In this document: positions 1-64,000 of the stretch, piece after piece | Layout: the number at the start of each line of letters is the position of its first letter | Position numbering within the stretch: the stretch's first letter is position 1 | Origin: Candidatus Kapaibacterium sp. | GTDB lineage: Bacteria; Bacteroidota; Ignavibacteria; Kapaibacteriales; UBA2268 | Assembly: GCA_026390695.1 (NCBI GenBank) | Contig: JAPLFL010000101.1 | Span: forward strand, 3,674 to 67,673 | Direction of reading: 5' to 3' | DNA length: 64,000 nucleotides | Translations under genes and position numbers: made by a program | Notes under the pieces: model-generated | Told to the model about the DNA's origin: nothing | What the model saw: only the letters and a program-made list of their open reading frames with translations | The model's database searches: none

Positions 1-1110
1 ATTATAGCCGATGAATTGACTGAAATATCAAATAAATTCTCCGATCCTCGCCGTACTGAAATAGTTCGCGATGCTCAGGACTTTACTATTGAAGATATGA
101 TTGCCGACGAAGATGTGATTGTCACTATTACTCATCGTGGATTTATTAAACGCACACCTGTTTCCAATTACCGCCGTCAGAATAAGGGCGGACGTGGTGC
201 AAGCGGTGCCGGTACTCATGATGATGATTTCATCGAGCATGTATTTCAGGCTTCCACTCACCACTTCCTGTTGTTCTTTACTGACAGGGGCCGAGTTTTC
301 AGAGTAAAAGTTTATGATTTGCCCGAAGGAAGTAAAAATGCCAAGGGTCGATCACTTGCCAATGTGATTCAGAAAGATGCAGATGAAACCGTAACTGCAT
401 ATCTGCCGGTACGTGAATTTGATGAGACTCAGTTTATTATTATGGGTACACGAAACGGAACTATAAAGAAGACTGCTTTATCGGAATATCAGAATGTTCG
501 GGCTAATGGAATAATTGCTATTAATCTTGTCGAAGGTGATAGATTGATTGAATCTAAAATCACTGATGGCACCTGCGATATTATTCTTGGAACATCAAAA
601 GGTATTGCTTGCCGTTTCCGAGAATCAGATGTTCGTGCAGTCGGCCGGGCTTCAATCGGTGTGCGCGGTATATCGCTCGAAGGTGATGACAAAGTAATGT
701 CGATGGTTGTGATCAAACGTTCTGATTCTCAGATTCTTGTCGTTGGTGAAAATGGATACGGAAAACGTACAAAATATGAAGATTTCCGTTTAACCAAACG
801 TGGAGCTAAGGGCGTTATTTCAATGAATGTATCGGAAAAGACCGGTAAGGTTGTTGGAATGAAATCTGTGGTTGATACCGAAGATTTAGTTGTTATGACT
901 ACAAATGGCATAACGATTCGTCAATCTATAAGAGATATTCGCACAATTGGCCGCAATACTCAGGGAGTGAAACTTATCCGCCTCGATGCCGGTGACACGA
1001 TTGCCGATATTACACTTGTAACGCGAGAGGAAGATGAAGTGGAAGAATCAAACGGAACGGATAATGCACCTGAAATGTTTGAAGAAAGTGGACAGACAAC
1101 TCTTTTATAA
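1..1110 (+). CDS. gyrA: DNA gyrase subunit A, C-terminal (beta-pinwheel) domain. The 5' end of the gene lies before the window; the frame is open from base 1.
   Basis: The translation contains a GyrA-box-like QNKGGRG and repeated blade motifs (VxTxxGxxKR, GxGVKLIRL) typical of the GyrA/ParC CTD, followed by an acidic tail. The ORF is in frame with position 1. Confidence 0.8.
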   Translation: MIADELTEISNKFSDPRRTEIVRDAQDFTIEDMIADEDVIVTITHRGFIKRTPVSNYRRQNKGGRGASGAGTHDDDFIEHVFQASTHHFLLFFTDRGRVFRVKVYDLPEGSKNAKGRSLANVIQKDADETVTAYLPVREFDETQFIIMGTRNGTIKKTALSEYQNVRANGIIAINLVEGDRLIESKITDGTCDIILGTSKGIACRFRESDVRAVGRASIGVRGISLEGDDKVMSMVVIKRSDSQILVVGENGYGKRTKYEDFRLTKRGAKGVISMNVSEKTGKVVGMKSVVDTEDLVVMTTNGITIRQSIRDIRTIGRNTQGVKLIRLDAGDTIADITLVTREEDEVEESNGTDNAPEMFEESGQTTLL

Positions 1111-1175
1111 ATAAGGATTAAGAATTTAGAATTGTTGGAAATACAATAAATCCTACAAAGACTGCAAAATAATCT

Positions 1176-1444
1176 TGAGGCCGTCTCAAAACCCTCATTT
1201 CTGTCATTCCTGCGAATGAGACTGTGTGAAAACACGAAATATTCACGTATCTGTCATTCCCGCGAATGCGGGAATCCCCTTCCATGGCGCAATTGGGGAT
1301 TCCTGCATTCGCAGGAATGACAAGAAAAGGTAGTTTTCACACAGTCTCGAATGCAGGAATCCCCTAAAGTGGCACTGGAAGGAGATTCCTGCATTCGCAG
1401 GAATGACATTGTTGTTAAATATGAGGCTTTTGAGACAGCCTCAT
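1176..1444. repeat. MITE-like palindromic element cluster with a GTCATTCC(T/C)GCGAATGC(A/G)GGAATCCCC core in inverted pairs. It is bounded by ~22-bp inverted termini, TGAGGC(C/T)GTCTCAAAA(C/G)CCTCA.
   Basis: Direct reading shows arms at 1253-1280 and 1296-1322 that are reverse complements. The termini at 1176-1197 and 1423-1444 are inverted copies. The same family recurs at 3327, 3683, 13930, 20921 and 63424. Confidence 0.8.
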
Positions 1445-1452
1445 TTTTTTTT
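1423..1452 (+). terminator. Rho-independent terminator after gyrA, formed by the right terminus of the repeat element.
   Basis: The stem TGAGGCT/AGCCTCA has an 8-nt loop and is followed by a T9 run at 1445-1453. Confidence 0.6.
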
Positions 1453-1463
1453 GGTTATAACTC

Positions 1464-1718
1464 TTAATAATCCCAATATTCTTTACTCAATCTAATAATC
1501 TCATCCAACTCAGCTTTTGTATCGGTTTCACCAAATACAAATGAAGAACAAATATAGTCCCAGTCACTTGAAGTAAGATTATAGAGTTTCTTGGCTATTA
1601 ATATTTCCAGTTCTGCACGGATTAAGTCCAAATCACGCTCGGAATCTACTTCTATATTTAATTCCTCCCCACAAGTCAGAAGTTTCTTCTGATTTGGAGC
1701 AAGAGAAATTACAAGCAT
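1464..1718 (-). CDS. Hypothetical small acidic protein (84 aa). Its start overlaps the rsmI stop (ATGA).
   Basis: ORF-track only; it is translationally coupled to the upstream rsmI and has no recognisable motif. Confidence 0.35.
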   Translation of the reverse strand: MLVISLAPNQKKLLTCGEELNIEVDSERDLDLIRAELEILIAKKLYNLTSSDWDYICSSFVFGETDTKAELDEIIRLSKEYWDY

Positions 1719-2392
1719 TACAGATTTTTGACTTTTTCAAGTACTACAACAAATTCACCTTTTATTTGCTGTCGTTTTTTTAGGGTTATCAGGCATTCTC
1801 CTATGGTTCCTCGGATAAATTCTTCATGAAGTTTGGTCAGTTCCCGTGCTATACAGATTTTCCGATCGGATCCGGCTGCTGCACATAGTTCTTCTAATAA
1901 TTTCATTATGCGGTGAACTGATTCAAGCATAATTACGGTGTGGTCTTGTTTGATGCAATTTCTGATAAAAGTCTGACGACCTTTTTTTTGAGGTGGAAAA
2001 CCGAGAAAGATGAACGAATCAATTGCAAGTCCGCTCGCTATTAATGCAGTCAGTATTGATGAGGCTCCCGGAATAGGAATTACTCTAATATCACTCTCAA
2101 TGGCTTTATGCACTAATCTGTATCCGGGATCGGAAATACAGGGTGTGCCTGCATCGGAAATCAAGACAACGCTTTTTCCTGCTTTTAATTCTGTGATTAT
2201 TGAATCAGAGCGACTGTCCTCATTATAATCGTGGTAAGAAATAAGTTTTTTCCCGATTATATTCAGAGCCTTTAATAATATCCCGCTCGACCGTGTATCT
2301 TCGCAGGCTATCAAATCGACATTTTTCAAAATATGATAAGCCCTGAAACTGATGTCGCTTAGATTACCAATGGGAGTTGCCACCAAATACAA
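1718..2392 (-). CDS. rsmI: 16S rRNA (cytidine1402-2'-O)-methyltransferase RsmI (tetrapyrrole-methylase fold).
   Basis: LVATPIGNLSDIS...IACEDTR...SDAGTPCISDPG motifs are characteristic of RsmI, and the length (224 aa) fits. Confidence 0.88.
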   Translation of the reverse strand: MYLVATPIGNLSDISFRAYHILKNVDLIACEDTRSSGILLKALNIIGKKLISYHDYNEDSRSDSIITELKAGKSVVLISDAGTPCISDPGYRLVHKAIESDIRVIPIPGASSILTALIASGLAIDSFIFLGFPPQKKGRQTFIRNCIKQDHTVIMLESVHRIMKLLEELCAAAGSDRKICIARELTKLHEEFIRGTIGECLITLKKRQQIKGEFVVVLEKVKNL

Positions 2393-2519
2393 AGCATTGA
2401 TGATATTTTCTTTAATCTCGATATTAATTCCTTAAGATTTTGTAATTTTGTAAATGTAAGTTTAATCAGTGATAACGAGATAAACTCAGGAATATTTTAT
2501 TAAAATTATGAAAAAATAA

Positions 2520-3263
2520 ATGCCAGTAAAAGTAATTACAATAGATTTTTGGAATACCTTGTTCGATTCGAGTGCCGGAACCGAACGGAACACATATCGC
2601 CGCCAGTCATTGGTTAAGGAAATAAAGAAACTGAATGCCGAATTAAGTGAAATTGAGTTTAATAGTGCAATGGAGGCATCATGGGCTTTTTTTAATGATA
2701 ATTGGCTCAATCACAGCCGTACACCTGAGCCAAGCGAAACGGTGAAATTTTTTATGGACTTTCTACATTTAGATTTCACAGCCGAGCAATTTGATAAAGT
2801 TGTTTGGAATTTTGCAGAATCTGTGCTGGTTTTTCCACCTAAATTAATTGATGGAGTTCCTCAAGCACTCGAAAGTTTATCTTCAAAATTTAAATTGGGA
2901 TTGATTTCGGATACTGGATTTTCTCCCGGAACTGTATTGCGTGAGCTGATGAAAAGAACTAATATTTATCAATATTTTTCAGCATTTAGTTTTTCTGATG
3001 AAACCAAAGTGTCCAAACCGCATCCGAAAGCCTATCTTACAGTTTTAAATGAGTTGGAATGCAATCCTGAAGATGCTGTCCATATTGGCGACATTGCTCA
3101 GACTGATATTAAAGGAGCAAAAAATTTATCAATGAGAGCTATTCGGTTCATTGGCGACCAAACTTCAATGGTTCTAAAAAATACTGACATACAAATAGAA
3201 GCTGACTGGGAAGCAGAATCCTGGCATGAAATAGTAAAAATTATTAACGAAATTACTAATTAA
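2520..3263 (+). CDS. HAD-superfamily hydrolase.
   Basis: Motif I-like ITIDFWNTLF; motif III lysine (SKPHPK); motif IV HIGDxxxxD; length 247 aa. Confidence 0.65.
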   Translation: MPVKVITIDFWNTLFDSSAGTERNTYRRQSLVKEIKKLNAELSEIEFNSAMEASWAFFNDNWLNHSRTPEPSETVKFFMDFLHLDFTAEQFDKVVWNFAESVLVFPPKLIDGVPQALESLSSKFKLGLISDTGFSPGTVLRELMKRTNIYQYFSAFSFSDETKVSKPHPKAYLTVLNELECNPEDAVHIGDIAQTDIKGAKNLSMRAIRFIGDQTSMVLKNTDIQIEADWEAESWHEIVKIINEITN

Positions 3264-3326
3264 AATATTTTAATATTTTATTGAATAATTCTCCGATTTC
3301 ATTTGCGAAATGATATTTATCATTAA

Positions 3327-3459
3327 TGAGACTATCTCAAAAGCCTCATTTCTGTCATTCCTGCGAATGCAGGAATCCCCTAAAGTGGCACTGGCAGGAG
3401 ATTTCTGCATACGCAGGAATGACATTTTTGTTAAATATGTAGCTTTTGAGACAGCCTCA
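3327..3459. repeat. Single copy of the MITE-like palindromic element, with TIR-like ends TCTCAAAAGCCTCA / TTTTGAGACAGCCTCA.
   Basis: Same core as at 1253-1430; followed by a T-run at 3463-3470. Confidence 0.75.
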
Positions 3460-3682
3460 TTAGTTTTTTTAAAAATTATTTCGTAATTTGTAAATTGGTG
3501 TTTTATTTTTTTAAGTAATTTTGGATTTACATTTGATTAATTCTGATTTCATAGTAAAAGTTGCTCTGGAAGCTGTGTACGAATCAATTGGTAAAATTCA
3601 TTATTCGATTGTTCATAGGCAAGCAAAGAAAATCTATGAAGTAGATGACAAACAAATAACTTATATCGTTTCCTACTTTAAG

Positions 3683-3920
3683 GCTGTCATTTGTGCGTAT
3701 GCAGGAATCCCCAATTGCGCCATGGAATGGGATTCCCGCATTCGAGTTTGTGTGAAAACTGCAATTTCTTGTCATTCCTGCGAATGCAGGAATCCCGCTA
3801 AAGTGGCACTGGAAGGAGATTCCTGCATACGCAGGAATGACATTCTATTGGAATTTTCGTGTTTTCACACAGTCTCATGCGCGGGAATGACAATAATTCC
3901 TAATTCTTTAAGGAAATGAT
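3683..3920. repeat. Composite copy of the palindromic element. Its flanks (CGTTTCCTACTTTAAGGCTGTCATT ... TTAAGGAAATGATAT) are shared with the copy at 20921-21255.
   Basis: Direct comparison of 3663-3700 with 20921-20960, and of 3885-3920 with 21212-21255. Confidence 0.7.
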
Positions 3921-3962
3921 ATTATATATAAAATTGAGATTTAACAATTAAGCATATACATT

Positions 3963-6900
3963 ATGAAAAAACTATTCCTGTCAAAAAAAGTAATTCTTCT
4001 TGCATTGATTTTATCCGGTATTACTTTTATAGTTACGATCGGCTCAACTTATATAAATTATATCACAGCCTCTGATACTGTTCTGAAGGCATTGTTAGAT
4101 GATGCGGAAAGTGATAAAAACTTTGTTGAAACACTTTACAATAAAGGTTTCTCAAGAGACTCAATATTATCAGTTTTAAATCAAGTTCATAAATCCGTAA
4201 GAATGATAGGTAGTACAGGGGAATTAGTTATAGGTGAATTGTATAAGGATTCAATAAATTTTATAGTGAGAAAGACCATAAATGGAGATGGTGAAAAAAT
4301 TAGTGTTAGCCTTAAATCCAATAAAATAGCAGGTCCGATGCGCTCGGCAATGTCAAAAAAAACTGGGAATTATCAGGGCTTGGATTATCGAGGAAGTAAA
4401 GTCTTTGCAGGTTACACATATTTTGCACCATTTCAATGGGGAATTGTTTCCAAAATAAGTGTAGAAGAAGTACGGGAGCCATTTATTTATTCCCTTTTAT
4501 ATTGCTTTATACCAGCCATTTTATTAACTTTTTTTGGGTCTTTACTTTTTATAAAAGTAACAAATCCGATGATAACGGCTATCAGAAAAAGTGAGGAAAA
4601 TTTATCGATTACTTTGAATTCAATTGGTGACGGCGTTATCTCTACCGATGAGCATGGCATGGTTGTACAATTAAATCCTGTAGCCGAGAAACTCTGTGGT
4701 TGGAAAATTGATGAAGCTCGTGGAAAACCTCTTAACGAAGTTTTTAAAATTATTAATGCTGAGACAAGGTTGATAGTTGAAAATCCTGTTAAAAAAGTGA
4801 TTGAAAATGGACAGATTGTTGGGCTCGCCAATCATACAGTTTTGATTTCCAGGGACGGGAAGGAATATCAAATAGCTGATAGTGCAGCTCCTATAAAGGA
4901 TGTAGCAGGAAGAATCAATGGTGTTGTCATGGTATTTTCCGATGTAACGGAAAGATATGCAGCAGAATACGCTTTACGCAAAAGTCAAGAGCAATTAAAT
5001 ATTATTTTTCAAGAATCACCTGTCGCATCTGTACTGGTTGGAATGGATAAAAAATTTATAAAATGTAATTCTGCATTCAGCAATTTTTTGGGATATTCGG
5101 AAATTGAAATAATTGGAAGGACTATTGAGGAAGTAACTTATTCTGAAGATGTTGAAATCGCAATGCCTGAAATGAAGCTGTTAGTGGAAGGGAAAATAAA
5201 AACAGTAAAAGCAGAGAAACGTTATGTGAGAAAGAATGGAGAACTTATATGGGGTGAGATAAAAATCTCCCTGGTACATGATGAGAACAATAAACCCTTA
5301 TATTTCTTACCGATTATTCATAATATTTCTGATAGGAAAAAAGCAGAACTTGAATTGAAAGAAAGTGAAGCTACTTTCCGTGAATTATGGAACGCAACAA
5401 TTGAGGGAATTACTATACACGACAGAGGTATTATTCTTAAAGCAAATGATGCGATGTGCCGGATGTTTGGCTATGAACCTGAGAATGTAATAGGAATGTC
5501 CTTGCTAAAATTTGCAGCACCTGAAGTGCACGATTTTCTTCGTAAAACTATGGCAACAGATAGGGATGGACATTTTGAATTACCATGTATAAAAGCAGAT
5601 GGCACCAAAATGATTGTCGAAACATTTTCAAAGATGATCAGATATAAAGGTAAAGACCTTAGAATGGCTGCCAACCGTGATATAACCGAACGGAAGAAGG
5701 CAGAAGCAGCTGTTTATAAAGCTAAGTTGGAATGGGAGGCAATTTTTCACGGGATATCTCATCCGACGATAATTTTAGGGCCGGACAATAATATTCTTGA
5801 AATCAATGAAGCTACCGAAAGAATGCTTGGCAAGAATATATCCGAACTTAAGGATCTCAAATGTTGGGAGATTTTTCATGGTAATGCCCATTCCGAGCGA
5901 CCTTGCGGATGCCCGTTCACGAAATTACTTGATAGCAATTCGAGCCAAACTGAGGAGATGGAAATTGAAGCCGTAAGTGGTACTTTTATAGTTTCCTGCA
6001 CTCCAATTTTCGATGCAGGAGGAAAATTAGAAAAAGTTGTTCATATTGCCACTGAAATAACAGAAAGAAAAAAGGCAGAGAATGCTTTGAAAGCAAGTGA
6101 ACTAAGGCTCCAACTAATTCTTGAGAATATGCCGATCCTCCTTAATGCTTTCGATGATAACGGTAATATAATCGTCTGGAATAAAGCGTGTGAAGAAGCA
6201 ACAGGGTATAGTGCAGTTGAAATAATTAATAATCCACAGGCTTTAGAACTTTTATATCCGGATATTGATTATAGAAATAATGTGATGAAGGATATTGCTG
6301 ATCCCAAATATTCAGATAATGTTTATGATTTAGTGAAGAAAAATAAAGAAATTCGGACAATAGAATGGTTCGATATTTATAAAAAGATCCGTATTCCGGG
6401 TTGGCCATCTTGGGGACTTGGTCAGGATATCACTGATAGATTGCGTGCCGAAGAATTATTAAGACAAAGCGAGGAGAAGTTTAGAAATATTTATGAAAAT
6501 TCTCAGGAAGGAATCTTCCAAACGAGGGCTGATGGCTCTTATATTTCTGTTAATACAGCTTTAGCTAAGATGTATGGTTATGATTCTTCCGAGGAACTTA
6601 TGGATAATAGAGCCAACATAGCATTTGATTCTTATTTTAACCCAGAAGACCGTAATCAATTTCTTAAAATTATGGAGGAAAAAGGATTAATTCGGGGTTT
6701 TGAATATCAGGTTAAGCATCGCGATGGCCATAATATGTGGTTTTATGAAGATGCAAAAGCTATTAAGGATGAAAATGGGAACCTTGAATATTTTGAAGGA
6801 TTTGTTGTTGATATTACTGAGAAAAAGTTAGCGGAAGAGGCACTGAAGGCAAGTTATGCTGATTTAAGAAGAGCTGAACAAGTCTCTAAAATAGGTTATT

Positions 6901-8828
6901 GGACATTGTATTTGAATGAAAAAATTATGTCCTCCTCGGAAAATGCCAATAAAATTTATGGATTTGAGAATAATCAAAATTCTTTATCAGAAATTCAAAA
7001 AGTAGTTTTACCGGAATTCAGACAATATCTTGATTCTGCATTGCAGGAATTTATCGTAAATGGTAAACCTTATGATACCGAATATAAAATTAGAAGAATA
7101 ACAGATAATAAAATCATAGATATTCGTTCAGTGGCGGAATTTGATCGTTCGAAAAATATTATTTTCGGTGTAATTCAGGATATTACTGAACGTAAAGATT
7201 ATGAAGCAGCAATAATAAAAAGCGAAAAATTCCTAAAAGAAACACAAAAAATTGCTAATCTCGGTACTTATAATATGGATATTATTTCGGGTTTGTGGGA
7301 GTCTTCTGCTATTCTTGATGAGATTTTCGGAATAGATGCCAGTTTCGAGAGAACAGTCGAAGGTTGGGCTTCAATTCTGCATCCGGATTGGCGTAAATTA
7401 ATGACAGATTATTTGATAAATGAAGTATTTGGAAAGGGTGTTACTTTTGATAAGGAGTATGTTATTATTAGAATTAACGACAGGTCGGAACGATGGCTTC
7501 ATGGAATAGGCGAACTTAAATTTAATGAAAATCATGTACCTATAATAATGATCGGAACCATTAGAGATATTACTGAGAAAAAGCTTGCAGAGGAATTACT
7601 AATTGATAAAAATCATGAAATTGAAGCACAATATGAAGAATATATGCAACTTAACGAACAGCTTCGTAAAACAAATTATGAACTTGAAATAGAAAAAGCT
7701 CATGCCGAAGAAAGCGAAAAACTTAAAACCTCATTTCTCCAGAACATGTCCCATGAAATCAGAACTCCGCTTAATGGGATTATGGGATTCTCCGGATTAT
7801 TGAGAGATTATGATGATCTAAGTCAGGATGAAAGCAAAGACTATATCAATATTATTGTCAATTCATCTAATAGATTATTGGCAATAGTGGACGATGTGCT
7901 GGATATTTCAAGAATAGATTCAAACTCTTTGTCAATTAATAAAAGTGATTTTCTTTTGACTGAATTGTTGCATTATTATCAGTCATTGTATAATTCTCAA
8001 ATTCGATCCAAGGGACTTAACTTTATTATTAAAATTCAAGATAAATGCTCGGAATTGAAATTATTGACTGACAAAGATAAATTAAGCCAAATAATTACTA
8101 ACTTAATGAATAATGCAACAAAATTTACTCACAAGGGTGAAATCGAACTTGGAGTTAATAGAGACAAAGATAAATTAAATATATATGTCCGTGATACTGG
8201 AATCGGAATAAAAGGGGAATATCTTGAAAAAATATTTGATCGATTCTGGCAATATGAGGCCTTTGTTGAGGAATTCTACGGTGGAACCGGATTGGGTCTC
8301 TCTATTTCCAAAGGATTGGCTGAACTTTTAGGGCTGCAAATTTCTGTTGAATCAGTTTTTGATCAAGGAACTACTTTTACATTGACTTTTAATCCAGATT
8401 CTTTTATTGAAAAAAATGATAGTTTTACTATAAATAAAACAATTACAAGAGAATATTTTGATTTATATGGTTTAAAAGTTCTAATTGTTGATGATGAAGA
8501 AACAAATTATTTGTATTTAAAATCATTGCTTAAAAGGATCAATTCGCACATTCACTGGGCTCGCAATGGTCAGGAAGCAATTGACATGTGCCAGCTAAAT
8601 TCTTATGATTTGATTCTTATGGATTTGAAAATGCCGGTTATGAACGGTTTCGATGCAACAAGAAAAATTCGTGAGTTTGATAAAAATATTTTTATTATAG
8701 CGCAAACGGCCTACACTCAGGGCGAAGAAAAAGAGCATGCTATTGATGCCGGATGTGATGAATTTATATGTAAACCGATTGAGCGAGAGAATCTATTTTA
8801 TTTGATTAGAGAAAAATTAAGGAAATGA
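3963..8828 (+). CDS. Hybrid sensor histidine kinase/response regulator. It has an N-terminal periplasmic Cache-like sensor between two TMs, about 7 PAS domains, HisKA, HATPase_c and a C-terminal receiver.
   Basis: H-box SHEIRTPLNGIMGFSGLL; G-boxes DTGIGI and GGTGLGLSI; receiver VLIVDDEE...DLILMDLKMPVMNG; repeated PAS cores. A signal/TM segment opens the protein, and a second TM at ~aa 175-195 bounds the periplasmic sensor before the first PAS. Confidence 0.9.
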   Translation: MKKLFLSKKVILLALILSGITFIVTIGSTYINYITASDTVLKALLDDAESDKNFVETLYNKGFSRDSILSVLNQVHKSVRMIGSTGELVIGELYKDSINFIVRKTINGDGEKISVSLKSNKIAGPMRSAMSKKTGNYQGLDYRGSKVFAGYTYFAPFQWGIVSKISVEEVREPFIYSLLYCFIPAILLTFFGSLLFIKVTNPMITAIRKSEENLSITLNSIGDGVISTDEHGMVVQLNPVAEKLCGWKIDEARGKPLNEVFKIINAETRLIVENPVKKVIENGQIVGLANHTVLISRDGKEYQIADSAAPIKDVAGRINGVVMVFSDVTERYAAEYALRKSQEQLNIIFQESPVASVLVGMDKKFIKCNSAFSNFLGYSEIEIIGRTIEEVTYSEDVEIAMPEMKLLVEGKIKTVKAEKRYVRKNGELIWGEIKISLVHDENNKPLYFLPIIHNISDRKKAELELKESEATFRELWNATIEGITIHDRGIILKANDAMCRMFGYEPENVIGMSLLKFAAPEVHDFLRKTMATDRDGHFELPCIKADGTKMIVETFSKMIRYKGKDLRMAANRDITERKKAEAAVYKAKLEWEAIFHGISHPTIILGPDNNILEINEATERMLGKNISELKDLKCWEIFHGNAHSERPCGCPFTKLLDSNSSQTEEMEIEAVSGTFIVSCTPIFDAGGKLEKVVHIATEITERKKAENALKASELRLQLILENMPILLNAFDDNGNIIVWNKACEEATGYSAVEIINNPQALELLYPDIDYRNNVMKDIADPKYSDNVYDLVKKNKEIRTIEWFDIYKKIRIPGWPSWGLGQDITDRLRAEELLRQSEEKFRNIYENSQEGIFQTRADGSYISVNTALAKMYGYDSSEELMDNRANIAFDSYFNPEDRNQFLKIMEEKGLIRGFEYQVKHRDGHNMWFYEDAKAIKDENGNLEYFEGFVVDITEKKLAEEALKASYADLRRAEQVSKIGYWTLYLNEKIMSSSENANKIYGFENNQNSLSEIQKVVLPEFRQYLDSALQEFIVNGKPYDTEYKIRRITDNKIIDIRSVAEFDRSKNIIFGVIQDITERKDYEAAIIKSEKFLKETQKIANLGTYNMDIISGLWESSAILDEIFGIDASFERTVEGWASILHPDWRKLMTDYLINEVFGKGVTFDKEYVIIRINDRSERWLHGIGELKFNENHVPIIMIGTIRDITEKKLAEELLIDKNHEIEAQYEEYMQLNEQLRKTNYELEIEKAHAEESEKLKTSFLQNMSHEIRTPLNGIMGFSGLLRDYDDLSQDESKDYINIIVNSSNRLLAIVDDVLDISRIDSNSLSINKSDFLLTELLHYYQSLYNSQIRSKGLNFIIKIQDKCSELKLLTDKDKLSQIITNLMNNATKFTHKGEIELGVNRDKDKLNIYVRDTGIGIKGEYLEKIFDRFWQYEAFVEEFYGGTGLGLSISKGLAELLGLQISVESVFDQGTTFTLTFNPDSFIEKNDSFTINKTITREYFDLYGLKVLIVDDEETNYLYLKSLLKRINSHIHWARNGQEAIDMCQLNSYDLILMDLKMPVMNGFDATRKIREFDKNIFIIAQTAYTQGEEKEHAIDAGCDEFICKPIERENLFYLIREKLRK

Positions 8829-8887
8829 CATTAGTTTATAAAGTTCATCAAGTGATGAAATGAAAAATTGAAAAATAGGGAGTAGTT

Positions 8888-9910
8888 ATGAGTTATCATA
8901 TTGATTATAAGAGGATTAATTGGTTAAGAAAACCAAGGAATTTGAAACTAATTCTTACTATACAACTAAGTGTAATTCTTATTTTGATAATTATAATGAC
9001 AAATTGCTTTAAAAAGCCACAAGAACCTATCCGAATCGGAATTAGCCCATGGCCTGGCTATGAACCTATGTTTTTGGCAAGAGAAAAGGGATACTTTTCC
9101 GAAAAAGATGTCAAGTTAATCGATTATACTTCAGTTACAGGCCAATCAAGAGCTTTCGTTAATGGAGCTGTCGATGCTGCTGCTATGACTCTTGATGTTG
9201 CAACCAAATTAAGAGAAAGCGGAGTCGATCTTAGAATTGTACTTGTCTTTGATGTTTCAAACGGTGGGGATGTTATTCTCGCAAATCCTGTATATCAAAC
9301 CTTAAAGGATCTAAAAAATAAAAAAATCGGTGTTGAGACAACTTCAATCGGTGATTATATGATTTCACGTGCTTTGGAATTATCCGGCATGAAACTTACG
9401 GATATTAAGGTTGTTCCTTTGGAAATTTCCGAACATGAAAGAGCATTTAAAGAAAAACGAGTTGATGCTATTGTTACTTATGAACCTGTCAAAACCAAAT
9501 TAATTGCTTACGGGGCTAATAAAATATTTGATAGTTCGCAAATACCGGGAGAAATAGTTGATGTTCTTGTTGTAAGAACTGATTATTTGAAAAAAGGAGA
9601 TAAACAATTAATCTCACTTTTAAATGGATGGTTCAAAGCATTAGGAGCACTAACGACAGATAGCTTAAACTCAATTCGTTTTATGGCTGCAAGGGAGCAA
9701 ATCTCCGATAAAGAATTTATTTTATCTTTGGAAGGGTTAACGATACCCAATATGCAAAGTAATATAATGCAGCTTGGTGGAGCAAATCCCGGACTGCTTG
9801 CACCTGCAAGACATCTTGAGAGAATAATGTATGAAAAGAAGCTCATCGAAGGTCGTGTGGACTTAGTTAAACTTTTTGATGCCTCATTTATTGAAAGGTT
9901 GACTAAATGA
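8888..9910 (+). CDS. Periplasmic substrate-binding-protein-like sensor partner (NMT1/SsuA/TauA-like fold). Its stop overlaps the start of the downstream kinase.
   Basis: N-terminal TM anchor; IRIGISPWPGYEP...KIGVETTSIGD pattern is typical of NMT1/SsuA-type SBPs; ATGA overlap at 9907. Confidence 0.55.
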   Translation: MSYHIDYKRINWLRKPRNLKLILTIQLSVILILIIIMTNCFKKPQEPIRIGISPWPGYEPMFLAREKGYFSEKDVKLIDYTSVTGQSRAFVNGAVDAAAMTLDVATKLRESGVDLRIVLVFDVSNGGDVILANPVYQTLKDLKNKKIGVETTSIGDYMISRALELSGMKLTDIKVVPLEISEHERAFKEKRVDAIVTYEPVKTKLIAYGANKIFDSSQIPGEIVDVLVVRTDYLKKGDKQLISLLNGWFKALGALTTDSLNSIRFMAAREQISDKEFILSLEGLTIPNMQSNIMQLGGANPGLLAPARHLERIMYEKKLIEGRVDLVKLFDASFIERLTK

Positions 9911-12663
9911 AAATATTAACTCTATTCCCATTACGCATCACAATACCATTATTTTTATTAATAACAGCGCTGGTTCTACTTGTTTTAACCGTTGAAAATA
10001 ATCTTCGTATATCTAATAAATATCTTGAAGAAAATGGAATTACTACACATATTCATGATATGACTATTTATCAGGGTATTTTCAATAATCTATTCCGTAA
10101 AGGCGATATTGAAGGCATTCAAGCTATTATAGCAGATATGGGATCGGAACCAAATTTAATTCATATTGCTTTGTTTGATCAATCTAACAAGATACTTTAT
10201 AGTAATGACTCTCATATTATCGGTAAATTAGTGCACGAAGTATTTGAAACAATTAACTTACAAACAATAGCGGATTGCAGGAAAAGCGGACGCGGGATTG
10301 TTTCGCTTTCAAGCACAGGTGATACTATTTCTGCCAACTATCCAATACTTATACACCCTCAAATTGAAGAAATGAAGCAAACTTCAGTTGCCGTGCTCCA
10401 CGTTTGTGTTGATCTATCAACTCCAAAAGCAAAGCTAAGATATGAAACATGGCAGCAACACTTTGTTTATATTATATATTCTATCATTATCTTCGTTATT
10501 CTCGGCTACTTATTACGTTTTGTTGTTTCCAAAAGAGCTGCCGAGCTTGTTGCAACTTCCCATAATTTCTCCGAAGGCGATCATTCCGTCCGCTCAAAGC
10601 TGCAAGGCAATGATGAACTTGCCCGAATTGCTTTTGCAATGAATCAAATGTTCGATCAAATCATTGCAAACCAAAACAAACTTAGCGAAAGCCAGCTTAA
10701 ATATCGGCAATTATTTGATAGCATCATGGATTCCTTCGTCCGAATGACGATTGACGGTAATATATTAGAATGTAACCCTTCTTTTGAGCTTATGTTGGGC
10801 TATTCACACGATGAAATCACAAATCTAACAAGTAAATCCATTACCCCTGATAAATGGTGGAAGATTGATTCCTCTTTCTTGCATGAAGAAATTCTTCCAT
10901 TCGGTTTCTCATCTGTTTATGAGAAAGAACTAATCAAGAAAGACGGCTCCGTAATCCCTGTTGAGCTTCGCACATTCAGTATAAGCAACGCTGTAAGCGG
11001 ACAATTATCGCTTTGGAGCATTGTTCGCGATATTACAGAGCGGAAAAAGACTGAACTAATTCTTCAGGAAAGTGAAACAAAGCTCCGTGCCATTTTTGAA
11101 AGCTCACGTTACGCTATCGGTGTTTCACTAAAAGGTATCCATGTCCTTGCAAACCCGTCCTATCTCAAATTATTCGGCTATGATAACATTGATTCCCTTA
11201 TCGGAACCTCTATTTTGGATAATATTGCTCCTGATTTCCAAAATGATATTATGCAAAAGATTCAATTAAGAGCAGCAAACAAGAATTTACCTTCTTTTTA
11301 CGAAACTCGTGGCCGACGAAACGATGGACATGAGTTTGATATGGAAGTTAATGTTTCGTCATACAATCTCCAAAACGAAAAATTCACTCTCGTTACTATT
11401 CGCGACATCACCGAACGCAAGAATTCCGAAGAATTACTCTTAGAACAGAATAAAAATCTTGAGGCGCAGTATGAAGAATACATGATTCTCAATGAAAAAC
11501 TTCGTATTATCAATTTTGATCTCGAAGCAGCAAAAGGAAAAGCCGAAGAAAGCGACAAATTAAAAACCGCATTCCTGCAAAATATTTCTCATGAGATTCG
11601 CACACCTCTCAATGGCATCATCGGATTCTCTAATTTACTTAATGAAGCTGATGTCTCCAAAGATGAAATCACAGAATATTCCTGCGTAATCAAACAAAGC
11701 GGTAAAAGATTAATTGAAATCGTTAATAATGTTATTGATATTTCTAAAATAGAAACAGGAATGATCGAATTAAACATCCAATCCTTTTCTCTAAATGCAC
11801 TTATCGAAGACCTATATGAATTTTTCCTGCCGATGGCAGAACTAAAAAGCCTCAAATTGAATTATATCATTCCCCAAAATAATGAAAGCTCAATTGTATC
11901 GGATGAATCCAAAATTGTTCAGATTCTTACCAATCTTATAAATAATGCAATCAAATTTACATTTGCCGGATCCATTAATTTTGGTTATAAAATCATAGAT
12001 GAACTTATACTTTTCTTCGTCGAAGACAGCGGAATCGGGATACCGGACGGTATGAACAATAGAATATTTGAACGATTCGTTCAGGTTGACCTTTCAATCA
12101 CCAGAGGATACGAAGGAGCCGGTCTCGGACTTGCAATAAGTAAAGGTCTTGTGGAATTATTGGGTGGTTATATTAGTTTTAAATCTGAACTAAACAAGGG
12201 AACTAAGTTTGAATTTTCAATTCCCTATTCCCCAATTCAGAAAACAAATAAACAAGAATCTCTGACAAAAGAAATAAGTATAGAATCCAATATTGAAGCT
12301 AAGATTTTGATTGCCGAAGATGATTTTACAAGTTTTAGGCTATTACAAACAAGTTTAAAAAATAAGAATTACGAACTTATATTAGCTGAAAATGGCCAAA
12401 AAGCTGTTGAAATGGTATTACATAATTCGGATATCGATATTGTATTTATGGATATAAGAATGCCAGTAATGGATGGCTTTGAAGCAACGAGACAAATCAA
12501 AAAATTACGCCCTCAATTGCCTGTTATAGCTCAGACAGCTTATGCTTTTAGCGAAGAAAAGATGCAAATAATGACAGCAGGATTTGACGATTACATTTCA
12601 AAACCTATTGATTTAAATAAAATTAAATTCCTAATCGAGAAATTCGTAAATAAACAAAAGTAA
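9907..12663 (+). CDS. Hybrid sensor histidine kinase with TM sensor region, HAMP, about 3 PAS domains, HisKA, HATPase_c and a C-terminal receiver.
   Basis: H-box SHEIRTPLNGIIGFSNLL; DSGIGIP and GAGLGLAISKG; receiver ILIAEDD...DIVFMDIRMPVMDGFEATRQIKK. Confidence 0.9.
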   Translation: MKILTLFPLRITIPLFLLITALVLLVLTVENNLRISNKYLEENGITTHIHDMTIYQGIFNNLFRKGDIEGIQAIIADMGSEPNLIHIALFDQSNKILYSNDSHIIGKLVHEVFETINLQTIADCRKSGRGIVSLSSTGDTISANYPILIHPQIEEMKQTSVAVLHVCVDLSTPKAKLRYETWQQHFVYIIYSIIIFVILGYLLRFVVSKRAAELVATSHNFSEGDHSVRSKLQGNDELARIAFAMNQMFDQIIANQNKLSESQLKYRQLFDSIMDSFVRMTIDGNILECNPSFELMLGYSHDEITNLTSKSITPDKWWKIDSSFLHEEILPFGFSSVYEKELIKKDGSVIPVELRTFSISNAVSGQLSLWSIVRDITERKKTELILQESETKLRAIFESSRYAIGVSLKGIHVLANPSYLKLFGYDNIDSLIGTSILDNIAPDFQNDIMQKIQLRAANKNLPSFYETRGRRNDGHEFDMEVNVSSYNLQNEKFTLVTIRDITERKNSEELLLEQNKNLEAQYEEYMILNEKLRIINFDLEAAKGKAEESDKLKTAFLQNISHEIRTPLNGIIGFSNLLNEADVSKDEITEYSCVIKQSGKRLIEIVNNVIDISKIETGMIELNIQSFSLNALIEDLYEFFLPMAELKSLKLNYIIPQNNESSIVSDESKIVQILTNLINNAIKFTFAGSINFGYKIIDELILFFVEDSGIGIPDGMNNRIFERFVQVDLSITRGYEGAGLGLAISKGLVELLGGYISFKSELNKGTKFEFSIPYSPIQKTNKQESLTKEISIESNIEAKILIAEDDFTSFRLLQTSLKNKNYELILAENGQKAVEMVLHNSDIDIVFMDIRMPVMDGFEATRQIKKLRPQLPVIAQTAYAFSEEKMQIMTAGFDDYISKPIDLNKIKFLIEKFVNKQK

Positions 12664-12690
12664 TTAGTTCATTTAAATCACCAAACCACC

Positions 12691-13908
12691 ATGAAAACAG
12701 AAAATATGACTTATGAAGAGCTTCTAAAATATAAATTAGCTCTCGATTCCTCAAGCGAATCCATATTCATCACTGCCCCGAATGGAATTATAACATACAT
12801 AAATCCTGCGTTCACCGATCTTTACGGTTATACCCCCGATGAAATAGTCGGCAAGCATACCCCAATTATTCTGAAGGGCGAAAAATCAAGTAAATTATAT
12901 AAAAAATTTTGGAAAAACATTGTTGAAGGAATGGCAGACAAATCCGAATACATGAATAAGACAAAAGATGGGAAGATATTGATTATTGAATCAACAACAA
13001 ACCCTTTTCTAAACGAGGAAAATCAATGCTTAGGGTTTATTTGCGTTCAAAGAGATGTGACAGACCGTAAAGATAGAGACGAAGAATACTCTTATTTGAT
13101 TTCGGAGCTAACTGTGTCAAGGGATATGATTGAAACAAACCTGTTTCAGACTAATGAATTGATAGAACAACTGTCTGAAACGCAGGAAGCCCTTGAAAAA
13201 ACTAATTCGGAGAAAGATAATTTCTTTTCAATTATTGCGCATGACTTGAAAAATCCGCTTGGAAACTTCAGAAATGTTACTGAGCTTTTGTCAGATTCTT
13301 ATGCAGACTTTTCGGAAAAAGATAGAATTGAGTTTATCGGATTAATGAACGATTCAGCCAAAAATATATATGCTTTACTCGAAAATTTATTAGAGTGGTC
13401 ACGTTCGCAAAGAGGGCAAATTCCGTTTCAGCCATTGTTATTTAATTTAAAAATGATGTCAATAGATATATTTAAATTAATGAAGCCGTCGGCAGATGCA
13501 AAAAATATAGAATTAATAAATCATATTCCGGTTAATTATGAGATAAATGCCGATCTAAATATGATAAATACAGTAATTAGAAATTTAATTTCCAATGCAA
13601 TAAAATTTACTCCGAATGGAGGAATGATTGAATTGGGATTAAAAAATATAAATGATAATAAGATTATGACGGAAGAATGTATATATATAAGGGATAACGG
13701 ATTAGGTATGAATAAGGAAATGTGTAATAAGTTATTCCGAATTGATACAAACGTAACTACTCCCGGAACAAATGCTGAAAAAGGAACAGGATTAGGGCTT
13801 ATATTATGTAAGGAATTTATTGAAAAGCACGGCGGAAAAATCTGGGTTGAAAGTGAGGAAGGCAAAGGAAGCACCTTTTATTTTACGATACCTAAAAGCA
13901 TAAAGTAA
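12691..13908 (+). CDS. Cytoplasmic PAS-domain sensor histidine kinase.
   Basis: PAS (ITYINPAFTDLYGYTPDEIVGK), H-box AHDLKNPLGNF, HATPase RNLISNAIKFTP...GTGLGLILCKEFIEKHGGKIWVES. Its kinase core is a close paralog of that at 14684-16429. Confidence 0.85.
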   Translation: MKTENMTYEELLKYKLALDSSSESIFITAPNGIITYINPAFTDLYGYTPDEIVGKHTPIILKGEKSSKLYKKFWKNIVEGMADKSEYMNKTKDGKILIIESTTNPFLNEENQCLGFICVQRDVTDRKDRDEEYSYLISELTVSRDMIETNLFQTNELIEQLSETQEALEKTNSEKDNFFSIIAHDLKNPLGNFRNVTELLSDSYADFSEKDRIEFIGLMNDSAKNIYALLENLLEWSRSQRGQIPFQPLLFNLKMMSIDIFKLMKPSADAKNIELINHIPVNYEINADLNMINTVIRNLISNAIKFTPNGGMIELGLKNINDNKIMTEECIYIRDNGLGMNKEMCNKLFRIDTNVTTPGTNAEKGTGLGLILCKEFIEKHGGKIWVESEEGKGSTFYFTIPKSIK

Positions 13909-13929
13909 ATTATTAAAAAGCCAATCAAT

Positions 13930-14200
13930 ACTTCAATAAAGCCTGTCATTCCTGCGGAAGCAGGAATCCCCAAAATAAACGAACCTGTCATTTCTGCAAA
14001 TGCAGGAATCCCCAAAATAAACAAGCCTGTCATTCCTGCGGATGCAGGAATCCCCATAATGAATAAACCTGACCATGCAACATAAACATGAAGCCAAAGA
14101 GAGAATCAAAAATGGGATTCCTGTATGCACAGGAATGACAGAAAAAATAGTGCTGTCATTCCTGCAGATGCAGGAATCCCCAAAATGAATAAACCTGACC
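13930..14200. repeat. Cluster of at least 5 copies of the GTCATTCCTGC(G/A)GA(A/T)GCAGGAATCCCC palindrome, including three 42-bp tandem units.
   Basis: Direct reading: CCTGTCATTCCTGCGGAAGCAGGAATCCCCAAAATAAACGAA repeats three times, followed by two inverted copies. Confidence 0.75.
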
Positions 14201-14377
14201 TTATAATAATGAAAAAAATAGCAAAACAAGGAAAAACAAATAAAATATATAAATAAATAAATATAAAAATGAAAATAACAGTCAATAGCATGCAATAGAA
14301 AAAACATAAATATATAATAATAAACAACTAATGAAGACAGGAAAAAATAAGAAATACAAAGGAAATCCAATAAATGA

Positions 14378-14526
14378 GCGCAGCGGAATTGTATTTAAGG
14401 ACAGCGGATTAGTATTTAAGGACAGCGGATATGTATTTAAGGACAGCGGATTTGTATTTAAGCGCAGCGGATTTGTATTTAAGGACAGCGGATTAATAAT
14501 TTAATGGAGCGGATTTGTATTAAAAG
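14378..14526. repeat. Tandem direct repeat, 7 x 21 bp, unit GACAGCGGATTTGTATTTAAG. It lies ~160 bp upstream of the GAF-PAS kinase gene.
   Basis: Seven consecutive near-identical 21-mers were read directly from the sequence. Confidence 0.85.
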
Positions 14527-14683
14527 AACTAATAATAAAAATAATGGATATAAAAACAAAAAATATGGAAATGGAATATAATAATAGAAATATAAAAAAA
14601 CAATAGTAAAAGAATAAGGAATAATAGATACAGAAAAAGAAAAAAATATACAGTTTATATACAAAATAAAAAGGGTAAGAATC

Positions 14684-16429
14684 ATGAAAAACATTATTAG
14701 CAGAAGAGAAGAAGAAAGAATAGCGGCATTAAAAAGCTATAATATCTTAGATACCTCTCCTCAAAAGATCTATGACGACATTACATTATTAGCATCTCAG
14801 ATTTGTGACACACCAATCTCTCTTATATCATTAATTGATGAAGATAGACAATGGTTTAAATCGAAGCAAGGTGTAGATGTGGAATCCACACCACGAGAGA
14901 TCGCATTTTGCGCACGGGCTATCGAGACTCCAGAGGAATTATTCATCGTTTCGAATGCAATGGAGGATGAACGATTTAAAAATAACCCATTAGTAACGGA
15001 ATACCCTTATATTAGATTTTATGCGGGCGCTCCACTTGTAACAAATGACGGTTATGCTTTAGGAACCCTCTGCGTTATAGATCGGGAGCCGCGTGTACTA
15101 AAACCGAAGCAGTTAGAAGCATTAACGGCGCTGCGCAATGGAATAGTAACTGCCTTTGAACTTGAACGGACTAACAGGTTTCTAAAAGAATCCGAAGAGA
15201 AGCAAAAGCAATTATTAGAGGAAACAGTGGAAAAAGACAATGCCACAAGATCAATTATCGAGTCTGCACCGAACGCAATGATTCTTATAGAAGCAAATGG
15301 AGTCATTAGAATGGTAAATATACAAACGGAAAAGATATTCGGCTATTTACGAGATGAAATTATTGGTAAGCAAATAGAAATATTACTCCCTCCGGAACAT
15401 TCTGACATCTTTATAAAGCTAAGAGAAACCTTTATAACCAAACCTTCTCACAAGGCAATAGGGTATGGCAGAACATTATATGGAATAAAGAAGGACGGAG
15501 TACGGTTCCCGATTGAAATAGGATTAAATCCTCTTTTAAATAAGGGGAAATTATGGATATTAGTATCAGTTATCGACATTAGTGAGCGGAAAAACCACGA
15601 TGAAAAGCAAAAAATATATCTTGAAGAATTAAAAGAGAAGAATGGAATCATAGAGCGCGGCTTAAATGAGAAACATGTATTAATCGGAGAACTGACTGAA
15701 GCTAAAGAAAAACTGGAAACTCTCAACGCAACAAAAGATAAGTTCTTTTCTATTATAGCGCATGACTTAAAAGGGCCATTAGGCAGCTTTAAACAAGTAA
15801 CTGAACTGTTAGCAGAATCATATTCCGAGTTTCCAGAGGAAGATAAAGTTGAATTTATCTTATTAATGAGTCAAGAATCAAAGAATTTATACTCTCTTCT
15901 TGAGAATTTACTTGAATGGTCACGGTCGCAGAGGGGGAATATCCCGTTTAACCCAGAGAAATTCAATTTAAAGATGATGTCAATCGAAATTATCAAACTT
16001 ATGAAGCCAACTGCCGAGAAAAAAAGGATTGAACTTATAAATCATATTCCCATTTCCTTAGATATAATAGCGGATGAAAACATGATAAACACAGTTATCC
16101 GAAATTTAATATCGAATGCCATTAAGTTTACACCCGATTGTGGAAGTATAGAACTGGGAATACGAGCTAAAACCACTGAGGAATTCAGTTCATCGGAGGA
16201 TTGTATTTTTATAAAGGACTCCGGGCTTGGTATGAGCCTTGAAACACGGGATAAATTATTCAGAATCGATACTCAGGTGACAACTCTCGGAACGAATTCG
16301 GAGAAAGGAACGGGTTTGGGATTAATTTTATGTAAGGAATTTATTGAAAAGCATAGTGGGAAAATCTGGGTAGAGAGTGAGGAAGGGGAGGGGAGTACAT
16401 TTTATTTCACAATACCAAGAAGAAAATGA
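14684..16429 (+). CDS. GAF-PAS sensor histidine kinase, paralog of the 12691-13908 kinase.
   Basis: N-terminal GAF-like region; PAS; H-box AHDLKGPLGSF; HATPase RNLISNAIKFTP...GTGLGLILCKEFIEKHSGKIWVES, near-identical to the 12691 gene. Confidence 0.85.
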   Translation: MKNIISRREEERIAALKSYNILDTSPQKIYDDITLLASQICDTPISLISLIDEDRQWFKSKQGVDVESTPREIAFCARAIETPEELFIVSNAMEDERFKNNPLVTEYPYIRFYAGAPLVTNDGYALGTLCVIDREPRVLKPKQLEALTALRNGIVTAFELERTNRFLKESEEKQKQLLEETVEKDNATRSIIESAPNAMILIEANGVIRMVNIQTEKIFGYLRDEIIGKQIEILLPPEHSDIFIKLRETFITKPSHKAIGYGRTLYGIKKDGVRFPIEIGLNPLLNKGKLWILVSVIDISERKNHDEKQKIYLEELKEKNGIIERGLNEKHVLIGELTEAKEKLETLNATKDKFFSIIAHDLKGPLGSFKQVTELLAESYSEFPEEDKVEFILLMSQESKNLYSLLENLLEWSRSQRGNIPFNPEKFNLKMMSIEIIKLMKPTAEKKRIELINHIPISLDIIADENMINTVIRNLISNAIKFTPDCGSIELGIRAKTTEEFSSSEDCIFIKDSGLGMSLETRDKLFRIDTQVTTLGTNSEKGTGLGLILCKEFIEKHSGKIWVESEEGEGSTFYFTIPRRK

Positions 16430-16550
16430 GAATTACTTATTTAATAGAATAAAATTATTTTAAATTGCATTGCTATTTTCATGTGAAAAAACATTAATTT
16501 TGTATTTCCGTTTTATTGAAATATTTTAACTTTATATATAAGGAACAGCC

Positions 16551-19500
16551 ATGAAAAAATACTCTGACATACTCTTGATTGAGCTTGTTCTACTATTCTT
16601 TTTAGTTATATCTTCCAAGCTCATTGCACAACCATGGGTTGAATCTCTGCCCCAGTCCGAAAGAAGCAACTTTAATTCAATTCAACAATCTTTTTATGAC
16701 TATGAAAAGCTGTTCGATGCCTCCCATCCTGAACCAATGAGCAAAACTAAGGGTTCCGGTTATAAGATATTTAAAAGATGGGAAAATTTCTGGCAGCCCA
16801 GAGTTTCCGCAGATGGCAGTTTCCCAAATTCAAATATCAATCAGACAGAACTGATCAAGTGGAATAAAAATAATCATAAGCAAAATAAAAATAATAAGCT
16901 TCAATCTGCCAACTGGGCTCCGATTGGGCCTTCAACAAGTTCCGGTGGCTATGCCGGCTTAGGCAGAGTAAACTGTGTTCGTGCTTTGGGAAGCGCTCCA
17001 AGCGTGATTTGGGCTGGTGCAGCGGCTGGAGGAGTTTGGAAAAGCCAAAATGGCGGCATATCATGGACTTGTATGCTCACAAATATTTCATCGCTCGGTA
17101 TTTCTGATATTGGCATTGATCCTACAAATTCAAATCATGTTTACATTGCAACCGGAGATAATGACCATAGCGATACCCGCTCAATCGGTGTTTACGAGAC
17201 TTCTGATGGTGGCGCCTCATGGAACCCGACTGGCTTATCATTTAATGAATCAAGTTATACTTTAATTTACAGGTTATTGATCCATCCGACTACTCCGAAC
17301 ATTATTTATGCTTCAACAAGTGTGGGTGTGTATAAAACTACTAATGGCGGCGTTAATTGGTCTAATATTTCATCTTATATTGGAAAAGACCTTGAGTTTA
17401 AACCTGGTGATCCCAATACGATTTATGGCTCATCAAATATTGTGTTCAGGACAACAGATGGAGGCACGAATTGGTCACAACTTACAACAGGACTGCCAAG
17501 TTCCGGTATCCAAAGAATAGCTATTGCAGTTACTCCGGCAAATTCGGCATATATTTATGCTTTAATCTCAAATGGTAATTCAGGATATTTGGGGATGTAC
17601 CGTTCTACCGATGCTGGCAATAACTGGGTATCACGGTCAACAAGTCCAAATATCCTCGACGGTACAACTAATGGTTCCGGTTCAGGTGGACAAGCTTGGT
17701 ATGATCTATGTATCGCTGTCTCAAATTCCAATGCTGAACTGGTTTTTACAGGTGGAGTAAATATTTGGAAATCAACAAACGGCGGACAGAACTGGACGAT
17801 TAATACTATGTGGTATGCTTACGGCTCATTGCCGACTGTTCATGCAGATCAGCATGAATTATTCTTTATTCCCGGAACAAGTACATTATTTAACGGAAAT
17901 GACGGTGGAGTTTACCGGACTACTGATTATGGTTCTTCGTGGACATGGATGGGAAATGATCTGCAGATTACTCAATTTTATAAATTAGGCATCACATCCA
18001 ATTCTCCGGTCATGGTTATCGCCGGTGCACAGGATAATGGAACAAAACTATATAATTCTGGCGCTTGGAATGATGTCAATGGTGGTGACGGAATGGAGTG
18101 TTTTATTGATTTTCAAAATAATTCCACAATGTACTGCACAACTCAAAACGGATCATTAAACAAATCAACTGATGGAGGAAATAACTTCTTTTCTATAAAA
18201 GGATCAATAGGTGAAAACGGAGCTTGGGTTACCCCATTTTTAATGAGTCCATCTAATAATAATGTCCTATTTGCGGGATTTGTAAATGTTTGGAGATCAG
18301 CAAATGGCGGAACTTCATGGTCAAAAATTTCAAGTTTCTCAGGAAGTTCCTTGAGTTTAGTTACGGTTGCTCCATCAAACGCAAATTATATCTGTGCCTA
18401 CGTAAGTTCCGTTATAAATAAAACTACAAACGGCGGAACAGCTTGGACAACAATAGCCTTACCTTTTGCTGGTAGTTTGACTGGTTTAATTTATAGTCAA
18501 ACCGATGCACAAAAGATGTGGGCAACATTTTCTGGTTATAGTTCCGGCAATAAAGTATTTTACTCTTCCGATGGCGGTAACAACTGGACAAATATATCGG
18601 CAAATTTGCCGAATGTCCCTGTCAATTGTGTAGTTTATCAGGAAGGGACTTCCGATATCGTTTTTGTCGGGACTGATATTGGTGTATTTACCTATGATCC
18701 TTCAATCGGGTCATGGCAAAGTTTCAGTGATAATATGCCAAGTGTAGTAGTTGATGACCTTGCGTATAATTATAATACAAATACACTTTATGCTGCAACT
18801 TTTGGCAGAGGAATCTGGTATAGTACAGTTCAGGTATCGCAGCCGATAAGTTCGTCAGTTTTGACGAGTTCCCTATGTTCCGGTACTTCTTTGAATGTCA
18901 ATTATCAGATTTATTCAACTTATAATAGCGGAAATATTTTCACAGCTCAGTTATCGGATGCAAGCGGGAATTTCACTTCTCCTGTAAATATCGGAACATT
19001 AACAACGACGAATGCAGGAACAATTAATGCAACAATACCGATAGCAACTTCAACCGGAACGGGATACAGAGTAAGAGTAACGTCTTCCAACCCGTCATCG
19101 GTTGGAACAAATAACGGATCGAATATTGCAATTTCTACTGCTCCAAATACTGTGATAAGAGGGAAAAATGTTGTTTGTAAGGGTGACATTATTACATTTA
19201 ATACAAGTGCTGCCAGTGGTGTAAATAATTTATGGTCTGTCACAAATGCTTTTGAATCAAGTTCAAATTATGATACAATCTACACTGTTCGTTTCAATAC
19301 TTTAGGTACTTGTAAAGTAAAACTAATTCAATCAGTGGGCACAAGTTGTTCTGACGCCGATTCGATGATTATTACAGTTTCTGAACGCCCTAATGCTTTG
19401 ATCAATGGAGAATTATCTGTTTGTAACGGATCGGAATCAATTTATACTTCAGCAGGAGCATCAGGATTTAACTCCACTTGGACAATAAACGGCGGAATAA

Positions 19501-20885
19501 CAAAAATCATTAACGATTCAAGTGTAACCGTTCAATGGTCTAATCCTGGAACCGGAACAGTAAAATTAGTCAGGAAAAATCTTATTAGCGGATGCTCAGA
19601 TTCAAGTTTACAGTATATTACTATTAATCCCCAGCCGACGGTTACTGTTAATGGAAGTCTTCAGGTATGCAAAAATAGTGTAAGTGTCTATAAATGCAAT
19701 AATGTTGTTGGAACGGTAAATTCTTGGACTGTTACCGGCGGAAAAGTTGAGAGTACGATTGGAGATAGTATTGCAAATGTGTTGTGGGATAACATTGGCA
19801 AAGGAACTATAACCGTTATTAAAGTCAATGGATTAACGTCATGTAATGATTCAGCTGTAATAAATATTACTATTAATAGTAAGCCAGTTGCAACGATGAT
19901 GGGAGCCGTTTCTACTTGTGTGGGGACAACAGAAAATTATTCATCGACATTAACAGCCGGACAGACCACCCAATGGATTATAACAGGCGGGACTATTCTT
20001 GGGAATCCAACTGATCCAAATATCAAGATACTTTGGAATAATGCAGGGGCAGGGACTGTAAAACTAATAGTGAACGCTCTGGGCGATGGTTGTTCAGATA
20101 CTATTTCCAAATCAATAACGGTTAATCTTAAACCAATTCCACAATTAACTGGTAATTCAAGTGCATGCTTAAATGATTCGGTAACTTATAATTTTAATGG
20201 GGTTGCCGGAATTATATCTGATTTTATTTTAACAAATGGGAAAATTCTTTCAAAAACTTCAACCAGTTTACAAATCCAATGGAATCAAGTTGGTGCAGGA
20301 TCTATCAAACTTATTCAGACAAATGCCACGACGTCATGTAAGGATTCAATAACTTCCAATATAACGATTTATGATAATCCACCTAAGCCAACAATATCAC
20401 GTTCACTTGATACATTAATATCGAGTTCTGTTTCAGGAAATCAATGGTATATTGATGGTCAGAAATATAACGGAGCGACTTTTAGAATTTTTCTGCCTCC
20501 CATCAGAGGTTTAGTAACTTTAATAGTAACGAATCAGAATGGATGTGTTTCAGTGCGATCGGATGAATATAATTTCAGGCCGGGCTTAGTACAAGGTGAG
20601 ATAATTCTCTCTTTTATTGAAAATATAAGTATCTATCCTAATCCGGCAGATAAAATTGTAAATATAAGTTTCGATCTTAGTCACGATGAGATAATAAATA
20701 TTAAGATTCTGGATGTTTTAGGCAGAAATGTGAAGACATTTCCAAATATATTATACAATTCAGGTAAGATCAATTTAATCTGGGATTGCACAAACGGATC
20801 AAACACAAAAGTCGATGCGGGAGTATATCTTATAAATTTTGAAACAATATACGGGAAATATTCGCAAGCAGTGATTGTAAATTGA
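16551..20885 (+). CDS. Large secreted BNR/sortilin-like beta-propeller protein with several Ig/PKD-like repeats and a T9SS (Por) C-terminal sorting domain.
   Basis: Signal peptide; at least 10 S/TxDGGxxW BNR motifs; repeated ~90-aa Cys-containing Ig-like modules; type-A CTD at the C-terminus (IYPNPADKIVNISF...). Confidence 0.85.
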   Translation: MKKYSDILLIELVLLFFLVISSKLIAQPWVESLPQSERSNFNSIQQSFYDYEKLFDASHPEPMSKTKGSGYKIFKRWENFWQPRVSADGSFPNSNINQTELIKWNKNNHKQNKNNKLQSANWAPIGPSTSSGGYAGLGRVNCVRALGSAPSVIWAGAAAGGVWKSQNGGISWTCMLTNISSLGISDIGIDPTNSNHVYIATGDNDHSDTRSIGVYETSDGGASWNPTGLSFNESSYTLIYRLLIHPTTPNIIYASTSVGVYKTTNGGVNWSNISSYIGKDLEFKPGDPNTIYGSSNIVFRTTDGGTNWSQLTTGLPSSGIQRIAIAVTPANSAYIYALISNGNSGYLGMYRSTDAGNNWVSRSTSPNILDGTTNGSGSGGQAWYDLCIAVSNSNAELVFTGGVNIWKSTNGGQNWTINTMWYAYGSLPTVHADQHELFFIPGTSTLFNGNDGGVYRTTDYGSSWTWMGNDLQITQFYKLGITSNSPVMVIAGAQDNGTKLYNSGAWNDVNGGDGMECFIDFQNNSTMYCTTQNGSLNKSTDGGNNFFSIKGSIGENGAWVTPFLMSPSNNNVLFAGFVNVWRSANGGTSWSKISSFSGSSLSLVTVAPSNANYICAYVSSVINKTTNGGTAWTTIALPFAGSLTGLIYSQTDAQKMWATFSGYSSGNKVFYSSDGGNNWTNISANLPNVPVNCVVYQEGTSDIVFVGTDIGVFTYDPSIGSWQSFSDNMPSVVVDDLAYNYNTNTLYAATFGRGIWYSTVQVSQPISSSVLTSSLCSGTSLNVNYQIYSTYNSGNIFTAQLSDASGNFTSPVNIGTLTTTNAGTINATIPIATSTGTGYRVRVTSSNPSSVGTNNGSNIAISTAPNTVIRGKNVVCKGDIITFNTSAASGVNNLWSVTNAFESSSNYDTIYTVRFNTLGTCKVKLIQSVGTSCSDADSMIITVSERPNALINGELSVCNGSESIYTSAGASGFNSTWTINGGITKIINDSSVTVQWSNPGTGTVKLVRKNLISGCSDSSLQYITINPQPTVTVNGSLQVCKNSVSVYKCNNVVGTVNSWTVTGGKVESTIGDSIANVLWDNIGKGTITVIKVNGLTSCNDSAVINITINSKPVATMMGAVSTCVGTTENYSSTLTAGQTTQWIITGGTILGNPTDPNIKILWNNAGAGTVKLIVNALGDGCSDTISKSITVNLKPIPQLTGNSSACLNDSVTYNFNGVAGIISDFILTNGKILSKTSTSLQIQWNQVGAGSIKLIQTNATTSCKDSITSNITIYDNPPKPTISRSLDTLISSSVSGNQWYIDGQKYNGATFRIFLPPIRGLVTLIVTNQNGCVSVRSDEYNFRPGLVQGEIILSFIENISIYPNPADKIVNISFDLSHDEIINIKILDVLGRNVKTFPNILYNSGKINLIWDCTNGSNTKVDAGVYLINFETIYGKYSQAVIVN

Positions 20886-20920
20886 TGAAATAAAAAGATA
20901 TTGGAGAGGATAAGGAGTAA

Positions 20921-21255
20921 GATCGTTTCCTACTTGAAGGCTGTCATTCCTGCGTATGAGCCTGTGTGAAAACATCAATTTCTTGTCATTCCTGCGCATG
21001 CAGGAATCCCCTGATTGGCACTGGAAGGAGATTCCCGCATTCGAGCCTGTGTGAAAACATCAATTTCTTGTCATTCCTGCGCATGCAGGAATCCCCTGAT
21101 TGGCACTGGAAGGAGATTCCCGCATTCGAGCCTTGTGAAAACATCAATTTCTTGTCATTCCTGCGCATGCAGGAATCCCCTGATTGGCACTGGAAGGAGA
21201 TTCCCGCAGTGCGGGAATGACAAGAATTCCTAATTCATTAAGGAAATGATATAAA
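20921..21255. repeat. Three tandem ~85-bp copies of the palindromic element, with a composite flank ending TTAAGGAAATGATAT.
   Basis: Unit starts at 20962, 21047 and 21131; the core is GTCATTCCTGCGCATGCAGGAATCCCC. Confidence 0.8.
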
Positions 21256-21366
21256 AGTAGATTTAGGATACTGAATTTACTAATGTGAAATCTCTAAGTA
21301 TTAAAAAGAACTTCATTTAGTGATATTCTCTTCAATTTTTCATCATCCGTTTATTCGTGATTCACA

Positions 21367-22029
21367 CTATCTCTGCTCGGTATGGATTTCCTTTCCAAAT
21401 AGAGCTGAGGATTTCTGTTTAAAGCAGTCCCCGAATAAAAATACTACCAATATGATATACAATACAAAACCTATAAGGATTAGCCAATGTGCAGCTCCGG
21501 TTTTCTGAATTTCATGCCGCGATTTAATATCGCAAATTTCTCCAGGACAATGTTGAGCTTTTCCTTTATATATTAGATTATAAACTTTACACCCGATACA
21601 AATTCCAAACGCTGATTCAAAAAATAAAAAAATAAGACAGATCATGCAGATTATTCCGGTTATCGGGCTATAGGTATTCATTACAACAGAAAAGATAAAC
21701 ATTATGCTAACTAAAAATATTCCGATTATCCATGCGAATTTTTTCTGAACAGCCCCAACATATTCAGGTGTTTGATTTCTTACTATCAACCTGCCCAATA
21801 TCAAGGTAGGTGAAAATCTGGGATTGACTAAAACACGGATTAAAATATCCATAAAAAAAATTACTATTGCATATTTTAAGAGAACAAAATTTCCTCTCAT
21901 TGCTGCCTGAGACACTGCAATAAACATTAGTACAAATAACATTCCGGCAGCAGCACGTATTTCTCGTTCATTAAGCACTGGAATTGTGTATCCCTCAACG
22001 TCTTCACCAAATTTGAAAATTTTAGACAT
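21367..22029 (-). CDS. Polytopic membrane protein, possibly DUF4395 family.
   Basis: Four to five hydrophobic helices and a CxGCKVY...HCPGEIC cysteine cluster; the family assignment is from memory of DUF4395 N-termini (FGExVEGY...LNEREIRA). Confidence 0.45.
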   Translation of the reverse strand: MSKIFKFGEDVEGYTIPVLNEREIRAAAGMLFVLMFIAVSQAAMRGNFVLLKYAIVIFFMDILIRVLVNPRFSPTLILGRLIVRNQTPEYVGAVQKKFAWIIGIFLVSIMFIFSVVMNTYSPITGIICMICLIFLFFESAFGICIGCKVYNLIYKGKAQHCPGEICDIKSRHEIQKTGAAHWLILIGFVLYIILVVFLFGDCFKQKSSALFGKEIHTEQR

Positions 22030-22329
22030 TTTAAACTCCTTCGATAGATTTAGGTTTTATTTTTCATTAAAATCAATTTTTATAATAAAATCAGAATTTA
22101 AATTTGAATCCATAATATATCTATTTAATTGTTAATTATTTAATACAAAATTAGATAATTTTTGGTTAAAGTGCAAATAAATTGTAATATTGGGATTAGG
22201 TCTATGGATTTGAAACCGCTTATTGCATGATTTCGGGTTTACATTTGAGTGTTTTCTTATGCTTTTCAAACATCTTCTATAATATTGTGTAATTAAATAT
22301 TGTGATAATTTACAAATTGATAATTTATT

Positions 22330-22360
22330 GTCAAAAATAATTCGTAAATTTGTATAAGTG
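22330..22360 (+). promoter_or_regulatory. Candidate Bacteroidetes-type sigma-A promoter (-7 TAAATTTG, matching TAnnTTTG).
   Basis: TAAATTTG at ~22347-22354, with TTG ~19 bp upstream, in the AT-rich spacer before the cytochrome-like gene. Confidence 0.3.
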
Positions 22361-22391
22361 GATTTTTGTATTTGAAAATTTAGGTGTTCTG

Positions 22392-23570
22392 ATGAAAATA
22401 TTTTATTCTCTTATGTTGCTGGTACTGGTAGCTACTATCGCCGTATTCAGTATTAATAACAATTTAGCTCTCAGCAACGATAGAACTTTGATAAACGCTA
22501 CAGATTCAATATGCTTCAATAAAGATATTTTTCCTCTGTTTTATTCTTACTGCGCAACCAGTGGCTGCCATGACGCAGTTACCAAGAAAAAAGGAGTAAA
22601 TGTCACTTCATATACTTTAATAATGAGAGGAATTCAGGCAGGTAATCCAAACTCAAGCTCTTATTATACCGAAATGTTCGATGGAATGCCACCAAACGGA
22701 TATCCTCAAATGTCCGCTGCCCAACTCAACATAATTCAAAACTGGATTCTTAACGGAGCAAAAAATGATTCTTGTCAAACAAAAAATTGTGACACTACAA
22801 ATATAACTGTCTCAGGTACAATCCAATCAATTGTAAAGACTTATTGCATCGGTTGCCACTTTAATAACAAAGGAGGCGGAGGTATAAATTTAAGCACTGA
22901 TCAGTTTATCAAAGATAATTCTATCGCAATTTATGGCTCAGTTTATCACTTGAATGGATTTAAACCAATGCCACCAATTGGATTGGTCGATGATTGCAAT
23001 AAATTAAAAATCAAACTATGGGCTAATGCCGCAAACAGTACTCCATGCGATTCTTCAAACGTTACTTATTCAAAATCCATTCAACCGATTTTACAAAAAT
23101 ATTGCGTAAGTTGCCACAATTCAACAACTACCAAAGCAGGATTAAATTTTACGATCCAAGCACAGGTTCAAACAAATATTGACAGAATCCACGGAGCCAT
23201 CTTTCATTTAGACGGATATTCTCCAATGCCCCCAGATTCTTCAATTATTGTTGATCCATGTTCCTTGGCTCTGGTAAGAATATTTGCCTCTAAATCAGGT
23301 GTTCAACAATATGATAACAGCAGTTTTTCTGTTAGACCTAATCCATCGAACGGAAGTTTTAGCTTTATTTTACCTAACACAATACTACCGGACTTTTCAA
23401 TAGAAATTATTGATCAGACTGGATCAATAGTGGATATTATTAATTCCGAAAATTGCAATTCCAAAAGTTCTGATATAAGATATAGCAAAGAATTAGCACA
23501 GGGATTATATTTTGCAAGATTGCGTTCCGGAAATGATGTGTTTTACAGAAAATTTTTAATAATAAAATAA
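22392..23570 (+). CDS. Secreted triple PSCyt1-like (Planctomycete cytochrome C domain) c-type-cytochrome-like protein with a T9SS C-terminal sorting domain.
   Basis: Signal peptide MKIFYSLMLLVLVATIAVFS. There are three ~75-aa repeats, each with a heme motif (CATSGCH, CIGCH, CVSCH) followed by GG(I/L)N(L/F) and ...MPP...(L/I)xxWxxxGA. The CTD reads RPNPSNGSFSFILP...YFARL. The ORF-track start at 22350 is probably an upstream extension. Confidence 0.65.
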   Translation: MKIFYSLMLLVLVATIAVFSINNNLALSNDRTLINATDSICFNKDIFPLFYSYCATSGCHDAVTKKKGVNVTSYTLIMRGIQAGNPNSSSYYTEMFDGMPPNGYPQMSAAQLNIIQNWILNGAKNDSCQTKNCDTTNITVSGTIQSIVKTYCIGCHFNNKGGGGINLSTDQFIKDNSIAIYGSVYHLNGFKPMPPIGLVDDCNKLKIKLWANAANSTPCDSSNVTYSKSIQPILQKYCVSCHNSTTTKAGLNFTIQAQVQTNIDRIHGAIFHLDGYSPMPPDSSIIVDPCSLALVRIFASKSGVQQYDNSSFSVRPNPSNGSFSFILPNTILPDFSIEIIDQTGSIVDIINSENCNSKSSDIRYSKELAQGLYFARLRSGNDVFYRKFLIIK

Positions 23571-23602
23571 ACATAAACTTTATAAACTGTTTACTCCAAC
23601 CG

Positions 23603-24739
23603 ATGGCAGGTATATATATACACTATCCTTATTGCCAGAAGAAATGCTTCTATTGCGATTTTTTTAGTGTTACCGACAAAAGCTCTGACAATAAATTTAT
23701 TGCTGCCCTGTTAAAGGAGATTGAAAATAAAACTGTGTGCCAACGAGAAATGCCACCTGCCGATACTATATATTTAGGTGGTGGCACTCCATCTCTTCTT
23801 TCTGTTAAAAATCTCGAAAAAGTACTAAACAAACTTCATAATAACTTTAATATTGTTTCAAATGCAGAAATTACATTAGAAGCAAATCCGGGAACATTAA
23901 CAAAACAAAAGATTAATGAATTTCTCACCCTTGGTATAAACCGTTTAAGCATTGGAATACAAAGTTTTAATAATGATGAACTGATTTTTCTACAACGAAT
24001 TCACAATGCTGCTACTGCAAAACAAGCAATCAACGATGCAATCGATGCTGGATTTGAAAATATTAGCATTGATCTTATTTTTTCGATTCCAAATCAAACA
24101 AAAGAGCTGCTTAAATACTCCCTTGAAACAGCTGTGGATTTTCCTATTCAGCATATTTCTGCTTATAGCTTGATTTTTGAACCTCAAACGCCTCTTTACG
24201 ATGCTATGGAGAAAGGTGAAATAATTCCAATGCCCGAAGATGATGATTCTGATTTGTATGCTTATCTAATTGAGTTCCTTGGAGAAAATGGTTTCGAGCA
24301 ATATGAGGTATCTAACTTCGCTCGAAATGGAAATAAAAGCAAACACAATCTAAATTATTGGAATAATGGTGAGTTTTATGCGTTTGGACCATCTGCTGCG
24401 GGATATGTAGGAGGATATAGATATAAGAATTTCTCAGATATTGACAAATATATTGAATATATAGATAATAATGAATCTCCTGAAGAATATCGGGAAGAAA
24501 TTACTTCTGAGAAAGTCCAACAAGAACAAATTTTTCTGCCCCTGCGAGCTGAGGGAATATCTTTTGAGATTATTAATTCAGTAAATGATGAAAAGAAAAA
24601 TACTAAAGCAATGAATTTTATCAAAGAATTAATGGATCATAATTTAATGATAAGCAAAGATAATCGCTTTAAACTCACTTCTAAAGGCTACATGATCTGT
24701 GATGAAATCACCGCAAGGCTAATGAATATCATTTTCTAA
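23603..24739 (+). CDS. hemW: Radical-SAM heme chaperone HemW (HemN-like coproporphyrinogen dehydrogenase family).
   Basis: YIHYPYCQKKCFYCDF CxxxCxxC radical-SAM motif; GGGTPS; HemN C-terminal-like domain. Confidence 0.85.
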   Translation: MAGIYIHYPYCQKKCFYCDFFSVTDKSSDNKFIAALLKEIENKTVCQREMPPADTIYLGGGTPSLLSVKNLEKVLNKLHNNFNIVSNAEITLEANPGTLTKQKINEFLTLGINRLSIGIQSFNNDELIFLQRIHNAATAKQAINDAIDAGFENISIDLIFSIPNQTKELLKYSLETAVDFPIQHISAYSLIFEPQTPLYDAMEKGEIIPMPEDDDSDLYAYLIEFLGENGFEQYEVSNFARNGNKSKHNLNYWNNGEFYAFGPSAAGYVGGYRYKNFSDIDKYIEYIDNNESPEEYREEITSEKVQQEQIFLPLRAEGISFEIINSVNDEKKNTKAMNFIKELMDHNLMISKDNRFKLTSKGYMICDEITARLMNIIF

Positions 24740-25708
24740 AATTTTAACTACTAAATCCACAGCTTTTTCCCAATTTGCCTTATTTACTAAAACTGATTGC
24801 TCAACTAAAGGATTTAAAAATAAAGTTTTGGCTGCTTCGTAATCCCTTTGCATCAGTTTCGTCGTCGCTAAAATATATAATCGCATTCCTTCAAGGTTAT
24901 TATCATCAGAGTTAAAGGCAAGCCAATGATTTATTTCCGCATATTGGTCATTTGCAAGGCATATTTGGGCAAGTCTGATTAGTGTTCTCTGAATCTGATC
25001 AGCTGATAATTGTGCTGAATCTGTTATCTGATTATATAATCTATACGCTTCATCATTATTTGCAAGCGCAAACTCCGTTTCTGCTAAATGGTATTTCAAC
25101 CAATCATCTCCGGGATTCATTTTTATTTCATTTAACAGCATTTCACGATTTCTTTCGCCCTTTTCTCTTTGATTTGAGGAATATCCATAATGATAAATTT
25201 TAATTTCTGTATCAATTATATCATATCCCGCTTCTTCAATCGACGGTCGAATTTGTTCGTGGATCGTTCCGGTGAATTTAAACGCCGGATTATTCCTAAA
25301 TATACGTGTATATCTATGCTCAGTTTCAATTAAACTATCGCTATCCTTCATTATATTTATAAGTCGGACATTTATTGCATGATTATTTGGATTTTTTAAT
25401 AATTCTAAATGCTCTTTTATTGAATCTAATTCAATTGCTTCATCAGAATCGAGTATAATCACCCAATTGCAACGACATAATCTTAGTGCATAATTCCTTG
25501 TAGCAGAAAAATCATTCACCCACTTATAAAAATGAACTTCCGCACCTAATCTTGTACATATTGCAACAGTATTATCGGTCGATCCGGTATCAACTACAAC
25601 AATTTGCGTTACTAATTCCTTCATCGAATTGATAGCTCTGCCAATAGTAGCTTCATTATTCTTGGCTAAAATTATAATTGAAATAGTTGCTTTAGTTGCT
25701 GTTTTCAT
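24719..25708 (-). CDS. Family-2 glycosyltransferase with a C-terminal TPR-like region. Its 3' end overlaps hemW by 21 bp convergently.
   Basis: IIILAKNNEATIGRAINS...VVVDTGSTDNT...ILDSDE DxD-type GT2 signature. Confidence 0.75.
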   Translation of the reverse strand: MKTATKATISIIILAKNNEATIGRAINSMKELVTQIVVVDTGSTDNTVAICTRLGAEVHFYKWVNDFSATRNYALRLCRCNWVIILDSDEAIELDSIKEHLELLKNPNNHAINVRLINIMKDSDSLIETEHRYTRIFRNNPAFKFTGTIHEQIRPSIEEAGYDIIDTEIKIYHYGYSSNQREKGERNREMLLNEIKMNPGDDWLKYHLAETEFALANNDEAYRLYNQITDSAQLSADQIQRTLIRLAQICLANDQYAEINHWLAFNSDDNNLEGMRLYILATTKLMQRDYEAAKTLFLNPLVEQSVLVNKANWEKAVDLVVKILENDIH

Positions 25709-25855
25709 TTTTAATAAATTTGATTATATTTTTATTCTATGTGAAGCGGAGATTTCTTATTATTTGATTATTTTATATTCTCCGCTTCCTATAGAATGAC
25801 GTTTTTATGCAATATTTATTGTGATTTAATTACTTATTCTACAAATTTATTCACT

Positions 25856-26782
25856 TTATTCTAATCCAAGAGATACCGGAAGTTCATTTGACCACTCACC
25901 GCTACCATTATCATTGGTTCCACGGCAACGATATAGCCAATCTCCAATACCAGGATTATGCATAATTAATAATTCAGCACCTGAATAAGCATTCGTCCAA
26001 TCGGGAACTGGTCCTGATGGATTTAAAGATTTATATTCTAACTCGTAAGCATTTGCTGAAGCGGCTGGATTCCAACTTGCAGTGAATGTGGCATTATCAT
26101 AAGTTAATCCCTGTACCTTTGAAGGCAGATCAGGAGTTGTTCGATAAATTATATAATCATTATACTTGGCTTCATCAACATTTTCCCAGATTAATTTACC
26201 TATTTTGCAATATTGAGTAATGTATGAAAACAGTTCATTACCTTTCTGTGTGCGTTCGACAGTTTTTGAATCACGTAATTGCTTTTTAGTATTGATGTCA
26301 ATTATTTTATCTTCAATATCTCCTGTATTTGAGGTCAAATCAACTAATAAAGTTGTCGTTAAACCAATTGCTGAGAGGTCAGCAAAATAAGCAGATGCCT
26401 GAGCAGCAACATTACGGGCTGTTAGAATAAAATTTCCATCTGAGAAATTATGAAATCCCTTAATTCTAAGACTTGAATACTTCCCAGAATTAGTTCCATA
26501 CTTCTGTTCAAAGAACCCAGAAACAGTTTGAATCTCTGTTGTTAAAGTATCTCGTAAAGCCTTCTTCTCGGAAGCTTCATCCTTAATCTCGCCAATATAA
26601 ACTTCATCCGGTGGAACAGCATCAAAGGCGGTTTTCAATACTGATAAAGCTGTTATATCTCCAGAATCAACACCACGAGTTGCAAATTGGGTTGAATCTC
26701 TTGTCATATTAGCAATAATTTTTGCTGCTAATATACTTAATTCTGCATTAGACATCGAATAATCTCGATTAATCTCTTTCAT
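25856..26782 (-). CDS. Hypothetical protein with a C-terminal fibronectin-III-like domain. It is paralogous to 61146-62111 and 48464-49072.
   Basis: Shares KGNELFSYITQYCKIGKLIWEN with the 61146 gene (KGNELYALVTKYCNIGKMIWEN); FN3-like tail (SWNPAASANAYELEYKS...). The true start is possibly the internal MSNAEL at 26755. Confidence 0.6.
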   Translation of the reverse strand: MKEINRDYSMSNAELSILAAKIIANMTRDSTQFATRGVDSGDITALSVLKTAFDAVPPDEVYIGEIKDEASEKKALRDTLTTEIQTVSGFFEQKYGTNSGKYSSLRIKGFHNFSDGNFILTARNVAAQASAYFADLSAIGLTTTLLVDLTSNTGDIEDKIIDINTKKQLRDSKTVERTQKGNELFSYITQYCKIGKLIWENVDEAKYNDYIIYRTTPDLPSKVQGLTYDNATFTASWNPAASANAYELEYKSLNPSGPVPDWTNAYSGAELLIMHNPGIGDWLYRCRGTNDNGSGEWSNELPVSLGLE

Positions 26783-26860
26783 TATAGTACCCTTCTCTAA
26801 TATATTGGAAAATAAAACAATTACTGCATCTATTATATAAATTTATATTTACTTTAAAGC

Positions 26861-27007
26861 GGTTTAATGATCCCTTAAAACAGTTTATTGATCTCTTGAA
26901 ACAGTTTATTGATCTCTTGAAACAGTTTATTGATCTCTTGAAACAGTTTATTGATCTCTTGAAACAGTTTATTGATCTCTTGAAACAGTTTATTGATCTC
27001 TTAAACG
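26861..27007. repeat. Tandem direct repeat, 7 x 21 bp (CAGTTTATTGATCTCTTGAAA), ~80 bp upstream of the 25856-26782 gene.
   Basis: Read directly: six perfect copies plus one degenerate copy. Confidence 0.9.
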
Positions 27008-27270
27008 CATAATAGATTAATATATTCTCTTCGATTAATAATAAACTTAACATAATATATTAATTATTGATCTAATAAATATTTTATTATATTGATTCTT
27101 TGCTGCCATTGTTCTTGTAGATTATTTTATTTAATTAGTAATATCAAAAATTTATATAATAAATAATTTCATACATCCAGCAATTACAAATATAATAAAA
27201 AATAATGGTATTATCAAGTATAATTTTAAAATAATTTAATATATTTGTGGGAAAATAGAATAATATTCAC

Positions 27271-27321
27271 TTCGACTTCGCTCAGTGAACTGTATAGCTC
27301 ATTGAGCGCAGTCGTAATGAG
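27271..27321. repeat. Conserved ~50-nt hairpin element (TCGACTTCGCTCA...TGAGCGCAGTCG). A second copy is at 62581-62634.
   Basis: A 13-bp inverted repeat with a ~18-nt loop, with 80-85% identity to the 62581 copy. Confidence 0.65.
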
Positions 27322-27410
27322 ATTAATATAATTATATTTCACTTTATATTTTATATAAAAAGTGTTCAGAATGACTGAAAATGAGGTTAGATTGTAAGGA
27401 AAATAAGAAA

Positions 27411-27655
27411 ATCCCCATTGAATCCCATTTAGGAAAGGGGGAAACTTGGAAAATCCCCCTTAGTCCCCCTTTTTCAAAGGGGGAAACTTGGAAAAACTAC
27501 CTTAATCCCCCTTTTATAAAGGGGGAAACTTGGAAAATCCCTCTTAATCCCCATTTAGGAAAGGGGGAAACTTGGAAAATCCCCCTTAATCCCCCTTTTT
27601 CAAAGGGGGAAACTTGGAAAATCTCTCTTGATTCCCATTTAGGAAAGGGGGATTG
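27411..27655. repeat. About 6 tandem 41-42-bp units, each encoding a CCCCC-UUUUCAAA-GGGGG hairpin plus AACTTGGAAAA. The array is at the 3' end of the Nramp-related gene.
   Basis: Read directly; GC-clamp palindromes stand out in the AT-rich context. Confidence 0.85.
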
Positions 27656-28956
27656 AATAGGAGAATTGCTGTTAATCCTATTAGAATTGTTATTGTAGTC
27701 CAACCTACAATGTTGTTAAATGGCTTATTTATGTATTTGCCCATTATTTCTTTGTCGTTGACAAGTAGTATCATGCAGACTAATACTACGGGTAGGAGCA
27801 CTCCGTTTAGCACTTGTGACCAAATACTGATTAAAATTAATGGGGCATTGGGGATAAGGATTATCAGTGCTGAAATAATTAGTATTGCGGTATATAAAAA
27901 GTAGAATTGTGGTGCTTCGTTCATCTTTTTATCAATTCCGGCTTCAAATCCAAATGCTTCGCAGACGTAGAAAGCTGTTGCAAGTGGTAGAATAGTGGCG
28001 GAAAAGATGGATGCGACTAATAATCCGAATGCAAATACATATTTGGCGAAGGCTCCGGCAAGTGGTTCTAATGCAATTGCTGCGTCACTTGCTTCATTTA
28101 TGACAACATGGTGTGGAAATAGTGTTGATCCGCATGCAACTATAATGAAAAATGCCACAACTACTGTTGCAATGCATCCAACAACTATATCCATTATTGT
28201 ATATTTGTAATCTTCTATCTTTAATTTCTTTTCAATGACCGCAGATTGCATGTAAAATTGCATCCAAGGTGCAATAGTTGTGCCAATTATGCCTATAACG
28301 ATGGTAATATATGAAAAACTCATTTCAACTTTGGGATGAATGATGGCAGTTCCTATTTCTCCCCAGTCAGGTTTGCCCATAATTGCTGATATTACGTAAG
28401 AAAGGAGGAAAACTGAGAAAATAAGGAATATTCTTTCTGCTATCCGGTATGTACCTTTGACTACAAGGAACCAAACTGCTGCTGCAACGATGGGTACAGC
28501 TATGTATTTGCTTACTCCGAATACTTGCATAGCGCCCGCAACTCCAGCAAATTCCGTAGTTGTGTTTCCAATGTCTGCAATTAGTAATCCAACGAATATA
28601 AAGAAGGTTACTTTGACTCCTGAATTTTCCCGAATGAGGTCAGCTAATCCTTTCCCGGTTACAATTCCCATTCGGGCGTTCATTTCTTGTATTACAAGGA
28701 GTGCAATGAATGATGGAATTAGTGTCCAGAGTAGCGCATAGCCGTATTTAGCACCTGCAACGGAGTAGGTTGTGATTCCGCCGGCGTCATTATCGACTGA
28801 ACCGGTAATAATACCTGGTCCGAGGATTGCCAGAAAGAAAATAATGTTTCGCCAGATTGATTTTCTTCTTAATTTAAACATATAAATCCTCTCATTTCTT
28901 ATTTTAATTGTGTAGGATTGGCGATAATGGGAAATCCCTCCAAGCCCCTTTTTCAA
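27586..28956 (-). CDS. Nramp/SLC11-family transporter with a non-canonical metal site (Nramp-related, possibly an Mg2+/hard-cation transporter).
   Basis: 11-12 TM helices with the Nramp consensus region GPGIITGSVDNDAGG (TM1) and GTTIAPWMQF (TM6). The canonical DPGN Asn is replaced by Gly and the canonical MPH Met by Ala. Confidence 0.75.
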   Translation of the reverse strand: MKKGLGGISHYRQSYTIKIRNERIYMFKLRRKSIWRNIIFFLAILGPGIITGSVDNDAGGITTYSVAGAKYGYALLWTLIPSFIALLVIQEMNARMGIVTGKGLADLIRENSGVKVTFFIFVGLLIADIGNTTTEFAGVAGAMQVFGVSKYIAVPIVAAAVWFLVVKGTYRIAERIFLIFSVFLLSYVISAIMGKPDWGEIGTAIIHPKVEMSFSYITIVIGIIGTTIAPWMQFYMQSAVIEKKLKIEDYKYTIMDIVVGCIATVVVAFFIIVACGSTLFPHHVVINEASDAAIALEPLAGAFAKYVFAFGLLVASIFSATILPLATAFYVCEAFGFEAGIDKKMNEAPQFYFLYTAILIISALIILIPNAPLILISIWSQVLNGVLLPVVLVCMILLVNDKEIMGKYINKPFNNIVGWTTITILIGLTAILLFNPPFLNGNQERFSKFPPLKKGD

Positions 28957-29152
28957 AGGGGGAGATTATATTGGATATATTATAGCTACAATTAGTTAAG
29001 AAGGAATATTTCTTCATCCCCCCTTTGAAAAAGGGGGTTATGGGGAATTTCCAATTCTTCATTCTTTTGGAGAAATAGGTTAGGGTGATTTTCCAATTCT
29101 TCATTCTTTTGGAGAAATAGGTTATGGGGATTTTCCAATTCTTCATTCTACT
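28925..29152. repeat. Two CCCCCTTT-loop-AAAGGGGG hairpins followed by 2.5 tandem 42-bp units (TTCCAATTCTTCATTCTTTTGGAGAAATAGGTTATGGGGATT), between the MgtE_N/CBS gene and the Nramp-related gene.
   Basis: Direct reading. Confidence 0.8.
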
Positions 29153-29157
29153 ACTTT

Positions 29158-30408
29158 TTATGCTTTACGGCGGCGATTTTTCATTAAATTAAATACAACA
29201 TCGTCGATAATAACTATTCCAACCATTTTTTCTTCGGCGTCAACGACTGGCACAGCAAGTAGATTGTATTTAGATATAATTTCTCCTAATAAATCTATTT
29301 TGTCAGTGTCGTAAACTTTGGTTACATTGCGGTTCATTATAGATTTAAGTTGTGACATAGGATGAGAAATTATCAAATCTCTTAGTGAAACTGTTGCAAT
29401 TAGATTTTCATTTCTGTTTAATATATATAAATAGTAGATAGTATCGGATTCGGGGCGTAAAAGTCGTAGTTCATTGATTGTTTGTTCGATTGTCATTTCT
29501 TCCTCGAAGGAAATAAAGTCCGTAGCCATAAGCGAACCGACTGAATTATCGGGATATTCCATTAATTCACGAACTTCGGTGCTTGCTTGAGATTCCATCT
29601 CGCTTAAAATTTCTTCTGCTTTGTCTTCTTCCATTTCGTCAAGGATGTCAGCAACTTCGTCAGCGGGCATTTTTTCAAGTAAATCTGCAGCTTTAGATAT
29701 GTGAAGAGATTCAATTAAGTCCACCTGAGCGTCAGTTTCCATTTCCTCAAGCACATCAGCGGCTTTTTCTTCGTCCAGAGATGAGAAAAATGCAACTTGT
29801 GAGTTTCTGTCTAAGTCTTCTATAATATCGGCGATGTCCGAAGGATGCAGAGTTGATATTTTTTCCTGCGATTTGGATAAAATAAGTCCTCCGCGCTGGA
29901 AATCAATGGTAGCAACGTCGTCCCATAGGATTAATTTGCTGGATAACGAGACTCCAACGGGTTTAAGCAGCATTTTCATAGTCTTAGCAACAGATAAACG
30001 TCGCAATAATCCTTCTGTCCCGACGTCAACAGCAACTACAAACATGCCATCGGATAGATTAGCGAGCCTAAGATCATTCACACGCTCTAATTTTTTGCCG
30101 TCCATATCGACAATTTGCTTATCCATGACGTGTTTAGCAAGAAAATAGGTGTGTTCAGGGAGAATAATCATCTCAGCAATATGTTTGCAGACGACAGCAT
30201 AGTGCCCGTTAGTTTTAGTAACGGTAAATTCGTTAAAATCAATAGGAATAGCTCGTCTTCCGAGTTTTACCTTCAAGGCAATAACTTTAGGACGAATGAA
30301 AGAAAGATCGACAACGACATCTTGTAATTTGCCAATGACTTCTCCATTATCCGAAAGAACGCTCGATCCGAGAATTCTACTTAAATACAAAGTTGTAAAA
30401 ACAGCCAT
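29158..30408 (-). CDS. Soluble PRC-barrel / MgtE-N-domain / tandem-CBS protein (the cytoplasmic Mg2+-sensing module of MgtE), with no transmembrane domain.
   Basis: Acidic MgtE_N helical region (DLLEKMPADEVADILDEMEEDKAEEIL), CBS pair (LMATDFISF..., IMNRNVTKV...), and the ORF ends without hydrophobic helices. The start was chosen at the MAVF Met, which has a GGAGG 7 nt upstream. Confidence 0.7.
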   Translation of the reverse strand: MAVFTTLYLSRILGSSVLSDNGEVIGKLQDVVVDLSFIRPKVIALKVKLGRRAIPIDFNEFTVTKTNGHYAVVCKHIAEMIILPEHTYFLAKHVMDKQIVDMDGKKLERVNDLRLANLSDGMFVVAVDVGTEGLLRRLSVAKTMKMLLKPVGVSLSSKLILWDDVATIDFQRGGLILSKSQEKISTLHPSDIADIIEDLDRNSQVAFFSSLDEEKAADVLEEMETDAQVDLIESLHISKAADLLEKMPADEVADILDEMEEDKAEEILSEMESQASTEVRELMEYPDNSVGSLMATDFISFEEEMTIEQTINELRLLRPESDTIYYLYILNRNENLIATVSLRDLIISHPMSQLKSIMNRNVTKVYDTDKIDLLGEIISKYNLLAVPVVDAEEKMVGIVIIDDVVFNLMKNRRRKA

Positions 30409-30465
30409 AATATTGCCCTCCATTTTACGAACAGGGCAATAACAGCGAGGTTTGTGCCCTACTCG
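30409..30465 (-). promoter_or_regulatory. RBS-sequestering hairpin with an alternative upstream pairing partner in the 5' leader of the MgtE_N/CBS gene.
   Basis: In the mRNA, UAUUGCCCU (30441-30433) pairs either with AGGGCAAUA overlapping the SD (30419-30411) or with the upstream AGGGCA (~30459-30454). Confidence 0.45.
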
Positions 30466-30722
30466 TGATTATTCAGATTCGTTAAACCGCCAGGGTCGTC
30501 ATCCATATCACATCAAATAATTTATTTCAAAACACAATTAAAAAACACATACAAAATTACAACAATTTTGTAAAATAAATACCATAAATAGCAAGAAAAA
30601 ATAAATTATTTTCTAAAAATTAGTTGGTATATTCTATGATGAACTTTAATTTTAAATATATTTATAAAATAAGCAAAATAATTGCACGTCACTTATCTTT
30701 TATCATTTAATAATGTAATATA

Positions 30723-31286
30723 ATGCAAGAAATACTTCAAAATAACGAAACGCTCAACTTTGAGAAAGTTTGGCTGATGTTTCAAGAGACTGATCGTAGA
30801 ATGAAAGAGACTGATCGCCAGATGAAAGAGACTGATCGGAGATTGAAAAATCTAATGTCGAAAACCGACGGAATGGAAAAAAGATGGGGAAAGTTCGTTG
30901 AAGCATTAGTTGATGGAGCTTTGGTGAGGTTATTCAGAGAAATTGGAATTCAAGTTAACGGAACTTCCCAAAGGACTTATCGTTACTATGAGAATAAAAA
31001 ATATGAATTTGATTTGATTGCAAAAAATGGTGATGACCTTGTTATAGTTGAAGTTAAAACAACAATGGATGTAAATGATGTGAAACATTTTATTAATAAA
31101 ATAAAGAAATTTAAGTTAGTATTCAGCGAATATTCCAACAATAACATATTTGGAGCCGTTGCTTACATAAATCTAAATGGTGATTCAGACATTTTTGCAG
31201 AAAGACATGGCTTATATTTGATAAAAGCCACTGGAGAAAGTGCAAAATTAGTTAATAATGAAGGATTTAAACCAAGGAATTGGTGA
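30723..31286 (+). CDS. PD-(D/E)xK nuclease-fold protein (DUF3782-like) with an N-terminal ETDRRMK tandem heptad.
   Basis: YEFDLIA...DLVIVEVKT is a restriction-endonuclease-like D...(D/E)xK core; the N-terminal KETDRQMKETDRRLK repeat. Confidence 0.45.
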   Translation: MQEILQNNETLNFEKVWLMFQETDRRMKETDRQMKETDRRLKNLMSKTDGMEKRWGKFVEALVDGALVRLFREIGIQVNGTSQRTYRYYENKKYEFDLIAKNGDDLVIVEVKTTMDVNDVKHFINKIKKFKLVFSEYSNNNIFGAVAYINLNGDSDIFAERHGLYLIKATGESAKLVNNEGFKPRNW

Positions 31287-31553
31287 TTTGCTTCCCTTTT
31301 GGATATTCAAACCGATAGGTTATAAAAACATCTCTCAAGTCTATTAAAAATGATATAATTAACCCAAATTTTTCATTAAGATTTGATGAAATCGAAATAT
31401 ATCATATAAAAAATTGGGCTTACTTAAATCTCCCATAGAGACTGTCTCAATTTAATTAAATCCCTTTGAAAGAGGAGGTAGGGGGATTTATTAATGTCTT
31501 TATGAAAAAGAATGACCATTCCAACTTTATAACTCGTATTTCTAAATTATCTA

Positions 31554-33659
31554 TCACTCTTTCTTTTTCAGAAACGAAGATTTAAATTCATTCAGGAAAA
31601 ATTCCTGAGCATTAAACATTTCTTCCTCTTCCATTATTGTTCTTTTAAGATAAGAGCCATCGGAATTCAGATCCCATGCCTTAGAATTATCATTCCAATA
31701 AGTATCCAGAATTTCCTTCAATCTCAATTTGAATTGTTCATCGTGAATAGGGAACATTAATTCGACCCGTTTATGCAGATTCCTGCTCATCCAATCGGCA
31801 CTCGAAAGATAATATTCTTCATTACCGGCATTGTGGAAATAGCAAATTCTGCTGTGCTCCAAAAATCGACCAATGATACTGCGAACTTCAATATTCTCGC
31901 TAATACCTGGCAATCCCGGACGCAGACAGCAAATACCCCGCACTAAGAGTTTGATCTTCACTCCCTTCTGGGAAGCACGATATAATTCGGGAATAACCAT
32001 CCGATGAGCGATAGAATTCATCTTAGCAAAAATGAATCCTGGGTTCTCAGGTGTGTGAAGTTCGGTTTCCCTTCTGATGAGATCTATTAGCCGCTGTCTT
32101 AGGTTAATCGGGCCAACGTTGAAAGATTTCCATTCTTCATAATAAGAATAGCCTGTAAGATAATTAAATAGATGGATTGAGTCCATAACAAATTCCTCCC
32201 TTGCGGTAAATAAACCTATATCAGTATAAATTCTTGCAGTTATTTGATTATAGTTGCCCGTACCAAGATGCAGATAAGTCCTAAGCTTCTTGCCCTCTCG
32301 GCGAACAACCATTGCGATTTTACAATGTGTTTTTAACCCGATTACGCCATAGATAACGTTCACTCCAACGTTTTCGAGTTCTTTAGCCCAAATAATATTG
32401 TTCTCTTCATCAAAACGGGCTTTCAGCTCAACAAAAGCCATTACATCTTTACCATTCAGAGCAGCGCGTTTCAGTGTCTCCACAATATCAGAGTTCATTC
32501 CGGTCCTATAGAGAGTAATCTTTATAGCCAGTACATCCGGATCATCAGCAGACTGATTCATAAATTTGAGAGTACTGTTTGTGAAAGAATCGTATGGATG
32601 TTGCACCATTAAATCAGATTTTTTGATAACATTAAAAATATTAACATCTTCACCTTTAAGCTGTGGTAGTGTTCGGGTAAGGAATGGTTGATCTTTCAGA
32701 TGCTTCAAATCCAGTTTATAAAGAAAAAAGAAATCTCCAAGATTCATTGACCGGTTTATAAAATAAATATCCGAATCTTCAAGCTCAAGTGATTTTTTAA
32801 GTATTTTAAGAATATTTTTAGGCATTCTTGTGCTCACTTCAAGTCTGACAGCGGCTTTCCCCCAACGACGGCGTTTTATCTGCTCGGAAATTTCGTTCAT
32901 CAGATCATCGGCTTCATCATCAACAATATCTATATCGGCATCACGAGTAACCCGAAAAGTATTTGCCGCTTTAATTTTCAATCCGGGGAAAAGATAAGAT
33001 GCAAATTGTTTTATCATCTGTTCCATAAGAACAAAGTGGTTGCCGTTTTTCCTGTTTATTCTAACAAAGCGTGGTGTCTTGGTGGATAACTCAACAAAAG
33101 CAATTTTTTTCTCGGAATTTTTTTCATTATTTTTTAAAGCAAAAACTATGTTTAAGTTTCTGTTCTTCAGTTTTGGAAACGGATGACCGGGATCAAGTGT
33201 TCGTGGAGTTAAAAGTGGAAAAACTGAGGATAAGAAATACTCCTCAAGAAATATTTTTTCTTTATCAGTCAGATCTTCTATATTGAGAATTTCAACTCCC
33301 TCTGCAGCCAGAGCCGGAAGAATAGTATCGTTCAGAATTATTTCCTGTTTTTCATACAGAGGGACTAATTCTTTGCGAATTTTCTCAAGCTGTTCTTCAG
33401 GGGTTTTCCCGTCATAAGAAATTTCAACAATGTCCGCTGCAACTTGATTTTTCAGTCCCGAAACACGAATCATGAAAAATTCGTCAAGATTTGTCGAAAC
33501 GATAATAGTAAATTTTAGTCGCTCCAGCAGTGGATGACTAAGGTTTTCCGCTTCACTGAGCACTCTTTTATTGAACTCAATAAAGCTCAGCTCTCGGTTA
33601 AAATAAAGCTCAGGATTGTCCAAATCCCCATAGCCGCTATATGTAAATTGATCGTCCAC
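31554..33659 (-). CDS. ppk: Polyphosphate kinase 1.
   Basis: N-terminal YFNRELSFIEFNKRVLSEA, PLD-like HxK catalytic regions, ~700 aa length. Confidence 0.9.
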   Translation of the reverse strand: MDDQFTYSGYGDLDNPELYFNRELSFIEFNKRVLSEAENLSHPLLERLKFTIIVSTNLDEFFMIRVSGLKNQVAADIVEISYDGKTPEEQLEKIRKELVPLYEKQEIILNDTILPALAAEGVEILNIEDLTDKEKIFLEEYFLSSVFPLLTPRTLDPGHPFPKLKNRNLNIVFALKNNEKNSEKKIAFVELSTKTPRFVRINRKNGNHFVLMEQMIKQFASYLFPGLKIKAANTFRVTRDADIDIVDDEADDLMNEISEQIKRRRWGKAAVRLEVSTRMPKNILKILKKSLELEDSDIYFINRSMNLGDFFFLYKLDLKHLKDQPFLTRTLPQLKGEDVNIFNVIKKSDLMVQHPYDSFTNSTLKFMNQSADDPDVLAIKITLYRTGMNSDIVETLKRAALNGKDVMAFVELKARFDEENNIIWAKELENVGVNVIYGVIGLKTHCKIAMVVRREGKKLRTYLHLGTGNYNQITARIYTDIGLFTAREEFVMDSIHLFNYLTGYSYYEEWKSFNVGPINLRQRLIDLIRRETELHTPENPGFIFAKMNSIAHRMVIPELYRASQKGVKIKLLVRGICCLRPGLPGISENIEVRSIIGRFLEHSRICYFHNAGNEEYYLSSADWMSRNLHKRVELMFPIHDEQFKLRLKEILDTYWNDNSKAWDLNSDGSYLKRTIMEEEEMFNAQEFFLNEFKSSFLKKKE

Positions 33660-33787
33660 GTTACTCCCATAATTACATTTATTTAATATACAATCCTTAT
33701 ACCAAGTTTTTTACTTTTTGAATGTTTTTTACTTTGATCAATAATTTTTTTTTGTTAAATTGCATTTTTAAAACCGTTAAGCAATAG

Positions 33788-34144
33788 ATGGGGGGATCTG
33801 GTTTAATGGAAGATTTGAATGAATCTTTTCGTGAAATAAACACTCAAACTGAAAATACTGAAGAAAATAAAAGACTTGAACTGAGCCGTTGGACATGGTT
33901 TATGCTGATTTCTATTATTGCGGTTTTGACTGTTTTATACGTAAATAGTGTGTTTAAAGTCAATTCAATTTTAGCAGATATTAACCAGCAGGAAATGTTG
34001 CTCGAATCATTGAAAAATAATAACTATTTACTAATATCACAGGCAGAAAAATTGCAATCAGCTGATAGAATTTGTAAAATAGCAGAAGCCTCTCTCGGTC
34101 TTGTCAGAAATGATAAAATTCCTGAAGAACTGCGTCAGAAGTAA
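33788..34144 (+). CDS. Putative FtsL-like cell-division protein (single TM plus coiled coil), immediately upstream of ftsI.
   Basis: One TM (WTWFMLISIIAVLTVLYV) then a heptad-rich segment; position before the PBP gene. Confidence 0.4.
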   Translation: MGGSGLMEDLNESFREINTQTENTEENKRLELSRWTWFMLISIIAVLTVLYVNSVFKVNSILADINQQEMLLESLKNNNYLLISQAEKLQSADRICKIAEASLGLVRNDKIPEELRQK

Positions 34145-34265
34145 GCTTGGAAAGTTATGAGTTATAAATATAAGTTATGAATAAGAAATTGAAAAAAAAA
34201 AATCAATTTTTTATAATATTAATAACCTATAACAAATAACTTAAAACTCATAAATACAAAATCAA

Positions 34266-36395
34266 ATGGAAAACGATAAAGAAAACGAAATAAGCCAAAA
34301 CAATCAGCCACAAGCTGAAACGCCGCGAAAACTCTGGAAATTCTGGCTGATGCTGGTTTTTATAAATATCATTTTTCTTGCTGTAATCGTAAAACTATTT
34401 ATTGTTCAGGTTATTAATTCAGATCAATATAAAGAAGCTGCGAAAAAGCAGCATGAGTCAAAGGTTACGCTCACTGCAAAACGTGGTAATATTTACGATA
34501 GAAATGGCAATTTATTAGCATCCTCATTGCAGAAAATCACCGTAGTGGTCGATCCGAGCATACTCAACGATGATAAAATGCGAAAGACTTTAGATAAAAT
34601 CTGTACATTCCTTTCTAACGAAACGGGTGTACCAAAGGAAAAGTATATAGATAAAATCCAAAATTCGGATAAATCCTATCTCATTTTAGCCCGTGGCATT
34701 GATCCATGGAAATCTTCAAAGTTAAAAGAAATTGATGATCGTTGTGTTTTTTTAATAAGCGAGCCAAAAAGGAACTATCCTTTTGCTAATGCTGTGTCTC
34801 AGTTAATCGGATTTACAGATAATGATAATGTTGGGAAAATCGGACTGGAAAAGAGCTGGGACAGTGTTTTGCAAGGTAAGGACGGTTTTATTATAATGAG
34901 TCGTGATGCAATCGGAAAACTTCATTTTGCCGCCGATTTACCCTATCAACCTGCTATGGATGGCAATTCCTTATACCTCACTATTGACATCAAATATCAA
35001 AGAGTGTTGGAATATGAGCTTCAGCATGGAGTTTTAAAAACTAATTCAAGTTCCGGTGCAGCTATTGCCCTTGATCCATCAACAGGTGAAATTCTGGCAA
35101 TGGCTTCTTATCCCGATTTTGATCCCAATAATATAAATTCCGAAGCAATTCCAAATATGAAGAACCGCGCGATTACAGATGTGTATGAACCCGGCTCTAC
35201 ATTTAAAGGTATAACAGCAGCAGCGGCTCTCGAAGAGAATCTCTTTTCGCCTGATGATATTTTGGACGGGCATAACGGGTCTATTGATTATGGACAATAC
35301 ACGATTACCGATGTACATCCGATCGGAAGAGTTACTTTTCGTGAGGCATTGGAGCAATCCAGCAATGTCATTTTTTCTTCCGTTGGTTATACCATACCGG
35401 ATAACGATTTCTATAAATATATCCGTAACTTCGGATTTGGTCTTAATCTCGGCATTGATTTACCCGGAGAATCTGCAGGCAGACTGCCAAAACCAGATAA
35501 CTTTACAGCAGCCATAAAAAGATTTATGGGCTTCGGGTATGGAATTATGGCAACACCTCTTCAAGTCTTATGCGCTTACGGTGCAATAGCCAACCGAGGT
35601 GATCTGATGCGACCTTATGTGGTAAAGAAAGCCGTGAAATCCAATGGGCAGTTACTCTTTGAAACCCGGGCAGAAAAAATCAGAAAAGTAATAACTGAAA
35701 AAACAGCGAAAACTCTGACTGATATGTTAAGTGGAGTTGTGAGTCGAGGAACTGGAAAATCTGCAATATTAGATAAAATATCAGTCGCTGGTAAAACCGG
35801 AACAACTAAATTAGTAGTAAACGGAGCTTATTCGGATAACTATATAGCTACTTTTGTTGGCTTCTATCCCGCAGAAAAACCTGAAATAACATTAATCGTT
35901 GTACTGGACAAACCAATCGGAGCTTATTACGCTGGTTCGACTGCAGCGCCAATATTTAGAAATATTTGTGCAAGATTTTTAAATCTTAAGCAACTTGATA
36001 ATCAAGTTAAAAATGACTCTCAGTCGGGAGATTCAACGAATTTACAAAGAAATCTGCGTTTTATTCCTGAAATTAACGGATTGGATTATACAAAAGCAGA
36101 AAACTTATTGAAACAATATGGAATTAATCTTGAGTCAGTCGATAAATCTTCCATAATTTTCGACAGAAAAATAAAATCAGGTGAGAAACTCGAATCAGGC
36201 TCATTTATAAGAGTCGAAACTGATACTAATTCTATCAAAAAACCAGACGTAACAGGGCTGTCACTGCGCCATGCCATTAGACTATTACAAAATTCAGGTT
36301 ATAAAGTTAAGGTAAACGGATATGGATTAGTTAAACGTCAGGAATGGTCAGATAAAGCAAGTGCTGGCAAGGAATGTACGATTTACTGCAACTGA
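34266..36395 (+). CDS. ftsI: Penicillin-binding protein / peptidoglycan D,D-transpeptidase (FtsI/PBP2-class) with C-terminal PASTA domains.
   Basis: N-terminal TM; STFK, SSN and KTGT motifs; about two PASTA-like repeats at the C-terminus. Confidence 0.85.
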   Translation: MENDKENEISQNNQPQAETPRKLWKFWLMLVFINIIFLAVIVKLFIVQVINSDQYKEAAKKQHESKVTLTAKRGNIYDRNGNLLASSLQKITVVVDPSILNDDKMRKTLDKICTFLSNETGVPKEKYIDKIQNSDKSYLILARGIDPWKSSKLKEIDDRCVFLISEPKRNYPFANAVSQLIGFTDNDNVGKIGLEKSWDSVLQGKDGFIIMSRDAIGKLHFAADLPYQPAMDGNSLYLTIDIKYQRVLEYELQHGVLKTNSSSGAAIALDPSTGEILAMASYPDFDPNNINSEAIPNMKNRAITDVYEPGSTFKGITAAAALEENLFSPDDILDGHNGSIDYGQYTITDVHPIGRVTFREALEQSSNVIFSSVGYTIPDNDFYKYIRNFGFGLNLGIDLPGESAGRLPKPDNFTAAIKRFMGFGYGIMATPLQVLCAYGAIANRGDLMRPYVVKKAVKSNGQLLFETRAEKIRKVITEKTAKTLTDMLSGVVSRGTGKSAILDKISVAGKTGTTKLVVNGAYSDNYIATFVGFYPAEKPEITLIVVLDKPIGAYYAGSTAAPIFRNICARFLNLKQLDNQVKNDSQSGDSTNLQRNLRFIPEINGLDYTKAENLLKQYGINLESVDKSSIIFDRKIKSGEKLESGSFIRVETDTNSIKKPDVTGLSLRHAIRLLQNSGYKVKVNGYGLVKRQEWSDKASAGKECTIYCN

Positions 36396-36468
36396 GCAAT
36401 TGAGTTTGTTAAGTTTATAAAGTAAATGACTGATTCTTATAAATTAATTTTATTTCTACCCATGTCCC

Positions 36469-38619
36469 TTATCTTATCACTACGAATTTTTTAACTTCTG
36501 AGCGCTCCGAAGCAGTTAATTTTATAAAATACACACCTTGCTCATAATTCATATACCCCTCATTCAGACTGATTAACCAAGAATTTGAACCTGCAACTAA
36601 ATAACCGGAATAAACTGATTGCATGAATTTCCCATCGGCACTAAAAATCTCTATTTTTGTGTTGGCTGTATTTGATAACGATAAAGTTATATTCAAATAG
36701 TCACTCGCAGGATTAGGTGAGCAGTTAATCGAAAATTCTGGTTGAATATTATTCTCTTCAATACCGGTCAAAAGAACATTTCCAGTAATACCTTTACTAT
36801 TTGCATAGAAGCTGCCACTCTTACTTGTAACCAGTCCATTGGCTTTTACCATGTAGTAGCTCTTCCCGTTATAAGTATAATTATCTATAAATGTCGTATC
36901 TGTTACGACTTTGGTATTGACTTTTGTAAATGGTCCTTTTGCATCTTTTGAACGGTAAATATTATAAGTGTATGATAATGAATCGGGCTTTGTCCATTTT
37001 AATTCGACCAATCCTTTCCCCGGTTGAACAATGGATAAATTCCTGATACAATTTATTCCTCCATTAGCCGGAGCAGTGTATATTTTCAAAGTCGGATCAC
37101 CAATGAGAGCAACATGGACTTGCTTGTTTCCAACAATATAAGCAACTCCACCCGGATATTTTTTATCATCAGGATAAACAATTGTATGCAGATAGTCAGA
37201 CATATTGTTTTGAGTTAGTTTGGCAGAATATCCAATAGTTTCACCCATAGCCATATCGTGGAAATACCAATGAGGGCGACCAGCCCAGCAGCTTGTTAGG
37301 ACAGATGGATTAGAAGCCACAAGTGAGCGCATAATATCATTCTGATAATTCCAGTCACCGAAATAAGAGCCAAATAGCATTGTAAAAACTCCTTTGACAG
37401 GTTTAGAGGCAAAATCAGCACTTACACCTATTCCACCGCAAGAGTTAGGTGAACCGCCGCCACAGCCATAATACCAAAGAGCATTATTTGTTGAAAGATC
37501 AGTGAAAATTTTACCGCTTGTTACATTATTTATTCCAACCAATTGACCGAAATTTCTCCAACCTGATGCTGCAAAACCAAATCCATAAAACCCGAAATTA
37601 TCATCGACTACTCCACGGAAATTTACAGCCAAAGCACCTGTTCGATAATCATGATCTTTATTCAAATATGAGCGTAAGAGTTCTATTTCATTTGTCTTTA
37701 ATCCGTTTATCATGTCAGTTAAGCCATAGAAATCAACTCTGCCAACTTCGAGACTAACGTCACCGCTAAGATCGGTCTGATCGAACTTTCCATCTCCAAC
37801 AACATTTTTATTATCATTCGAAGAAGTTCCAGAACTAATCGCATAATCGTCAGTCCAGAAATAATCATCAAGATAACCATAATAAAGATCAGTTGGCCAT
37901 GCACCACGATGATCTCCGTGGCCATCCGGATTGAGAATACCGGAATAAGGTACAGCCACTCTGCCCAAAATAAAAATTGATCTAAGCGAATTATCTAAAT
38001 TATATTCATCATTAACTATAGCTTTTGTATTTATTACCGCAGCACTATCAAAGCCCGTGCAGCGCTTCGCTCCGCGAACAACCACTGCCCAGCCTTCTGC
38101 AACAAGATCATCAATTAATCTGTTAATTTCGGTACTTAAAGGTGCAAGCATTGTGGAATCAATCAAAAGTAAAACCTTACCGATATTATCCCGGACAGGT
38201 ATTTCTATACCACAAGTTAAATAGGTGTTTCCATCAATCTTCTGAGCTAAATTACTATTATCGATAATACTCGGATATACTCCGTAAGTATGGGAGCGGA
38301 TCCAGTATTCGTAAAGAGTTCCTTTTTTAACTGTAGAATCAGTGAATGAAACAGTTAAAGGATTAGAAATTTTTGCAATTGTCATGCCCCAATCACTAAA
38401 TCCCTTGACTCTGCGATAGATGTCATAGCTGCGAACACTATCAACTTTGAGCCACTCAATAATGATTCTGGGACTTGGAGCAGTCAGTCCACGAGCCTGA
38501 GCAACAATCGAAACATCGATTGGCACGATATTCTTGTCTGCTGCATTTATAGAAAAATAACTTAAATAAAAAAGTGCTATTGCGCTTATCAAGAATTTTT
38601 CGAATAGATGTTTTTTCAT
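36469..38619 (-). CDS. T9SS-secreted protein with a possible C25 (gingipain)-like peptidase domain.
   Basis: Signal peptide; NPDGHGDHRGAW (cf. the HG..W His region of C25) and a later GCGGG; type-A T9SS CTD (NCSPNPASDYLNITL...YFIKL). Confidence 0.6.
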   Translation of the reverse strand: MKKHLFEKFLISAIALFYLSYFSINAADKNIVPIDVSIVAQARGLTAPSPRIIIEWLKVDSVRSYDIYRRVKGFSDWGMTIAKISNPLTVSFTDSTVKKGTLYEYWIRSHTYGVYPSIIDNSNLAQKIDGNTYLTCGIEIPVRDNIGKVLLLIDSTMLAPLSTEINRLIDDLVAEGWAVVVRGAKRCTGFDSAAVINTKAIVNDEYNLDNSLRSIFILGRVAVPYSGILNPDGHGDHRGAWPTDLYYGYLDDYFWTDDYAISSGTSSNDNKNVVGDGKFDQTDLSGDVSLEVGRVDFYGLTDMINGLKTNEIELLRSYLNKDHDYRTGALAVNFRGVVDDNFGFYGFGFAASGWRNFGQLVGINNVTSGKIFTDLSTNNALWYYGCGGGSPNSCGGIGVSADFASKPVKGVFTMLFGSYFGDWNYQNDIMRSLVASNPSVLTSCWAGRPHWYFHDMAMGETIGYSAKLTQNNMSDYLHTIVYPDDKKYPGGVAYIVGNKQVHVALIGDPTLKIYTAPANGGINCIRNLSIVQPGKGLVELKWTKPDSLSYTYNIYRSKDAKGPFTKVNTKVVTDTTFIDNYTYNGKSYYMVKANGLVTSKSGSFYANSKGITGNVLLTGIEENNIQPEFSINCSPNPASDYLNITLSLSNTANTKIEIFSADGKFMQSVYSGYLVAGSNSWLISLNEGYMNYEQGVYFIKLTASERSEVKKFVVIR

Positions 38620-38861
38620 GATTTACTCATTAAATGTGAAAACTTACCAAATATTAATTTAATAGAATTTATTGATAAATTAGGCATATAATAAAAGATT
38701 TAATTATTAATAATAAACAATAATTTGAAAGTATATATGTCTTATATTTTGTCAGAAGTTACATCCTCATATCGTAAAAGATGCGGAAATCTACTTCTGA
38801 TGCTGTTTTTGAGACAAACTTTTGATTGCGCATATTTGAAATCATAATTAAATAATACTGA

Positions 38862-40364
38862 ATGAAATATATTATATCTGTGGCTCTGATTGCCGCTTTC
38901 CTTAATTTTTCTTTTGCAAAGGATGCTTTGGACATGAAACAGATTACATATCGCCCGGCTCGTGCAGCAGGCACTTTTTACCCGGAAAATCCCGATAGTT
39001 TACGTTCAATGCTTAAAACACTGGAAGATAATTCTAAGCCAGCCAGACTTAATTATAATATTCAAGCATTGATAGTACCTCATGCTGGTTATATTTATTC
39101 TGGAACAGTTGCTGCCAGAGCATATAAAGAATTATACGGCAGAAATTATGATGCAGTAATTATTGTCGGTCCCAGCCATTTCGCTTCATTTAGTGGATCA
39201 TCAGTCTTCAACGGCGATGCTTATATCACACCCTTAGGAAATGCAATGGTTGATACTGCACTTGCGAATGATATTTCAAGCAACAAAGGTATTCAATTGT
39301 CATTGATAGGCCACAACTGGCGCGATTCAAGTGCGGAACATTCTGTTGAAGTTCAGATACCATTTATTCAAACTTATCTGCCAAATGTAAAAATTATTCC
39401 GATAGTAATGGGAACACAGGACAGTAAAGCGATTTCCGATTTAACAAAAGCAATTGTTACATCCGTTAAAAACTCAAAAAAGAATATTCTCTTAGTTGCA
39501 TCAAGTGACCTGTCCCACTATAAAAGTCGCACTGGAGCACGTCAAATAGATATTCCACTTGCTGAAACAATTTCGAGATATGATTATTTCAAATTTATGT
39601 TAAACTGCTTTTCTGACAGATATCAGGCATGTGGCTATGGTCCGATTTCTGTCGTTATGATGGCAGCAGAACAGCTTGGTGCTAATTATAACAGAGTTCT
39701 CAATTATGCAACTTCAGCGGATTCACCTCTTATCAAAACACCAAATGACCGTGTTGTAGGTTATGTCTCCTCTGCTTTGATCAACGCGACGGGTGCAGAT
39801 TCTACAAAAACTTTTCCAGCACTTCCCACAATATCCCAAGAAAATCGTGATAGATTATTTGAGGTGGCAAAAAAAGCTATTTTCTCAAGTGCAAAAAACG
39901 ATTCAAGCCAGCAATCACCGATGATTCCACGTGAACTGGCATTAGATTATGCCTCATTCGTCACTATCAAAAAGAATGGGCAATTACGTGGCTGTATGGG
40001 GCACATCTTTTCTACTCAAAGCATAGTTCAGGAAATAGAAGAAACTGCCCGTATGGCTGCAAAAAGTGATCCCAGATTCCCTGCACTGAAAGCCTCGGAA
40101 TTAGATTCTATAAAAATTGAAATCAGTATTCTTTCACGTTTCAAAAGAGTGATGGATTATCATGAAATCGAACCGGGCAAAGATGGAGTTTATATTATGT
40201 CCGACGGCCGTAGTGGACTGTTTTTACCACAAGTAGCAACTGAGCAGGGTTGGAATAGAAAAGCACTGTTGGAAAATCTCGGTCTTAAAGCAGGATTATC
40301 GACCGATTCGTATTTAGCTCCTAATGCCGAATTATATATATTCAGAACATTGGTACTGGAGTGA
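38862..40364 (+). CDS. Fusion of Memo-like (AmmeMemoRadiSam system protein B) and AMMECR1 (protein A) domains, with an N-terminal Sec-type signal peptide.
   Basis: Memo motifs VPHAGYIYSG, GPSHF, HSVEVQIPF, SSDLSHY, ACGYGP; AMMECR1 motif LRGCMGH plus the surrounding core; N-terminus MKYIISVALIAAFLNFSFA. Confidence 0.75.
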   Translation: MKYIISVALIAAFLNFSFAKDALDMKQITYRPARAAGTFYPENPDSLRSMLKTLEDNSKPARLNYNIQALIVPHAGYIYSGTVAARAYKELYGRNYDAVIIVGPSHFASFSGSSVFNGDAYITPLGNAMVDTALANDISSNKGIQLSLIGHNWRDSSAEHSVEVQIPFIQTYLPNVKIIPIVMGTQDSKAISDLTKAIVTSVKNSKKNILLVASSDLSHYKSRTGARQIDIPLAETISRYDYFKFMLNCFSDRYQACGYGPISVVMMAAEQLGANYNRVLNYATSADSPLIKTPNDRVVGYVSSALINATGADSTKTFPALPTISQENRDRLFEVAKKAIFSSAKNDSSQQSPMIPRELALDYASFVTIKKNGQLRGCMGHIFSTQSIVQEIEETARMAAKSDPRFPALKASELDSIKIEISILSRFKRVMDYHEIEPGKDGVYIMSDGRSGLFLPQVATEQGWNRKALLENLGLKAGLSTDSYLAPNAELYIFRTLVLE

Positions 40365-40454
40365 AAATATATTTTTGAAGTCTATTAATTTATTTACAAT
40401 ACATATAAATTATCATCGTCATCATCTCCGCAATTGACATATTTATTAATGTTG

Positions 40455-40620
40455 CCGAAATTCATGCAAAAACATGAATGCGGGGGAACCACTACCGGGG
40501 CGAATTCTCATAGTTCAGAGAAAGGATACTTCCAAATCCGAGCCCGTCAGCTAACCTCGTAGGCTAATGGAAGAGCATTGGACAGACAATTACCACTGCC
40601 CTTGCTGCTGTGGTTTTTTT
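40455..40620 (+). ncRNA. Candidate ydaO-yuaA (c-di-AMP) riboswitch with an intrinsic terminator, in the 5' leader of the KimA-like gene.
   Basis: Ordered conserved-looking blocks GGGGGAACC, GGGGCGAAUUC and CCCGUCAGCUAACCUCGUAGGC, with nested pairings CUUCCA/UGGAAG and AGCC/GGCU. The terminator is AACCAC-loop-GUGGUU plus U7 at 40592-40620, and AACCAC also occurs at 40486, allowing anti-terminator competition. Family assignment is from memory of the ydaO consensus. Confidence 0.5.
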
Positions 40621-40659
40621 ATGCCTCAAATGCCCTTCTCCTTAAATTAAGGAGGATTT

Positions 40660-42642
40660 ATGAGTTTCTACAATTCAAATGGTGATGTATCATTCATCAA
40701 GAAATTTAAACAAGTTTTATTCGGATCTCCAAGAAATGTTAATGATTCGGGGTTATTCCACAAAATAGCACTGATCCCGCTTTTAGCTTGGGTCGGTCTT
40801 GGATCCGATGGTTTATCATCTTCAGCTTATGGCCCTGAAGAAATATTCAGGAGTATTCAAGGTCATACTTATTTAGCGTTATTTCTCATTTTAGCTGTTG
40901 CCTTTACAATTTTCATCATTTCTTATGCCTATACCAGGATAATTGAGCATTTCCCTCATGGTGGTGGTGGTTATATTGTTGCCACGCACATGTTGGGAGA
41001 AAAAGCAGGTGTAGTCTCTGGCTCGGCTCTTATTGTGGATTATATTTTAACGATTACTGTTTCGATAACATCTTGCGTGGATGCCCTATTTAGTAATTTG
41101 CCAATCCATTATCAGAGTTATAAAGTGATGACTTCCACGGTTCTAATTGTTGTACTTATAGTATTAAATATCAGGGGAGTTAAAGAGTCAATCACAGTTT
41201 TAACCCCAATATTTATTGTTTTTGTATTAACACATATTTTGCTTTTGGGCTATGGAATATTCAGTCATCTTGGCGAAATACAGCCCGTAATTTCCAATGC
41301 AAATCAGAACCTGACAAAAGACCTGAGTAGTATAGGCTTTTTTGGAATATTTTTTATGGTAATCAGAGCGTATTCTCTTGGTGGTGGCACCTATACTGGC
41401 ATTGAAGCAGTATCCAATGGTTTGCAAATTATGCGTGAACCAAAAGTAAAAACCGGCAAGAGAACAATGCTTTATATGGCTTCATCTCTTGCAGTAGCTG
41501 CTGCTGGATTATTACTTTGCTATTTATTGGTAGAAGTCAAGTTAGTACCCGGAAAAACTCTTAATACAGTTTTAGCAGAAACTTTATTTGGAAATTGGAG
41601 ATATGGAAATATAATTACAATAATTACAATTTTTTCCGAAGGTGCTTTACTATTTGTTGCTGCTCAAACAGGATTTATAGATGCACCGCGCGTAATGGCC
41701 AATATGGCTGTAGATTCATGGTTACCGCACAGATTTGCAGCATTTTCAGAAAGGTTAACAATGAGAAATGGAATCGTTCTCATAGGATTATCTGCTCTTC
41801 TGATTCTTTGGTACACGAATGGTTCAATCGGCGCATTAGTTGTTATGTATTCAATTAATGTCTTTCTTACTTTTACACTTTCAGAGTTTGGAATGTCTCG
41901 ATTTTATTTCAGAAGAAGAAAAACTGATAATCAATGGAAAAAACATATTGTAATACATTTGATTGGATTAGTATTATGTGCTACGATTTTGCTCATTACC
42001 GTTTCTGAAAAATTTGCTGAAGGAGGCTGGATAACACTACTTATAACTGGTATTCTTATTATTGTAAGTTATAGAATCAAGAAACATTATTTAAGGGTAA
42101 GAGGTGCTATGGTGCAGCTGGAAGACAATATAACCGAAATATATGCAAGCAGCCAGTCTAAAGTTTCAGCAATAATAAATAGAAAAGAACAGACTGTAAT
42201 TCAGCTTGTCGGATCGTATAATGGTTTTGGCATCCACACTCTTTTATCGGTCATCAAGACTTTCCCCGAACTTTATAAAAATATAGTATTCGTCTCTGTA
42301 GCAGTAATTGATCAGGGAATGTTCAAGGGTGAAAATTCAATTGAAGGTTTGAAAGAATCAGTTATTGATTCCTTGAAAAGTTATGTGAATTTGGCCGTGA
42401 AGCTCGGCTTTAATGCTGAATATTATATGGCTGTCGGAACTGAAGTTAATGAAACTGCTGTTGAGTTAATTGATAGTATTAAAAAAGAATATCCTAATTC
42501 AACCGTATTTAGCGGGCGACTTGCCTTTCAAAAGGAAAAATTCTATCATAGATTGTTACATAACGAAACTGCTTATGCTGTTCAAAGAAAACTCCAATTC
42601 AATGGAATTACTAACGTGATTTTACCAATAAGGGTGAATTGA
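40660..42642 (+). CDS. kimA: APC-superfamily K+ importer of the KimA (YdaO) type, with a C-terminal cytoplasmic domain.
   Basis: About 12 TM helices in an APC fold plus a ~200-aa soluble tail; GGAGG RBS; sits behind a ydaO-type leader. Confidence 0.6.
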   Translation: MSFYNSNGDVSFIKKFKQVLFGSPRNVNDSGLFHKIALIPLLAWVGLGSDGLSSSAYGPEEIFRSIQGHTYLALFLILAVAFTIFIISYAYTRIIEHFPHGGGGYIVATHMLGEKAGVVSGSALIVDYILTITVSITSCVDALFSNLPIHYQSYKVMTSTVLIVVLIVLNIRGVKESITVLTPIFIVFVLTHILLLGYGIFSHLGEIQPVISNANQNLTKDLSSIGFFGIFFMVIRAYSLGGGTYTGIEAVSNGLQIMREPKVKTGKRTMLYMASSLAVAAAGLLLCYLLVEVKLVPGKTLNTVLAETLFGNWRYGNIITIITIFSEGALLFVAAQTGFIDAPRVMANMAVDSWLPHRFAAFSERLTMRNGIVLIGLSALLILWYTNGSIGALVVMYSINVFLTFTLSEFGMSRFYFRRRKTDNQWKKHIVIHLIGLVLCATILLITVSEKFAEGGWITLLITGILIIVSYRIKKHYLRVRGAMVQLEDNITEIYASSQSKVSAIINRKEQTVIQLVGSYNGFGIHTLLSVIKTFPELYKNIVFVSVAVIDQGMFKGENSIEGLKESVIDSLKSYVNLAVKLGFNAEYYMAVGTEVNETAVELIDSIKKEYPNSTVFSGRLAFQKEKFYHRLLHNETAYAVQRKLQFNGITNVILPIRVN

Positions 42643-42654
42643 AATATTTTCATA

Positions 42655-42699
42655 AAACTCACTCCCGGCGTAATACAAAAACATGCAGGGAGTGAGTTT
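42655..42699. terminator. Bidirectional hairpin between the convergent kimA-like and Fe-ADH genes.
   Basis: A 12-bp perfect stem AAACTCACTCCC / GGGAGTGAGTTT with a 21-nt loop; no strong T-run. Confidence 0.4.
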
Positions 42700-42705
42700 A
42701 AATAA

Positions 42706-43848
42706 TTAATATGCTGTTTCAAATATATTTGCTACATCAGTGAAGGATAGTGCTGCTAATGCTCCGATCGGGCCATTTGAAAAGGTATTTTTTACTAAAG
42801 ATGGAATTTCTTCTTTTTTAATTCCAAGTTCTCTCAATGTAACTGGGGCACCCCAATTCTGATATTTCTCTTTCATGGCTATTAGTGCAGTCTCTGGGCT
42901 ATCAGCATCCCAAACATTTTTTGCCCACCTGTTAAAATGATCTCGATTAAATTTTTTATTATATTCTATCCACGCTGGGAACATTACTGCTAATCCAGCT
43001 CCATGAGCAATTTCAGGATGAAATGCACTTAGAGCGTGTTCCATTCGGTGAGTGGACCAATCTCCGCCATTGAGAGCTATACCTGAGATCCCATTTAGTG
43101 CTAACGTGGCTGCCCAAGCTATGTTTGCACGGGCATTGTAATCTTTAGGATTAATTGCCAATTGATCGAGGCTACTGATCAAAGTCCTCAACATTGCTTC
43201 ATCGGTTGATAAAGTAATTTCCTGATTTGTACCCAAAAAATAAAATTCCATTATATGGCTCATAGCATCAATTGCTCCATTTACGGTTTGGTGCCATGGA
43301 AGCGACATTTGTACACTTGGATCAATTATTGAAACTTTTGGAAAGAGCAATTCACTGCCAATCGGCCATTTCTTGTTTTCTGTCTGGTTTGAAAGGACAG
43401 CAAACGAATCCATTTCTGAACATGTTCCTGAAAGAGTAAGAACAGTAAATATCGGAAGAGCATTTGCAATTGCAACTTTCCGCTCGAAGGCATCCCAAAG
43501 ATTATCAAGATAGAAACCGCAGGCTATGGATTTAGCCTCATCAATTACTGAACCGCCTCCCACTGCAAGTATCGCTTGTATTTTATTTATGCGTGTGTGT
43601 TCTATAGTCTCATTTGCATGGTCCAAAGTTGGATTAGGACGGACTCCCCATTGCTCTGTATATTGAATTTTATTGTCAATTAATGATGTGGTAACTGCAT
43701 CATAAACTCCATTATTCCGTATAGAGCCGGAGCCTGCTAATATAAGCACTTTATCAATATTATTCCGTTTGATTTCGCGACCGATCGATGGAATGGTATT
43801 TTTACCGAAAATGATTTTTGTTGGGTTATAGAAAGAGAAATTATCCAT
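42706..43848 (-). CDS. Iron-containing (group III) alcohol dehydrogenase.
   Basis: GGGSVIDEAKSIA Fe-ADH signature; histidine ligands region HxxxH. Confidence 0.85.
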   Translation of the reverse strand: MDNFSFYNPTKIIFGKNTIPSIGREIKRNNIDKVLILAGSGSIRNNGVYDAVTTSLIDNKIQYTEQWGVRPNPTLDHANETIEHTRINKIQAILAVGGGSVIDEAKSIACGFYLDNLWDAFERKVAIANALPIFTVLTLSGTCSEMDSFAVLSNQTENKKWPIGSELLFPKVSIIDPSVQMSLPWHQTVNGAIDAMSHIMEFYFLGTNQEITLSTDEAMLRTLISSLDQLAINPKDYNARANIAWAATLALNGISGIALNGGDWSTHRMEHALSAFHPEIAHGAGLAVMFPAWIEYNKKFNRDHFNRWAKNVWDADSPETALIAMKEKYQNWGAPVTLRELGIKKEEIPSLVKNTFSNGPIGALAALSFTDVANIFETAY

Positions 43849-43954
43849 GCTGTACTGATTATGATTATGTTTATTAAATAAACAGTTAAATTAAGAAATT
43901 ACACCTTAATTTTATTCTTATTTAATTAAAATGTTGTATTTTTACAATTGAAAA

Positions 43955-44443
43955 ATGGCAAATTCATCAAAAATATTAAACGATAATGATTCTCATGAAT
44001 TTCACATGAGAGTTGATTTTTATTGGCAATCTATTGCAGTTTACGCTGTGGTATTGATTGTTTATAATATTGTTCGCGGCACTTTCGATTCATATAAATT
44101 AACTCTTGTCATTAATGATCCTCTTTCAATTCTGTTATCTCTTTTTATTTTACTATCCACACTAACTCTTATTATTCAATCCTACAGGCGTATTAGAGTA
44201 ATAGTTAAAAAAGATTGTTTGATCCTAAAAAGTAGGCTTGGGGAGCGCGTTTATGATGCAGATTCTATTGTTAAGATCTCTCTTGGCCGTGAACGAAAGA
44301 TCAGATTTGGTGCTATTATTAAAGTAATCAAAATAAGACTAAAATCACGCCGGAGACTCATCCGTTTGCGTCCAAGCTCATTTCATAATGCCTCTGAGTT
44401 TATTAGTTGTGTTGCAAAACTTAAAAAAAATCTTAACAAATAA
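43955..44443 (+). CDS. Small membrane protein, possibly a bacterial PH (bPH_2/YdbS-like) domain protein.
   Basis: Two TM helices followed by a basic beta-rich tail; weak resemblance only. Confidence 0.35.
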   Translation: MANSSKILNDNDSHEFHMRVDFYWQSIAVYAVVLIVYNIVRGTFDSYKLTLVINDPLSILLSLFILLSTLTLIIQSYRRIRVIVKKDCLILKSRLGERVYDADSIVKISLGRERKIRFGAIIKVIKIRLKSRRRLIRLRPSSFHNASEFISCVAKLKKNLNK

Positions 44444-44451
44444 TAGCGGTT

Positions 44452-45156
44452 ATGGTTTTGCACAAAATACAATCCATGAACAATAAAATTACCATTGAAA
44501 TCAATAACTTAAAAAGAATCTTTACTTATTTATGGTCAGTTTGTTTCCAAAAAGAGATTAAATTTATTTTGATTATACTTTTTTTTATTTGCAATTGTAC
44601 TTTTGTTTTTTCACAGCCGTTAACAAAATCAAATATTAGTATTTTCGATAGTCTGACAGCCCCTTTTATTAAATCGTCAATCGATACTATCCTATCAGTT
44701 TGTAAAACCGAAGATACCTTAAAACTTTCATATCCTGCTTCTGATGCCGGAATGTATTTTTTTAGCAGTATATCAAAGAACATTCAACAAAAGAAGCATT
44801 TGAAACAGAGCTTCTATGGCGAATATTCGGATATTACGATTTATATTTCAAAATATAATGTAAACTATAATAATATGAAGAACTGCTTTGACTGTATCTC
44901 ACGAACAATTGATATTGATCTTTTAATAAATATTAAACACCATAATGGAGGTACTTTCTTAAAATATCAAAAATCCTTTCGTGATACAATAGATAGAATT
45001 CGGATACCAAACCTGGAGGGTCAAAATTATCAATTCTGTAAAGCGCAAGTGCCGGAGCCAGTGGATTCATTCTGGAATGAATATTTCGAACCAATCGTTT
45101 TTACGATTATTTCGGTGGTTTGCGTTAGTGCATTTTTTTTAGTGAGGTCTAAATAA
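44452..45156 (+). CDS. Hypothetical membrane-anchored protein. Its stop overlaps the ABC ATPase start.
   Basis: ORF-track; N- and C-terminal hydrophobic segments; ATGA overlap at 45156. Confidence 0.4.
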   Translation: MVLHKIQSMNNKITIEINNLKRIFTYLWSVCFQKEIKFILIILFFICNCTFVFSQPLTKSNISIFDSLTAPFIKSSIDTILSVCKTEDTLKLSYPASDAGMYFFSSISKNIQQKKHLKQSFYGEYSDITIYISKYNVNYNNMKNCFDCISRTIDIDLLINIKHHNGGTFLKYQKSFRDTIDRIRIPNLEGQNYQFCKAQVPEPVDSFWNEYFEPIVFTIISVVCVSAFFLVRSK

Positions 45157-45929
45157 TGATTGAAGTGAGAAATTTAAGTAAATCTTTTGGTTCAAATATT
45201 GTTCTTGACAATGTTGATTTAAATATCGAAAATGGTCAGACAATGTGCATTATCGGTAAGTCGGGCTGTGGTAAAAGTGTACTCTTGAAACATATAGTCG
45301 GGCTGCTGGCTGCCGATAGCGGAACCGTCAAAGTTGACGGTAAAAATATTAATCAATTAAATAAATCCGAGTTGTTCGATCTTAGAAGAGATATAGGATA
45401 CGTTTTTCAGGGGGCAGCATTATTTGATTCTTATACAGTTTTTGAAAATGTTGTAATCGGGCTGTTAGAGCATGGTGTGAAGGATAAGCAAATTTTACGT
45501 TCTGAAGCTGAAAGGTGTTTGTCCGCCGTAGGACTTCTTCCTGATAAATCTGAGGTATCTGAAGATGAATTTCTGAGAGCATGGGATATCTTATCTAATA
45601 AAAAGCCTTCTGACCTGTCCGGTGGTATGAGAAAGCGTGTGGGAGTGGCTCGTGCTCTTGTCGGTAGTCCAAAATATATATTTTATGATGAGCCTACTAC
45701 CGGACTTGATCCGGTAACAAGCGAGCAGATTGATTTTCTGATTTCCGATATTGCAAAAAAAGTTAAAGTTACTTCACTTGTAATCACTCACGATATGTTC
45801 TCTGTATTTTTGATTGCAAACAAAGTTGCTATGCTGAATAACGGTAAAGTCCAATTTTATGGGACGCCCGATCAGTTGCGCCAATCGGATGATCCGGTTG
45901 TTAAAGAATTTCTTGAAAGATATAATTAA
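45156..45929 (+). CDS. ABC transporter ATP-binding protein (MlaF/Ttg2A-like).
   Basis: Walker A GKSGCGKS, signature LSGGMRKRVGVARAL, Walker B IFYDEPTTGLD, H-loop ITHD. Confidence 0.85.
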   Translation: MIEVRNLSKSFGSNIVLDNVDLNIENGQTMCIIGKSGCGKSVLLKHIVGLLAADSGTVKVDGKNINQLNKSELFDLRRDIGYVFQGAALFDSYTVFENVVIGLLEHGVKDKQILRSEAERCLSAVGLLPDKSEVSEDEFLRAWDILSNKKPSDLSGGMRKRVGVARALVGSPKYIFYDEPTTGLDPVTSEQIDFLISDIAKKVKVTSLVITHDMFSVFLIANKVAMLNNGKVQFYGTPDQLRQSDDPVVKEFLERYN

Positions 45930-45953
45930 TGGTTAATTAATGTTGGAGGGATT

Positions 45954-46364
45954 ATGAAAATATTAAATTGCCTTTTAATTTTGTCATTTTGTTTTATTTT
46001 TACTTGTTATTCTGTAGCAAAGGAAGAAAAGCTGACTGTTGATGTTATTTATTTTCATGCTACCAGTCGCTGTCAGGCTTGCCTAACGAATGAAGATTTT
46101 ATTAAAAATACTTTGAATCAGAGTTTTAAAAATGAACTAAAGATAGAGAAATTACATCTTTCTATGTATAATTTTCAATTAGAAGAAAACGAAAAATTAG
46201 CTGAGTTTTATAAGATCGAAACTCAAACATTAATTATAAGTAAGAAAATTGACGGAAAAGTAACCCAATGGAAGGCTCTTGATAAAATCTGGGAATATAA
46301 TGGCGACTTTGATAAGTTTAGTAAATATGTCTCTGAAGAGATTAATAAATATTTATCAGATTAA
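45954..46364 (+). CDS. Secreted thioredoxin-fold-like protein with a CxxC motif (CQAC).
   Basis: Signal peptide; YFHATSRCQAC after a beta-strand, arranged like a Trx active site. Confidence 0.4.
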   Translation: MKILNCLLILSFCFIFTCYSVAKEEKLTVDVIYFHATSRCQACLTNEDFIKNTLNQSFKNELKIEKLHLSMYNFQLEENEKLAEFYKIETQTLIISKKIDGKVTQWKALDKIWEYNGDFDKFSKYVSEEINKYLSD

Positions 46365-46384
46365 AATGCAAAAGATTTATAAGA

Positions 46385-46735
46385 ATGGCAAAAACAGAAA
46401 ATAAAATAGTTTTAGAATTCCAAATTATTGAGGACTGCCCAAACGTACCACAAATGCTTTCAAATATCCATCGTGCGATTTCGGGTCTTGAAGATAAAAT
46501 TAATTTAATTGAAAGAATAATTTATACACCGGAAATTGCTGCTCAAATAGGATTTCGCGGATCACCAACATTATTAATAAACGGAGAAGATTTGGAAAAT
46601 CTACCATCTCCCAAACAAGCTTCCATTTCTTGCCGTTATTATCCGAATGGTATTCCCAGTGCAAAACAAATAAGAGAAAAGATTGAAGAGAAGATCAATG
46701 AATTTAAAATAAACCATTCCTTCACTGATAATTAA
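46385..46735 (+). CDS. Thioredoxin-fold DUF2703-like protein.
   Basis: EDCPNV ... FRGSPTLLINGEDL resembles the DUF2703 pattern (GCPN ... FLGSPT(I/V)RVNG). Confidence 0.45.
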   Translation: MAKTENKIVLEFQIIEDCPNVPQMLSNIHRAISGLEDKINLIERIIYTPEIAAQIGFRGSPTLLINGEDLENLPSPKQASISCRYYPNGIPSAKQIREKIEEKINEFKINHSFTDN

Positions 46736-46828
46736 ACATTTATCATGAACCATTATTTTCCCCTTGCTTTTTATCGAATTTTATTTTAATTTGCAAATAA
46801 GTATAAATTCATCTGAAGGATTGTTAGA

Positions 46829-48148
46829 ATGAAATATTATTTTTTAATTATTAGTTCACTTTTCTGCTTTTCACTATTTTCTTGTAATAATAGCGGTAGT
46901 CCAAGCGAAACAGGCGATATTCATATTAAAGTTATTGATAGCAAAACTCTCTCTGCTATTTTTTATGCTCAAATTACTACTTCTCCTCCTACTGATGCTG
47001 TGATGACCGATGTTAATGGAGAATATACTATTTCATGTTTGCCCGGAACTTATATCATCAAAGCTCATAAAGCAGGATATAATGATAATTCTGTTATTAT
47101 TTTAGTAAGCAGAGGCAGAACTACTGAGGCGACAATTATCCTTACAGATTTATCTGCCACAAACAATCCGCCTCAAACACCGGTTCTGAAAAGTCCTACC
47201 GATAAAGCCAAGCTTAAAACCAAAACAATTACTTTAACTTGGTCATGCAAAGACCCTGATAATGATAAGCTAAAATATGATCTTTTTGTAGGAAAAACTT
47301 CACCTTTAATCTCCCTTGAGGCAAGCGATATAACGGATACTACTTATTCTTTTACGGCGCCGCTCGATAGCACTGATTATTATTGGAAAGTAGTGGCAAA
47401 AGATCCTTATGGTGCTTCAAAAGAGAGTGAAATACGTATATTTACTGTTAGCACTACTTCAGGAGGGAATGTTGATCTTACAAAAGGATTAATTGCATTC
47501 TGGAGTTTTGACGACGGAACTGCAAAAGATCAAACTGGCAATGGCTACGACGGAACTTTGATGAATAGTCCGACAATAATCACAGGACATAATGGAAATA
47601 AAGCTTTAAAATTTAACGGTATTAATGGTAATTTAAATAGCGGTAGTTATGTTTCTTTACCTTTGCTCCCATTTTCATCGATGAAGGAATTTACTATTAA
47701 CATTTGGGCTTATGAAATTGGATATTTTTATCCTGGATCAGGTGAATTCTTCTTCTATGTTGGTGAACACTTTAATGGATGGCTTGGAATCGGAGATTTA
47801 CCTGATACTTATACTGATAATGCTTATTATTATGTGTTCTCTGTTGGATGTGTTGGTAATATGAATACAAATCCAAGTCCGATAAAATTAGCTTCTGCTA
47901 ATAAATATCAAAATTCTTGGGCTATGTTTACTCTTACATATTTTAATGGCACTATATTAGGTTATATTAATGGAAATTTGATAGGAACAAAAATTCAGGC
48001 AATAATATTAGCAGGAAATAATTGTGCGATAGGCAAACATTGGTGGAATTCTTCTTCAGCTTCTGAAATGAATGGTTATGTTGATGATTGCAGAATATAT
48101 AACAGAGCATTAACAATTGAAGAGATCAATGAATTATTGCAAAATTAA
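46829..48148 (+). CDS. Lipoprotein with a carboxypeptidase-regulatory-like domain, an FN3-like domain and a C-terminal LamG-like (Laminin_G_3) jelly-roll.
   Basis: Lipobox LFSC; LIAFWSFDDGTAKDQTGNGYDGTL ... GYVDDCRIYNRALTIEEI is the typical LamG_3 signature. Confidence 0.6.
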   Translation: MKYYFLIISSLFCFSLFSCNNSGSPSETGDIHIKVIDSKTLSAIFYAQITTSPPTDAVMTDVNGEYTISCLPGTYIIKAHKAGYNDNSVIILVSRGRTTEATIILTDLSATNNPPQTPVLKSPTDKAKLKTKTITLTWSCKDPDNDKLKYDLFVGKTSPLISLEASDITDTTYSFTAPLDSTDYYWKVVAKDPYGASKESEIRIFTVSTTSGGNVDLTKGLIAFWSFDDGTAKDQTGNGYDGTLMNSPTIITGHNGNKALKFNGINGNLNSGSYVSLPLLPFSSMKEFTINIWAYEIGYFYPGSGEFFFYVGEHFNGWLGIGDLPDTYTDNAYYYVFSVGCVGNMNTNPSPIKLASANKYQNSWAMFTLTYFNGTILGYINGNLIGTKIQAIILAGNNCAIGKHWWNSSSASEMNGYVDDCRIYNRALTIEEINELLQN

Positions 48149-48209
48149 ATTATGGTGATTTAAATATCAATTCTGAAATCTTTAAATTTTAAAATACTTT
48201 ATCATATTT

Positions 48210-48395
48210 TGAATATTGGTTTATAAAAATAGAATGCTGGATCTTAAAAATAGAACATTGGATTTTAAAATTGAGATATTGGATTTTAAAAATGAAACAT
48301 TGGATTTTAAAAATGAAACATTGGATTTTAAAAATAGAATGCTGGATTTTAAAAATGGTACATTGGATTTTAAAAATAGAATCTATAAATTTGTA
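48210..48395. repeat. Tandem direct repeat, about 8 x 21 bp (TGAAACATTGGATTTTAAAAA), ~70 bp upstream of the 48464-49072 gene.
   Basis: Read directly: seven good copies and one degenerate copy. Confidence 0.9.
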
Positions 48396-48463
48396 TTTCT
48401 AAAACGGTTTTAAAGAATTTTTAATAAATTAATTGGTTTTTTTAACTATATTGGATTAATACT

Positions 48464-49072
48464 ATGCCTACAACAGATTTTTTACCATCACGTGATGGTG
48501 ATTTAGTCCCATGGACTGAAAATTTTATAACAATAGCTACTGCTAATCTTACTGTTCTTGGTCTTGTCACTGGCGATATGACCACTTTGACAACAAATAA
48601 AACAAATTATTCAACCGGTTTGAATAATGCAGTTGCTAAACAAGCCGAATCCAAAGCAGCTACGGATAATAAGAACATCAAAAGAAGTACTCTGTCTGCT
48701 AATATTCGCGATCTTGCACGTCAAATTCAAGCTCATCCGGGAGTTTCGGATAGTTTGAAGGTGCAGTTAGGGCTAAAACCTTCTGATCCAACTCCTACTC
48801 CTTCAATTCCACAAATTCCAACTGAATTAACATTAACAACAATATCGGGAGCATTGATTTCTTTAAAATGGAACCGAAATGGCAATTCTCAGGGAACAAT
48901 TTTTGTAGTTGAAGCTTCAGGTGTGCCTGATCATGCTTTTATGATCATTGATTCAACAACTAAAACTACTCTGGAAACTCCTTATCGCAATCCGACAGGT
49001 TCAACATTTTTCCGTGTTCGGGCTAAAAAGAATGATCAAACAAGTGATCCGAGCAATGTTATTGTGATTTAA
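48464..49072 (+). CDS. Hypothetical protein with a C-terminal FN3-like domain, a short paralog of 25856-26782 and 61146-62111.
   Basis: N-terminal LVPWTENFITIATANLTVLGLVTGDMTTL aligns with the LxxxAxxIxxxxTRDxTxFxxxGVxxGxI of the other two paralogs; FN3-like tail LKWNRNGNSQGTIFVVEAS...FFRVRAKK. Confidence 0.5.
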   Translation: MPTTDFLPSRDGDLVPWTENFITIATANLTVLGLVTGDMTTLTTNKTNYSTGLNNAVAKQAESKAATDNKNIKRSTLSANIRDLARQIQAHPGVSDSLKVQLGLKPSDPTPTPSIPQIPTELTLTTISGALISLKWNRNGNSQGTIFVVEASGVPDHAFMIIDSTTKTTLETPYRNPTGSTFFRVRAKKNDQTSDPSNVIVI

Positions 49073-49084
49073 ATATATAAAATT

Positions 49085-49250
49085 TCTGTCATTCCGAACG
49101 GAGTGAGGAATCCAGGAGGAGATATTTATGAAAAAAAGGTATGTTTACATATTGGCATCCCCAAAAAATGGCTTTAATTGAGGAAATGAATCCATTATGG
49201 AAAGATTTGAGTAAATGATGGTATTTGGATTCCTCACTTCGTTCGGATTG
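49085..49250. repeat. MITE-like element with ~24-bp inverted termini (GTCATTCCGAACGGAGTGAGGAATCC / GGATTCCTCACTTCGTTCGGATTGAC), a variant of the GTCATTCC family.
   Basis: Direct reading of both arms. Confidence 0.7.
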
Positions 49251-49332
49251 ACGGAATTTCCCTTCAGTCAGGATTTCATTCTGACTGGAAATGGAATAAT
49301 CAAAATAATATTTGATCTAATGGAGATAAGTT

Positions 49333-51768
49333 ATGAGATATTTTGGAAAATTTAATAGCAGATTGTTATCAATTATGATAATATTTTTTCTAAATATTAT
49401 CTCAATATATTCTATAAATTATAATGATTCATTATTCTTCTACTGGAGCTTTGACGATAGTACTGCAAAGGATTTCAGCGGGAATGGATTTCACGGCACA
49501 ATTGTCAATAATCCAATACCAGTTAATGGAATCAGTGGTTCATGTTTCTATTTCAACGGTAAAGGTAATTATATTACTCCAACAGGAGCAAATACCGATA
49601 TTGGCGATTTTATTTCTTTGCCGAGAATTCCTCTTGAGAAGTTGAATAAATTTACTATTTCTTTGTGGGTAGATGAAATTGATTTCTCGGCTGGTGGTGG
49701 AGAGGCATATATTTTCCTTGGTGCTTGTTATAAACATTGGGCTGGAATAATGCATTCTGGAAAATATCCGGATTTTACTAAAAATGTAAAGTTTGCTACA
49801 AATGCGGTTAAAGATGAACCTCAAGAGTGTATATATATTCCTTTCGATAATAATAACAATAGAAATGCTTGGATGTTTTATGTTCTTGTTTATGATAATG
49901 GCTTTATGGCTGCATATCGAAATGGAATTTTAATTGAAAAAAGATTTGCTTTACTTCAAATAGATGGAAATACCGCTGGTATAAATACTCATTGGTGGTT
50001 TATGGATACTGAAAGGCGTCAATCTGCCCAAATGACTGGAATGATAGATGAAGTAAAGATATATAAAATTGCTTTGCATGATTCGGATATTAAAAAAGAA
50101 TATGAAAAATTTACTGTAACTATTTCGGCTGATAAACAATATGTTTGCGAAGGTGATAAAGTTACTCTGACAGCTAAAAGCGGCTATTCAAAATATTTTT
50201 GGTCAACCGGAGAAACAACTAATCAGATAACGGTAACAAATACAAATTATGTCTGGTTGAAAGCATTGAGTCTGGCAGGGGATACTTTGTTTACGGATTA
50301 TATAATTACTATAGTTCCGCTTCCCCAGCCAACATTGATAGGAAAAACCGATATTTGTAATGGAAAGCTGGTTAATTTGTCTGTTGTTGGGAAATATAAA
50401 GAAGTTCGCTGGAGCAATGGCTCAACAGGAAATTCCACGCAAATAAGCTCTCCGGGCGCATATTCTGTTACAGTAACTAATGACTTTGATTGTAGTAAAA
50501 GTTTGGATTTTGTGGTAAATGCTCATGATGTCGCTCCTATAATAGATGGATCAGATGTTTTATGTGCGGAAGGAGAAAATAAATTAAGCGTTACAGAAGC
50601 ATTTTCTTCGTATAGTTGGACTAATGGCTCAACAAACAGAAGTATTTATGTCAATCAGCCCGGAATCTATTCTGTAATTGTAACTGATACATCCGGATGT
50701 ACAGGTGCAGCAACGATAAATGTTCGAGCTGCATCAAATGCATTAATTACACCACTGACAATTGATTTTTCTAATCAGATAATAAATACCAATGCGGAGT
50801 TTGAGACTTATTTAAGAAATATAATCGGATCGGATGTTCATATAATCTCAATTTCTACAAAAAGGAATCTAAATGAATATACAATTATATGTAATCCATC
50901 ACTGCCAGCAACTATCAGGAAAAACGATTCACTTCAGTTGAAAATTTTATTTAATCCTAATAGTTTTTCAAATTTTAATGATACGTTGATAATTGCTGTA
51001 GATGCACCTTGCCCGAATATTTATAAGATTCCGATATTTGCAAAATCATACTCAGCAACAGTTTTCTTTCCGGATACAGTTTCAAAGCCATCTTCGGATA
51101 ATTTTTCTATTCCGTTATATCTATCGATTGCTTATGATTCATCTGTTTCTTCGCCGATTTCAAATTGTAAAGGATATTATATTAAATTTCATTTCAATCA
51201 AATGGCATTTATTCCTTCGGAAATTCAGCGGAATCTGATAATAACAAAGAACATCGACGGACAAACCAGAATTATCGAAATGAGCACAGACACTTGTAAT
51301 CAATATATTCCAGCAAATGATTTCGGAGCAAATTATATTATCGGATTTTTAGATGGTAATGTAGTTTTTTCTGATGTTAAATATACACCGATTGTTATTG
51401 ATAGTTTTTATTGGCATGAGAATAATTTAATAACTTCAAAACGCGATGGCTCACTGCGGATTCTGTCAGTCTGTGCAGAGCAAGTGTTAAAATTTGAGAT
51501 AGGAGGAATAAATAATTTTTCCATAATAAATGTATCGTATAAAATTGAGATTGAAATTCAAACCAAGGAAGGTGGGGAGTTTAATTGGGGGATTTATGAT
51601 TTACTTGGAAATATGATAAAATCTGATAGATTGTTTATTGATAAGTCCGAAACTTATAATAAATATAGTAAATCAGTGAATATTGAGGAATTAGCATCAG
51701 GAACGTATATAATTCAGATAAAATCTGCAGTGGATGTATATAGGAAGCCGATATTAATTAATCATTAA
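49333..51768 (+). CDS. Secreted protein with an N-terminal LamG-like domain, Ig-like repeats and a T9SS C-terminal sorting domain.
   Basis: LFFYWSFDDSTAKDFSGNGFHGT ... GMIDEVKIYKIAL (LamG_3); repeated ~80-aa Cys-containing Ig modules; CTD-like C-terminus (GTYIIQIKSAVDVYRKPILI). Confidence 0.65.
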   Translation: MRYFGKFNSRLLSIMIIFFLNIISIYSINYNDSLFFYWSFDDSTAKDFSGNGFHGTIVNNPIPVNGISGSCFYFNGKGNYITPTGANTDIGDFISLPRIPLEKLNKFTISLWVDEIDFSAGGGEAYIFLGACYKHWAGIMHSGKYPDFTKNVKFATNAVKDEPQECIYIPFDNNNNRNAWMFYVLVYDNGFMAAYRNGILIEKRFALLQIDGNTAGINTHWWFMDTERRQSAQMTGMIDEVKIYKIALHDSDIKKEYEKFTVTISADKQYVCEGDKVTLTAKSGYSKYFWSTGETTNQITVTNTNYVWLKALSLAGDTLFTDYIITIVPLPQPTLIGKTDICNGKLVNLSVVGKYKEVRWSNGSTGNSTQISSPGAYSVTVTNDFDCSKSLDFVVNAHDVAPIIDGSDVLCAEGENKLSVTEAFSSYSWTNGSTNRSIYVNQPGIYSVIVTDTSGCTGAATINVRAASNALITPLTIDFSNQIINTNAEFETYLRNIIGSDVHIISISTKRNLNEYTIICNPSLPATIRKNDSLQLKILFNPNSFSNFNDTLIIAVDAPCPNIYKIPIFAKSYSATVFFPDTVSKPSSDNFSIPLYLSIAYDSSVSSPISNCKGYYIKFHFNQMAFIPSEIQRNLIITKNIDGQTRIIEMSTDTCNQYIPANDFGANYIIGFLDGNVVFSDVKYTPIVIDSFYWHENNLITSKRDGSLRILSVCAEQVLKFEIGGINNFSIINVSYKIEIEIQTKEGGEFNWGIYDLLGNMIKSDRLFIDKSETYNKYSKSVNIEELASGTYIIQIKSAVDVYRKPILINH

Positions 51769-51902
51769 GAATGAATAAGGCATTCTATATGTTAAGTAAA
51801 TAAAAAGGAACATGCAAACATTGTAAGAAGACTGAAGTAAAATACACATTAAATTCATAAAATTTCCGTAATTTTGATGTTTTACAATTTTGAATAGCCC
51901 AA

Positions 51903-52892
51903 ATGGCAATTACATATAAAGATTCCGGTGTTGATATAGCCGCAGGCGAGCTTTTAGTTGATAAAATCAAACCAATGGTTCGTTCCACATTCAATAAAAA
52001 CGTACTCACAGATATTGGCCTTTTCGGAGGATTTTATGATGCAAAATTTGATGGGTATGAGCATCCAATACTTGTTGCCTCTACCGATGGTGTTGGAACA
52101 AAGCTTAAAATTGCAGTGGCAGCCAATAAACACAATACCGTAGGGCAATGCCTTGTTAATCACTGTGTGAATGACATATTGTGTTGCGGAGCGCGTCCAC
52201 TCTTCTTTTTGGACTATTTTGCAACCGGTAAACTCAATCCCGATGTTACCTCTTCGGTTATCGAAGGATTTACAATTGCCTGCCGCGAAAACTCATGCGC
52301 TCTGATTGGTGGCGAAACCGCAGAGATGCCTTCTATGTACAATGATGGCGAGTATGACATGTCAGGTACGATTATCGGTGTTGTAGAAAAGAATAAAATT
52401 ATTAACGGTAAAAATATAGCTGCCGGTGATGTTCTGATTGGACTGCGCTCAAGTGGTCTGCATACAAATGGCTATTCATTGGCACGGGCTGTACTTCTAA
52501 ATAAATTTAAGGTTGATGATTACATACCCGAAATTTCAGGAACTCTTGCTGACTCTCTTCTTGCCATACATCGTTCCTATTTGAATATTATAACTCCACT
52601 TCTCAATCAACAGCTTCTGAATGGGATTTCTCACATAACAGGTGGTGGGATTATAGGTAACACAAAACGAATTATGCCGAAAGATCGCCAATTATCAATA
52701 GACTGGCAATCATGGCAGATTCCACCTATATTTAATTTAATTCAAAATATTGGCGATGTCCCGACTGAAGATATGAGATCAGCCATGAATCTTGGTATTG
52801 GCTTGATACTTGTTGTCTCCAAAAATAAGGCGGATTCCGTAATTAGCGCATTAGGAGCTGAAAATCCGATTGTGATAGGTGAAGTGAAATAA
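51903..52892 (+). CDS. purM: Phosphoribosylformylglycinamidine cyclo-ligase (AIR synthetase).
   Basis: N-terminal MAITYKDSGVDIAAGE, GGFYDA and STDGVGTK blocks typical of PurM. Confidence 0.9.
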   Translation: MAITYKDSGVDIAAGELLVDKIKPMVRSTFNKNVLTDIGLFGGFYDAKFDGYEHPILVASTDGVGTKLKIAVAANKHNTVGQCLVNHCVNDILCCGARPLFFLDYFATGKLNPDVTSSVIEGFTIACRENSCALIGGETAEMPSMYNDGEYDMSGTIIGVVEKNKIINGKNIAAGDVLIGLRSSGLHTNGYSLARAVLLNKFKVDDYIPEISGTLADSLLAIHRSYLNIITPLLNQQLLNGISHITGGGIIGNTKRIMPKDRQLSIDWQSWQIPPIFNLIQNIGDVPTEDMRSAMNLGIGLILVVSKNKADSVISALGAENPIVIGEVK

Positions 52893-52915
52893 GTTGAAAG
52901 TTAATTAGGAACAAC

Positions 52916-54181
52916 TTATTTTTTCTCTATCTTGTCAAATCCAGTGTATTTTCTGAGTGGTTCAGGTACAATTAGAGTGCCGTCTTCTTGAATATAATTC
53001 TCTAAAATAGCCACCATCATACGAGGAGTTGCAAGCCCGCTTCCATTCAGGGTGTGAACGTATTCTGGCTTTGATTGGGAAGTCTCCTTGTATCTAATAT
53101 TTGCCCGCCATGCTTGAAAATCAATAAAATTGGAACAGCTCGATACTTCTAACCATTTTTCATCAGCCGGTGACCAAACTTCAAGATCATAAGTCTTAGC
53201 ACTCGAAAAACTTGTATCTGCAGAGCAAAGTAAAATTACCCGATAATGTAGATTCAAGGACTGTAGCACTTCTTCAACGTCAGTTACTAATAATTCAAGC
53301 TCTTGGTATGATGTTTTAGGATTTGCAAATTTTACTAATTCTACTTTATTAAACTGATGAAGTCTGAGCAATCCTCGTGTTTCTTTGCCATAGCTGCCGG
53401 CTTCACGTCTAAAGCATGGAGAATATCCACATAATTTAATTGGTAACTCCTCTCCAACCAACATATCGCCGGAATGATAGTTTGTAAGGGGAACTTCAGC
53501 CGTTGGAATTAAGTATAGTTCATCTTTTTCGCAATAGTACATGTCTTCTGCCATTTTAGGGATCTGACCTGTCCCTTGCATGGCATTAGCTGAGACTATA
53601 AATGGAGAATACATCTCTTTATATCCGTGTTTTTCAGTATGAAAATTAATCATGTAATTAATTAATGCACGCTCAAGAGTGGCTCCCTTTCCTGTATAAT
53701 ATAAAAATCCGGAACCGGAAACTTTTGCTCCACGATCAAAATCAATAAGTCCTAATTCTTTGCAGATGCTAATATGATCACGTTTTACAGTTTGAACCAA
53801 AGGGTTGCCCCAGCGGCGAATTTCAGGATTATCTGACTCATTGCGACCAGTGGGAACACTCTCATCAAGCATATTAGGAATATAAAGAATTTTCTCGTCT
53901 AACTCGGCTTCTATTGCCCTAAGTTCATCATCAAGGCTCTTAATTTTATCAGAAACAATTTTCATTGAATTTATTTGCTCGGACGCATCAGCTTTTTCTT
54001 TTTTTAATCTGGCAATATCCTGAGATGCAACATTTCTCTGATTTTTTAAATATTCAACTTCAGTAATTATCGAGCGCCTTTTTTCATCAAGCTCAAGAAT
54101 TGCATCTATACTCGCTTTTTCATTTTTTCTAACAATATTCTCTCGTACAGCCTCGGGATTTTCCCGTAAGAATTTCAACAT
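52916..54181 (-). CDS. serS: Seryl-tRNA synthetase.
   Basis: N-terminal coiled-coil arm, class II aaRS motifs (FRREAGS..., GSGLATPR). Confidence 0.9.
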   Translation of the reverse strand: MLKFLRENPEAVRENIVRKNEKASIDAILELDEKRRSIITEVEYLKNQRNVASQDIARLKKEKADASEQINSMKIVSDKIKSLDDELRAIEAELDEKILYIPNMLDESVPTGRNESDNPEIRRWGNPLVQTVKRDHISICKELGLIDFDRGAKVSGSGFLYYTGKGATLERALINYMINFHTEKHGYKEMYSPFIVSANAMQGTGQIPKMAEDMYYCEKDELYLIPTAEVPLTNYHSGDMLVGEELPIKLCGYSPCFRREAGSYGKETRGLLRLHQFNKVELVKFANPKTSYQELELLVTDVEEVLQSLNLHYRVILLCSADTSFSSAKTYDLEVWSPADEKWLEVSSCSNFIDFQAWRANIRYKETSQSKPEYVHTLNGSGLATPRMMVAILENYIQEDGTLIVPEPLRKYTGFDKIEKK

Positions 54182-54199
54182 ATTTTTTCCTTAATTGAC

Positions 54200-56104
54200 T
54201 TATTTTGTTATTAGTAATTTTTTAATTAGAACTTCCGCGCCAACTGATAATTTAATAAAATAAACACTTGAATTTAAATCAGAAGTATTTAAATCAATAG
54301 TATTTTCTTCACCGCTTTGATTTGTGATATTAAAATATTTTTCAATAGTACCTATCTGATTCAATATTTCAATTTTACCATTTCCTGATAATTCCGAAGA
54401 AAAAATCAATTGAGTTTGTTCAGATGCAGGATTCGGTGACAAGCGCATTGATAGATTCGATGACAAACTAAAATTATCATTTACTCCTTTTGGGTCAGGA
54501 ATTCCTGTACCTTTAATAATTGTCGAAAATTTTCCACATTCGGCAGGAATACCATAATCAATTACTGCATTTTTGATTCCTTCTGTTAACGGTGAAAATT
54601 TAATGGAAAGATCAATTGCTTGCCCAATATCCAGTGTAGATGGTACTGTTCCGGTAAATGCAAAATCAGCGGCATCAGTGCCGGAAATTGTGGGTTTTAT
54701 AGTCAATTTTGCATTTGTCAGATTTTTTACGGACCCGGTTATCACTTTAGTTGATGATAATTTCACTTGAACATTTGTGAAATCATAAGATACAAGCGGT
54801 TGAACGTTGCAACCGATAACAAGATTAACACTGTTACTAATAGGACAAATGTTTGCAACATCGCCGACGAGTGAGAGATTGACGATATGCGATTGCCCGC
54901 TTATATTCCCGAAATTCCAAAGTCTGAGAGTCCGGGATTCTCCGGGATTGAGTGTGAATGGAGGTGCTGAACCGCCCCAGTCCTGAACAAATACTTCTTT
55001 ATCAATACTAAAATTCACACCAGTTATTGTATAGGGTAAATTTATTGCCTTAAAGCTAACTGTACGGATAGTATCGCCAACTCCGGTTTTTCCGAAAAGC
55101 ATGGATGGGACAGATGGTTTAAGATCTCCAATGCTGCTATCAGGAGCAATATAGGAGCCACTTTTTGCAACTGAAAGTATAGTATTATTTAAATTATAAT
55201 TTCTGGTCTTACTTGCTTGATCGCAACCAAAGGGTGCCTTCCAGACCAACTGGCAATAACTCCGCTCCTGCATTACTCCTGCAACCTGTCCGAAAACTGC
55301 ATTTATATCAGACCGAGTTGGAACAGGATAGTTATGTCCTCCGGAATATTTCAGAATTGAGCTCATATTGGCATTAATATTGTCAATCATGGTAACTTCA
55401 TTAATAATGGTTTTATTAGTATTTGCAGCTTTCCAGATATTCGTTATATCGGGCTCATTAAACAACTGATCGGGTTCTCCGTCGGTGATAAAAAGAATAT
55501 ATCTCGGCACATCAGGATCAGTGGCTGCCATTTTTGTAAAAACATTAGTAGAAGCACCAAGGAATGCTTTTGCAAAATTGGTTCCATAAGGAGAAACTTT
55601 TGCATTATTTACGAAATTAATCAGTGCAGCTTTATCGCTTGTAAAATCCATTCCAAGAGTATTTGTGGTATTGAAAGTAATAATTCCCATCTTAGTTTTA
55701 GGAACAAATTTAATAGAATCCAATATCCTTAATATTCCTTGTCTTGCCCATTCCATGCGGGCAATCCCTTCCGAACTGCCGCTCATTGATTGACTTATAT
55801 CCCAAATAATCATTATTTGGACTGGCATAGAATCTTTTTTCTCACTACAATCAACGCTGATATCAGATGCCGGAATTGGTCTGCCATTTTCGGTGATTGC
55901 GAAGTCTGCAGGGAAAAAATCATACTTGTCTCCGCCCGGAGACTTGCTGACGAAGCTCATTTTAACTATTGGAAATTGTGAATTATCCAATTGATAATAA
56001 TTAAAAAACTGAGCTGCTTTCAGATTACAAAAAATACTTATAAAAAATAAATAGGAAATGATTCCGAATCTTGCTTTCATGGCTATATTCCTGAATTTTA
56101 ACAA
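54200..56104 (-). CDS. Secreted von Willebrand factor A domain protein with a T9SS C-terminal sorting domain.
   Basis: Signal peptide; vWA MIDAS-like IWDISQSMSGSS ... ITDGEPD; CTD (LSPNPASEQTQLIF...YFIKL). Confidence 0.7.
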   Translation of the reverse strand: MLKFRNIAMKARFGIISYLFFISIFCNLKAAQFFNYYQLDNSQFPIVKMSFVSKSPGGDKYDFFPADFAITENGRPIPASDISVDCSEKKDSMPVQIMIIWDISQSMSGSSEGIARMEWARQGILRILDSIKFVPKTKMGIITFNTTNTLGMDFTSDKAALINFVNNAKVSPYGTNFAKAFLGASTNVFTKMAATDPDVPRYILFITDGEPDQLFNEPDITNIWKAANTNKTIINEVTMIDNINANMSSILKYSGGHNYPVPTRSDINAVFGQVAGVMQERSYCQLVWKAPFGCDQASKTRNYNLNNTILSVAKSGSYIAPDSSIGDLKPSVPSMLFGKTGVGDTIRTVSFKAINLPYTITGVNFSIDKEVFVQDWGGSAPPFTLNPGESRTLRLWNFGNISGQSHIVNLSLVGDVANICPISNSVNLVIGCNVQPLVSYDFTNVQVKLSSTKVITGSVKNLTNAKLTIKPTISGTDAADFAFTGTVPSTLDIGQAIDLSIKFSPLTEGIKNAVIDYGIPAECGKFSTIIKGTGIPDPKGVNDNFSLSSNLSMRLSPNPASEQTQLIFSSELSGNGKIEILNQIGTIEKYFNITNQSGEENTIDLNTSDLNSSVYFIKLSVGAEVLIKKLLITK

Positions 56105-56354
56105 TAACTTATATTTATATATTTAACTACCATTACAAAATTATGAAATATTTTGCAAAAATTAGAATACTTCTCAAAATATTTATTTATTATTGTCTTG
56201 AAATATCATGCACTCAGACTATTTTATAACTTAAAAAATCCAAAAATAGAAATCAAAGTTGAAAATTTTTATTTGCTTTCAATTACTTTTATTCTTATAT
56301 TTGAATTGTTCGTTTTATAATGAATATTTATTAATCATAAAGATTGGAGGCTTT

Positions 56355-59300
56355 ATGAGATCAAAAAGTATTGAAAAATCTGAATATAATTTTTTCAATT
56401 ATAATTCTAAACAATTATTAATAATAGCTGTTATCGCTATTATTTATTTTCTGACAACCTTCGTTACCTTTGTTTTTTCGAGTTCGCAAAATTTAATATC
56501 ACCAATTTGGCCTGCTGCTGGGATAGGACTTGCTGCACTTTTACTAAATCATCGGAAATTATGGCCAGCTCTAATAATTGCCATTTTCATTTCTGGGAAT
56601 ATTGCCAATATTATCTCTGGGAAGCCTTTAGTTGCAAGTTTTGGGTTTATGACTGCAAATATTTTAGAATCTTTATTAAGTGCTATTTTATTAACAAAAT
56701 TGGGAAACAAAACTGTTAAATTCGAAACATTAAAAGAAATTCTTTCGTTTTTTACAATCCCAACACTCGTTAATGCGCTTACTGCTTTAATAGGTGCTAC
56801 CACAGCTTATTTTGCTACAAATGGTACTTTTTTAGATATATGGTTTACATGGTGGGTAGCCGATGGTTTGGGGCTTTTAATAATTACGCCACTAATAATT
56901 TCATGGAGTGACTTTAGTAAATTAAAATCAATTTCCAGCAAACAGATAAAAGAAATTTTGATATTTCTGTTTATTTGGTGTCTTGCTACTTACATTTTTT
57001 TTCATGTCAATCTTCCTCGGCATTTCAAGCCTCAACCATTCTTTCTTGTTGCTTTGCTTGGATGGCCTTCCTTAAGAATGGGATTGAGGGTAATAACTTT
57101 ATCAATTCTTATCCTTGCATTTTCCGGTTTATCAAGCGATATGGTAATAAATGGTCCTCTGCTCTGGGGTGGTAATGATCTACAAACCAGAATTTTACTA
57201 TTTCAAATGTTTTTGGCAATAGTCACATCTTCAGTGATGTTATTAACAGTCAGCCACCTTGAGTTAAAATCTTCCAAAGAAAAGAGTGATGAAAAAAGTC
57301 TCCAGATCTCTGCTCTTAGTAATAATTTGCCAAATGGTATGGTGTTTCAGTTTTTGAAAGATTTTGACTCTAAAATGCGCTTTATTTATGTCAGTGAAGC
57401 AGCAAGACAATTGACCGGATTTGAACCCGATCAAATATTAGAAAATTCTCAATTAATGTTTGATCAAGTTCATCCCGATGATTTAGAGATAATTTACAAA
57501 GCTCAGAGAGAATCAGCTAAGAACCTTACAATTTTTAACGTTATTGTAAGATTTTATCATTTAAGTGGGGAGTTAAGATGGATGCAGATTTCATCCAAAC
57601 CTCGTAAACTTGACGATGGTAGAATTATCTGGGATGGGATTCAATTTGATATAAGTGATAGAATAAAAATCGAAAGAGAATTGGCTGAGAGTCAGAGTTT
57701 ATATAGTAACTTAGTTGAAACAGCCGATGATGTGATTTTATTAACTGATATGAATGGACGTCATATATTCAGAAACAAAGCTTATTATACGAGTTTAGGA
57801 TATAATGTTGGTGAGGAGCTTGAACCTGATGGTTATTCTCTTGTTCATCCTGATGATTTATCAATGATGCAGGATGCGGTTAAAGAATTAATAATTAATG
57901 GGAACTGTACTACTGAATACAGAGTAAAGCATAGAGATGGATATTGGATTAACAGATTATCCAAATCAAAAATAATTTATGATGAATTTGAGCAAGCGCA
58001 AACTATTTTGGCGATAATTCGTGATAATACCGAACTAAAAAGAAAAGAGAATATTACACATGCTCGTTTAAAACTTCTTGAACTTGCCAATAATTGCTCC
58101 TTAGATGAGCTGCTTACTGCTACTCTCGATGAAATTGAAAGATTAACAGAAAGCTCAATTGCTTTTTATCATTTTGTTGATAAAGACAAAAAAAATCTTT
58201 CTCTTCAGGCTTGGTCAACTAATACCTTGGCTACTTTATGTACTTCTGAACTTAATGGTGGTCATCTCCCTATTGATCTTGCTGGTGTATGGGTTGATTG
58301 TGTTAATCAAAGACAGCCGGTAATCCATAATGATTATTCTTCGCTTCCTTATAAAAAGGAATTTCCTGTTGGACATGCTTGTGTTACAAGAGAAATACTT
58401 ATACCAATTTTCAGGGGAGAATCAATAGTTGCAATTTTAGGAATAGGAAACAAACAAGTGAACTACACTCAAAGCGACCTTGATATTGCTCAACAAATAG
58501 GCGACCTATCGTGGGATATTGTTTCACGAAAAAGAACAGAAGATGAATTAGTCCAAAGAGAGACAAGTTTGAAATTCTCCCAAAAAGTTGCTCATGTCGG
58601 TAACTGGACTTGGAATATGATTTCAAATCGGTTAACATGGTCTGATGAATTATTTAATATATTTGACATTGATAAGGGTTCATTTGATGGTGATCTGGAT
58701 AAAGTTATTTCAAGCTCAATCCATCCTGATGACAGAGAAAAAGTAATTGAGTCAAATGCTTTGGCATTTAGCGAAACAAGTCCAAAACCATTAGAATATA
58801 GAATTATTACAAAAGACGATAAGGTTAAAAAAGTAATAGCTATTCCCGGGTCAAGAAAAGTTGATTCACAAGGAAAAGCGATAGAACTTTATGGTATCGT
58901 TCAAGATATCAGTGAACAAAAGAAAACGGAATTGGAACTTTCTCAAGCTAAAGATAAAGCTGAAAAGGCAGATCAGCAAAAAACAATATTTTTGCAAAAT
59001 CTTTCTCACGATATAAGAACTCCAATAAATGGAATTCTCGGATTTGCTCAATTACTCAAGGAAGAAAAATTAAATGATGAGGAACGATTTGAGTATGCTG
59101 ATATTATCATTGGAAGTGGGAATAGACTTCTTAATTTTATAAATAATATTTTAGATATTTCCAAAATAGAATCTAATAAGATGGAGATTCTTAATGAAGA
59201 ATTTAATTTAAATCAAATTCTGATTGATTTGCAGCGATTTAACAATATCTTTGCCAAGGAGAATGGAATCTCACTTAATCTATCTTGCCAATTACCTAAC

Positions 59301-59663
59301 GAAGAATCAATTATTATTAGTGATAAAACAAAGCTTGGAAGAATTCTTCAAAATCTTGTCGGAAATGCAATGAAGTTTACTGCCAAAGGTTCAATAGACT
59401 TCGGATACCAAATTATTGATGATTTTATTGAGTTTTATGTTAAAGATACCGGAGCCGGGATTGAGAAAGAACTTCAATCAAAAATCTTCGAGCGTTTTTA
59501 TCAGATTGACCCAAATATTCCCAAAAAAGACTCAAGTACTGGGCTTGGATTGTCTATTGTTAGCGGATTTGTACAATTAATGGGTGGAAAAGTTTGGCTC
59601 GAATCCGAACTTGGAAAAGGCTCGAATTTCTATTTTACTATTCCTTTTAATCTCAGTTGTTAA
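56355..59663 (+). CDS. Membrane sensor histidine kinase with a MASE1-like polytopic N-terminal domain, PAS-GAF-PAS, HisKA and HATPase_c.
   Basis: About 8 N-terminal TM helices; H-box SHDIRTPINGILGFAQLL; DTGAGIE ... GLGLSIVSG. The start was chosen at the MRSKS Met, with GGAGG 5 nt upstream; the ORF-track start at 56259 is probably an extension. Confidence 0.85.
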   Translation: MRSKSIEKSEYNFFNYNSKQLLIIAVIAIIYFLTTFVTFVFSSSQNLISPIWPAAGIGLAALLLNHRKLWPALIIAIFISGNIANIISGKPLVASFGFMTANILESLLSAILLTKLGNKTVKFETLKEILSFFTIPTLVNALTALIGATTAYFATNGTFLDIWFTWWVADGLGLLIITPLIISWSDFSKLKSISSKQIKEILIFLFIWCLATYIFFHVNLPRHFKPQPFFLVALLGWPSLRMGLRVITLSILILAFSGLSSDMVINGPLLWGGNDLQTRILLFQMFLAIVTSSVMLLTVSHLELKSSKEKSDEKSLQISALSNNLPNGMVFQFLKDFDSKMRFIYVSEAARQLTGFEPDQILENSQLMFDQVHPDDLEIIYKAQRESAKNLTIFNVIVRFYHLSGELRWMQISSKPRKLDDGRIIWDGIQFDISDRIKIERELAESQSLYSNLVETADDVILLTDMNGRHIFRNKAYYTSLGYNVGEELEPDGYSLVHPDDLSMMQDAVKELIINGNCTTEYRVKHRDGYWINRLSKSKIIYDEFEQAQTILAIIRDNTELKRKENITHARLKLLELANNCSLDELLTATLDEIERLTESSIAFYHFVDKDKKNLSLQAWSTNTLATLCTSELNGGHLPIDLAGVWVDCVNQRQPVIHNDYSSLPYKKEFPVGHACVTREILIPIFRGESIVAILGIGNKQVNYTQSDLDIAQQIGDLSWDIVSRKRTEDELVQRETSLKFSQKVAHVGNWTWNMISNRLTWSDELFNIFDIDKGSFDGDLDKVISSSIHPDDREKVIESNALAFSETSPKPLEYRIITKDDKVKKVIAIPGSRKVDSQGKAIELYGIVQDISEQKKTELELSQAKDKAEKADQQKTIFLQNLSHDIRTPINGILGFAQLLKEEKLNDEERFEYADIIIGSGNRLLNFINNILDISKIESNKMEILNEEFNLNQILIDLQRFNNIFAKENGISLNLSCQLPNEESIIISDKTKLGRILQNLVGNAMKFTAKGSIDFGYQIIDDFIEFYVKDTGAGIEKELQSKIFERFYQIDPNIPKKDSSTGLGLSIVSGFVQLMGGKVWLESELGKGSNFYFTIPFNLSC

Positions 59664-59722
59664 TTAATATTAGCGATGTTGCGTATGATATTTATGTTCG
59701 GTAAATATTTGAAAATAAAATA

Positions 59723-60538
59723 ATGTTTGATAAAATAATAAATCAGATTAAAGAGATTGCCGAGCTATCATGGCAAAAAGGCTGGGCAGAAAGAAATGCC
59801 GGAAACTTCTCAATAAGAATAACTTCTCTGTATTCATCCGATAATTTCTATTCCTCAAACGAATTACATAAAATAAAATTAAATAATTTTGATTCAAGTG
59901 GTATTGAAGGAGAAATTTTTCTCGTTTCTTGTGCAGGATCAAGAATGAGGGATATTTCCAAATCACCTCAAGATCATTTTTGTTATGTATTTATTAAAAA
60001 TGGGAATGTTTATTATACTTCAATTAGTAATTCTGACAAAAATAAACCGAGTTCGGAGCTGATTTCCCATCTCGAAACACAGAAAGCCTTGATTAATTCC
60101 GATTCAATCAATCATGCAGTTCTGCATCTACATGCAACGGAATTAATTACCTTAACTCATTTTCCCGATTTATGCTCTGCTGAGAATTTAAATAAAATAA
60201 TTTTATCAATGCACACTGAATCTCTGTACTTTTTACCAAAAGGAATCGGCTTTATTCCCTTCGAAATTCCCGGAACAAACGAAATTGCACGATTAACTGC
60301 CGAATTAATTACCAAAAATGATTTAATTCTTTGGGAAAAGCATGGCTGCATTGTAAGTGCAACGGATATACGCGAAGCCTTTGATATGATTGATATTGCT
60401 TCTAAATCCGCAGCTATTTATTTAGAACTTAAAAAATGCCGGATTCTCCCCCTCGGATTATGCAATGATCAAATTGAAAGATTGAAGTTGCATTATGGAA
60501 TTATCAAAGCTGATAATACTATTATTTTTCAGGATTAG
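59723..60538 (+). CDS. rhaD: Rhamnulose-1-phosphate aldolase (class II aldolase/adducin family).
   Basis: WQKGWAERNAGNFSIR, HLHATELITLTH and the C-terminal block align with E. coli RhaD (WLKGWDERNGGNLTLR, HCHATNLIALTY). Confidence 0.75.
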   Translation: MFDKIINQIKEIAELSWQKGWAERNAGNFSIRITSLYSSDNFYSSNELHKIKLNNFDSSGIEGEIFLVSCAGSRMRDISKSPQDHFCYVFIKNGNVYYTSISNSDKNKPSSELISHLETQKALINSDSINHAVLHLHATELITLTHFPDLCSAENLNKIILSMHTESLYFLPKGIGFIPFEIPGTNEIARLTAELITKNDLILWEKHGCIVSATDIREAFDMIDIASKSAAIYLELKKCRILPLGLCNDQIERLKLHYGIIKADNTIIFQD

Positions 60539-60603
60539 ACATTTGATATATAATTTACTATTAAATAAAAAAAAAGTATTCATTTTATAAATAATAAATT
60601 CCC

Positions 60604-61056
60604 ATGAACAGCAAACAAATTATTGACAATTTCACAGCAAGTGAAAAATTTGCTCTTGTCGGAGCAAGCACTAATCCGGCTAAGTTCGGAAATGCAATTC
60701 TGAAACTTCTCCAAAGCAAAGGCAAAACCATTTATCCTATTCATACCTTCGCTCCCGAAATCGAAAGTACTAAAACATTCCGAAGTTTTTTGGAATTTCC
60801 CGACAAAGTTGAGAACTTAATCCTTTGTATTAAAAAGGAAAAGGTCGTTCCGATTCTCCAACAGGCAAAAGAAGCAGGAATTGTGCGTGTTTGGTTACAG
60901 CAGGGAACCGGATCGACGGAAGCGTTAAAATTTTGCATGGAAAATGCAATTCAAGCCGTTAATAATGAATGTATCTTTATGTTTTTAGAAGGATCTATGC
61001 ACATCCATAAAGTTCATAAATGGATTAATAAGCTGATCGGCAAGTATCCGAAATGA
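60604..61056 (+). CDS. CoA-binding domain protein (YccU-like).
   Basis: FALVGASTNPAKFGN ... Rossmann-like CoA_binding_2 pattern. Confidence 0.6.
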   Translation: MNSKQIIDNFTASEKFALVGASTNPAKFGNAILKLLQSKGKTIYPIHTFAPEIESTKTFRSFLEFPDKVENLILCIKKEKVVPILQQAKEAGIVRVWLQQGTGSTEALKFCMENAIQAVNNECIFMFLEGSMHIHKVHKWINKLIGKYPK

Positions 61057-61145
61057 CTCCATTAGTGTAGAATGTAAAATTGAGGAATTTTGGTGCCAAT
61101 CCTATGGAACATTCGACTGGGGAAGAGCTGATTCATATCTCATCA

Positions 61146-62111
61146 TTATATAGATTTAACCACTTCAGTCCACGCTTCCTCCGAATAATCACTCACTAAA
61201 CTGCTATTTTTCGCTTTTAACTTGTAATAATTACGCTTATCAACTACAAACGCTACTCCTTGAGGTGGATTCACATATTCTGCCAACAACGAAAAAGTCC
61301 CCGACGGCAATCCAAAATCAACTGAACAAGTATAAACATCATAAGTTGCTGCTCCTGCAACAACTTCCCAGTTCAAAGTTACAGCTAAATCGCCCAGAGT
61401 CCAGTTTGCCCTCACGTTCTGCGGCTTGGAAAGCCTCGAATTCACAGTCGGATATCTCAAATAATCTGCGAACTTCGCAGGATCACTGTTTTCCCAAATC
61501 ATCTTCCCAATATTACAGTACTTCGTCACTAAAGCATATAATTCATTGCCTTTTATGATACGCTCCTCTGATTTGATCCCACGCACAACAATAGCATCAC
61601 TCTGCGCATTCATCGTGGACTCAAATTCACTTGCCAATGTCTCCAACGCCGTCAACATCGGAGCAGTCAAACCCTCACTTGCCAAATCTGTAAGATACTG
61701 CGTCGCAATATAATGTACATTTCTCGCATTCACAAGCAAGTCGCGGTCATTAAACCGATTCATTCCCACTACTCCGAGCTGTTTGCAACGTGCAGAATTT
61801 ACTCCCCACTTATTCTCAGCCCGCAAGCTAATTGCCCGAAGCGCTAATCGAAGTTCATCAGCCTTCACTTTTTTATCCTCGGTTGCAATGGCTGTATTCC
61901 CCAAGTACCAATTATCAGTCGGTAATCTTGCGAAAGCATTCCCGATGTCCTCGAAATCAGAAATTGCACCGGCATTAACGCCAAAAGCTTCAAATTCAGT
62001 TAGATCACGAGTTAAAAATGAGATCAAATTAGATGCAAACATGCATAAATCTGCATCAGACATTATATAATTTCTTGTTAAACTTAATAAAACCATAAAA
62101 TCTTTCAGCAT
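61146..62111 (-). CDS. Hypothetical protein with a C-terminal FN3-like domain, paralog of 25856-26782.
   Basis: Shared blocks throughout (TRDLTEFEAFGV..., KGNELYALVTKYCNIGKMIWEN); the true start is probably the internal MSDADL at 62063. Confidence 0.6.
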   Translation of the reverse strand: MLKDFMVLLSLTRNYIMSDADLCMFASNLISFLTRDLTEFEAFGVNAGAISDFEDIGNAFARLPTDNWYLGNTAIATEDKKVKADELRLALRAISLRAENKWGVNSARCKQLGVVGMNRFNDRDLLVNARNVHYIATQYLTDLASEGLTAPMLTALETLASEFESTMNAQSDAIVVRGIKSEERIIKGNELYALVTKYCNIGKMIWENSDPAKFADYLRYPTVNSRLSKPQNVRANWTLGDLAVTLNWEVVAGAATYDVYTCSVDFGLPSGTFSLLAEYVNPPQGVAFVVDKRNYYKLKAKNSSLVSDYSEEAWTEVVKSI

Positions 62112-62321
62112 TAAATAAACAAAACTAATTAAAATTTATGATAAATCTATCATTAGCTATTATTATATTCATATTAATAAAAATTAAATATATTATATAA
62201 TTTATTAATCAATCAAATAATGAACATAAAGAAAATATGTTACAATTTAAACTAACAATAATCAAATTTAATTAGTCAAAACATCTTTTTAAGAATAAAA
62301 AGCATTAATATTGGATTTATA

Positions 62322-62470
62322 AGCATTAATGTCAGATTAAAAACTATTGATGTTGGTTTTATAAGCATTAATGTCAGATTAAAAACCATTGATATTGGAT
62401 TTATAAACATTAATGTCAGTTTTAAAAGTACTAATATTAATTTAAAAAACACTGATGTTAATATAAAAAT
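62322..62470. repeat. Tandem direct repeat, about 3.5 x 42 bp (equivalent to 7 x 21 bp half-units), upstream of the 61146-62111 gene.
   Basis: ATAAGCATTAATGTCAGATTAAAAACTATTGATGTTGGTTTT units were read directly. Confidence 0.85.
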
Positions 62471-62526
62471 ATATTTCTATATCGACAGTTCTTTTATCAG
62501 TTATATCATTTCTTATTTCAGAAAAA

Positions 62527-62810
62527 TAAAATCAAGCTCAGACGAGGACGTCTAATATCATTTCCTATTTGAAAAAGGATAAATATTCCCTTCGACTACG
62601 CTCAGGGAGCTGAATTGCTCGTTGAGCGGAGTCGAAACGAGCTAATAATTGTTCTTATTTCAAATAGGAAATGATATAAGCTACTATAAATCAAAGTTGA
62701 CAAACGTCCTCGTCTGTTTTATCTACTATAAATCAAAGTAGAACAGAGGTCCTCGTCTGTTTTATCGATTAATTTCAAATAGGAAATGATATTAGATCAG
62801 TTATAAAGGA
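62527..62810. mobile_element. Composite MITE-like element. Its terminal inverted repeats ATATCATTTCCTATTTGAAA / TTTCAAATAGGAAATGATAT occur three times, it carries nested GACGAGGAC inverted repeats, and its cargo is the 50-nt hairpin at 62581-62634.
   Basis: Inverted repeats were read directly. The TIR core (ATATCRTTTCCTA ... TAGGAAATGATAT) also frames the elements at 3663-3920 and 20921-21255. No transposase gene is in the window. Confidence 0.55.
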
Positions 62811-62840
62811 AATTTAATTTTAAGAAGAAAAGACATCTTC

Positions 62841-64000
62841 TTATAAATTCGCTATGGCTTCAAAAAACTTACGGCTTTGTTTTTCATACTCAAAGTGCTC
62901 GATTGCAAATTTCTGTCCGGCTTTTGCAAGTCTTTCGCGGGTTGGAATGTCCGAATAGATTAGTTTAATTTGTTCGGATAATTTTTCAAAATCAGTTTGT
63001 TCGAATAATAATCCGGTTTCATTGTGCTTAATAATTTCGGGAACGCCTCCCGAATTTGTTCCGATAACGGGGCAAGCCGCCATCATAGCTTCAATCAGCA
63101 CCAAACCAAGAGTTTCGGAGCGAGAAGGAAGGATAAATAAATCGAAACTGCTCATTAGCGCGGGTATTTCATCGTTAAAAGGCAGAATGAGAACTTTATT
63201 GGACAAGCCTTCTTTTTCAATGAGATCGGTGACTTGCTCAGTGTAGCCGCTCTGACCGATAGATTCTTCGCCAACAAGCACAAGCAATGAATCGGGAATA
63301 TCAGCTTTGGCAAAGGCTTTCACAGCCGTTAATTGATCCTTATGCTGATCGAATCTGGCAATGTAACCGATGATAAATATATGTAATGTGAAAATCTGTT
63401 TTGACACAGAACTATCAGAAGTTTGATAATTGCCATTCCTGCAAATGCAGAAATCCCCTTCGCCATTATTAACTTTGGGGATTTCTGCATTCGCGTCAAT
63501 GCCAGCTTTAAGAATCTCGTTAAAAACAATCCTGTCTTCAACTTTATTTCTGTTCAAGAAGTGCTCGGATTCGATGCCGCATGGAATAACTGAGATTTTA
63601 TCGCTTGGGAAAATCGTTGATTGGGGCAATTGCAGCTTCATTTGCTCGGTGATAACAATTGCGTAATCGAGATTGCGGTAAATCCAATTATGGAAGAAGT
63701 CAATTTTCCTCAAACCGGATTGCATTTGCTGGTAGAGGACGATTTTGGTTTTTTTGGAGAATAAATTTCTTGCAAGAACGGCTATAGAGAGGTCTTTGGT
63801 GGTTGGAACAATACAGATGTCGGTTTTATACTTCTTGAATAAACCTCCAAGTTTAATGGCAGCAGAGATGTCGATGTATTTGAATTGAACATTTAAAAAT
63901 TCGCAATTGAGATTTAACTTTCCGGCATATTTATGAAGCCGGCTGTTTTGTTTACAAACCAAAACTGCACTATTGCCATAGCGAACGGCATCGGAGGCAC
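62841..64000 (-). CDS. Family-4 (GT-B) glycosyltransferase. The 5' end lies beyond the window (the frame is open to 64000). It carries an in-frame palindromic-element insertion between its two domains.
   Basis: C-terminal GT4 motif EGFGLV-like (ETLGLVLIEAMMAACPVIGTNSGGVPEII...GLLFE); the reading frame continues without a stop to the window edge, and the ORF-track 'M' at 63962 is a TTG. Confidence 0.75.
   Translation of the reverse strand, partial: ASDAVRYGNSAVLVCKQNSRLHKYAGKLNLNCEFLNVQFKYIDISAAIKLGGLFKKYKTDICIVPTTKDLSIAVLARNLFSKKTKIVLYQQMQSGLRKIDFFHNWIYRNLDYAIVITEQMKLQLPQSTIFPSDKISVIPCGIESEHFLNRNKVEDRIVFNEILKAGIDANAEIPKVNNGEGDFCICRNGNYQTSDSSVSKQIFTLHIFIIGYIARFDQHKDQLTAVKAFAKADIPDSLLVLVGEESIGQSGYTEQVTDLIEKEGLSNKVLILPFNDEIPALMSSFDLFILPSRSETLGLVLIEAMMAACPVIGTNSGGVPEIIKHNETGLLFEQTDFEKLSEQIKLIYSDIPTRERLAKAGQKFAIEHFEYEKQSRKFFEAIANL
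63424..63494. repeat. Degenerate copy of the GTCATTCC palindromic element lying in-frame inside the GT4 coding sequence.
   Basis: CCATTCCTGCAAATGCAGAAATCCCC ... GGGGATTTCTGCATTCGCG read directly; translated in-frame as ...GEGDFCICRNGNYQ... with no stop. Confidence 0.7.

Follow-up and report, generated by a model that had tools for sequence, protein, structure and literature searches.

Hairpin repeats, probably of the Ssn-related motif type, in a Candidatus Kapabacteria genome and their nesting in one another's loops

Short palindromic repeats with some of the features described below are known from other bacteria. In Neisseria, NIMEs (Neisseria intergenic mosaic elements) combine dRS3-type hairpins with interchangeable spacer modules, and Nf prophages insert into dRS3, whereas Rickettsia palindromic elements (RPEs) are known for in-frame insertion into genes. 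The classical dRS3 repeat is encompassed by the Neisseria Transformation Sequence (NTS), CGTCATTCCCGCGMAVGCGGGAATCYRG, which has been generalised as 'Ssn-related motifs' (SRM) (Chenal et al., Nat Commun 2025; PMC11893778). The same study showed that SsnA, which has 94 aa and belongs to the GIY-YIG family cd10448, binds the NTS hairpin as ssDNA only and cleaves a few nucleotides upstream of it, cleavage depending most on the three nucleotides preceding the palindrome and binding most on the C after the palindrome. SRMs lie near 71% of ssn homologues, and Ssn is encoded by 81% of the genomes with >200 SRMs; Rickettsia is among the SRM-rich genera, and a recombinase target in dRS3 is mentioned (PMC11893778). 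Experimental work on the NTS/SRM-Ssn system has so far concerned Neisseria and Wolbachia. The Neisseria repeat ATTCCCGCGCAGGCGGGAATC has also been described as a REPIN whose mobilisation is assigned to a RAYT transposase of Group 2 (Bertels et al., bioRxiv 10.1101/2021.07.10.451892). One and the same Neisseria repeat therefore has two candidate enzymes, Ssn in the former paper and RAYT in the latter.

Here we describe a family of hairpin repeats in a 64-kb stretch of a Candidatus Kapabacteria genome (the window, meaning that stretch at its full length). We consider it probable that these repeats are SRM/NTS-like hairpins that have expanded in this genome, with a genome-encoded Ssn as their recogniser. 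The hairpin core is already described as NTS/SRM and the lineage is new. What goes beyond the known motif is the repeated insertion of elements into one another's hairpin loops.

The hairpin and its likeness to Ssn-related motifs

The main hairpin in the window is of the TGTCATTCCTGC type. As a 28-nt hairpin, TGTCATTCCYGC-nnnn-GCRGGAATCCCC, it is present in the 64-kb window in 18 intact and at least four split copies, against 0 in shuffled sequence; the arm GTCATTCCTGCGAATGCAGGAATC gave 17 matches with up to 3 mismatches in the window and 0 in 100 dinucleotide-preserving shuffles. The 28-mer consensus TGTCATTCCTGCGAATGCAGGAATCCCC found 18 matches with up to 5 mismatches, which cover every locus listed by an earlier note on this DNA and start at 1252, 1295, 1381, 3353, 3397, 3685, 3770, 3815, 13944, 13986, 14028, 14113, 14154, 20984, 21069, 21153, 63431 and 63477. 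The 28-nt unit is oriented, with TGTC on its 5' side and CCCC on its 3' side; between them a stem of 8 bp (ATTCCYGC/GCRGGAAT) encloses a loop of 4 nt. In silico folding of the canonical copies as ssDNA recovered this stem and loop, with energies from -6.5 to -9 kcal/mol (z -4.2 to -5.7), in agreement with the earlier reading of the arms as hairpins. Across 19 distinct copies 95.4% of the stem cells are paired, and at two stem positions a compensatory change has turned C:G into T:A. Such pairing, together with changes on both sides of the stem, argues that the hairpin itself is maintained, beyond its sequence alone. Whole loci fold as well (z -13.9 for 1170-1455 and -9.6 for 3320-3470), which agrees with their earlier description as nested palindromes. 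A search of Rfam returned no family at gathering thresholds, and relaxed thresholds brought up only weak matches to generic long-hairpin miRNA models, far under the cut-offs.

The repeat loci add up to 1,537 nt, or 2.4% of the window, at about 0.36 hairpins per kb. The density of dRS3 in Neisseria is of a similar range, and the earlier impression of a density far above that of known repeat families is not borne out.

The window consensus agrees with the published NTS in its GTC, its stem, the length of its loop and the C that follows. Among the window copies G2 and C4 are invariant, and T3 and the post-palindrome C are conserved at 90% or more; these conserved positions, the GTC that leads into the palindrome and the C that comes behind it, are those reported as critical for SsnA in Neisseria. 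Both systems have an oriented hairpin of ~28 nt (GTCATTCC-YGC, loop, GCR-GGAATC) with the same conserved flanks, a high copy number and frequent inverted pairs. Small GIY-YIG genes are associated with the published motif and, in the present data, with the hairpin at metagenome loci, while the window itself has a relic of such a gene. The published SRM pattern, HGTCWYN(0-2)YYVSBRHN(0-5)WNVSBRGN(0-2)RNCYNB, matches only one of the 18 copies (at 1252), because most of them carry the compensatory T:A pair; once relaxed at the two complementary C:G to T:A positions it matches 10, with 0.06 matches in shuffles for either pattern. As the published pattern misses copies with such compensated stems, SRM surveys probably undercount. 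Apart from this T:A pair in most window copies, the Kapabacteria repeats differ from the published system in their host (a MAG of ~35% GC) and in their 3' tail, CCCC in the window and CYRG in the published motif. They also have shells with inverted termini, loop-targeted nesting and a 6-nt duplication, of which PMC11893778 holds no description, and an intact ssn gene was not found within the 64-kb window.

The same hairpin occurs widely in other genomes. The exact pattern GTCATTCCYGCNNNNGCRGGAATC was found in at least 120 metagenome stretches (603 kb, 30-71% GC), and of the 156 hairpins among the matches listed, 66 are paired with an inverted SRM-like hairpin no more than 130 nt away. A search of these stretches with a small HMM, built from three hairpin-adjacent ORFs, revealed Ssn-like ORFs in eight loci among the matches listed; in four cases (L097, L155, L175 and L177) the hairpin immediately precedes the start of the ORF. 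By this homology, the hairpin accompanies putative ssn genes in unrelated metagenome contigs. SRM-like hairpins are also carried by three related genomes (L004, L002 and L020). In the first two, as in the window, such a hairpin lies downstream of gyrA, and in L020 a T1-like sequence (T1 being one of the element termini described below) adjoins a half hairpin.

Elements, shells and insertions into hairpin loops

The predominant arrangement is that of inverted doublets inside elements of ~130 bp with terminal inverted repeats. Five doublets (1252/1295, 3353/3397, 3770/3815, 14113/14154 and 63431/63477) are REPIN-like, i.e. two inverted hairpins within ~130 nt. The earlier claim that arms occur as inverted pairs therefore holds for the most part, but the array at 13942-14181 begins with three direct copies (13944, 13986 and 14028; 42-bp period, 13942-14071), followed by an inverted pair at 14113-14140(-) and 14154-14181(+).

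Around the doublets we distinguish three types of shell, X with T1 ends, Y with TIR2 ends, and Z with different ends. The 22-nt T1 terminus, TGAGGCYGTCTCAAAASCCTCA, occurs only four times in the window and bounds the loci 1176-1444 and 3327-3459; the inverted 22-bp termini of the earlier note thus delimit these two loci, but five others have different ends or none. T1 (GAGGCTGTCTCAAAAG) and TIR2 (GAGACTGTGTGAAAAC), compared by eye, agree at 13 of 16 positions, and X and Y are therefore taken as sub-families of one element type. Elements of both kinds are 129-133 nt long, have inverted termini (22 nt for T1, 15 nt for TIR2) and lack coding capacity. A Neisseriaceae origin of the DNA, with T1 read as a DNA-uptake sequence, was considered and rejected: the GC content is ~35%, GyrA is closest to that of Ignavibacteria/Kapabacteria MAGs (up to 73% identical), T1 has only four copies, and its consensus, GAGGCTGTCTCAAAAGCCTC, differs from the uptake sequence. 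The likeness of one T1 copy to a Neisseria DUS terminator in L178 is probably due to chance.

The simplest element, X2 (3327-3459), is an intact X-type element of 133 bp that reads T1, TTTC, SRM(+), a 19-nt spacer, SRM(-), 13 nt and T1'. The locus at 1176-1444 is a composite, X1::Y1, in which an X-type element (T1 and an SRM doublet) has the loop of its left hairpin interrupted by a Y-type element. From left to right it contains the left T1 terminus (TGAGGCCGTCTCAAAACCCTCA, 1176-1197, +), the 5' half of the split hairpin (TGTCATTCCTGCGAATG, 1202-1218, +), the 129-nt Y1 element (1219-1347, +), the 3' half of the split hairpin (1348-1364), the right hairpin of the X1 doublet (1381-1408, -) and the right T1 terminus (1422-1443), which is followed by a T-run (1422-1453 in all, +). 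Y1 itself has 15-nt inverted termini, AGACTGTGTGAAAAC, at 1219-1233 and 1333-1347, and its own doublet at 1252-1279(+) and 1295-1322(-). A second composite, Z1::Y2 (3665-3922), has a Z shell reaching from ATCGTTTCCTACTTTAAGGC to ATTCCTAATTCTTTAAGGAAATGATAT, with one intact hairpin at 3685-3712(+) and one split hairpin on the minus strand (3728-3744 and 3876-3892). Between the halves lies Y2 (3745-3875, -), a Y-type element in the orientation opposite to Y1, with its doublet at 3770-3797(+) and 3815-3842(-).

Excision in silico is informative about how these composites were put together. Removing 1219-1353, that is 135 nt made up of the 129-nt Y1 and a 6-nt duplication, recreates the exact consensus hairpin, and X1 so restored aligns with X2 without gaps (123 of 133 positions identical, 92%). 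Likewise, excising 3745-3881 from Z1::Y2 restores a perfect hairpin. When Y2 is reverse-complemented, it is identical to Y1 at 109 of 132 positions. Y1 is flanked by CGAATG on both sides (1213-1218 and 1348-1353; 6/6 positions) and Y2 by CATTCG and CATGCG (5/6 positions), whereas the flank duplications of X1 and X2 match at only 4/6 and 5/6 positions, lie in AT-rich flanks and depend on one choice of boundary; all of this comes from a handful of junctions whose boundaries were chosen after inspecting them. Candidates for the target-site duplications that the earlier note had proposed to look for are visible as 6-nt repeats at the nested insertions of the two Y copies. These sequences show that shells have inserted repeatedly into the loops of resident hairpins, with 6 nt of the loop apparently duplicated. 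Mosaics of hairpins with interchangeable modules, and a hairpin centre that serves as insertion target, are features shared with NIMEs and the Nf prophages; in contrast, the modules and the host are different here, and the inserted DNA is itself a hairpin-bearing element of ~130 nt with inverted termini.

Tandem arrays and mosaics were made by later recombination. At 20922-21252 a Z2 shell holds a 3 x 85-bp tandem, each unit consisting of TIR2, 10 nt, an SRM, a spacer and half an SRM. The tandem noticed earlier is real, as TRF reported 3.0 copies with 99% matches at 20958-21208. The left Z2 hairpin is split at 20943-20959 by a Y-type end and the right one is intact at 21197-21223, while the interior of the tandem is without closing halves. 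Pure nested insertion was rejected as the origin of this array because the closing half-hairpins and the right-hand termini are absent; the better explanation is that directly oriented TIR2 copies recombined unequally. The first junction of this locus also rules out a fixed orientation of insert relative to target hairpin, which holds at the loci 1176-1444 and 3665-3922; here the hairpin is forward and the insert has its '10-nt side first'.

Dispersal, an ssn relic and a copy within a gene

With a peptide from 3685-3919 as query, we found six repeat-derived 'hypothetical proteins' in NCBI nr, on six contigs (18-236 kb) of the same MAG. One of them, MCX6154842.1, is the window ORF itself (3533-3919), which overlaps Z1::Y2. 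Their sequences are further mosaics of the same modules: P0004 is a paralogue of the whole X::Y composite, P0002 a doubly closed nest, and in P0003 a T1 end lies next to a half hairpin. Since at least six contigs carry copies, the family is genome-wide and the worry that its spurious ORFs pollute protein databases is justified. A duplication confined to this locus, which the earlier note had named as the finding that would speak against it, is not what we see, and its picture of a high-copy, palindromic, non-coding and MITE-like family stands, with 18 intact copies against 0 in shuffles and a spread over six contigs. Another assembly of the organism consists of short Logan contigs that end exactly at the repeats.

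One of the loci first listed, as a variant of the family at 49085-49250, proved to be a different object. Six-frame searches of the window with a 7-sequence Ssn HMM placed both of the best two matches at 49085-49252, a C-terminal piece with E 9e-4 (HMM positions 71-93) and an N-terminal piece with E 0.15. The locus (49085-49252, +) has inverted SRM-like arms at 49088-49113(+) and 49227-49252(-), TGTCATTCCGAACGGAGTGAGGAATCCAG and its partner, which are of a divergent type that keeps the SRM flanks; folded as ssDNA, they have no stable structure. Between them, a ribosome-binding-like AGGAGG and MKKRYVYILASPKNG are joined out of frame to ...ALIEEMNPLWKDLSK. As two pieces of the Ssn HMM match between the arms, we read the locus as an internally deleted SRM-ssn-SRM unit. 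The relic ties ssn to the genome, and not directly to the main hairpin type, because its arms are divergent and without a stable hairpin. The same six-frame HMM search found no intact ssn gene in the 64-kb window. Protein searches with a flavobacterial-type Ssn query returned Flavobacteriaceae-like proteins only, and those with a padded 42-aa chimeric query from the relic only short fragments of up to 74 aa.

A copy inside a coding sequence, as claimed earlier, was confirmed at 63431-63504, where it lies in frame in the ORF 62841-63962(-), a GT4 glycosyltransferase corresponding to MCX6154883.1. The in-frame insertion spans 63381-63518 (-), about 40-46 codons, and contains a decayed SRM doublet (63431-63458 and 63477-63504) that translates as GIDANAEIP...GDFCICRNG. 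Nearly all of its 150 best homologues give alignments broken into two pieces, with residues ~149-193 left out, and a MAFFT alignment with eight close homologues (up to 50% identical) shows an insertion of ~40 residues that is missing from all eight, at the linker between the two Rossmann domains. Neither arm of the doublet folds into a hairpin, as expected for an old copy that now evolves as protein. In kind, a palindromic repeat tolerated in frame in a protein-coding gene, here in a GT4 interdomain linker, resembles the RPEs; unlike these, the window holds only one in-frame case.

At the other end of the window, gyrA may be followed by a terminator formed by one of the termini. The earlier proposal of such a role finds a hairpin and a T-run at 1421-1444 on the gyrA strand in its favour, but the site matches the consensus only, 311 nt past the stop codon, and terminator-like sites number just 2 in 1000-4000, not above shuffles.

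How the elements may have spread

We propose that a genome-encoded nuclease of the GIY-YIG Ssn family would recognise the hairpins in ssDNA, during replication, repair or transformation, and would nick just upstream of them; the elements themselves may derive from SRM-ssn-SRM units by internal deletion. More tentatively, the ~130-nt elements might be actively mobile, with a preference for the 4-nt loop of another SRM in either orientation and with duplication of the six central nucleotides, a possibility on which we would not yet insist. Were this true, the tip of an extruded hairpin or cruciform would have to be cut in a staggered manner, either by an Ssn-family nuclease together with host repair or by a partner enzyme. 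However, neither DNA integration nor the making of target-site duplications is known from GIY-YIG nucleases, and a DDE transposase would be a better match for the 6-nt duplication and the inverted termini.

The repeats would then be DDE-type MITEs, with T1 and TIR2 (GAGRCTGTSTSAAAAS ends) as transposase binding sites and the 6 nt as a classical target-site duplication; Ssn would have no role in mobility, and the SRM hairpins would be the inner ends of a parent element or merely its preferred target. Elements of ~130 nt without coding capacity, inverted termini of 15-22 nt with T1 and TIR2 related at 13/16, and duplications at 6/6 and 5/6 for Y and, for one boundary choice, 5/6 and 4/6 for X all agree with such an origin. 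Nonetheless, we think it unlikely. Neither a parent element nor, among the ORFs of at least 100 aa, a transposase is present in the window, T1/TIR2 termini are missing from the Z-type loci as well as from the direct array of 42-bp period, and the duplications come from few junctions, with boundaries picked after viewing them. Moreover, the hairpin core is common to genomes of 30-71% GC, where it accompanies ssn genes, and is therefore not private to one insertion sequence.

A REPIN-RAYT system is in our judgement quite improbable. The doublets would in that case be REPINs, and a RAYT, a domesticated Y1 transposase of the IS200/IS605 kind with its gene elsewhere in the genome, would mobilise them. 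This is the enzyme class that the earlier note had proposed, a REPIN is defined by the same layout of two inverted hairpins with less than 130 nt between them, and the Neisseria repeat has been classed as a Group 2 RAYT REPIN (bioRxiv 10.1101/2021.07.10.451892). As in REPIN-RAYT and BIME systems (Bertels & Rainey; Nunvar et al.), there are inverted hairpin doublets and mosaic clusters, mostly extragenic and thought to act as single-stranded hairpins. However, no transposase of any kind is encoded by those ORFs in the window that reach 100 aa, be it the suggested IS200/IS605 TnpA/TnpB or a RAYT, and the hairpin-adjacent gene at the metagenome loci is an ssn-like GIY-YIG nuclease gene and not a RAYT. 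Y1 transposition is not known to leave a target duplication; the 6-nt duplication that flanks Y1 (6/6) and Y2 (5/6) therefore argues against 'peel and paste' by a Y1 transposase or RAYT.

It is very improbable that the hairpins are static, with a structural or regulatory role as terminators or in mRNA stabilisation and a spread by local duplication and recombination only, for although one terminus is terminator-like, gene ends hold most copies, an SRM-like hairpin also lies downstream of gyrA in L004 and L002 and the tandem arrays show active recombination, this would not account for a precise insertion of 129 + 6 nt into a hairpin loop, for copies on at least six contigs, for the one inside a CDS, or for terminator-like sites that are only 2 in 1000-4000 and not above shuffles.

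To conclude, the repeats probably represent an NTS/SRM-Ssn system that is massively expanded in an uncultured Kapabacteria lineage. They break short-read assemblies, yield annotated 'hypothetical proteins' and have once become an insertion of 40-46 residues in a real enzyme. Their nested insertions provide a concrete and testable footprint, with a loop target and a 6-nt duplication, for the spread of such repeats. If the elements are indeed mobile in the way tentatively suggested here, this loop footprint would show, for the first time at the level of sequence, a trace of how Ssn-associated repeats multiply.

Repeat arrays, histidine kinase genes and a riboswitch in the window

Besides the 28-nt hairpin of the Ssn-related motif (SRM), the window carries a second, unrelated hairpin family, AATCCCCCTTTTTCAAAGGGGGA, arranged in 42-bp tandem arrays (27407-27652 and 28936-29149) which flank an Nramp transporter gene on the minus strand (27586-28956) on either side, one of them overlapping the 3' end of the gene. 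Further tandem arrays have periods of 21 bp or its multiples 42, 63 and 84 bp. Intergenic arrays of this 21-bp type lie at 14381-14521, 26862-27006, 48211-48381 and 62292-62469, each shortly 5' of a gene start, and another is found within an ORF (30784-30848). The repeat unit differs from array to array, for example CAGCGGATTTGTATTTAAGGA (6.7 copies) and GTTTATTGATCTCTTGAAACA (7 copies). It is striking that the shared 21-bp period corresponds to two helical turns.

Genes for PAS/GAF sensor histidine kinases are clustered at 3963-20885 (gene stretches 3963-8828, 9907-12663, 12691-13908 and 14684-16429), and two paralogues are partly duplicated, stretches of 230-300 nt being 72-75% identical at the DNA level. 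Several boundaries of these genes are occupied by hairpin elements. A c-di-AMP riboswitch (40443-40580; RF00379, 91.6 bits) is located upstream of an amino-acid permease gene (40660-42642).

Deleted and truncated ssn genes elsewhere

A protein search with a chimeric query built from the ssn relic of the window (49085-49252) recovered P0127, a 57-aa protein annotated as GIY-YIG from a Phycisphaerae MAG, in which the Ssn N-terminus is fused straight to the Ssn C-terminus. This internal deletion is of the same kind as that of the relic itself. Many further matches in this search were ssn fragments truncated C-terminally.

The T1 terminus and SRM-like hairpins downstream of gyrA

T1 is the 22-nt inverted terminus of the X-type hairpin element of about 130 bp. 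One copy, GAGGCCGTCTCAAAACCCT (window 1176-1197), is 1 or 2 bases short of identity with GAGGCCGTCTGAAAACCCTT, which is a Neisseria DNA-uptake-sequence terminator at a metagenome locus (L178, 9314-9333). This resemblance of sequence is probably a coincidence, since the remaining T1 copies match the terminator less well. A 1,983-nt Logan contig of the same organism (L201; SRR20698641), covering roughly window 1380-3365, has both of its ends in a T1 terminus and hairpin; these repeats therefore fragment short-read assemblies.

In two relatives, whose GyrA proteins are 71% (L004) and 67% (L002) identical, an SRM-like hairpin or doublet is likewise present downstream of gyrA (L004, 4225-4345; L002, about 4417-4440), and the L004 copy is enclosed by a T1-like inverted shell, AGGCTTCTGAA...TTCAGAAGTCT. 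The SRM-like hairpins downstream of gyrA could be descended from one ancient element that has been conserved, or could result from insertions that recurred at one type of site.

Follow-up and report, generated by a model that had tools for sequence, protein, structure and literature searches.

Strictly 21-bp-periodic, sequence-variable tandem arrays upstream of a helical-bundle protein family in Bacteroidota and Ignavibacteria/Kapabacteria point to an undescribed gene-control element

Plasmid iterons lie at replication origins beside the rep gene and bind Rep; the gamma ori of R6K, for example, has seven iterons of 22 bp. Partition centromeres (parC, sopC and tubC) also consist of tandem direct repeats, located beside the operon that they serve and bound cooperatively into a higher-order complex. 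In promoters occupied by several response-regulator dimers and in those with tandem pho boxes, the sites are about 22 bp apart on one face of the DNA, and at contingency loci, such as those with 7-bp repeats upstream of hmw1A and hmw2A, repeat copy number can modulate expression. Regulators of the LytTR type bind direct repeats of 9 bp separated by 12 bp or, for SilA, of 10 bp separated by 11 bp, and both arrangements give a period of 21 bp (PMC2766830). BvgA at Pptx is described as activating its promoter through many weak response-regulator interactions (PMC7250471). We describe here tandem arrays of 21-bp units, found in the chromosome of a Candidatus Kapabacteria MAG and in its relatives, that point to an undescribed gene-control element. 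Searches of the literature for such arrays in Bacteroidetes returned nothing relevant and no prior description, and the array/gene system had no match in Rfam, Pfam, NCBIfam, PHROG or PADLOC, in agreement with the initial annotation of this DNA, which knew of no described system with such a layout.

The stretch of DNA analysed (64,000 nt, hereafter referred to as the window) is ordinary chromosome of this MAG, with the C-terminus of gyrA, a PBP gene, serS and ppk, and it also encodes many PAS kinases and T9SS cargo proteins. The sole Rfam match in the window is a c-di-AMP riboswitch (40443–40580). Tandem Repeats Finder (TRF), followed by direct reading of the sequence, bore out the claim that four arrays of head-to-tail 21-bp units are present, each upstream of a gene. 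Array 1 (14381–14521, + strand; period 21, 6.7 copies, 85% match by TRF; unit CAGCGGATTTGTATTTAAGGA) ends 162 bp from the start codon of a sensor kinase gene (14684–16429, +) with GAF-PAS-HisKA-HATPase architecture. Array 2 (26862–27006, − strand; 7.0 copies of 21 bp, 96% match; unit in gene orientation TGTTTCAAGAGATCAATAAAC) lies 79 bp from the start codon of a gene for a 308-aa protein (25856–26782, −), and array 3 (48211–48381, + strand; 8.1 copies of 21 bp, 80% match; unit GAACATTGGATTTTAAAAATA) lies 82 bp from that of a gene for a 202-aa protein (48464–49072, +). Array 4 (62292–62469, − strand), which ends 180 bp from the start codon of a gene for a 321-aa protein (61146–62111, −), is best described as 42-bp double units (3.2 copies) but is also readable as 7.2 copies of a 21-bp unit at 66% match; after the double units, degenerate 21-bp units continue, for a total of about 8 units. 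The copy numbers in the window therefore range from 6.7 to 8.1 and the array lengths from 141 to 178 bp.

A search with each full unit, allowing up to three mismatches, gave matches confined to the unit's own array within the window, with 0.00–0.02 matches expected from shuffled sequences. The four arrays are genuine, and are neither chance occurrences nor MITE fragments. A reading as fragments of MITE or REP elements was rejected on this confinement and on the folding of the units, which was no better than that of shuffles. The window also holds a separate class of repeats, consisting of hairpin-containing 42-bp REP-like arrays (13942–14071, 27407–27652 and 29036–29149). The short cores TGAAACA and ATTGAT/ATTGGAT, which had been taken as a sign of related DNA-binding specificities, are present in the units, but the relationship drawn from them did not stand, the units being no more alike than shuffled ones (best circular match among the four unit types 9–13 of 21 positions, P 0.16–0.99 versus shuffled units).

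The proteins of 308 and 321 aa, at 34% identity (E 1e-48), are clearly paralogous and are assigned to what we call family 1. The 308-aa protein consists of an acidic helical bundle (residues 12–208) followed by a C-terminal FN3 domain (residues 227–305); this tail is confirmed by an AlphaFold model (pLDDT 92) and by fold and profile searches, and is a beta-sandwich matching solved FN3 domains. No match to the protein was obtained in Pfam, NCBIfam, PHROG or PADLOC. The 202-aa protein, assigned to family 2, has a short helical N-terminus followed by FN3, a smaller version of the family-1 layout. Its comparison with family 1 gave an E value of 0.1 with BLASTP and, with hhalign, a probability of 63% and an E value of 6.8e-5 over 185 columns, and the two families are linked by one cross-family tblastn match (E 3.7e-4); as judged from these comparisons, it is a remote relative of family 1. 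The proposal of three paralogous FN3-tailed proteins thus held for the FN3 tail and for two of the three proteins, the 202-aa protein being only distantly related. The GAF-PAS kinase is outside the helical/FN3 family.

Family 1 comprises hundreds of clusters at 50% identity and is multi-copy, with at least 8–10 copies in several genomes. It comes in three forms, in which the N-terminal domain stands alone (about 220 aa) or is followed by one (about 310 aa) or two (about 400 aa) FN3 domains. The proteins are acidic (median pI of 4.74, and 4.85 for the N-terminal domain), and the sole annotation of the helical-bundle proteins, with or without FN3, is hypothetical. A fold search with the N-terminal domain returned generic helical bundles alone, with no functional lead and no DNA-binding fold. 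An origin of the family in phages, defence systems or plasmids was rejected, as no PHROG, PADLOC or viral-contig matches were found.

We surveyed 80 loci encoding relatives of the 308-aa protein, one genome per species, from Kapabacteria and Ignavibacteria MAGs, Chitinophagaceae, Chryseobacterium, Epilithonimonas, Limnovirga, Sunxiuqinia, Marinifilum and others. The loci, 79 of which were usable, were scanned with TRF, and an array was counted if it had a period of 21 (or 42/63) bp and lay no more than 700 bp upstream of the gene. Such an array was found at 69 of the 79 usable loci, in many genera. Arrays were 39 times denser in this upstream interval than in the rest of these loci (1.70 vs 0.044 per kb, the latter over 528 kb). 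Autocorrelation over lags 12–32 identified lag 21 as the best in 69 of 78 upstream regions versus 8 of 73 control regions, and five of the nine TRF-negative loci with enough upstream sequence still peaked weakly at this lag. For family 2, 10 of 13 metagenome loci bear a 21/42/63-bp array directly upstream, and for at least two of the remaining three, little sequence is available upstream. The period of 21 bp was found in 89 upstream arrays. None of the genes neighbouring the family-1 loci was conserved, regulators and partners included, and the unit of conservation is the array plus the gene. The association is conserved across Bacteroidota and their Ignavibacteria/Kapabacteria relatives, and a strictly 21-bp-periodic, sequence-variable array is the obligatory, phylum-spanning upstream partner of the helical-bundle (with or without FN3) family. 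The initial view of the arrays as independent, promoter-proximal, non-MITE elements tied to a gene family is supported, and the link extends well beyond the window.

In these arrays, the period is fixed while the unit sequence turns over completely. The similarity of units between loci drops to background once the proteins are less than about 70–80% identical, and the arrays nevertheless persist; at loci L017 and L018, for instance, the proteins are 80% identical and the units match at 10 of 21 positions. In a cluster-wise permutation test, the similarity of units between distant lineages was not above chance. A likeness between Chitinophaga and Chryseobacterium units (16/21, inverted) was discarded, as it was at chance level in this test. 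The orthologous arrays of Chryseobacterium and Epilithonimonas are collinear, with units homogenised within each species. Within a genus, the array is orthologous and collinear and its units change together, which is concerted evolution. Upstream regions may also be composite, with two or three unrelated unit types (L029, L040, L005 and L022).

One unit type of the window recurs elsewhere in the same MAG. A third family-1 paralogue (P0048, locus L097), located on another contig, is preceded by units such as CACAGCGGATTTGTATTTTAG, which are of the array 1 type. The units of array 1 and L097 match at 19 of 21 positions, in register over several units, in the same orientation and at a similar distance to the ATG, and the similarity extends about 50 bp beyond the array. 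No array was found upstream of the closest full-length homologue of the kinase elsewhere, so the association with the kinase is specific to this lineage. This sharing may reflect the copying of one regulatory module to a position ahead of another gene, or else a single factor to which the two loci respond; on both readings, the array acts as a control region that is portable and defined by its sequence. The recurrence of a unit type at two unlinked loci argues for a sequence-specific factor acting in trans, and the kinase and P0048 are predicted, from their shared units, to be co-regulated. A plain segmental duplication of the promoter region could also have given rise to the common unit.

The Bacteroidetes −7 box (TAnnTTTG) was found at −25 to −75, between the array and the ATG, in 13 of 39 Bacteroidia-type loci versus 7 of 39 on the control strand, and the sequence directly after array 3, TAAATTTG, also matches it. 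These boxes indicate that the arrays are placed upstream of the core promoter. A scan for sigma-70-type promoters was uninformative in this AT-rich DNA. A search for a motif common to all arrays by Gibbs sampling gave results that were, at most, marginally above shuffles. There was also no sign of a core-plus-spacer pattern, the longest conserved run being 9.1 versus 8.7 for random placement, with variable positions unclustered, in a test that is weak because whole units are copies by descent.

A possible class of binder is suggested by the geometry of the arrays, which, like LytTR sites, are direct repeats about 21 bp apart (centre-to-centre) upstream of a gene. The + strand of array 2 contains ACAGTTTAT, a full match to the LytTR-box consensus. 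This consensus ([TA][AC][CA]GTTN[AG][TG]) was present in 8 of 64 units versus 1.75 expected (4.6-fold, P<0.001) and absent from the other 56, and LytTR-like boxes occurred on either strand (3 vs 5). The CCGTT motif was found in 11 units versus 2.1 expected, and both CCGTT and CGGA[AC] were still enriched once redundancy had been removed. No LytTR gene was found within the window or as a conserved neighbour, and one probable LytTR regulator was recognised by eye among 93 flank ORFs. As most units are without the box and no core/spacer pattern is visible, the LytTR connection is a lead provided by sequence matches, not a demonstration.

The most probable reading, to which we give a probability of roughly 0.4, is that the arrays are helically phased rows of sites for cooperative binding by locus-specific transcription factors. 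Each array would be a cis-regulatory module immediately upstream of the core promoter, in which the 21-bp unit, spanning two helical turns, would line up like sites on one face of the DNA. The row would be bound cooperatively by a sequence-specific transcription factor whose gene is located elsewhere, with LytTR-type response regulators as the leading candidate class, and this factor would switch the downstream gene. Each array type would serve as a private address, the sequence of which may drift and be re-homogenised by concerted evolution, while the geometry of the proteins bound in a row would hold the 21-bp spacing constant. The genes so controlled would be those of the acidic helical-bundle family, which is multi-copy and has members with and without FN3, and through the array 1 type in front of it the sensor kinase would come under the same factor as a family paralogue. 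In this scheme, we infer the binding of a protein to the arrays, the identity of the binder and the sign of the transcriptional effect. Cooperative binding by a phased regulator was one of three mechanisms suggested in the initial annotation, and it is the best fit among them because one unit type recurs at two unlinked loci. The binder is probably not the gene product, given the acidity of the family-1 proteins (median pI of about 4.7) and their generic helical bundle. No regulator gene was found among the conserved neighbours or in the window, which counts against a specific-factor model, as does the presence in one genome of many paralogues with different units, which would demand many different regulators.

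A reading that is independent of sequence is possible, albeit unlikely. Repetition every 21 bp (2.0 turns) would add small bends in phase, producing curved or regular DNA, and the period alone would be under selection; the curved segment could stimulate RNA polymerase directly, or a non-specific nucleoid protein could coat it. The conservation of the period and not of the sequence, the failure of a common motif to emerge, the scattering of variable positions within units as if they were neutral and the composite upstream regions with unrelated unit types are all consistent with this possibility. In a wedge model, the ratio of end-to-end distance to contour length was 0.765 for a 21-bp period versus 0.907 and 0.849 for 20 and 22 bp, and real units bent by 19.3 degrees per unit versus 16.8 degrees for shuffled units (P about 0.02). 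However, the bend gained over shuffled units is modest, which lends weak support to a purely geometric role, and a number of long arrays come out nearly straight in the model (ratio of 0.96 at L029). Furthermore, the recurrence of a unit at two unlinked loci would be unexpected if sequence were irrelevant, barring plain duplication, and the CGGA[AC], CCGTT and LytTR-box enrichments indicate some sequence constraint. It is doubtful, though conceivable, that the arrays represent a new class of cis-element selected for repetition and an exact 21-bp period rather than for sequence, that is, a 'geometric' operator that concerted evolution would have maintained over phylum-scale time as obligatory partner to a single protein family, with a filament-forming or shape-reading protein, or RNA polymerase itself, as its reader in place of a conventional motif-specific factor. 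If this were the case, the arrays would be a rare example of DNA periodicity itself as a conserved character. A 21-bp geometric rule may also underlie the excess of 42-, 84-, 105- and 126-bp intergenic repeats in these genomes.

Several further interpretations of the arrays were rejected. A coding heptad repeat (21 bp corresponding to 7 codons) is at odds with the lack of any open frame in 11 of 53 arrays when they are read on the gene strand; the strands are alike in this respect, open frames are fewer than in shuffled units, and the 94-aa ORF across array 2 (26769–27053, −) is a frame artefact. The units do not appear to form a structured RNA (folding no better than shuffles, z −0.37 to +1.44), and Rfam yielded no match of the arrays to a known RNA family. 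A role as sigma-54 enhancers was discarded, as the −24/−12 promoter (TGGCAC-N5-TTGC) was found as a weak match in 2 of 77 loci. A strand-specific GGA/CGGA motif, such as that expected for CsrA-like binding, was not significant after multiple testing. The base composition of the two strands is nearly symmetric, and no k-mer was significantly biased after correction for multiple testing.

Some of these results bear on the improbable, though conceivable, reading that the arrays are transcribed, with a promoter upstream of the array and the repeats acting in 5' untranslated or intercistronic RNA, for example as a platform for an RNA-binding protein, or as roadblock sites. Four Chryseobacterium species have a TATATTTG promoter, highly conserved among them, and a small ORF (MMIYKNNPAvHAQaSGT...) about 150 bp ahead of the array, and no obvious terminator intervenes. 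Kapaibacterium paralogues with different arrays have in common a conserved element that lies about 100 bp further upstream than these arrays. In Chryseobacterium, the array could therefore be transcribed, which counts against the regulator-binding model preferred here. Nevertheless, a function in RNA is not favoured by RNA structure that does not exceed that of shuffles, by the lack of base or k-mer asymmetry between strands or by LytTR-like boxes on both of them, and the canonical −7 boxes between the array and the ATG in a third of the Bacteroidia-type loci would place the promoter on the other side of the array.

The copy number of the units does not share the constancy of the period. The figure of about seven copies that was initially thought to be conserved holds for the window only, the range in the family as a whole being 1.9–18 with a median of 5.75. 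The arrays of a single-contig 4.5-Mb Kapaibacterium genome have 11–18 copies, with a median of 14.3 (300 bp), versus a median of 7.3 (153 bp) in a MEGAHIT k141 MAG, so that copy number tracks assembly technology. A Logan contig assembled with k=31 terminates within array 2, and the lengths of the window arrays (141–178 bp) are close to the repeat length that a de Bruijn assembly with k of about 127–141 can pass. The array size of about 147 bp, and hence the 'seven' copies of the window, may thus be a short-read assembly ceiling.

Differences in copy number are also observed between recent paralogues (18 vs 13 units at 95.7% DNA identity, and 12.4 vs 10.8 at 86%). These differences, the family-wide range of about 2–18 copies and the nature of the family, which is multi-copy and diversified in a manner typical of variable surface or interaction proteins, would be expected of a contingency locus or rheostat, in which slippage adds or removes 21-bp units, shifting the promoter geometry by whole helical turns and tuning or switching the expression of individual paralogues within a population. 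We nevertheless regard this explanation as having little likelihood. In four strains or samples resembling Chryseobacterium hispalense (L081, L099, L101 and L102), in which the protein is identical, the arrays are collinear, with point changes only and no gain or loss of units, a comparison at the strain level that covers one lineage with degenerate units, and the P0048 array is identical in two samples (L097 and L098). Moreover, most arrays are imperfect (60–90% match) and hence poor substrates for slippage, and slippage alone leaves the period of 21 unexplained. Taken together, the collinear Chryseobacterium arrays and the differences between paralogues suggest that copy number shifts over evolutionary timescales, not at hypermutable rates, and the slippage-based tuning suggested at the outset found no support.

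It is highly unlikely that the helical/FN3 protein binds its own array, as Rep binds iterons or ParR binds parC, with a specificity co-evolving with the unit. The gene is indeed the only conserved partner of the array, and at high identity the unit type tracks the relatedness of the proteins, but these proteins are acidic (median pI of 4.74) and without a DNA-binding fold, the same array type precedes the unrelated kinase gene, and paralogues that are 75–80% identical have unrelated units. Equally remote is the notion that the arrays have no function, being neutral minisatellites or assembly artefacts near these genes: the window array lengths close to the k ~127–141 carry-through and the k=31 contig break in array 2 would be in keeping with an artefact, but this could touch the copy number only and not the existence of the arrays, which occur with the same architecture in independent assemblies, isolates and a single-contig genome, across two or more lineages at the phylum level and in two protein families, at a 39-fold higher density upstream of the gene, and outlast sequence divergence to saturation.

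The promoters and regulons of Bacteroidota and Ignavibacteriota are poorly mapped. If the arrays do bind regulators, they would provide an easily recognised handle on gene regulation in these groups, and matching units would define regulons by eye, as for the kinase and P0048. The arrays also flag a large family annotated as hypothetical, which forms hundreds of clusters at 50% identity and can reach 10 or more copies in a genome; so unusual and strictly conserved a control region implies an important, probably switch-like, role for this family. As the arrays break short-read assemblies, their loci are systematically fragmented and copy numbers are under-called in MAGs.

The arrays differ to various extents from each of the described systems. 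They resemble contingency loci in being tandem repeats upstream of multi-copy, diversified gene families, but their units are 21-mers, frequently imperfect, and the strains of the one lineage compared did not differ in copy number. As in partition centromeres, tandem direct repeats are found next to the gene served; however, no ParA/ParM/TubZ or adaptor gene is nearby and there are many arrays per chromosome. The sites of BvgA and the pho boxes are degenerate copies of one genome-wide consensus, whereas the arrays are near-identical tandem duplications with a locus-specific sequence. Plasmid iterons share with the arrays about 5–7 or more direct repeats, roughly two helical turns apart, with an element-private sequence, but the arrays are chromosomal, lie beside the gene for an acidic non-Rep protein without Rep or origin features, and number at least three per genome here and at least 8–10 in relatives. 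The operators of LytTR regulators (AgrA P2/P3, ComE, PlnC/D, SilA and AlgR) are, like the arrays, direct repeats with a centre-to-centre distance of 21 bp upstream of a promoter. Known LytTR sites consist of two repeats (rarely of three), in which a core of 9–10 bp is conserved and the spacer is free, whereas in the arrays 3–18 whole 21-mers are repeated, most of them without the consensus, and the features shared with LytTR operators are the geometric ones only. Although they lack the defining features of iterons, the arrays resemble both iterons and multi-site promoters of the LytTR/BvgA type, and may be viewed as tandem operator arrays.

The copy number of the 21-bp arrays, which lie head to tail upstream of the family genes, varied with assembly technology (array 2, window 26862-27006, minus strand; loci L001, L005-L022 and L025-L045, the L-numbers denoting fetched loci that encode relatives). 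Arrays in a single-contig genome had 11-18 copies, those in the k141 and SPAdes MAGs had about 7 (~150 bp), and a k=31 contig ended within the array. The copy numbers obtained from MAGs are probably under-called. The dependence on assembly also accounts for the location of most family members on contigs of 1-5 kb. Several MAGs with the family gene, which is of Bacteroidota/Ignavibacteriota type, and with AT-rich arrays were labelled Hyphomicrobiales, Thermoplasmatales archaeon, Methanosarcinales archaeon, Hodarchaeota or Caldilinea (among L002-L034, L011, L071 and L073), and these records are probably mislabelled or mis-binned.

Some upstream regions were composite, consisting of two or three adjoining arrays with unrelated unit sequences, a period of 21 throughout and a total length of up to ~720 bp (L029 3063-3809, L040 2141-2590, L005 3717-3969 and L022 3755-3957). 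Exceptions to the upstream rule were seen in L047, where an array of 9.4 copies of a 21-bp unit (3934-4131) follows the family gene, in the intergenic stretch between convergent genes, and in L002, where a single unit type is present twice (5727-5832 and 2785-2830), in inverted orientation and 3 kb apart, adjoining small genes judged by eye to be of putative toxin-antitoxin type. The 21-bp period also has a coding example, an in-frame tandem repeat of 3.1 units (window 30784-30848) within ORF 30723-31286, encoding a KETDR-type heptad.

Conserved elements were observed upstream of the arrays themselves. The conserved element TTCAGACGGCAATTTnCnnTTGTTCTTTGAnAATTGA, common to Kapaibacterium paralogues with unrelated arrays, precedes the array by about 100 bp (L025 ~3330-3440, L026 ~3435-3545, L029 ~2900-3010 and L031 ~3440-3490); it may serve these paralogues as a shared promoter or as a binding site for a regulator. 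In four Chryseobacterium species (L072 3556-3666, L074 3551-3667, L075 3531-3641 and L081 3553-3675), a conserved small ORF of 36-40 aa (MMIYKNNPAvHAQaSGT...) lies ahead of the array at a distance of about 150 bp. Its promoter (TATATTTG) is a perfect Bacteroidetes one, its leader is A-rich, and the changes in its first ~20 codons are mostly synonymous.

Of the five PAS/GAF sensor histidine kinases in the window (3963-8828, 9907-12663, 12691-13908, 14684-16429 and 56259-59663), two are hybrids with receiver domains; no DNA-binding response regulator was found within these 64 kb. A gene for an amino-acid permease (40660-42642) is preceded by a c-di-AMP riboswitch at 40443-40580 (Rfam RF00379, 91.6 bits).

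Intergenic tandem repeats of a second class, with hairpin-forming units, were present in the window (13942-14071, 20958-21208, 27407-27652, 29036-29149 and 62681-62766) and in loci L006, L007, L017, L032 and L033. Their periods (42, 43, 84/85, 105, 126 and 168) are again mostly multiples of 21. The hairpin GTCATTCCTGCGxATGCAGGAATCCCC recurred at several sites and also adjoins the array of P0048, the third family-1 paralogue of the MAG that contains the window (L097 1-30); in their hairpin-forming units, these repeats are REP-like.

Follow-up and report, generated by a model that had tools for sequence, protein, structure and literature searches.

To reach the surface of the cell, extracellular cytochromes of model organisms either use type II secretion or are made as lipoproteins. 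MtrC/OmcA and Cyc2 exchange electrons at the outer face of the outer membrane, the role proposed here for a protein of Candidatus Kapabacteria. The target differs from both. MtrC and OmcA are deca-haem, bis-His lipoproteins that use type II secretion, and in contrast to Cyc2 the target has neither a barrel nor an adjacent porin. Its fold matches two solved c-type cytochromes, both periplasmic. FoxE of the proteobacterium Rhodobacter ferrooxidans SW2 (PDB 5MAB), encoded together with foxY (PQQ protein) and foxZ (transporter), has two haems with His/Met ligands, oxidises Fe(II) and is stabilised by a disulfide (PMC10654088). PccH of Geobacter sulfurreducens (PDB 4RLR, PF22297) is a single-domain monohaem protein without a C-terminal sorting domain (CTD).

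At its C terminus the target resembles a different set of proteins. T9SS type A cargo such as RgpB, mirolase and F. johnsoniae NucA carries the same C-terminal beta-sandwich sorting domain. Known T9SS cargo consists of proteases, nucleases, adhesins and glycoside hydrolases, whereas the target is a predicted carrier of haem c. In the literature searched there was no report of T9SS cargo with covalently bound haem c and no paper connecting T9SS with c-type cytochromes, which leaves the proposal without a precedent there.

The target gene lies in a 64-kb stretch of DNA, which as a whole is referred to as the window (Table 1). Counted from the ATG at 22392, the product encoded at 22392-23570 on the forward strand has 392 aa; the ORF listing of the region gives 22350-23570 with a TTG start. 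An identical protein is deposited at NCBI (MCX6154854.1) under the name 'T9SS type A sorting domain-containing protein [Candidatus Kapabacteria bacterium]'. The intergenic region upstream contains the element TAAATTTG at 22345-22352, and this copy of the Bacteroidota-type TAnnTTTG motif lends weak support to the ATG start. Chance would give 87 copies of the motif where 91 are present, and the scans for sigma-70 promoters and terminators yielded about as many matches as in shuffled sequence; with motif and sigma-70 matches at chance frequency, the evidence for a promoter is weak. We consider the product very probably a T9SS-tagged c-type cytochrome. Taken as a whole, the best explanation is a secreted three-haem c-type cytochrome that would use T9SS to serve as a surface electron-transfer module, and we give this full reading an even chance.

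Table 1. Features of the locus, by position in the window
Feature	Position	Strand	Details	Basis
AT-rich divergent intergenic region, likely promoter region	22030..22391	.	362 bp
Gene for predicted T9SS-tagged three-haem c-type cytochrome	22392..23570	+	stop codon included	ORF, NCBI identity, Pfam matches
Sec-type signal peptide	22392..22472	+	residues ~1-27; lipobox Cys absent	sequence inspection; helix 2-21 in model
Repeat R1	22503..22778	+	residues 38-129; C54ATSGCH60 (CX4CH), nt 22551-22571; M99-P100; flanking C41, C128
Repeat R2	22779..23039	+	residues 130-216; C152IGCH156 (CXXCH), nt 22845-22859; M193-P194; C133, C202
Repeat R3	23040..23306	+	residues 217-305; C238VSCH242 (CXXCH), nt 23103-23117; M279-P280; C219, C290
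T9SS type A C-terminal sorting domain	23337..23567	+	residues 316-392; PNPS, IEIID..G, GLYFARL, RKFLIIK
hemW (radical SAM haem chaperone)	23603..24739	+	32 bp downstream of the target	TIGR00539

Predicted haem-binding repeats and their relatives

The preliminary description had placed three haem motifs in three tandem repeats, and on both points it was right. CATSGCH, CIGCH and CVSCH are present as described, with Cys and His invariant in 15 homologs, and the repeats are significant by BLASTP. Comparison of R2 with R3 gave E 2e-22 (34% identity over 82 aa), which identifies R3 as a duplicate of R2; R1 matched R3 with E 9e-9 and R2 with E 3e-3. R3 is also collinear with repeat 3 of one relative, P0019. 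Each repeat measures ~87-92 aa, longer than the ~75 aa originally given. At the sequence level these would be three monohaem domains of ~88 aa, FoxE/PccH-like and related to PSCyt1, and R1 is the repeat most like PSCyt1/FoxE.

An MPP follows each haem motif 41-45 residues further towards the C terminus (at residues 99, 193 and 279), giving a regular Cys-Met spacing (C54 to M99, C152 to M193 and C238 to M279). Across the 15 homologs C54, G58, C59, H60, M99, P100 and C128 are invariant in R1, and C133, C152, C155, H156, M193, P194 and C202 in R2. Across 53 homologs C54, G58, C59, H60, M99, P100, C152, C155, H156, M193 and P194 remain invariant or nearly so. The conserved Met of each MPP is the likely sixth haem ligand, as judged from this pattern. 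The CX4CH spacing of R1 is recognised as one at which haem c can be attached, cytochrome c3 being an example. Outside the haem motif each repeat has two further conserved cysteines, a pair that probably forms a disulfide. FoxE, with its own disulfide, offers a parallel to this extra pair. Such His/Met monohaem beads may hold the haems too far apart for fast transfer between domains.

Assignment to a cytochrome family proved less direct. Pfam Cytochrome_CBB3 matched the whole target at 44.4 bits (cut-off 27) and single repeats at 15-22 bits, in keeping with a class I-like c-type cytochrome of the Pfam cytochrome c clan. PSCyt1 (PF07635), which the preliminary description had assigned to each of the three repeats, is supported for the protein as a whole (36.3 bits, gathering cut-off 22) but not repeat by repeat: the scores were 13.9 bits for R1 (profile positions 3-58 of 59), 13.9 bits for R2 (positions 1-23) and 18.2 bits for R3 (positions 1-24), and no single repeat reaches 22 bits. 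The PSCyt1 assignment is therefore weak, since the single repeats fall below the cut-off, R2 and R3 cover only positions 1-24 of 59, and Cytochrome_CBB3 scores higher. R2 and R3 match the CXXCH end of the profile only, and the target lacks the PSD1/PSCyt2 domains that accompany PSCyt1 in the large proteins of planctomycetes. The 'Planctomycete' label is a misleading cue, and its correction stands even if the function proves ordinary. In the papers found, PSCyt1 appears only as a domain label.

A PDB search with the family profile placed FoxE (5mab) first (E 4e-6), the haem domain of hydrazine synthase alpha second and PccH third. A first structure model, built on 15 sequences, had a pLDDT of 69.6 in its cytochrome part, and Foldseek matched its CTD only; the model was rebuilt with 53 sequences. 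The target resembles FoxE (5MAB) in sequence as well as in fold, and FoxE is its best solved relative, by a similarity that is remote and covers one domain. The two proteins differ in haem number, with three predicted in the target, one of them at a CX4CH site, and in the T9SS CTD of the target. The foxEYZ context is also absent, the target being neighboured by DUF4395, hemW and GT2-TPR genes rather than by foxY and foxZ. The PccH profile (PF22297) scored 21.5 bits, below its cut-off of 24.4. The top NCBIfam match was NF047812, the LIC11213 family lipoprotein of Leptospira, at 47.7 bits in 3 stretches. Each of the three repeats can be aligned to this model of 118 positions and relatives score 34-72 bits, but the target is far under the 100-bit equivalog cut-off and is not a lipoprotein, and so is not a member. 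MtrC/OmcA-like, NrfH-like and cytochrome c7-like identities were rejected as sub-threshold, chance-level matches centred on CXXCH; Pfam Mtrc-MtrF, for example, gave 13.9 bits (cut-off 30).

The C-terminal sorting domain and a predicted export route

Both termini agree with the proposal that the protein enters the Sec pathway and carries a type A T9SS domain. On inspection of the sequence, the N terminus, MKIFYSLMLLVLVATIAVFS..., looks like a Sec leader without a lipobox cysteine, in which K2 precedes hydrophobic residues 5-19. At the C terminus, residues 316-390 of 392 match Por_Secre_tail (PF18962) at 35.3-38.8 bits, against a cut-off of 27, and TIGR04183 at 32.2 bits, against 23. A Foldseek search with the CTD, which has a pLDDT of ~67-85 in the model used, matched the NucA CTD in a T9SS complex (8glk_D; E 8.9e-4, target TM 0.72); the mirolase and RgpB CTDs were matched as well (8qb1, 7pq4). 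The window contains four further CTD proteins, at 16551-20885, 36469-38619, 49333-51768 and 54200-56104, and their CTD motifs align with those of the target.

We infer haem loading, export and surface location, together with the direction of electron flow and any physiological partner, from results at the level of sequence and fold: motifs, repeats, conservation, the CTD, the relation to the FoxE/PccH fold and the gene contexts of relatives. In the proposed sequence of events, Sec would export the target, and covalent haem attachment would take place in the periplasm, at one CX4CH and two CXXCH sites. T9SS would then move the folded holo-protein across the outer membrane by means of its type A CTD. 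Cleavage of the CTD would leave the cytochrome anchored at the surface or released. At the surface it would most likely act as a short electron-transfer module, with an outer-membrane conduit or external donors and acceptors (Fe(II)/Fe(III) or humics, for example) as candidate partners. The 40 ORFs of 120 aa or more in the 64-kb window include no genes for cytochrome c maturation (CcsBA/ResBC, Ccm).

Relatives, gene contexts and competing roles

In a profile search, 859 cluster representatives fell within E<=1e-30, and with the limit relaxed to E<=1e-10 the number rose to 7,944. The members inspected are mostly lipoproteins of 230-450 aa, nearly all with two to four repeats. The small stand-alone form, regarded as exceptional in the preliminary description, is thus the family norm; only the CTD that replaces the lipobox is unusual. 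A handful of CTD-bearing members was found, all in Kapabacteria/Ignavibacteria MAGs, and in six such relatives the count of haem motifs equals that of MP motifs (2, 2, 3, 6, 6 and 7).

Lipoprotein relatives have YceI and a DUF5777 barrel as neighbours in 12 or more independent loci, some of which also encode a Rieske protein. In two Kapabacteria loci (L015 and L045) a CTD-bearing member with two haem motifs is the last gene of a same-strand cluster, after genes for a family-domain lipoprotein, a barrel bearing a single N-terminal CXXCH, YceI and a Rieske protein, in that order. The single CXXCH of this type of barrel is kept in 120/120 homologs, and a barrel with one N-terminal CXXCH is the architecture that defines Cyc2. 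On DUF5777 itself nothing was found in the literature searched. The 64-kb window around the target has no YceI, DUF5777, Rieske or haem-porin gene; lacking these, the target is not physically linked to a conduit. Its immediate neighbours (DUF4395, hemW and a GT2-TPR glycosyltransferase) are uninformative on redox function. DUF4395, found in 0/43 related loci, was ruled out as a partner.

The lack of conduit genes beside the target favours a T9SS-secreted cytochrome that serves another secreted enzyme (an oxidase, peroxidase, dehydrogenase or polysaccharide-active redox enzyme) or detoxifies extracellular oxidants, and takes no part in respiratory or lithotrophic electron transfer. High-potential His/Met cytochromes are typical soluble enzyme partners. 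Many T9SS cargo proteins of the lineage are degradative enzymes. CAZymes of M. roseus have Por CTDs (PMC3534657), and the four other CTD proteins of the window count on the same side. However, no candidate enzyme adjoins the target in the window or its CTD-bearing relatives in their loci, and no partners other than the barrel, YceI and Rieske proteins recur in the family. We rate a role of this kind as unlikely.

A periplasmic function like that of the lipoprotein relatives, with the CTD either non-functional or a tether to the inner face of the outer membrane, appears improbable. It would accord with the make-up of the family, in which ~95% of retrieved members are lipoproteins without a CTD and 189/208 end directly after the last WIxxG motif, and with the finding of no T9SS machinery genes within the 64-kb window. 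The lipobox of the family is followed by CKHEP-like residues, which bear no clear match to the acidic surface-export signal of Bacteroidota, and this too would suit a periplasmic location. The CTD of the target, however, lies above two curated thresholds, retains its motifs and shares its fold with proven substrates. Moreover, every CTD-bearing member is without the lipobox Cys, the lipobox of homologs occupying the place of the target's plain Sec leader. Gain of a CTD with loss of this Cys in all of them fits a switch of sorting route, not a decaying tail.

The hemW gene is directly downstream, as first reported, starting at 23603 on the same strand; TIGR00539 matched it at 320.8 bits (cut-off 205.4). 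The 32-bp gap has no predicted terminator, so that target and hemW may be co-transcribed. This arrangement would be expected if both took part in haem handling, the target being for example a secreted haem binder or scavenger co-expressed with the chaperone, and some Porphyromonas T9SS cargo does bind haem. Yet by tblastn hemW accompanies the family in 0/43 related loci, those of every other CTD-bearing member included, and it is absent from the gene tables of the CTD-bearing relatives, and on these grounds it was rejected as a functional partner. HemW is a cytoplasmic haem chaperone that acts outside cytochrome c maturation, and CXXCH with Met-Pro in a FoxE/PccH fold points to covalent, permanent haem, not reversible binding. 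We hold shared haem handling to be very improbable. The adjacency is probably coincidental, in view of its absence from the related loci and of where HemW acts, and hemW is probably a neighbour and not a component of the target's system. Even with an ordinary function for the target, a misleading cue has been corrected here.

Scarcely credible, finally, is the reading raised at the outset in which the cysteines are plain structural disulfides or metal ligands and no haem is bound: the less common CX4CH spacing of R1 and the two additional conserved cysteines of each repeat speak for it; against it, the CXXCH-type motifs are conserved in homologs, the Cys, Cys, His and downstream Met-Pro are all invariant, cytochrome HMMs score above their cut-offs, the fold matches two solved c-type cytochromes, CX4CH is itself a haem c motif and the extra Cys pair has its counterpart in the FoxE disulfide.

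A possible surface electron-transfer module

We return to the secreted three-haem cytochrome as the preferred reading. Its CTD makes surface electron transfer or redox sensing a reasonable proposal. That the job of the target is electron transfer at the cell surface or outside the cell is a tentative reading, and we place it just short of an even chance. A wider model goes further. In it, T9SS of Kapabacteria/Ignavibacteria would export strings of 2-7 FoxE-like monohaem domains as the extracellular end of an undescribed FCB electron conduit, of which a Cyc2-like fused haem-porin, YceI, a periplasmic Rieske protein and family lipoproteins would be the other parts. This model is speculative, and our doubts about it outweigh our confidence.

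Two protein families have come to light along with the target. One, very large and unannotated, consists of lipoprotein cytochromes that are FoxE/PccH-like and have YceI, barrel and Rieske genes as conserved neighbours; the other, also unannotated, is a family of Cyc2-like haem-porins of 390-430 aa in Kapabacteria.

If the target is indeed routed by T9SS, it would represent a new class of T9SS cargo, one with covalently bound haem. Were the wider model true, T9SS would play the part that type II secretion has for MtrC/OmcA, and Kapabacteria/Ignavibacteria would acquire the capacity to oxidise Fe(II) or to exchange electrons extracellularly in some other way. Published work describes repeated enrichment of Ignavibacteria/Kapabacteria on bioanodes and with Fe(III) dosing. 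A T9SS-routed cytochrome would give a molecular handle on extracellular electron exchange in these lineages.

Repeats, haem motifs and relatives of known structure

The three-haem cytochrome is encoded by an open reading frame with a TTG start, within which an in-frame ATG at 22392 gives the 392-aa product; a second, independent assembly calls a 406-aa version from the TTG. NCBI lists an identical protein as MCX6154854.1, under the name 'T9SS type A sorting domain-containing protein [Candidatus Kapabacteria bacterium]'. The N terminus of the 392-aa product, MKIFYSLMLLVLVATIAVFS, is by inspection the Sec-type leader that had been proposed, and lacks a lipobox Cys (the lipoprotein signal site). 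The three haem motifs of the preliminary description are located at C54ATSGCH, C152IGCH and C238VSCH, with MPP 41–45 residues past each (residues 99, 193 and 279). R1, R2 and R3 are true repeats by BLASTP (R2 versus R3, E 2e-22, 34% identity over 82 aa; R1 versus R3, E 9e-9; R1 versus R2, E 3e-3), but at ~87–92 aa they are somewhat longer than the ~75 aa originally given. Each contains an additional conserved Cys pair (41/128, 133/202 and 219/290). CX4CH, a recognised site of haem c attachment, is found for example in cytochrome c3; the CX4CH of R1 differs from the motifs of R2 and R3 by a clean insertion of two residues.

The whole protein exceeds the Pfam cut-offs for Cytochrome_CBB3 (44.4 bits; cut-off 27) and PSCyt1 (36.3 bits; cut-off 22). 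Scanned singly, no repeat reaches either: R1 scores 13.9 bits against PSCyt1 (profile positions 3–58 of 59) and 15.1 against Cytochrome_CBB3, R2 13.9 (1–23 of 59) and 22.4, and R3 18.2 (1–24 of 59) and 18.1. The label 'triple PSCyt1', checked with PF07635, is therefore only partly right, since R1 alone resembles the entire model whereas R2 and R3 match little beyond its CXXCH end. The top NCBIfam model, the Leptospira LIC11213 lipoprotein family, aligns with all of R1–R3 at 47.7 bits, well below its 100-bit cut-off; on this score and the missing lipobox the protein was rejected as an LIC11213 equivalog. An MtrC/OmcA-like identity was also rejected.

Lack of conservation of the CxxCH motifs in orthologs had been set as a refuting condition, and the alignments settle this test in favour of haem attachment. 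C54, G58, C59, H60, M99, P100, C128, C133, C152, C155, H156, M193, P194 and C202 are invariant in 15 homologs, and the haem Cys/His and Met-Pro stay invariant or nearly so across 53 sequences. Against all PDB sequences, the family profile ranks FoxE first (5MAB; E 4e-6), a dihaem protein of Rhodobacter ferrooxidans that acts as an Fe(II) oxidoreductase. The alignment passes through the 'PG(D/N)P..S...RMPP...WIxxGA' segment. Next in rank is the haem domain of hydrazine synthase alpha, and then PccH. FoxE haems are His/Met ligated and a disulfide stabilises the protein (PMC10654088), paralleling the invariant Met-Pro and Cys pair of each repeat here. Identity with FoxE proper was rejected, as operon and architecture differ.

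Sorting domain and genomic setting

The C-terminal type A T9SS sorting domain (CTD) stood up to both profile checks: residues 316–390 match TIGR04183 (32.2 bits; cut-off 23) and PF18962 (35.3 bits within the full-length protein and 38.8 when scanned separately; cut-off 27). The motifs PNP, I-x-I-x-D..G, G-x-Y-F-x-(K/R)-L and K-x-x-(I/V)-(I/V) are kept. In a first, lower-quality model, the best Foldseek matches in the PDB to the C-terminal beta-sandwich all come from proven T9SS substrates, namely the CTD of NucA within a T9SS complex (8glk_D; target TM 0.72, E 8.9e-4) and the CTDs of mirolase and RgpB. The domain also aligns with the CTDs of four other proteins in the window: one of 1444 aa with Sortilin/BNR repeats, one of 716 aa without other Pfam domain, one with Laminin_G_3 and one with a VWA domain. 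Four further type A CTD proteins within 64 kb thus indicate heavy T9SS use in this genome. T9SS machinery and cytochrome c maturation genes are absent from the 64-kb window and, if the export model is right, must be located elsewhere in the genome.

The protein is a cytochrome c superfamily member carrying a T9SS type A CTD, and the preliminary observation as a whole is confirmed. We are highly confident that it is a T9SS-tagged c-type cytochrome. At the level of sequence and fold, a Sec leader precedes three monohaem domains of the FoxE/PccH-like kind, whose attachment and ligand residues are conserved, and a bona fide type A CTD.

The window has further features. An 85-bp unit without an Rfam match is repeated three times in tandem just downstream of the gene for the 1444-aa T9SS cargo; the later copies are 95% and 82% identical to the first, each copy contains the palindrome TTCCTGCGCATGCAGGAA, and a related inverted arm lies nearby. 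A c-di-AMP riboswitch (RF00379; 91.6 bits, gathering score 38) lies directly upstream of an amino-acid permease gene, and hybrid histidine kinases form a dense cluster.

Coordinates of features in the window and at related loci (L-numbers) in other genomes
Feature	Location	Position	Strand	Remark
PAS/GAF hybrid histidine kinase cluster	window	3963-16429		1621, 918, 405 and 581 aa; with NMT1-like binding protein
T9SS type A CTD protein	window	16551-20885
Tandem 85-bp units	window	20946-21199
Inverted arm	window	21211-21226
DUF4395 membrane protein	window	21367-22029	-	divergent from cytochrome gene
Cytochrome ORF	window	22350-23570	+	TTG start, ORF listing
hemW	window	23603 (start)
GT2 glycosyltransferase, TPR tail	window	24719-25708	-
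T9SS type A CTD protein	window	36469-38619	-
c-di-AMP riboswitch	window	40443-40580	+
Amino-acid permease	window	40660-42642
T9SS type A CTD protein	window	49333-51768
T9SS type A CTD protein	window	54200-56104	-
MASE1-PAS-GAF kinase	window	56259-59663		1134 aa, separate
Bacteroidia YceI/DUF5777 loci	L001	8001-11892
	L004	7571-10569
	L012, L014, L016, L020-L022, L025, L029-L031
Kapabacteria module	L045	6301-11145	same strand
	L015	4730-8915	same strand
	L046, L047		same strand
Predicted outer-membrane barrel, N-terminal CXXCH	L015	4730-5938
	L045	7001-8170
	L046	7001-8257
	L047	7001-8290

Family members and their neighbourhoods

The family is large, uncharacterised and only partly covered by Pfam, via PSCyt1 and Cytochrome_CBB3. 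Its profile, searched against 1.84 billion cluster representatives, matches 859, 7,944 and 36,871 proteins at E<=1e-30, E<=1e-10 and E<=1e-3, respectively, the last tier probably including other cytochrome c domains. The usual member joins one CX4CH repeat (R1 type) to at least one CXXCH repeat (R2 type), and the 150 best matches are mostly of 230–260 aa (two repeats), 320–350 aa (three) or 420–450 aa (four). Small stand-alone versions, thought exceptional at first, are therefore the rule. Among 208 retrieved proteins, 131 have a lipoprotein signal followed by C-(K/R/T)-H-(E/D)-P and 189 stop directly past the last WIxxGAxNN.

A CTD replaces the lipobox in only four 90%-identity clusters of these 208: the present cytochrome (three haem motifs); P0019 of an Ignavibacteria MAG (seven), 40% identical to it and collinear across the leader and R1–R3; P0164 (six); and P0165 with its cluster members, from Ca. 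Kapaibacterium and Bacteroidota MAG SSF3 (six). Two more members, each of 305 aa and with two haem motifs, came to light when species-representative genomes were scanned. The CTD of the first (L011, Ignavibacteria MAG) scores at the thresholds (PF18962, 27.2 versus 27; TIGR04183, 27.1 versus 23) and that of the second (L015, MAG SSF3) below both (18.6 and 18.8 bits, respectively). In all CTD-bearing members haem motifs and Met-Pro are equal in number and the leader is non-lipoprotein, and hence the subfamily looks like a single sorting-route switch, then gain and loss of R2 repeats.

In Bacteroidia, 12 or more independent loci place family lipoproteins beside YceI and a DUF5777 'membrane bound beta barrel'. 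Frequent further neighbours are a Rieske lipoprotein, an OB-fold (tRNA_anti-like) protein and a family cytochrome of 129 aa with a single repeat; in L001 an ECF sigma factor is upstream. Four Kapabacteria loci share a cluster in the order 200–240-aa lipoprotein, 390–430-aa barrel, ~100-aa membrane protein, YceI and Rieske-like protein with a twin-arginine-like leader. The lipoprotein ends in one repeat of the same haem domain (CLSCH, CLGCH or, in L045, CLAACH), its gene end overlapped or abutted by the barrel gene start in three of the four, and a two-haem CTD cytochrome comes after the Rieske-like gene in two (L015 and L045). The barrel, 'hypothetical' throughout and without a Pfam family, occurs widely among MAGs of Kapabacteria, Ignavibacteria and Chlorobi; exactly one CXXCH lies near the N terminus in all 120 homologs, and a C-terminal Tyr is present in 108. 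Cyc2 iron oxidases are defined by a signal peptide, a single CXXCH, a fused porin and a length of at least 365 aa (PMC8406198); the predicted barrel has this Cyc2-like fused cytochrome-porin design. None of the module genes (barrel, YceI, DUF5777, Rieske) occurs within the 64-kb window.

Proposed role and alternatives

Haem would be attached in the periplasm, the folded holoprotein translocated by T9SS and the CTD removed, leaving a surface-attached or released cytochrome that would pass electrons at the cell surface. T9SS moves folded cargo, so export of a haem protein would be mechanistically unsurprising. Among the closest solved relatives, PccH has been associated with the uptake of electrons from electrodes. 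FoxE oxidises Fe(II) (PMC10654088). These functions, and the company the family keeps with outer-membrane barrels, YceI and Rieske proteins, suggest electron transfer at the outer membrane; we tentatively assign the CTD-bearing protein to cell-surface or extracellular electron transfer. It could instead be the redox partner of another secreted enzyme, which we consider unlikely. Less probable still is a periplasmic function with a non-functional CTD, a reading to be set against the profile scores and fold matches of that domain.

As previously described, hemW (TIGR00539, 320.8 bits; cut-off 205.4) is directly downstream, across a 32-bp gap without a predicted terminator, an arrangement that might hint at joint handling of haem. 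On the other side, a 362-bp AT-rich spacer separates the cytochrome gene from that of the DUF4395 protein, whose C-terminal stretch is Cys-rich (GICIGCKVY...HCPGEIC). Searches with tblastn found no match to HemW or to DUF4395 at 43 related loci, and the gene tables of other CTD members list unrelated genes alongside. HemW moreover acts in the cytoplasm, outside cytochrome c maturation. We therefore treat the adjacency as coincidental or at most co-transcription, and joint haem handling with hemW as very improbable. That the protein binds no haem at all is more improbable yet, given the conserved motifs. The GT2 glycosyltransferase gene converges on hemW, overlapping its 3' end by 21 bp; its product scores below threshold against SunS-family peptide S-glycosyltransferases (80.9 bits; cut-off 350).

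Open-access literature yielded no paper linking T9SS to multihaem cytochromes or CXXCH, and none mentioning DUF5777. The combination of two known parts, cytochrome and T9SS CTD, appears not to have been described previously. A T9SS-exported haem protein, if true, would be a new cargo class, and this cytochrome would open extracellular electron exchange in Kapabacteria and Ignavibacteria to experimental testing.

Follow-up and report, generated by a model that had tools for sequence, protein, structure and literature searches.

A soluble MgtE-like protein and an NRMT-type transporter encoded behind a candidate leader-peptide switch

In a 64,000-nucleotide stretch of Candidatus Kapaibacterium DNA (the window), two neighboring genes, A and B, appear to constitute an operon for an NRMT-type importer of divalent cations (Mg2+, probably also Mn2+) and a soluble homologue of the MgtE sensing domain. 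We consider this account likely, with some reserve, and that judgment covers the whole of our best explanation: the importer/partner operon, the gating role inferred for A and the leader switch. The gene pair and the idea of regulation in trans are not new, both having been published in 2014 (PMC4072509), and regulation of B by A in trans is speculation. By contrast, a conserved upstream reading frame beginning MDDDP seems to be undescribed, and its probable role is to turn on the operon under magnesium shortage. More tentatively, and with slightly more doubt than conviction, we propose that this M-D-[D/E]-[G/D]-P mini-ORF and a three-segment switch at the ribosome-binding site (RBS) together form a widespread sensor of Mg2+, so far undescribed, which acts by ribosome destabilization, with or without an M-box ahead of it, and which has been recruited to NRMT, CorA and MgtA. 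If true, the principle of the leader peptides MgtL and MgtQ would extend to bacteria at large instead of being peculiar to enterobacteria.

Gene A encodes a pore-less relative of MgtE

29158 to 30408, minus strand: gene A, soluble MgtE-like accessory protein, 416 amino acids (profile, homologue and model comparisons)
30208 to 30393, minus strand: PRC barrel of A (Pfam)
residues ~85-185 of A, minus strand: conserved region without domain match (family conservation)
29545 to 29850, minus strand: MgtE_N domain of A (Pfam)
29185 to 29529, minus strand: CBS pair of A (Pfam)
C-terminus of A, minus strand: basic helix, ...LMKNRRRKA

The original prediction had placed a soluble sensor gene upstream of a transporter gene, and both were found on the minus strand at the coordinates it gave. 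The open reading frame of A spans 29158 to 30423; homologues and a Shine-Dalgarno sequence back the ATG at 30408 as its start, and the resulting 416-residue protein is 100% identical to an NCBI MAG protein labeled Candidatus Kapabacteria. In the numbering of the 421-residue ORF, Pfam matched a PRC barrel at residues 11-72 (9.3e-10, above cut-off), MgtE_N at 192-293 (4e-28) and two CBS domains extending up to residue 413. The mgtE profile TIGR00400 matched at positions 21-248 of 450 only, and the five-helix C-terminal membrane pore domain is absent from A, which, like its whole family, ends 8 residues past the second CBS domain. Because the protein stops there and the profile match is partial, A is not an MgtE channel, as had been predicted. 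An AF2 model of A superposes on the MgtE cytosolic-domain structures 2oux, 2yvy, 5x9g and 8gps with target TM-scores of 0.82-0.91; its pLDDT is ~76-90 in the PRC barrel and low for residues 95-184. The prediction had spoken of PRC-barrel-like domains in the plural. One copy stands, while a second is unsupported: profile-profile comparison of residues 1-82 with 83-185 (hhalign) gave a probability of 0.6%.

TIGR00400 is the best NCBIfam match of A, though under its cut-off, and A might for that reason be read as a truncated pseudogene of a full-length mgtE. However, the best 120 database clusters of A are almost all 414-436 residues long (range 392-454); all of them carry MgtE_N and CBS domains, most a detectable PRC barrel, and none is listed with a further domain such as the MgtE membrane part. 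These relatives are 55-66% identical across phyla, and the basic C-terminus is conserved in the 21 that we aligned with A. Moreover, the DNA 3′ of A consists of 276 nt of repeats, with no remnant of a transmembrane domain. Gene A belongs to a conserved family of ~416 residues, and the pseudogene reading, which we regard as hardly conceivable, is refuted by the conserved length, C-terminus and invariant columns of that family.

Gene B carries the NRMT ion-site signature

27586 to 28881, minus strand: gene B, NRMT-type SLC11 transporter, 431 amino acids (Pfam, PDB and synteny comparisons)

The open reading frame of B spans 27586 to 28956, with its true start at the ATG at 28881. Its product is an SLC11/Nramp-fold protein, as predicted, matching Pfam Nramp (PF01566) at 1.9e-98 over profile positions 1-356 of 357. 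The best PDB match was EleNRMT (7qia; E=2.8e-113, 382 bits, residues 11-409), compared to E=3.7e-28 and 102 bits for DraNramp, and the protein scored 144.7, below the NCBIfam MntH cut-off of 430. Alignment with DraNramp and EleNRMT bore out both substitutions that had been read from the letters alone. In TM1, Gly replaces the canonical Asn: B reads D-N-D32-A-G-G35, with D32 and G35 corresponding to D55 and G58 of EleNRMT and to D56 and N59 of DraNramp. In TM6, where B reads G-T201-T-I-A204-P-W-M, Thr replaces Ala and Ala replaces Met, and T201 and A204 correspond to T224 and A227 of EleNRMT. With Q356, the counterpart of EleNRMT Q379 in helix 10, all five NRMT site residues (D32, G35, T201, A204 and Q356) are identical to those of EleNRMT; their roles were taken from Ramanadane et al. 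2022 (eLife, PMC8806188). Gene B carries the exact NRMT ion-site signature, from which Mg2+ transport is predicted.

EleNRMT carries Mn2+ as well as Mg2+ (PMC8806188, PMC13060092), and a homologue from Acidobacterium capsulatum, also without an M-box, appeared to be mainly a Mn2+ transporter (PMC4072509). The system could accordingly serve Mn2+ or mixed Mn2+/Mg2+ uptake and not Mg2+ homeostasis. We find this distinctly unlikely: the site residues of B are those of EleNRMT and include T201, which is needed for Mg2+ (PMC8806188), and homologous operons stand under the same leader or under an M-box, a Mg2+ sensor, with the leader also found before corA and mgtA.

Tandem repeats surround gene B

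27407 to 27652, minus strand: tandem array 1, ~6 copies of a 42-bp unit (TCCCCCTTTgaaaaAGGGGGATTAAGGGGGATTTTCCAAGTT), overlapping the 3′ end of B
29036 to 29149, minus strand: tandem array 2, a 42-bp unit repeated 2.7 times in the spacer that separates A from B
28928 to 29053, unstranded: inverted repeat in the same spacer, 35 nt per arm (28928-28962 and 29019-29053)

Homologues of B end at a median of 414 residues. In B itself ~410 residues are native, and the last ~20, the tail NPPFLNGNQERFSKFPPLKKGD, are encoded by the 42-bp array; the window transporter differs from EleNRMT and the published nrmT operons in having its C-terminus overwritten by repeats. Array 2 contains TTGGAAAATCCCC, the reverse complement of a motif in array 1. 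The arms of the inverted repeat are 83% complementary and 56 nt apart, and each holds a CCCCCTTT-N-AAAGGGGG hairpin.

The original prediction had counted these hairpin arrays as part of the operon, for instance, one might suppose, as phased protein-binding sites (GGGGATTTTCCAA) or as a terminator or stabilizer for B. The arrays and inverted repeat do lie on both sides of B and share motifs in inverted orientation, and the spacer folds unusually well (z=-3.19). A dedicated regulatory role is nevertheless very unlikely in our view. Tandem arrays unrelated to these, with periods of 21, 42, 63 and 84/85 bp, are found in at least six other places in the window, and array 1 has overwritten the last codons of B. 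The minus strand shows no T tract of terminator type after the hairpins, and the A-NRMT gap is 16-206 nt in relatives versus 276 nt here. What had been taken for operon parts is instead one case of tandem repeats, in multiples of 21 bp, found throughout the window. Because the spacer is long and filled with repeats, co-translation or co-transcription of A and B is not assured.

Gene A retains some MgtE ligands and adjoins NRMT genes

The predicted pairing of A with B is a conserved one. Among 76 evaluable related loci, 65 have an NRMT gene directly downstream of the A homologue, on the same strand and 16-206 nt from its 3′ end, and two more have it upstream; 88% of A homologues thus adjoin an NRMT gene, and the gene order is conserved across phyla. 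The neighbors in those 65 loci are 67-78% identical in nearly all cases (~50-61% in two). For 8 of the 76 A homologues no NRMT gene was found nearby.

Shin et al. 2014 (PLoS Genet, PMC4072509) had already described "mgtE-nramp operons" and proposed cytoplasmic feedback of the MgtE-like fragment on the transporter. The pair and its order are the same in the window, and the accessory gene is likewise confined to the MgtE cytoplasmic domain: gene A fits their definition of a stand-alone homologue of that domain adjoining nrmT. Neither the literature on these operons nor that on EleNRMT mentions that the accessory protein has an N-terminal half with a PRC barrel. The one test in print, in which both A. 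capsulatum genes were co-expressed, showed no gain in rescue, and the transporter seemed to prefer Mn2+; NrmT of C. acetobutylicum was functional without the MgtE-like fragment (PMC4072509).

We assessed ligand conservation by aligning A to T. thermophilus MgtE, using site lists from PMC5882242 and PMC5529423 together with the invariant columns of the family. The acidic ligands of sites Mg4 (D250, D403), Mg6 (D254) and Mg7 (D218) are kept and invariant in the A family. By contrast, the Mg5 ligands (N382, F406) are not conserved, and the plug-helix sites Mg2 and Mg3 are absent. Most ATP contacts are retained, including Y326, R343, D344 and N359, with Leu in place of the adenine-stacking Phe. 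A and the MgtE cytosolic domain (T. thermophilus; 2yvy, 2yvx, 5x9g) have the N domain and CBS-pair fold in common, but A has neither the transmembrane pore nor the acidic plug helix, in whose place it has a basic C-terminal helix, and carries ~185 extra N-terminal residues (the PRC barrel and the region without domain match). By analogy with the MgtE cytosolic domain, A would close on Mg2+, and possibly on ATP, and the closed form might then inhibit the permease from the cytoplasmic side. Contact between A and B would run through the parts absent in MgtE: the PRC barrel, residues ~85-185 and the basic C-terminal helix.

Alternatively, A could be not a Mg2+ gate for NRMT but a general CBS-type sensor that responds to adenine nucleotides, to energy charge or to a different cation, or else a protein that chaperones or buffers metal, and could serve various partners. 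The conserved ATP contacts fit such a role, as do A homologues located beside a CDF exporter and MntP (loci L040 and L041), beside an APC-family permease (L009), downstream of a TrkA gene (L025) or without any transporter nearby; a chaperone role and a Mn2+ response were offered as alternatives by Shin et al. (PMC4072509). We judge this account unlikely, given the predominance of NRMT neighbors and the invariance of the interdomain Mg2+ ligands. In addition, an M-box precedes A alone in L041, which ties the A protein itself to Mg2+, and in L040 the CDF gene and A have a NiCo riboswitch between them, which means that their adjacency may be incidental.

A conserved mini-ORF lies in the leader

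30459 to 30506, minus strand: leader mini-ORF ATGGATGACGACCCTGGCGGTTTAACGAATCTGAATAATCACGAGTAG, encoding MDDDPGGLTNLNNHE and a stop (read from the sequence)
30454 to 30467, minus strand: segment 1, SD-like anti-sequestor CACGAGTAGGGCAC, overlapping the mini-ORF stop codon (pairing with segment 2)
30426 to 30442, minus strand: segment 2, anti-SD TTATTGCCCTGTTCGTA, able to pair with segment 1 or 3 (fold calculations)
30410 to 30424, minus strand: segment 3, ribosome-binding region of A, AATGGAGGGCAATAT (RBS hairpin with segment 2)

Just outside the region covered by the original prediction lies a mini-ORF of 15 codons that starts MDDDPGG... Of 79 genome loci, 49 carry an M-D-x-[D/G]-P reading frame that lies 93-141 nt before the A homologue, as do a further 20 metagenome loci; the consensus start is M-D-[D/E]-[G/D]-P, and the range takes in Bacteroidota, Kapabacteria/Ignavibacteria relatives, Bacillota and Spirochaetota. 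No entry of Rfam 15 and no searchable paper was found to describe the mini-ORF. Sequence conservation in the leaders starts sharply at its ATG. Different loci use synonymous codons for Pro and Gly, and at codons 3, 4 and 5 the third base differs between loci whereas the encoded Asp, Gly/Asp and Pro are preserved. The stop codon sits in the same conserved block throughout; it is read in either of two frames, and the read-through frame never carries it. Bacillota mini-ORFs are preceded by an SD at the right distance, and Bacteroidota ones by a TAnnTTTG promoter box ~20-30 nt upstream.

Conservation is limited to the first 5-6 codons, and the CCTGATATAG block at the 3′ end of the uORF is kept at the nucleotide level in two frames, indicating that an RNA-level constraint exists. 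These features would also suit a mini-ORF that is untranslated or incidental, the leader then being just an RBS hairpin that acts constitutively, a thermometer RNA or an undescribed ligand-binding RNA in which the conserved AUGGAYNNNGRNCC is an RNA motif. We hold this to be improbable. The onset of conservation exactly at the ATG, the properly spaced SD of Bacillota copies and the third-position variation in codons 3-5 all speak against it; termination always falls at segment 1 despite frame differences between loci, we found nothing with which the conserved 5′ block would pair stably, and the start matches experimentally defined ribosome-destabilizing starts (PMC11282234, PMC8092293).

Three leader segments are predicted to form alternative pairings

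The SD of gene A, GGAGGG at 30421-30416, lies 7 nt before the ATG at 30408. In the window, pairing of segments 1 and 2 was computed at -17.9 kcal/mol (z=-3.1) and the RBS hairpin of segments 2 and 3 at -14.7 kcal/mol (z=-2.0), and the MFE and centroid folds show the two alternative pairings. Over 72 leaders, the RBS hairpin had a mean z of -2.6, compared to -0.5 at control NRMT gene starts (p=1.6e-13), and the 1:2 pairing a mean z of -1.9, the median distance from the start of segment 1 to the uORF stop downstream being 2 nt; alternative pairings of the MgtL/MgtQ type around the ORF are thus present computationally. Pair counts for the RBS hairpin exceeded both shuffled and slid controls, while formal covariation was modest (71% paired versus 66% in shuffles). 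The whole-leader MFE was unremarkable (z=0.23), RNAalifold found no consensus on MAFFT alignments, and pairing of the 5′ part of the uORF with the post-stop segment was unsupported. The operon had been credited with a leader switch of its own. The recurrent mini-ORF and the computed pairings argue that this switch is real, and that it is not a riboswitch but a leader-peptide/RBS-hairpin attenuator.

From the sequence, segment 1 at the end of the mini-ORF appears to compete with the true SD in segment 3 for the anti-SD segment 2. When Mg2+ is ample, ribosomes would translate the whole mini-ORF up to the stop codon and so mask or unwind segment 1, leaving segments 2 and 3 to pair and hide the RBS of A. 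At low Mg2+, the acidic-plus-proline start may, by analogy with MgtL and MgtQ, destabilize or stall the ribosome within the first five codons; segments 1 and 2 would then stay paired, the RBS would be free and A would be translated, as presumably would B.

The mini-ORF resembles MgtL and MgtQ and recurs with other importers

MgtL of enterobacterial mgtA (MEPDPTPLP...) is credited with intrinsic ribosome destabilization by Chadani et al. 2017, as cited in PMC11282234. Mechanistic precedents are its EPDP motif (PMC11282234) and Asp2, Pro4 and Glu5 of MgtQ (PMC8092293). The mini-ORF answers to the description of this type: like MgtL it is a short ORF before a Mg2+ importer gene with acidic residues and proline within the first five codons, and in both cases the proposal is that, at low Mg2+, aborted translation shifts the mRNA into another fold and the transporter is thereby switched on. 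However, there is no demonstrable homology between the two, MgtL acts on Rho-dependent transcription termination whereas the output predicted in the window is RBS exposure, and MgtL is enterobacterial whereas the mini-ORF belongs to the Bacteroidota/FCB group, Bacillota and Spirochaetota. MgtQ, an 8-codon ORF between mgtC and mgtB of Salmonella (PMC8092293), has a start that resembles that of the mini-ORF, and its logic and output are those proposed here: ribosome destabilization on the ORF favors a stem-loop, and the RBS of the Mg2+ transporter gene downstream becomes accessible. It differs in being intergenic within its operon, where the window mini-ORF lies at the transcript 5′ end, and in being restricted to enterobacteria and unrelated in sequence.

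Expression of the window operon appears to be set by this leader-peptide-type leader and not by an M-box. No Rfam riboswitch was found in 27000-31000, and a search of the window for the M-box (ykoK) Mg2+ riboswitch, RF00380, gave no match that reached the gathering threshold; within 27000-31000 there was no match even at E<=5. By contrast, the M-box controls homologous A-NRMT operons in Bacillota, including the characterized ones of C. acetobutylicum. It was present in 16 of 52 related loci scanned, alone in 10 and followed by the mini-ORF, as is often the case in Bacillota, in 6; because of these 6 loci we regard the two as elements in series, not variants of one another. The same leader also precedes corA in one locus (L100) and the gene for a TIGR01524 Mg2+-ATPase (mgtA) in another (L141). 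NRMT, CorA and MgtA are three unrelated families of Mg2+ importers.

A predicted accessory gene and transporter

The two genes lie head to tail:

29158-30408, minus strand, gene A, soluble MgtE-like accessory protein, 416 aa
27586-28881, minus strand, gene B, NRMT-type SLC11 transporter, 431 aa

The open reading frame (ORF) of gene B spans 27586..28956; a GAGAGGA box precedes the ATG at 28881 (MFKLRRKS...), where alignments with relatives begin. The Pfam Nramp model (1.9e-98) spans the whole protein, and the score against the NCBIfam MntH model, 144.7, is far below the cut-off of 430. The best match among solved structures was EleNRMT (7qia), the Mg2+ transporter of Eggerthella lenta (E=2.8e-113, residues 11-409), compared to 1e-28 to 1e-22 for the canonical Nramps DraNramp, ScaDMT, and EcoDMT. 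The original prediction had read the site residues of B as DAGG and IAPWM. Both calls were correct, because D32, G35, T201, A204, and Q356 of B align with D55, G58, T224, A227, and Q379 of EleNRMT; at the first four positions, by contrast, DraNramp has D56, N59, A227, and M230. In EleNRMT, T224 is required for Mg2+ transport, and G58 is discussed in the same study (Ramanadane et al., PMC8806188). On this alignment, gene B is assigned as an NRMT.

Within the gene A ORF (29158..30423), the ATG at 30408 is taken as the start, backed by homologues, an identical NCBI protein (416 aa), and a GGAGGG box that precedes it by 7 nt. Pfam placed a PRC domain at residues 11-72, MgtE_N at 192-293, and two CBS domains (421-aa ORF numbering), and A matched only profile positions 21-248 of 450 in the mgtE equivalog model, in agreement with the earlier view of a pore-less MgtE N and CBS protein. 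Structure prediction with AF2 from 89 homologues gave a model (mean pLDDT 74.8) that fits MgtE cytosolic-domain structures at target TM-scores of 0.82-0.91. Judged by domains and predicted structure, gene A encodes the cytoplasmic module of MgtE with an N-terminal addition; its interpretation as a truncated-mgtE pseudogene was rejected. More than one PRC-barrel-like domain had been proposed for this addition. The Pfam barrel stood, and a second was rejected: residues ~85-185 lacked profile similarity to residues 1-82 (0.6% probability). This stretch is well conserved but of low confidence in the AF2 model.

Ligand residues, given in 416-aa numbering, were read from an HMMER alignment to T. thermophilus MgtE together with published site lists (PMC5882242, PMC5529423) and columns invariant in the family. 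Three MgtE sites are conserved and invariant in the A family: Mg4 (D91/D247, D250/D403 in A), Mg6 (D95, D254 in A), and Mg7 (E59, D218 in A). By contrast, Mg5 is not conserved (D226/D250 are N382/F406 in A), and the plug-helix sites Mg2 and Mg3 are absent from A, which ends in a basic helix with the consensus LLKxRRR. The MgtE ATP contacts Y170, R187, D188, and N203 are kept as Y326, R343, D344, and N359, whereas MgtE F227 is a leucine. The accessory protein represents a sharply defined family of ~416 aa with three invariant MgtE Mg2+ sites, and its PRC-barrel N-terminal half is new to the literature searched. The invariant sites, the PRC half, and the basic tail make testable a question that is more than 10 years old, namely whether the sensor domain of a channel can gate a LeuT-fold carrier in trans.

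Conservation of the gene pair

Scanning a single genome from each species yielded 79 loci with A homologues (46-65% identity) in Bacteroidota, Ignavibacteria, Bacillota, Spirochaetota, Verrucomicrobiota, and others. Downstream sequence was long enough for assessment in 76 loci, and in 65 of these an NRMT gene follows A on the same strand after 16-206 nt. Nearly all of these neighbors are 67-78% identical to B; two are ~50-61% identical. The NRMT gene lies upstream of two tandem A paralogues in 2 of the 76 loci, only a fragment of it is present in one, and no NRMT gene was found nearby in eight. In the two loci with reversed order (L064 and L069, ~2500-6600), the stretch from NRMT to the first A contains short tandem repeats (GTGAAAAG / CGTTACGC).

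Such pairs were published as mgtE-nramp operons by Shin et al. (2014, PMC4072509), who speculated on cytoplasmic feedback control of transport; rescue was no better when the A. capsulatum pair was co-expressed, and the transporter of that pair seemed to prefer Mn2+. Within the literature searched, neither a test of the accessory protein nor a mention of its PRC barrel turned up in later papers. The two-component reading of the original prediction, in which A would act on B, is a reasonable hypothesis and an existing rather than a new one, because feedback regulation had already been proposed (PMC4072509). The sequence observation behind this reading was confirmed, and the pair itself is one more example of a class known since 2014. 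The operon would be a variant of this known kind, since its putative control runs through a conserved leader mini-ORF and a ribosome-binding-site (RBS) switch, not an M-box.

A conserved mini-ORF in the leader of gene A

The 300 nt upstream of A matched no Rfam family. An M-box or other Rfam family in the leader was rejected, as the weak matches in 27000-31000 were chance hits of miRNA and sRNA models on repeats. Comparison of leaders across loci revealed a conserved block, the exact start of which is an ATG. In the window, this ATG opens a short upstream ORF (uORF):

30506..30459, minus strand, 15-codon mini-ORF (MDDDPGG...), ATG GAT GAC GAC CCT GGC GGT ... TAG, MDDDPGGLTNLNNHE

In 49 of the 79 genome loci an M-D-x-[D/G]-P ORF is present 93-141 nt upstream of the A start, and the variants MEGDP, MEQDP, MDPYP, and MDDLP occur in a few more. 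Past codon 6 the peptides diverge in sequence and length (10-31 codons). Two features of the surrounding sequence count for translation: Bacillota copies have a GGAGG-type Shine-Dalgarno (SD) sequence at the right distance, and Bacteroidota copies lie ~20-30 nt after a TAnnTTTG box, the -7 promoter element of this phylum. Codon 4 varies among four Gly codons and GAC, and all four Pro codons are represented at codon 5, evidence for translation that is partial, the data set having been picked in part with a fixed pattern. Stop positions were compared among 20 leaders with the block CCTGATATAG close to the ORF end. Eighteen stop inside the block (7 at TGA, 11 at TAG), the remaining two, with a variant block, stop just past it, and a read-through frame was found in none of the 20. 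The peptide motif and the leader are absent from Rfam 15 and were not found in the literature searched. Supported by comparative computation and analogy, the leader is the part that we consider worth following up.

Predicted alternative pairings at the ribosome-binding site

Across 72 non-identical leaders, pairing of the A SD region with an upstream pyrimidine-rich segment was far stronger than in shuffles (mean z=-2.6, 85% below -1.64), compared to a mean z of -0.5 in the same test at the NRMT gene start (Mann-Whitney p=1.6e-13). The pyrimidine-rich, anti-SD segment can alternatively pair with an SD-like segment further upstream (mean z=-1.9, 53% below -1.64), which begins, in the median, 2 nt ahead of the uORF stop codon. 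The three segments of the window are listed below:

30467-30454, minus strand, segment 1, SD-like anti-sequestor, CACGAGTAGGGCAC
30442-30426, minus strand, segment 2, anti-SD, TTATTGCCCTGTTCGTA
30424-30410, minus strand, segment 3, ribosome-binding region of A, AATGGAGGGCAATAT

The MFE and centroid folds of the window leader are the two alternative pairings. The MFE of the whole leader is not unusual (z=0.23); the signal is one of specific pairings and not of overall stability. A 9-bp helix written by hand onto a MAFFT alignment of 48 hairpins was 71.2% paired compared to 66.0±1.1% in shuffles, with a covariation score of 0.294 compared to 0.224 (0/500 shuffles reached either value), and it beat all slid registers. 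The covariation signal is modest, which reflects a partial loss of register in the alignment. RNAalifold on MAFFT alignments gave no consensus for the whole leader or the hairpin, as the register of the 5' arm shifts from sequence to sequence.

A four-segment model, with uORF codons 3-7 pairing to the post-stop segment, was dropped; this pairing had no general support (mean z=-0.48), and we therefore adopted a three-segment model. Under the three-segment model, a ribosome translating the full mini-ORF would cover or melt segment 1, segments 2 and 3 would then pair, and the operon would be OFF. If translation were to abort or stall at MDDDP, segment 1 would stay paired with segment 2, the SD would be free, and the operon would be ON. 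The earlier proposal that the operon has its own leader switch holds as far as the mini-ORF and, by the z tests, the RBS pairing alternatives are concerned, with no Rfam riboswitch found in the leader.

A putative link to magnesium

Three independent lines, drawn from locus comparison and analogy, would link the leader to magnesium. The first comes from an Rfam scan of 52 related loci. An M-box alone precedes A in 10 of them, and in six Bacillota loci (L006, L017, L018, L035, L047, L068) an M-box is followed ~85-130 nt on by the mini-ORF and then by A-NRMT. The mini-ORF stands alone in the window, in the scanned Bacteroidota-type loci, and in several others. Where both elements occur, two putative Mg2+ sensors follow one another, an arrangement that recalls the mgtA leader of Salmonella.

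The second line comes from a metagenome scan for ATGGACGANGGNCCTGCG. Of the 80 loci returned, most were random hits within GC-rich coding regions, and the informative ones were limited to 20 that encode an A homologue and to L100 and L141. In the 20, the A gene lies 102-122 nt downstream, and an NRMT gene follows A in 18, the other two contigs ending too soon. The same MDEGPA... leader precedes corA in L100 (1084-2050; Pfam CorA 7.6e-25) and a magnesium-translocating P-type ATPase gene in L141 (1344-4345; TIGR01524, 1282 bits), with a short ORF resembling the A N-terminus (STFYFKR / MTTLTKF) between leader and transporter gene. Rearrangement seems to have brought the leader in front of other Mg2+ importer genes.

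The third line is the peptide start. At the EPDP motif of MgtL, ribosomes drop off at low Mg2+, the mRNA refolds, and mgtA is expressed (PMC11282234). MgtQ, with 8 codons (Asp2, Pro4, Glu5), frees the mgtB RBS in an MgtL-like way (PMC8092293). Like these two, the predicted mini-ORF peptide has acidic residues and proline in its first codons, and by analogy it matches this experimentally defined ribosome-destabilizing class. If true, Mg2+ sensing by nascent-peptide ribosome destabilization would no longer be confined to two enterobacterial cases but would reach several phyla and three families of transporter, and the leader would explain the regulation of many NRMT operons that lack an M-box. 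To our knowledge, few magnesium-responsive elements are known in Bacteroidota; the mini-ORF motif is short and easily searched, and could serve to annotate Mg2+ regulons there.

Some A homologues have neighbors other than NRMT. A is followed by a 648-aa APC-family permease in L009, precedes a CDF exporter and then MntP in L040 and L041, and lies after a TrkA gene in L025. An M-box (3761-3922) sits directly before A in L041, which argues for Mg2+ control of A itself also where no NRMT gene is present. In L040 a NiCo riboswitch (5384-5484) lies between A and the CDF exporter gene. Partner exchange by A homologues is possible.

Tandem repeats in and around the operon

The window is AT-rich (G+C about 31-40%) and contains the following repeats:

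27407-27652, array 1, six 42-bp units, each with a CCCCCTTT...AAAGGGGG hairpin, overlapping the end of gene B
29036-29149, array 2, in the A-B spacer
28928-28962 / 29019-29053, inverted repeat of 35 nt, 83% complementary, 56 nt apart, in the A-B spacer
13942-14071, 14381-14521, 20958-21208, 26862-27006, 48211-48381, 62292-62469, further arrays

The last ~20 codons of the 431-aa B (27586-27652, NPPFLNGNQERFSKFPPLKKGD) are read from array 1; the median end point among B homologues is 414 aa, and their native tail of ~5-9 residues is replaced here. The A-B spacer, at 276 nt, is longer than in any relative and folds with z=-3.19. Its inverted repeat encloses an AT-rich stretch with TATAAT-like hexamers. 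Motifs or copies of the hairpin unit are common to both sides of B, in inverted orientation, and no terminator-like site was found on the minus strand after the hairpin repeats.

The hairpin arrays had been assigned to the operon as a part of its own. At least six further arrays, unrelated in unit sequence and with periods of 21, 42, 63, or 84/85 bp, multiples of 21 bp, are spread along the window, and several were checked as intergenic. An operon-specific origin was therefore rejected as the default reading; the arrays look like a window-wide repeat phenomenon with two-helical-turn periodicity that invaded the operon. Repeat invasion of the A leader is also seen in other genomes: short tandem repeats fill the leaders of an Ignavibacteria MAG (L004, ~1350-1550) and a Bacteroidales MAG (L074, ~3800-4000), where the mini-ORF has degenerated or is absent. 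Repeats also reach reading frames in the window. A 21-bp x 7 array makes a spurious ORF with repeated FKRSINC (26769-27053, minus strand), and a 21-bp x 3 repeat (30784-30848, plus strand) encodes repeated KETDR(R/Q)M in a 187-aa gene (30723-31286) that has no NCBIfam match.

Elsewhere in the window, a c-di-AMP (ydaO-type) riboswitch (40443-40580, plus strand, 91.6 bits) lies upstream of a 660-aa gene (40660-42642, plus strand). Weak matches of this gene to amino-acid-permease and Kup potassium-uptake models suggest a KimA-like K+ importer; a c-di-AMP riboswitch before such an importer would be a known arrangement.
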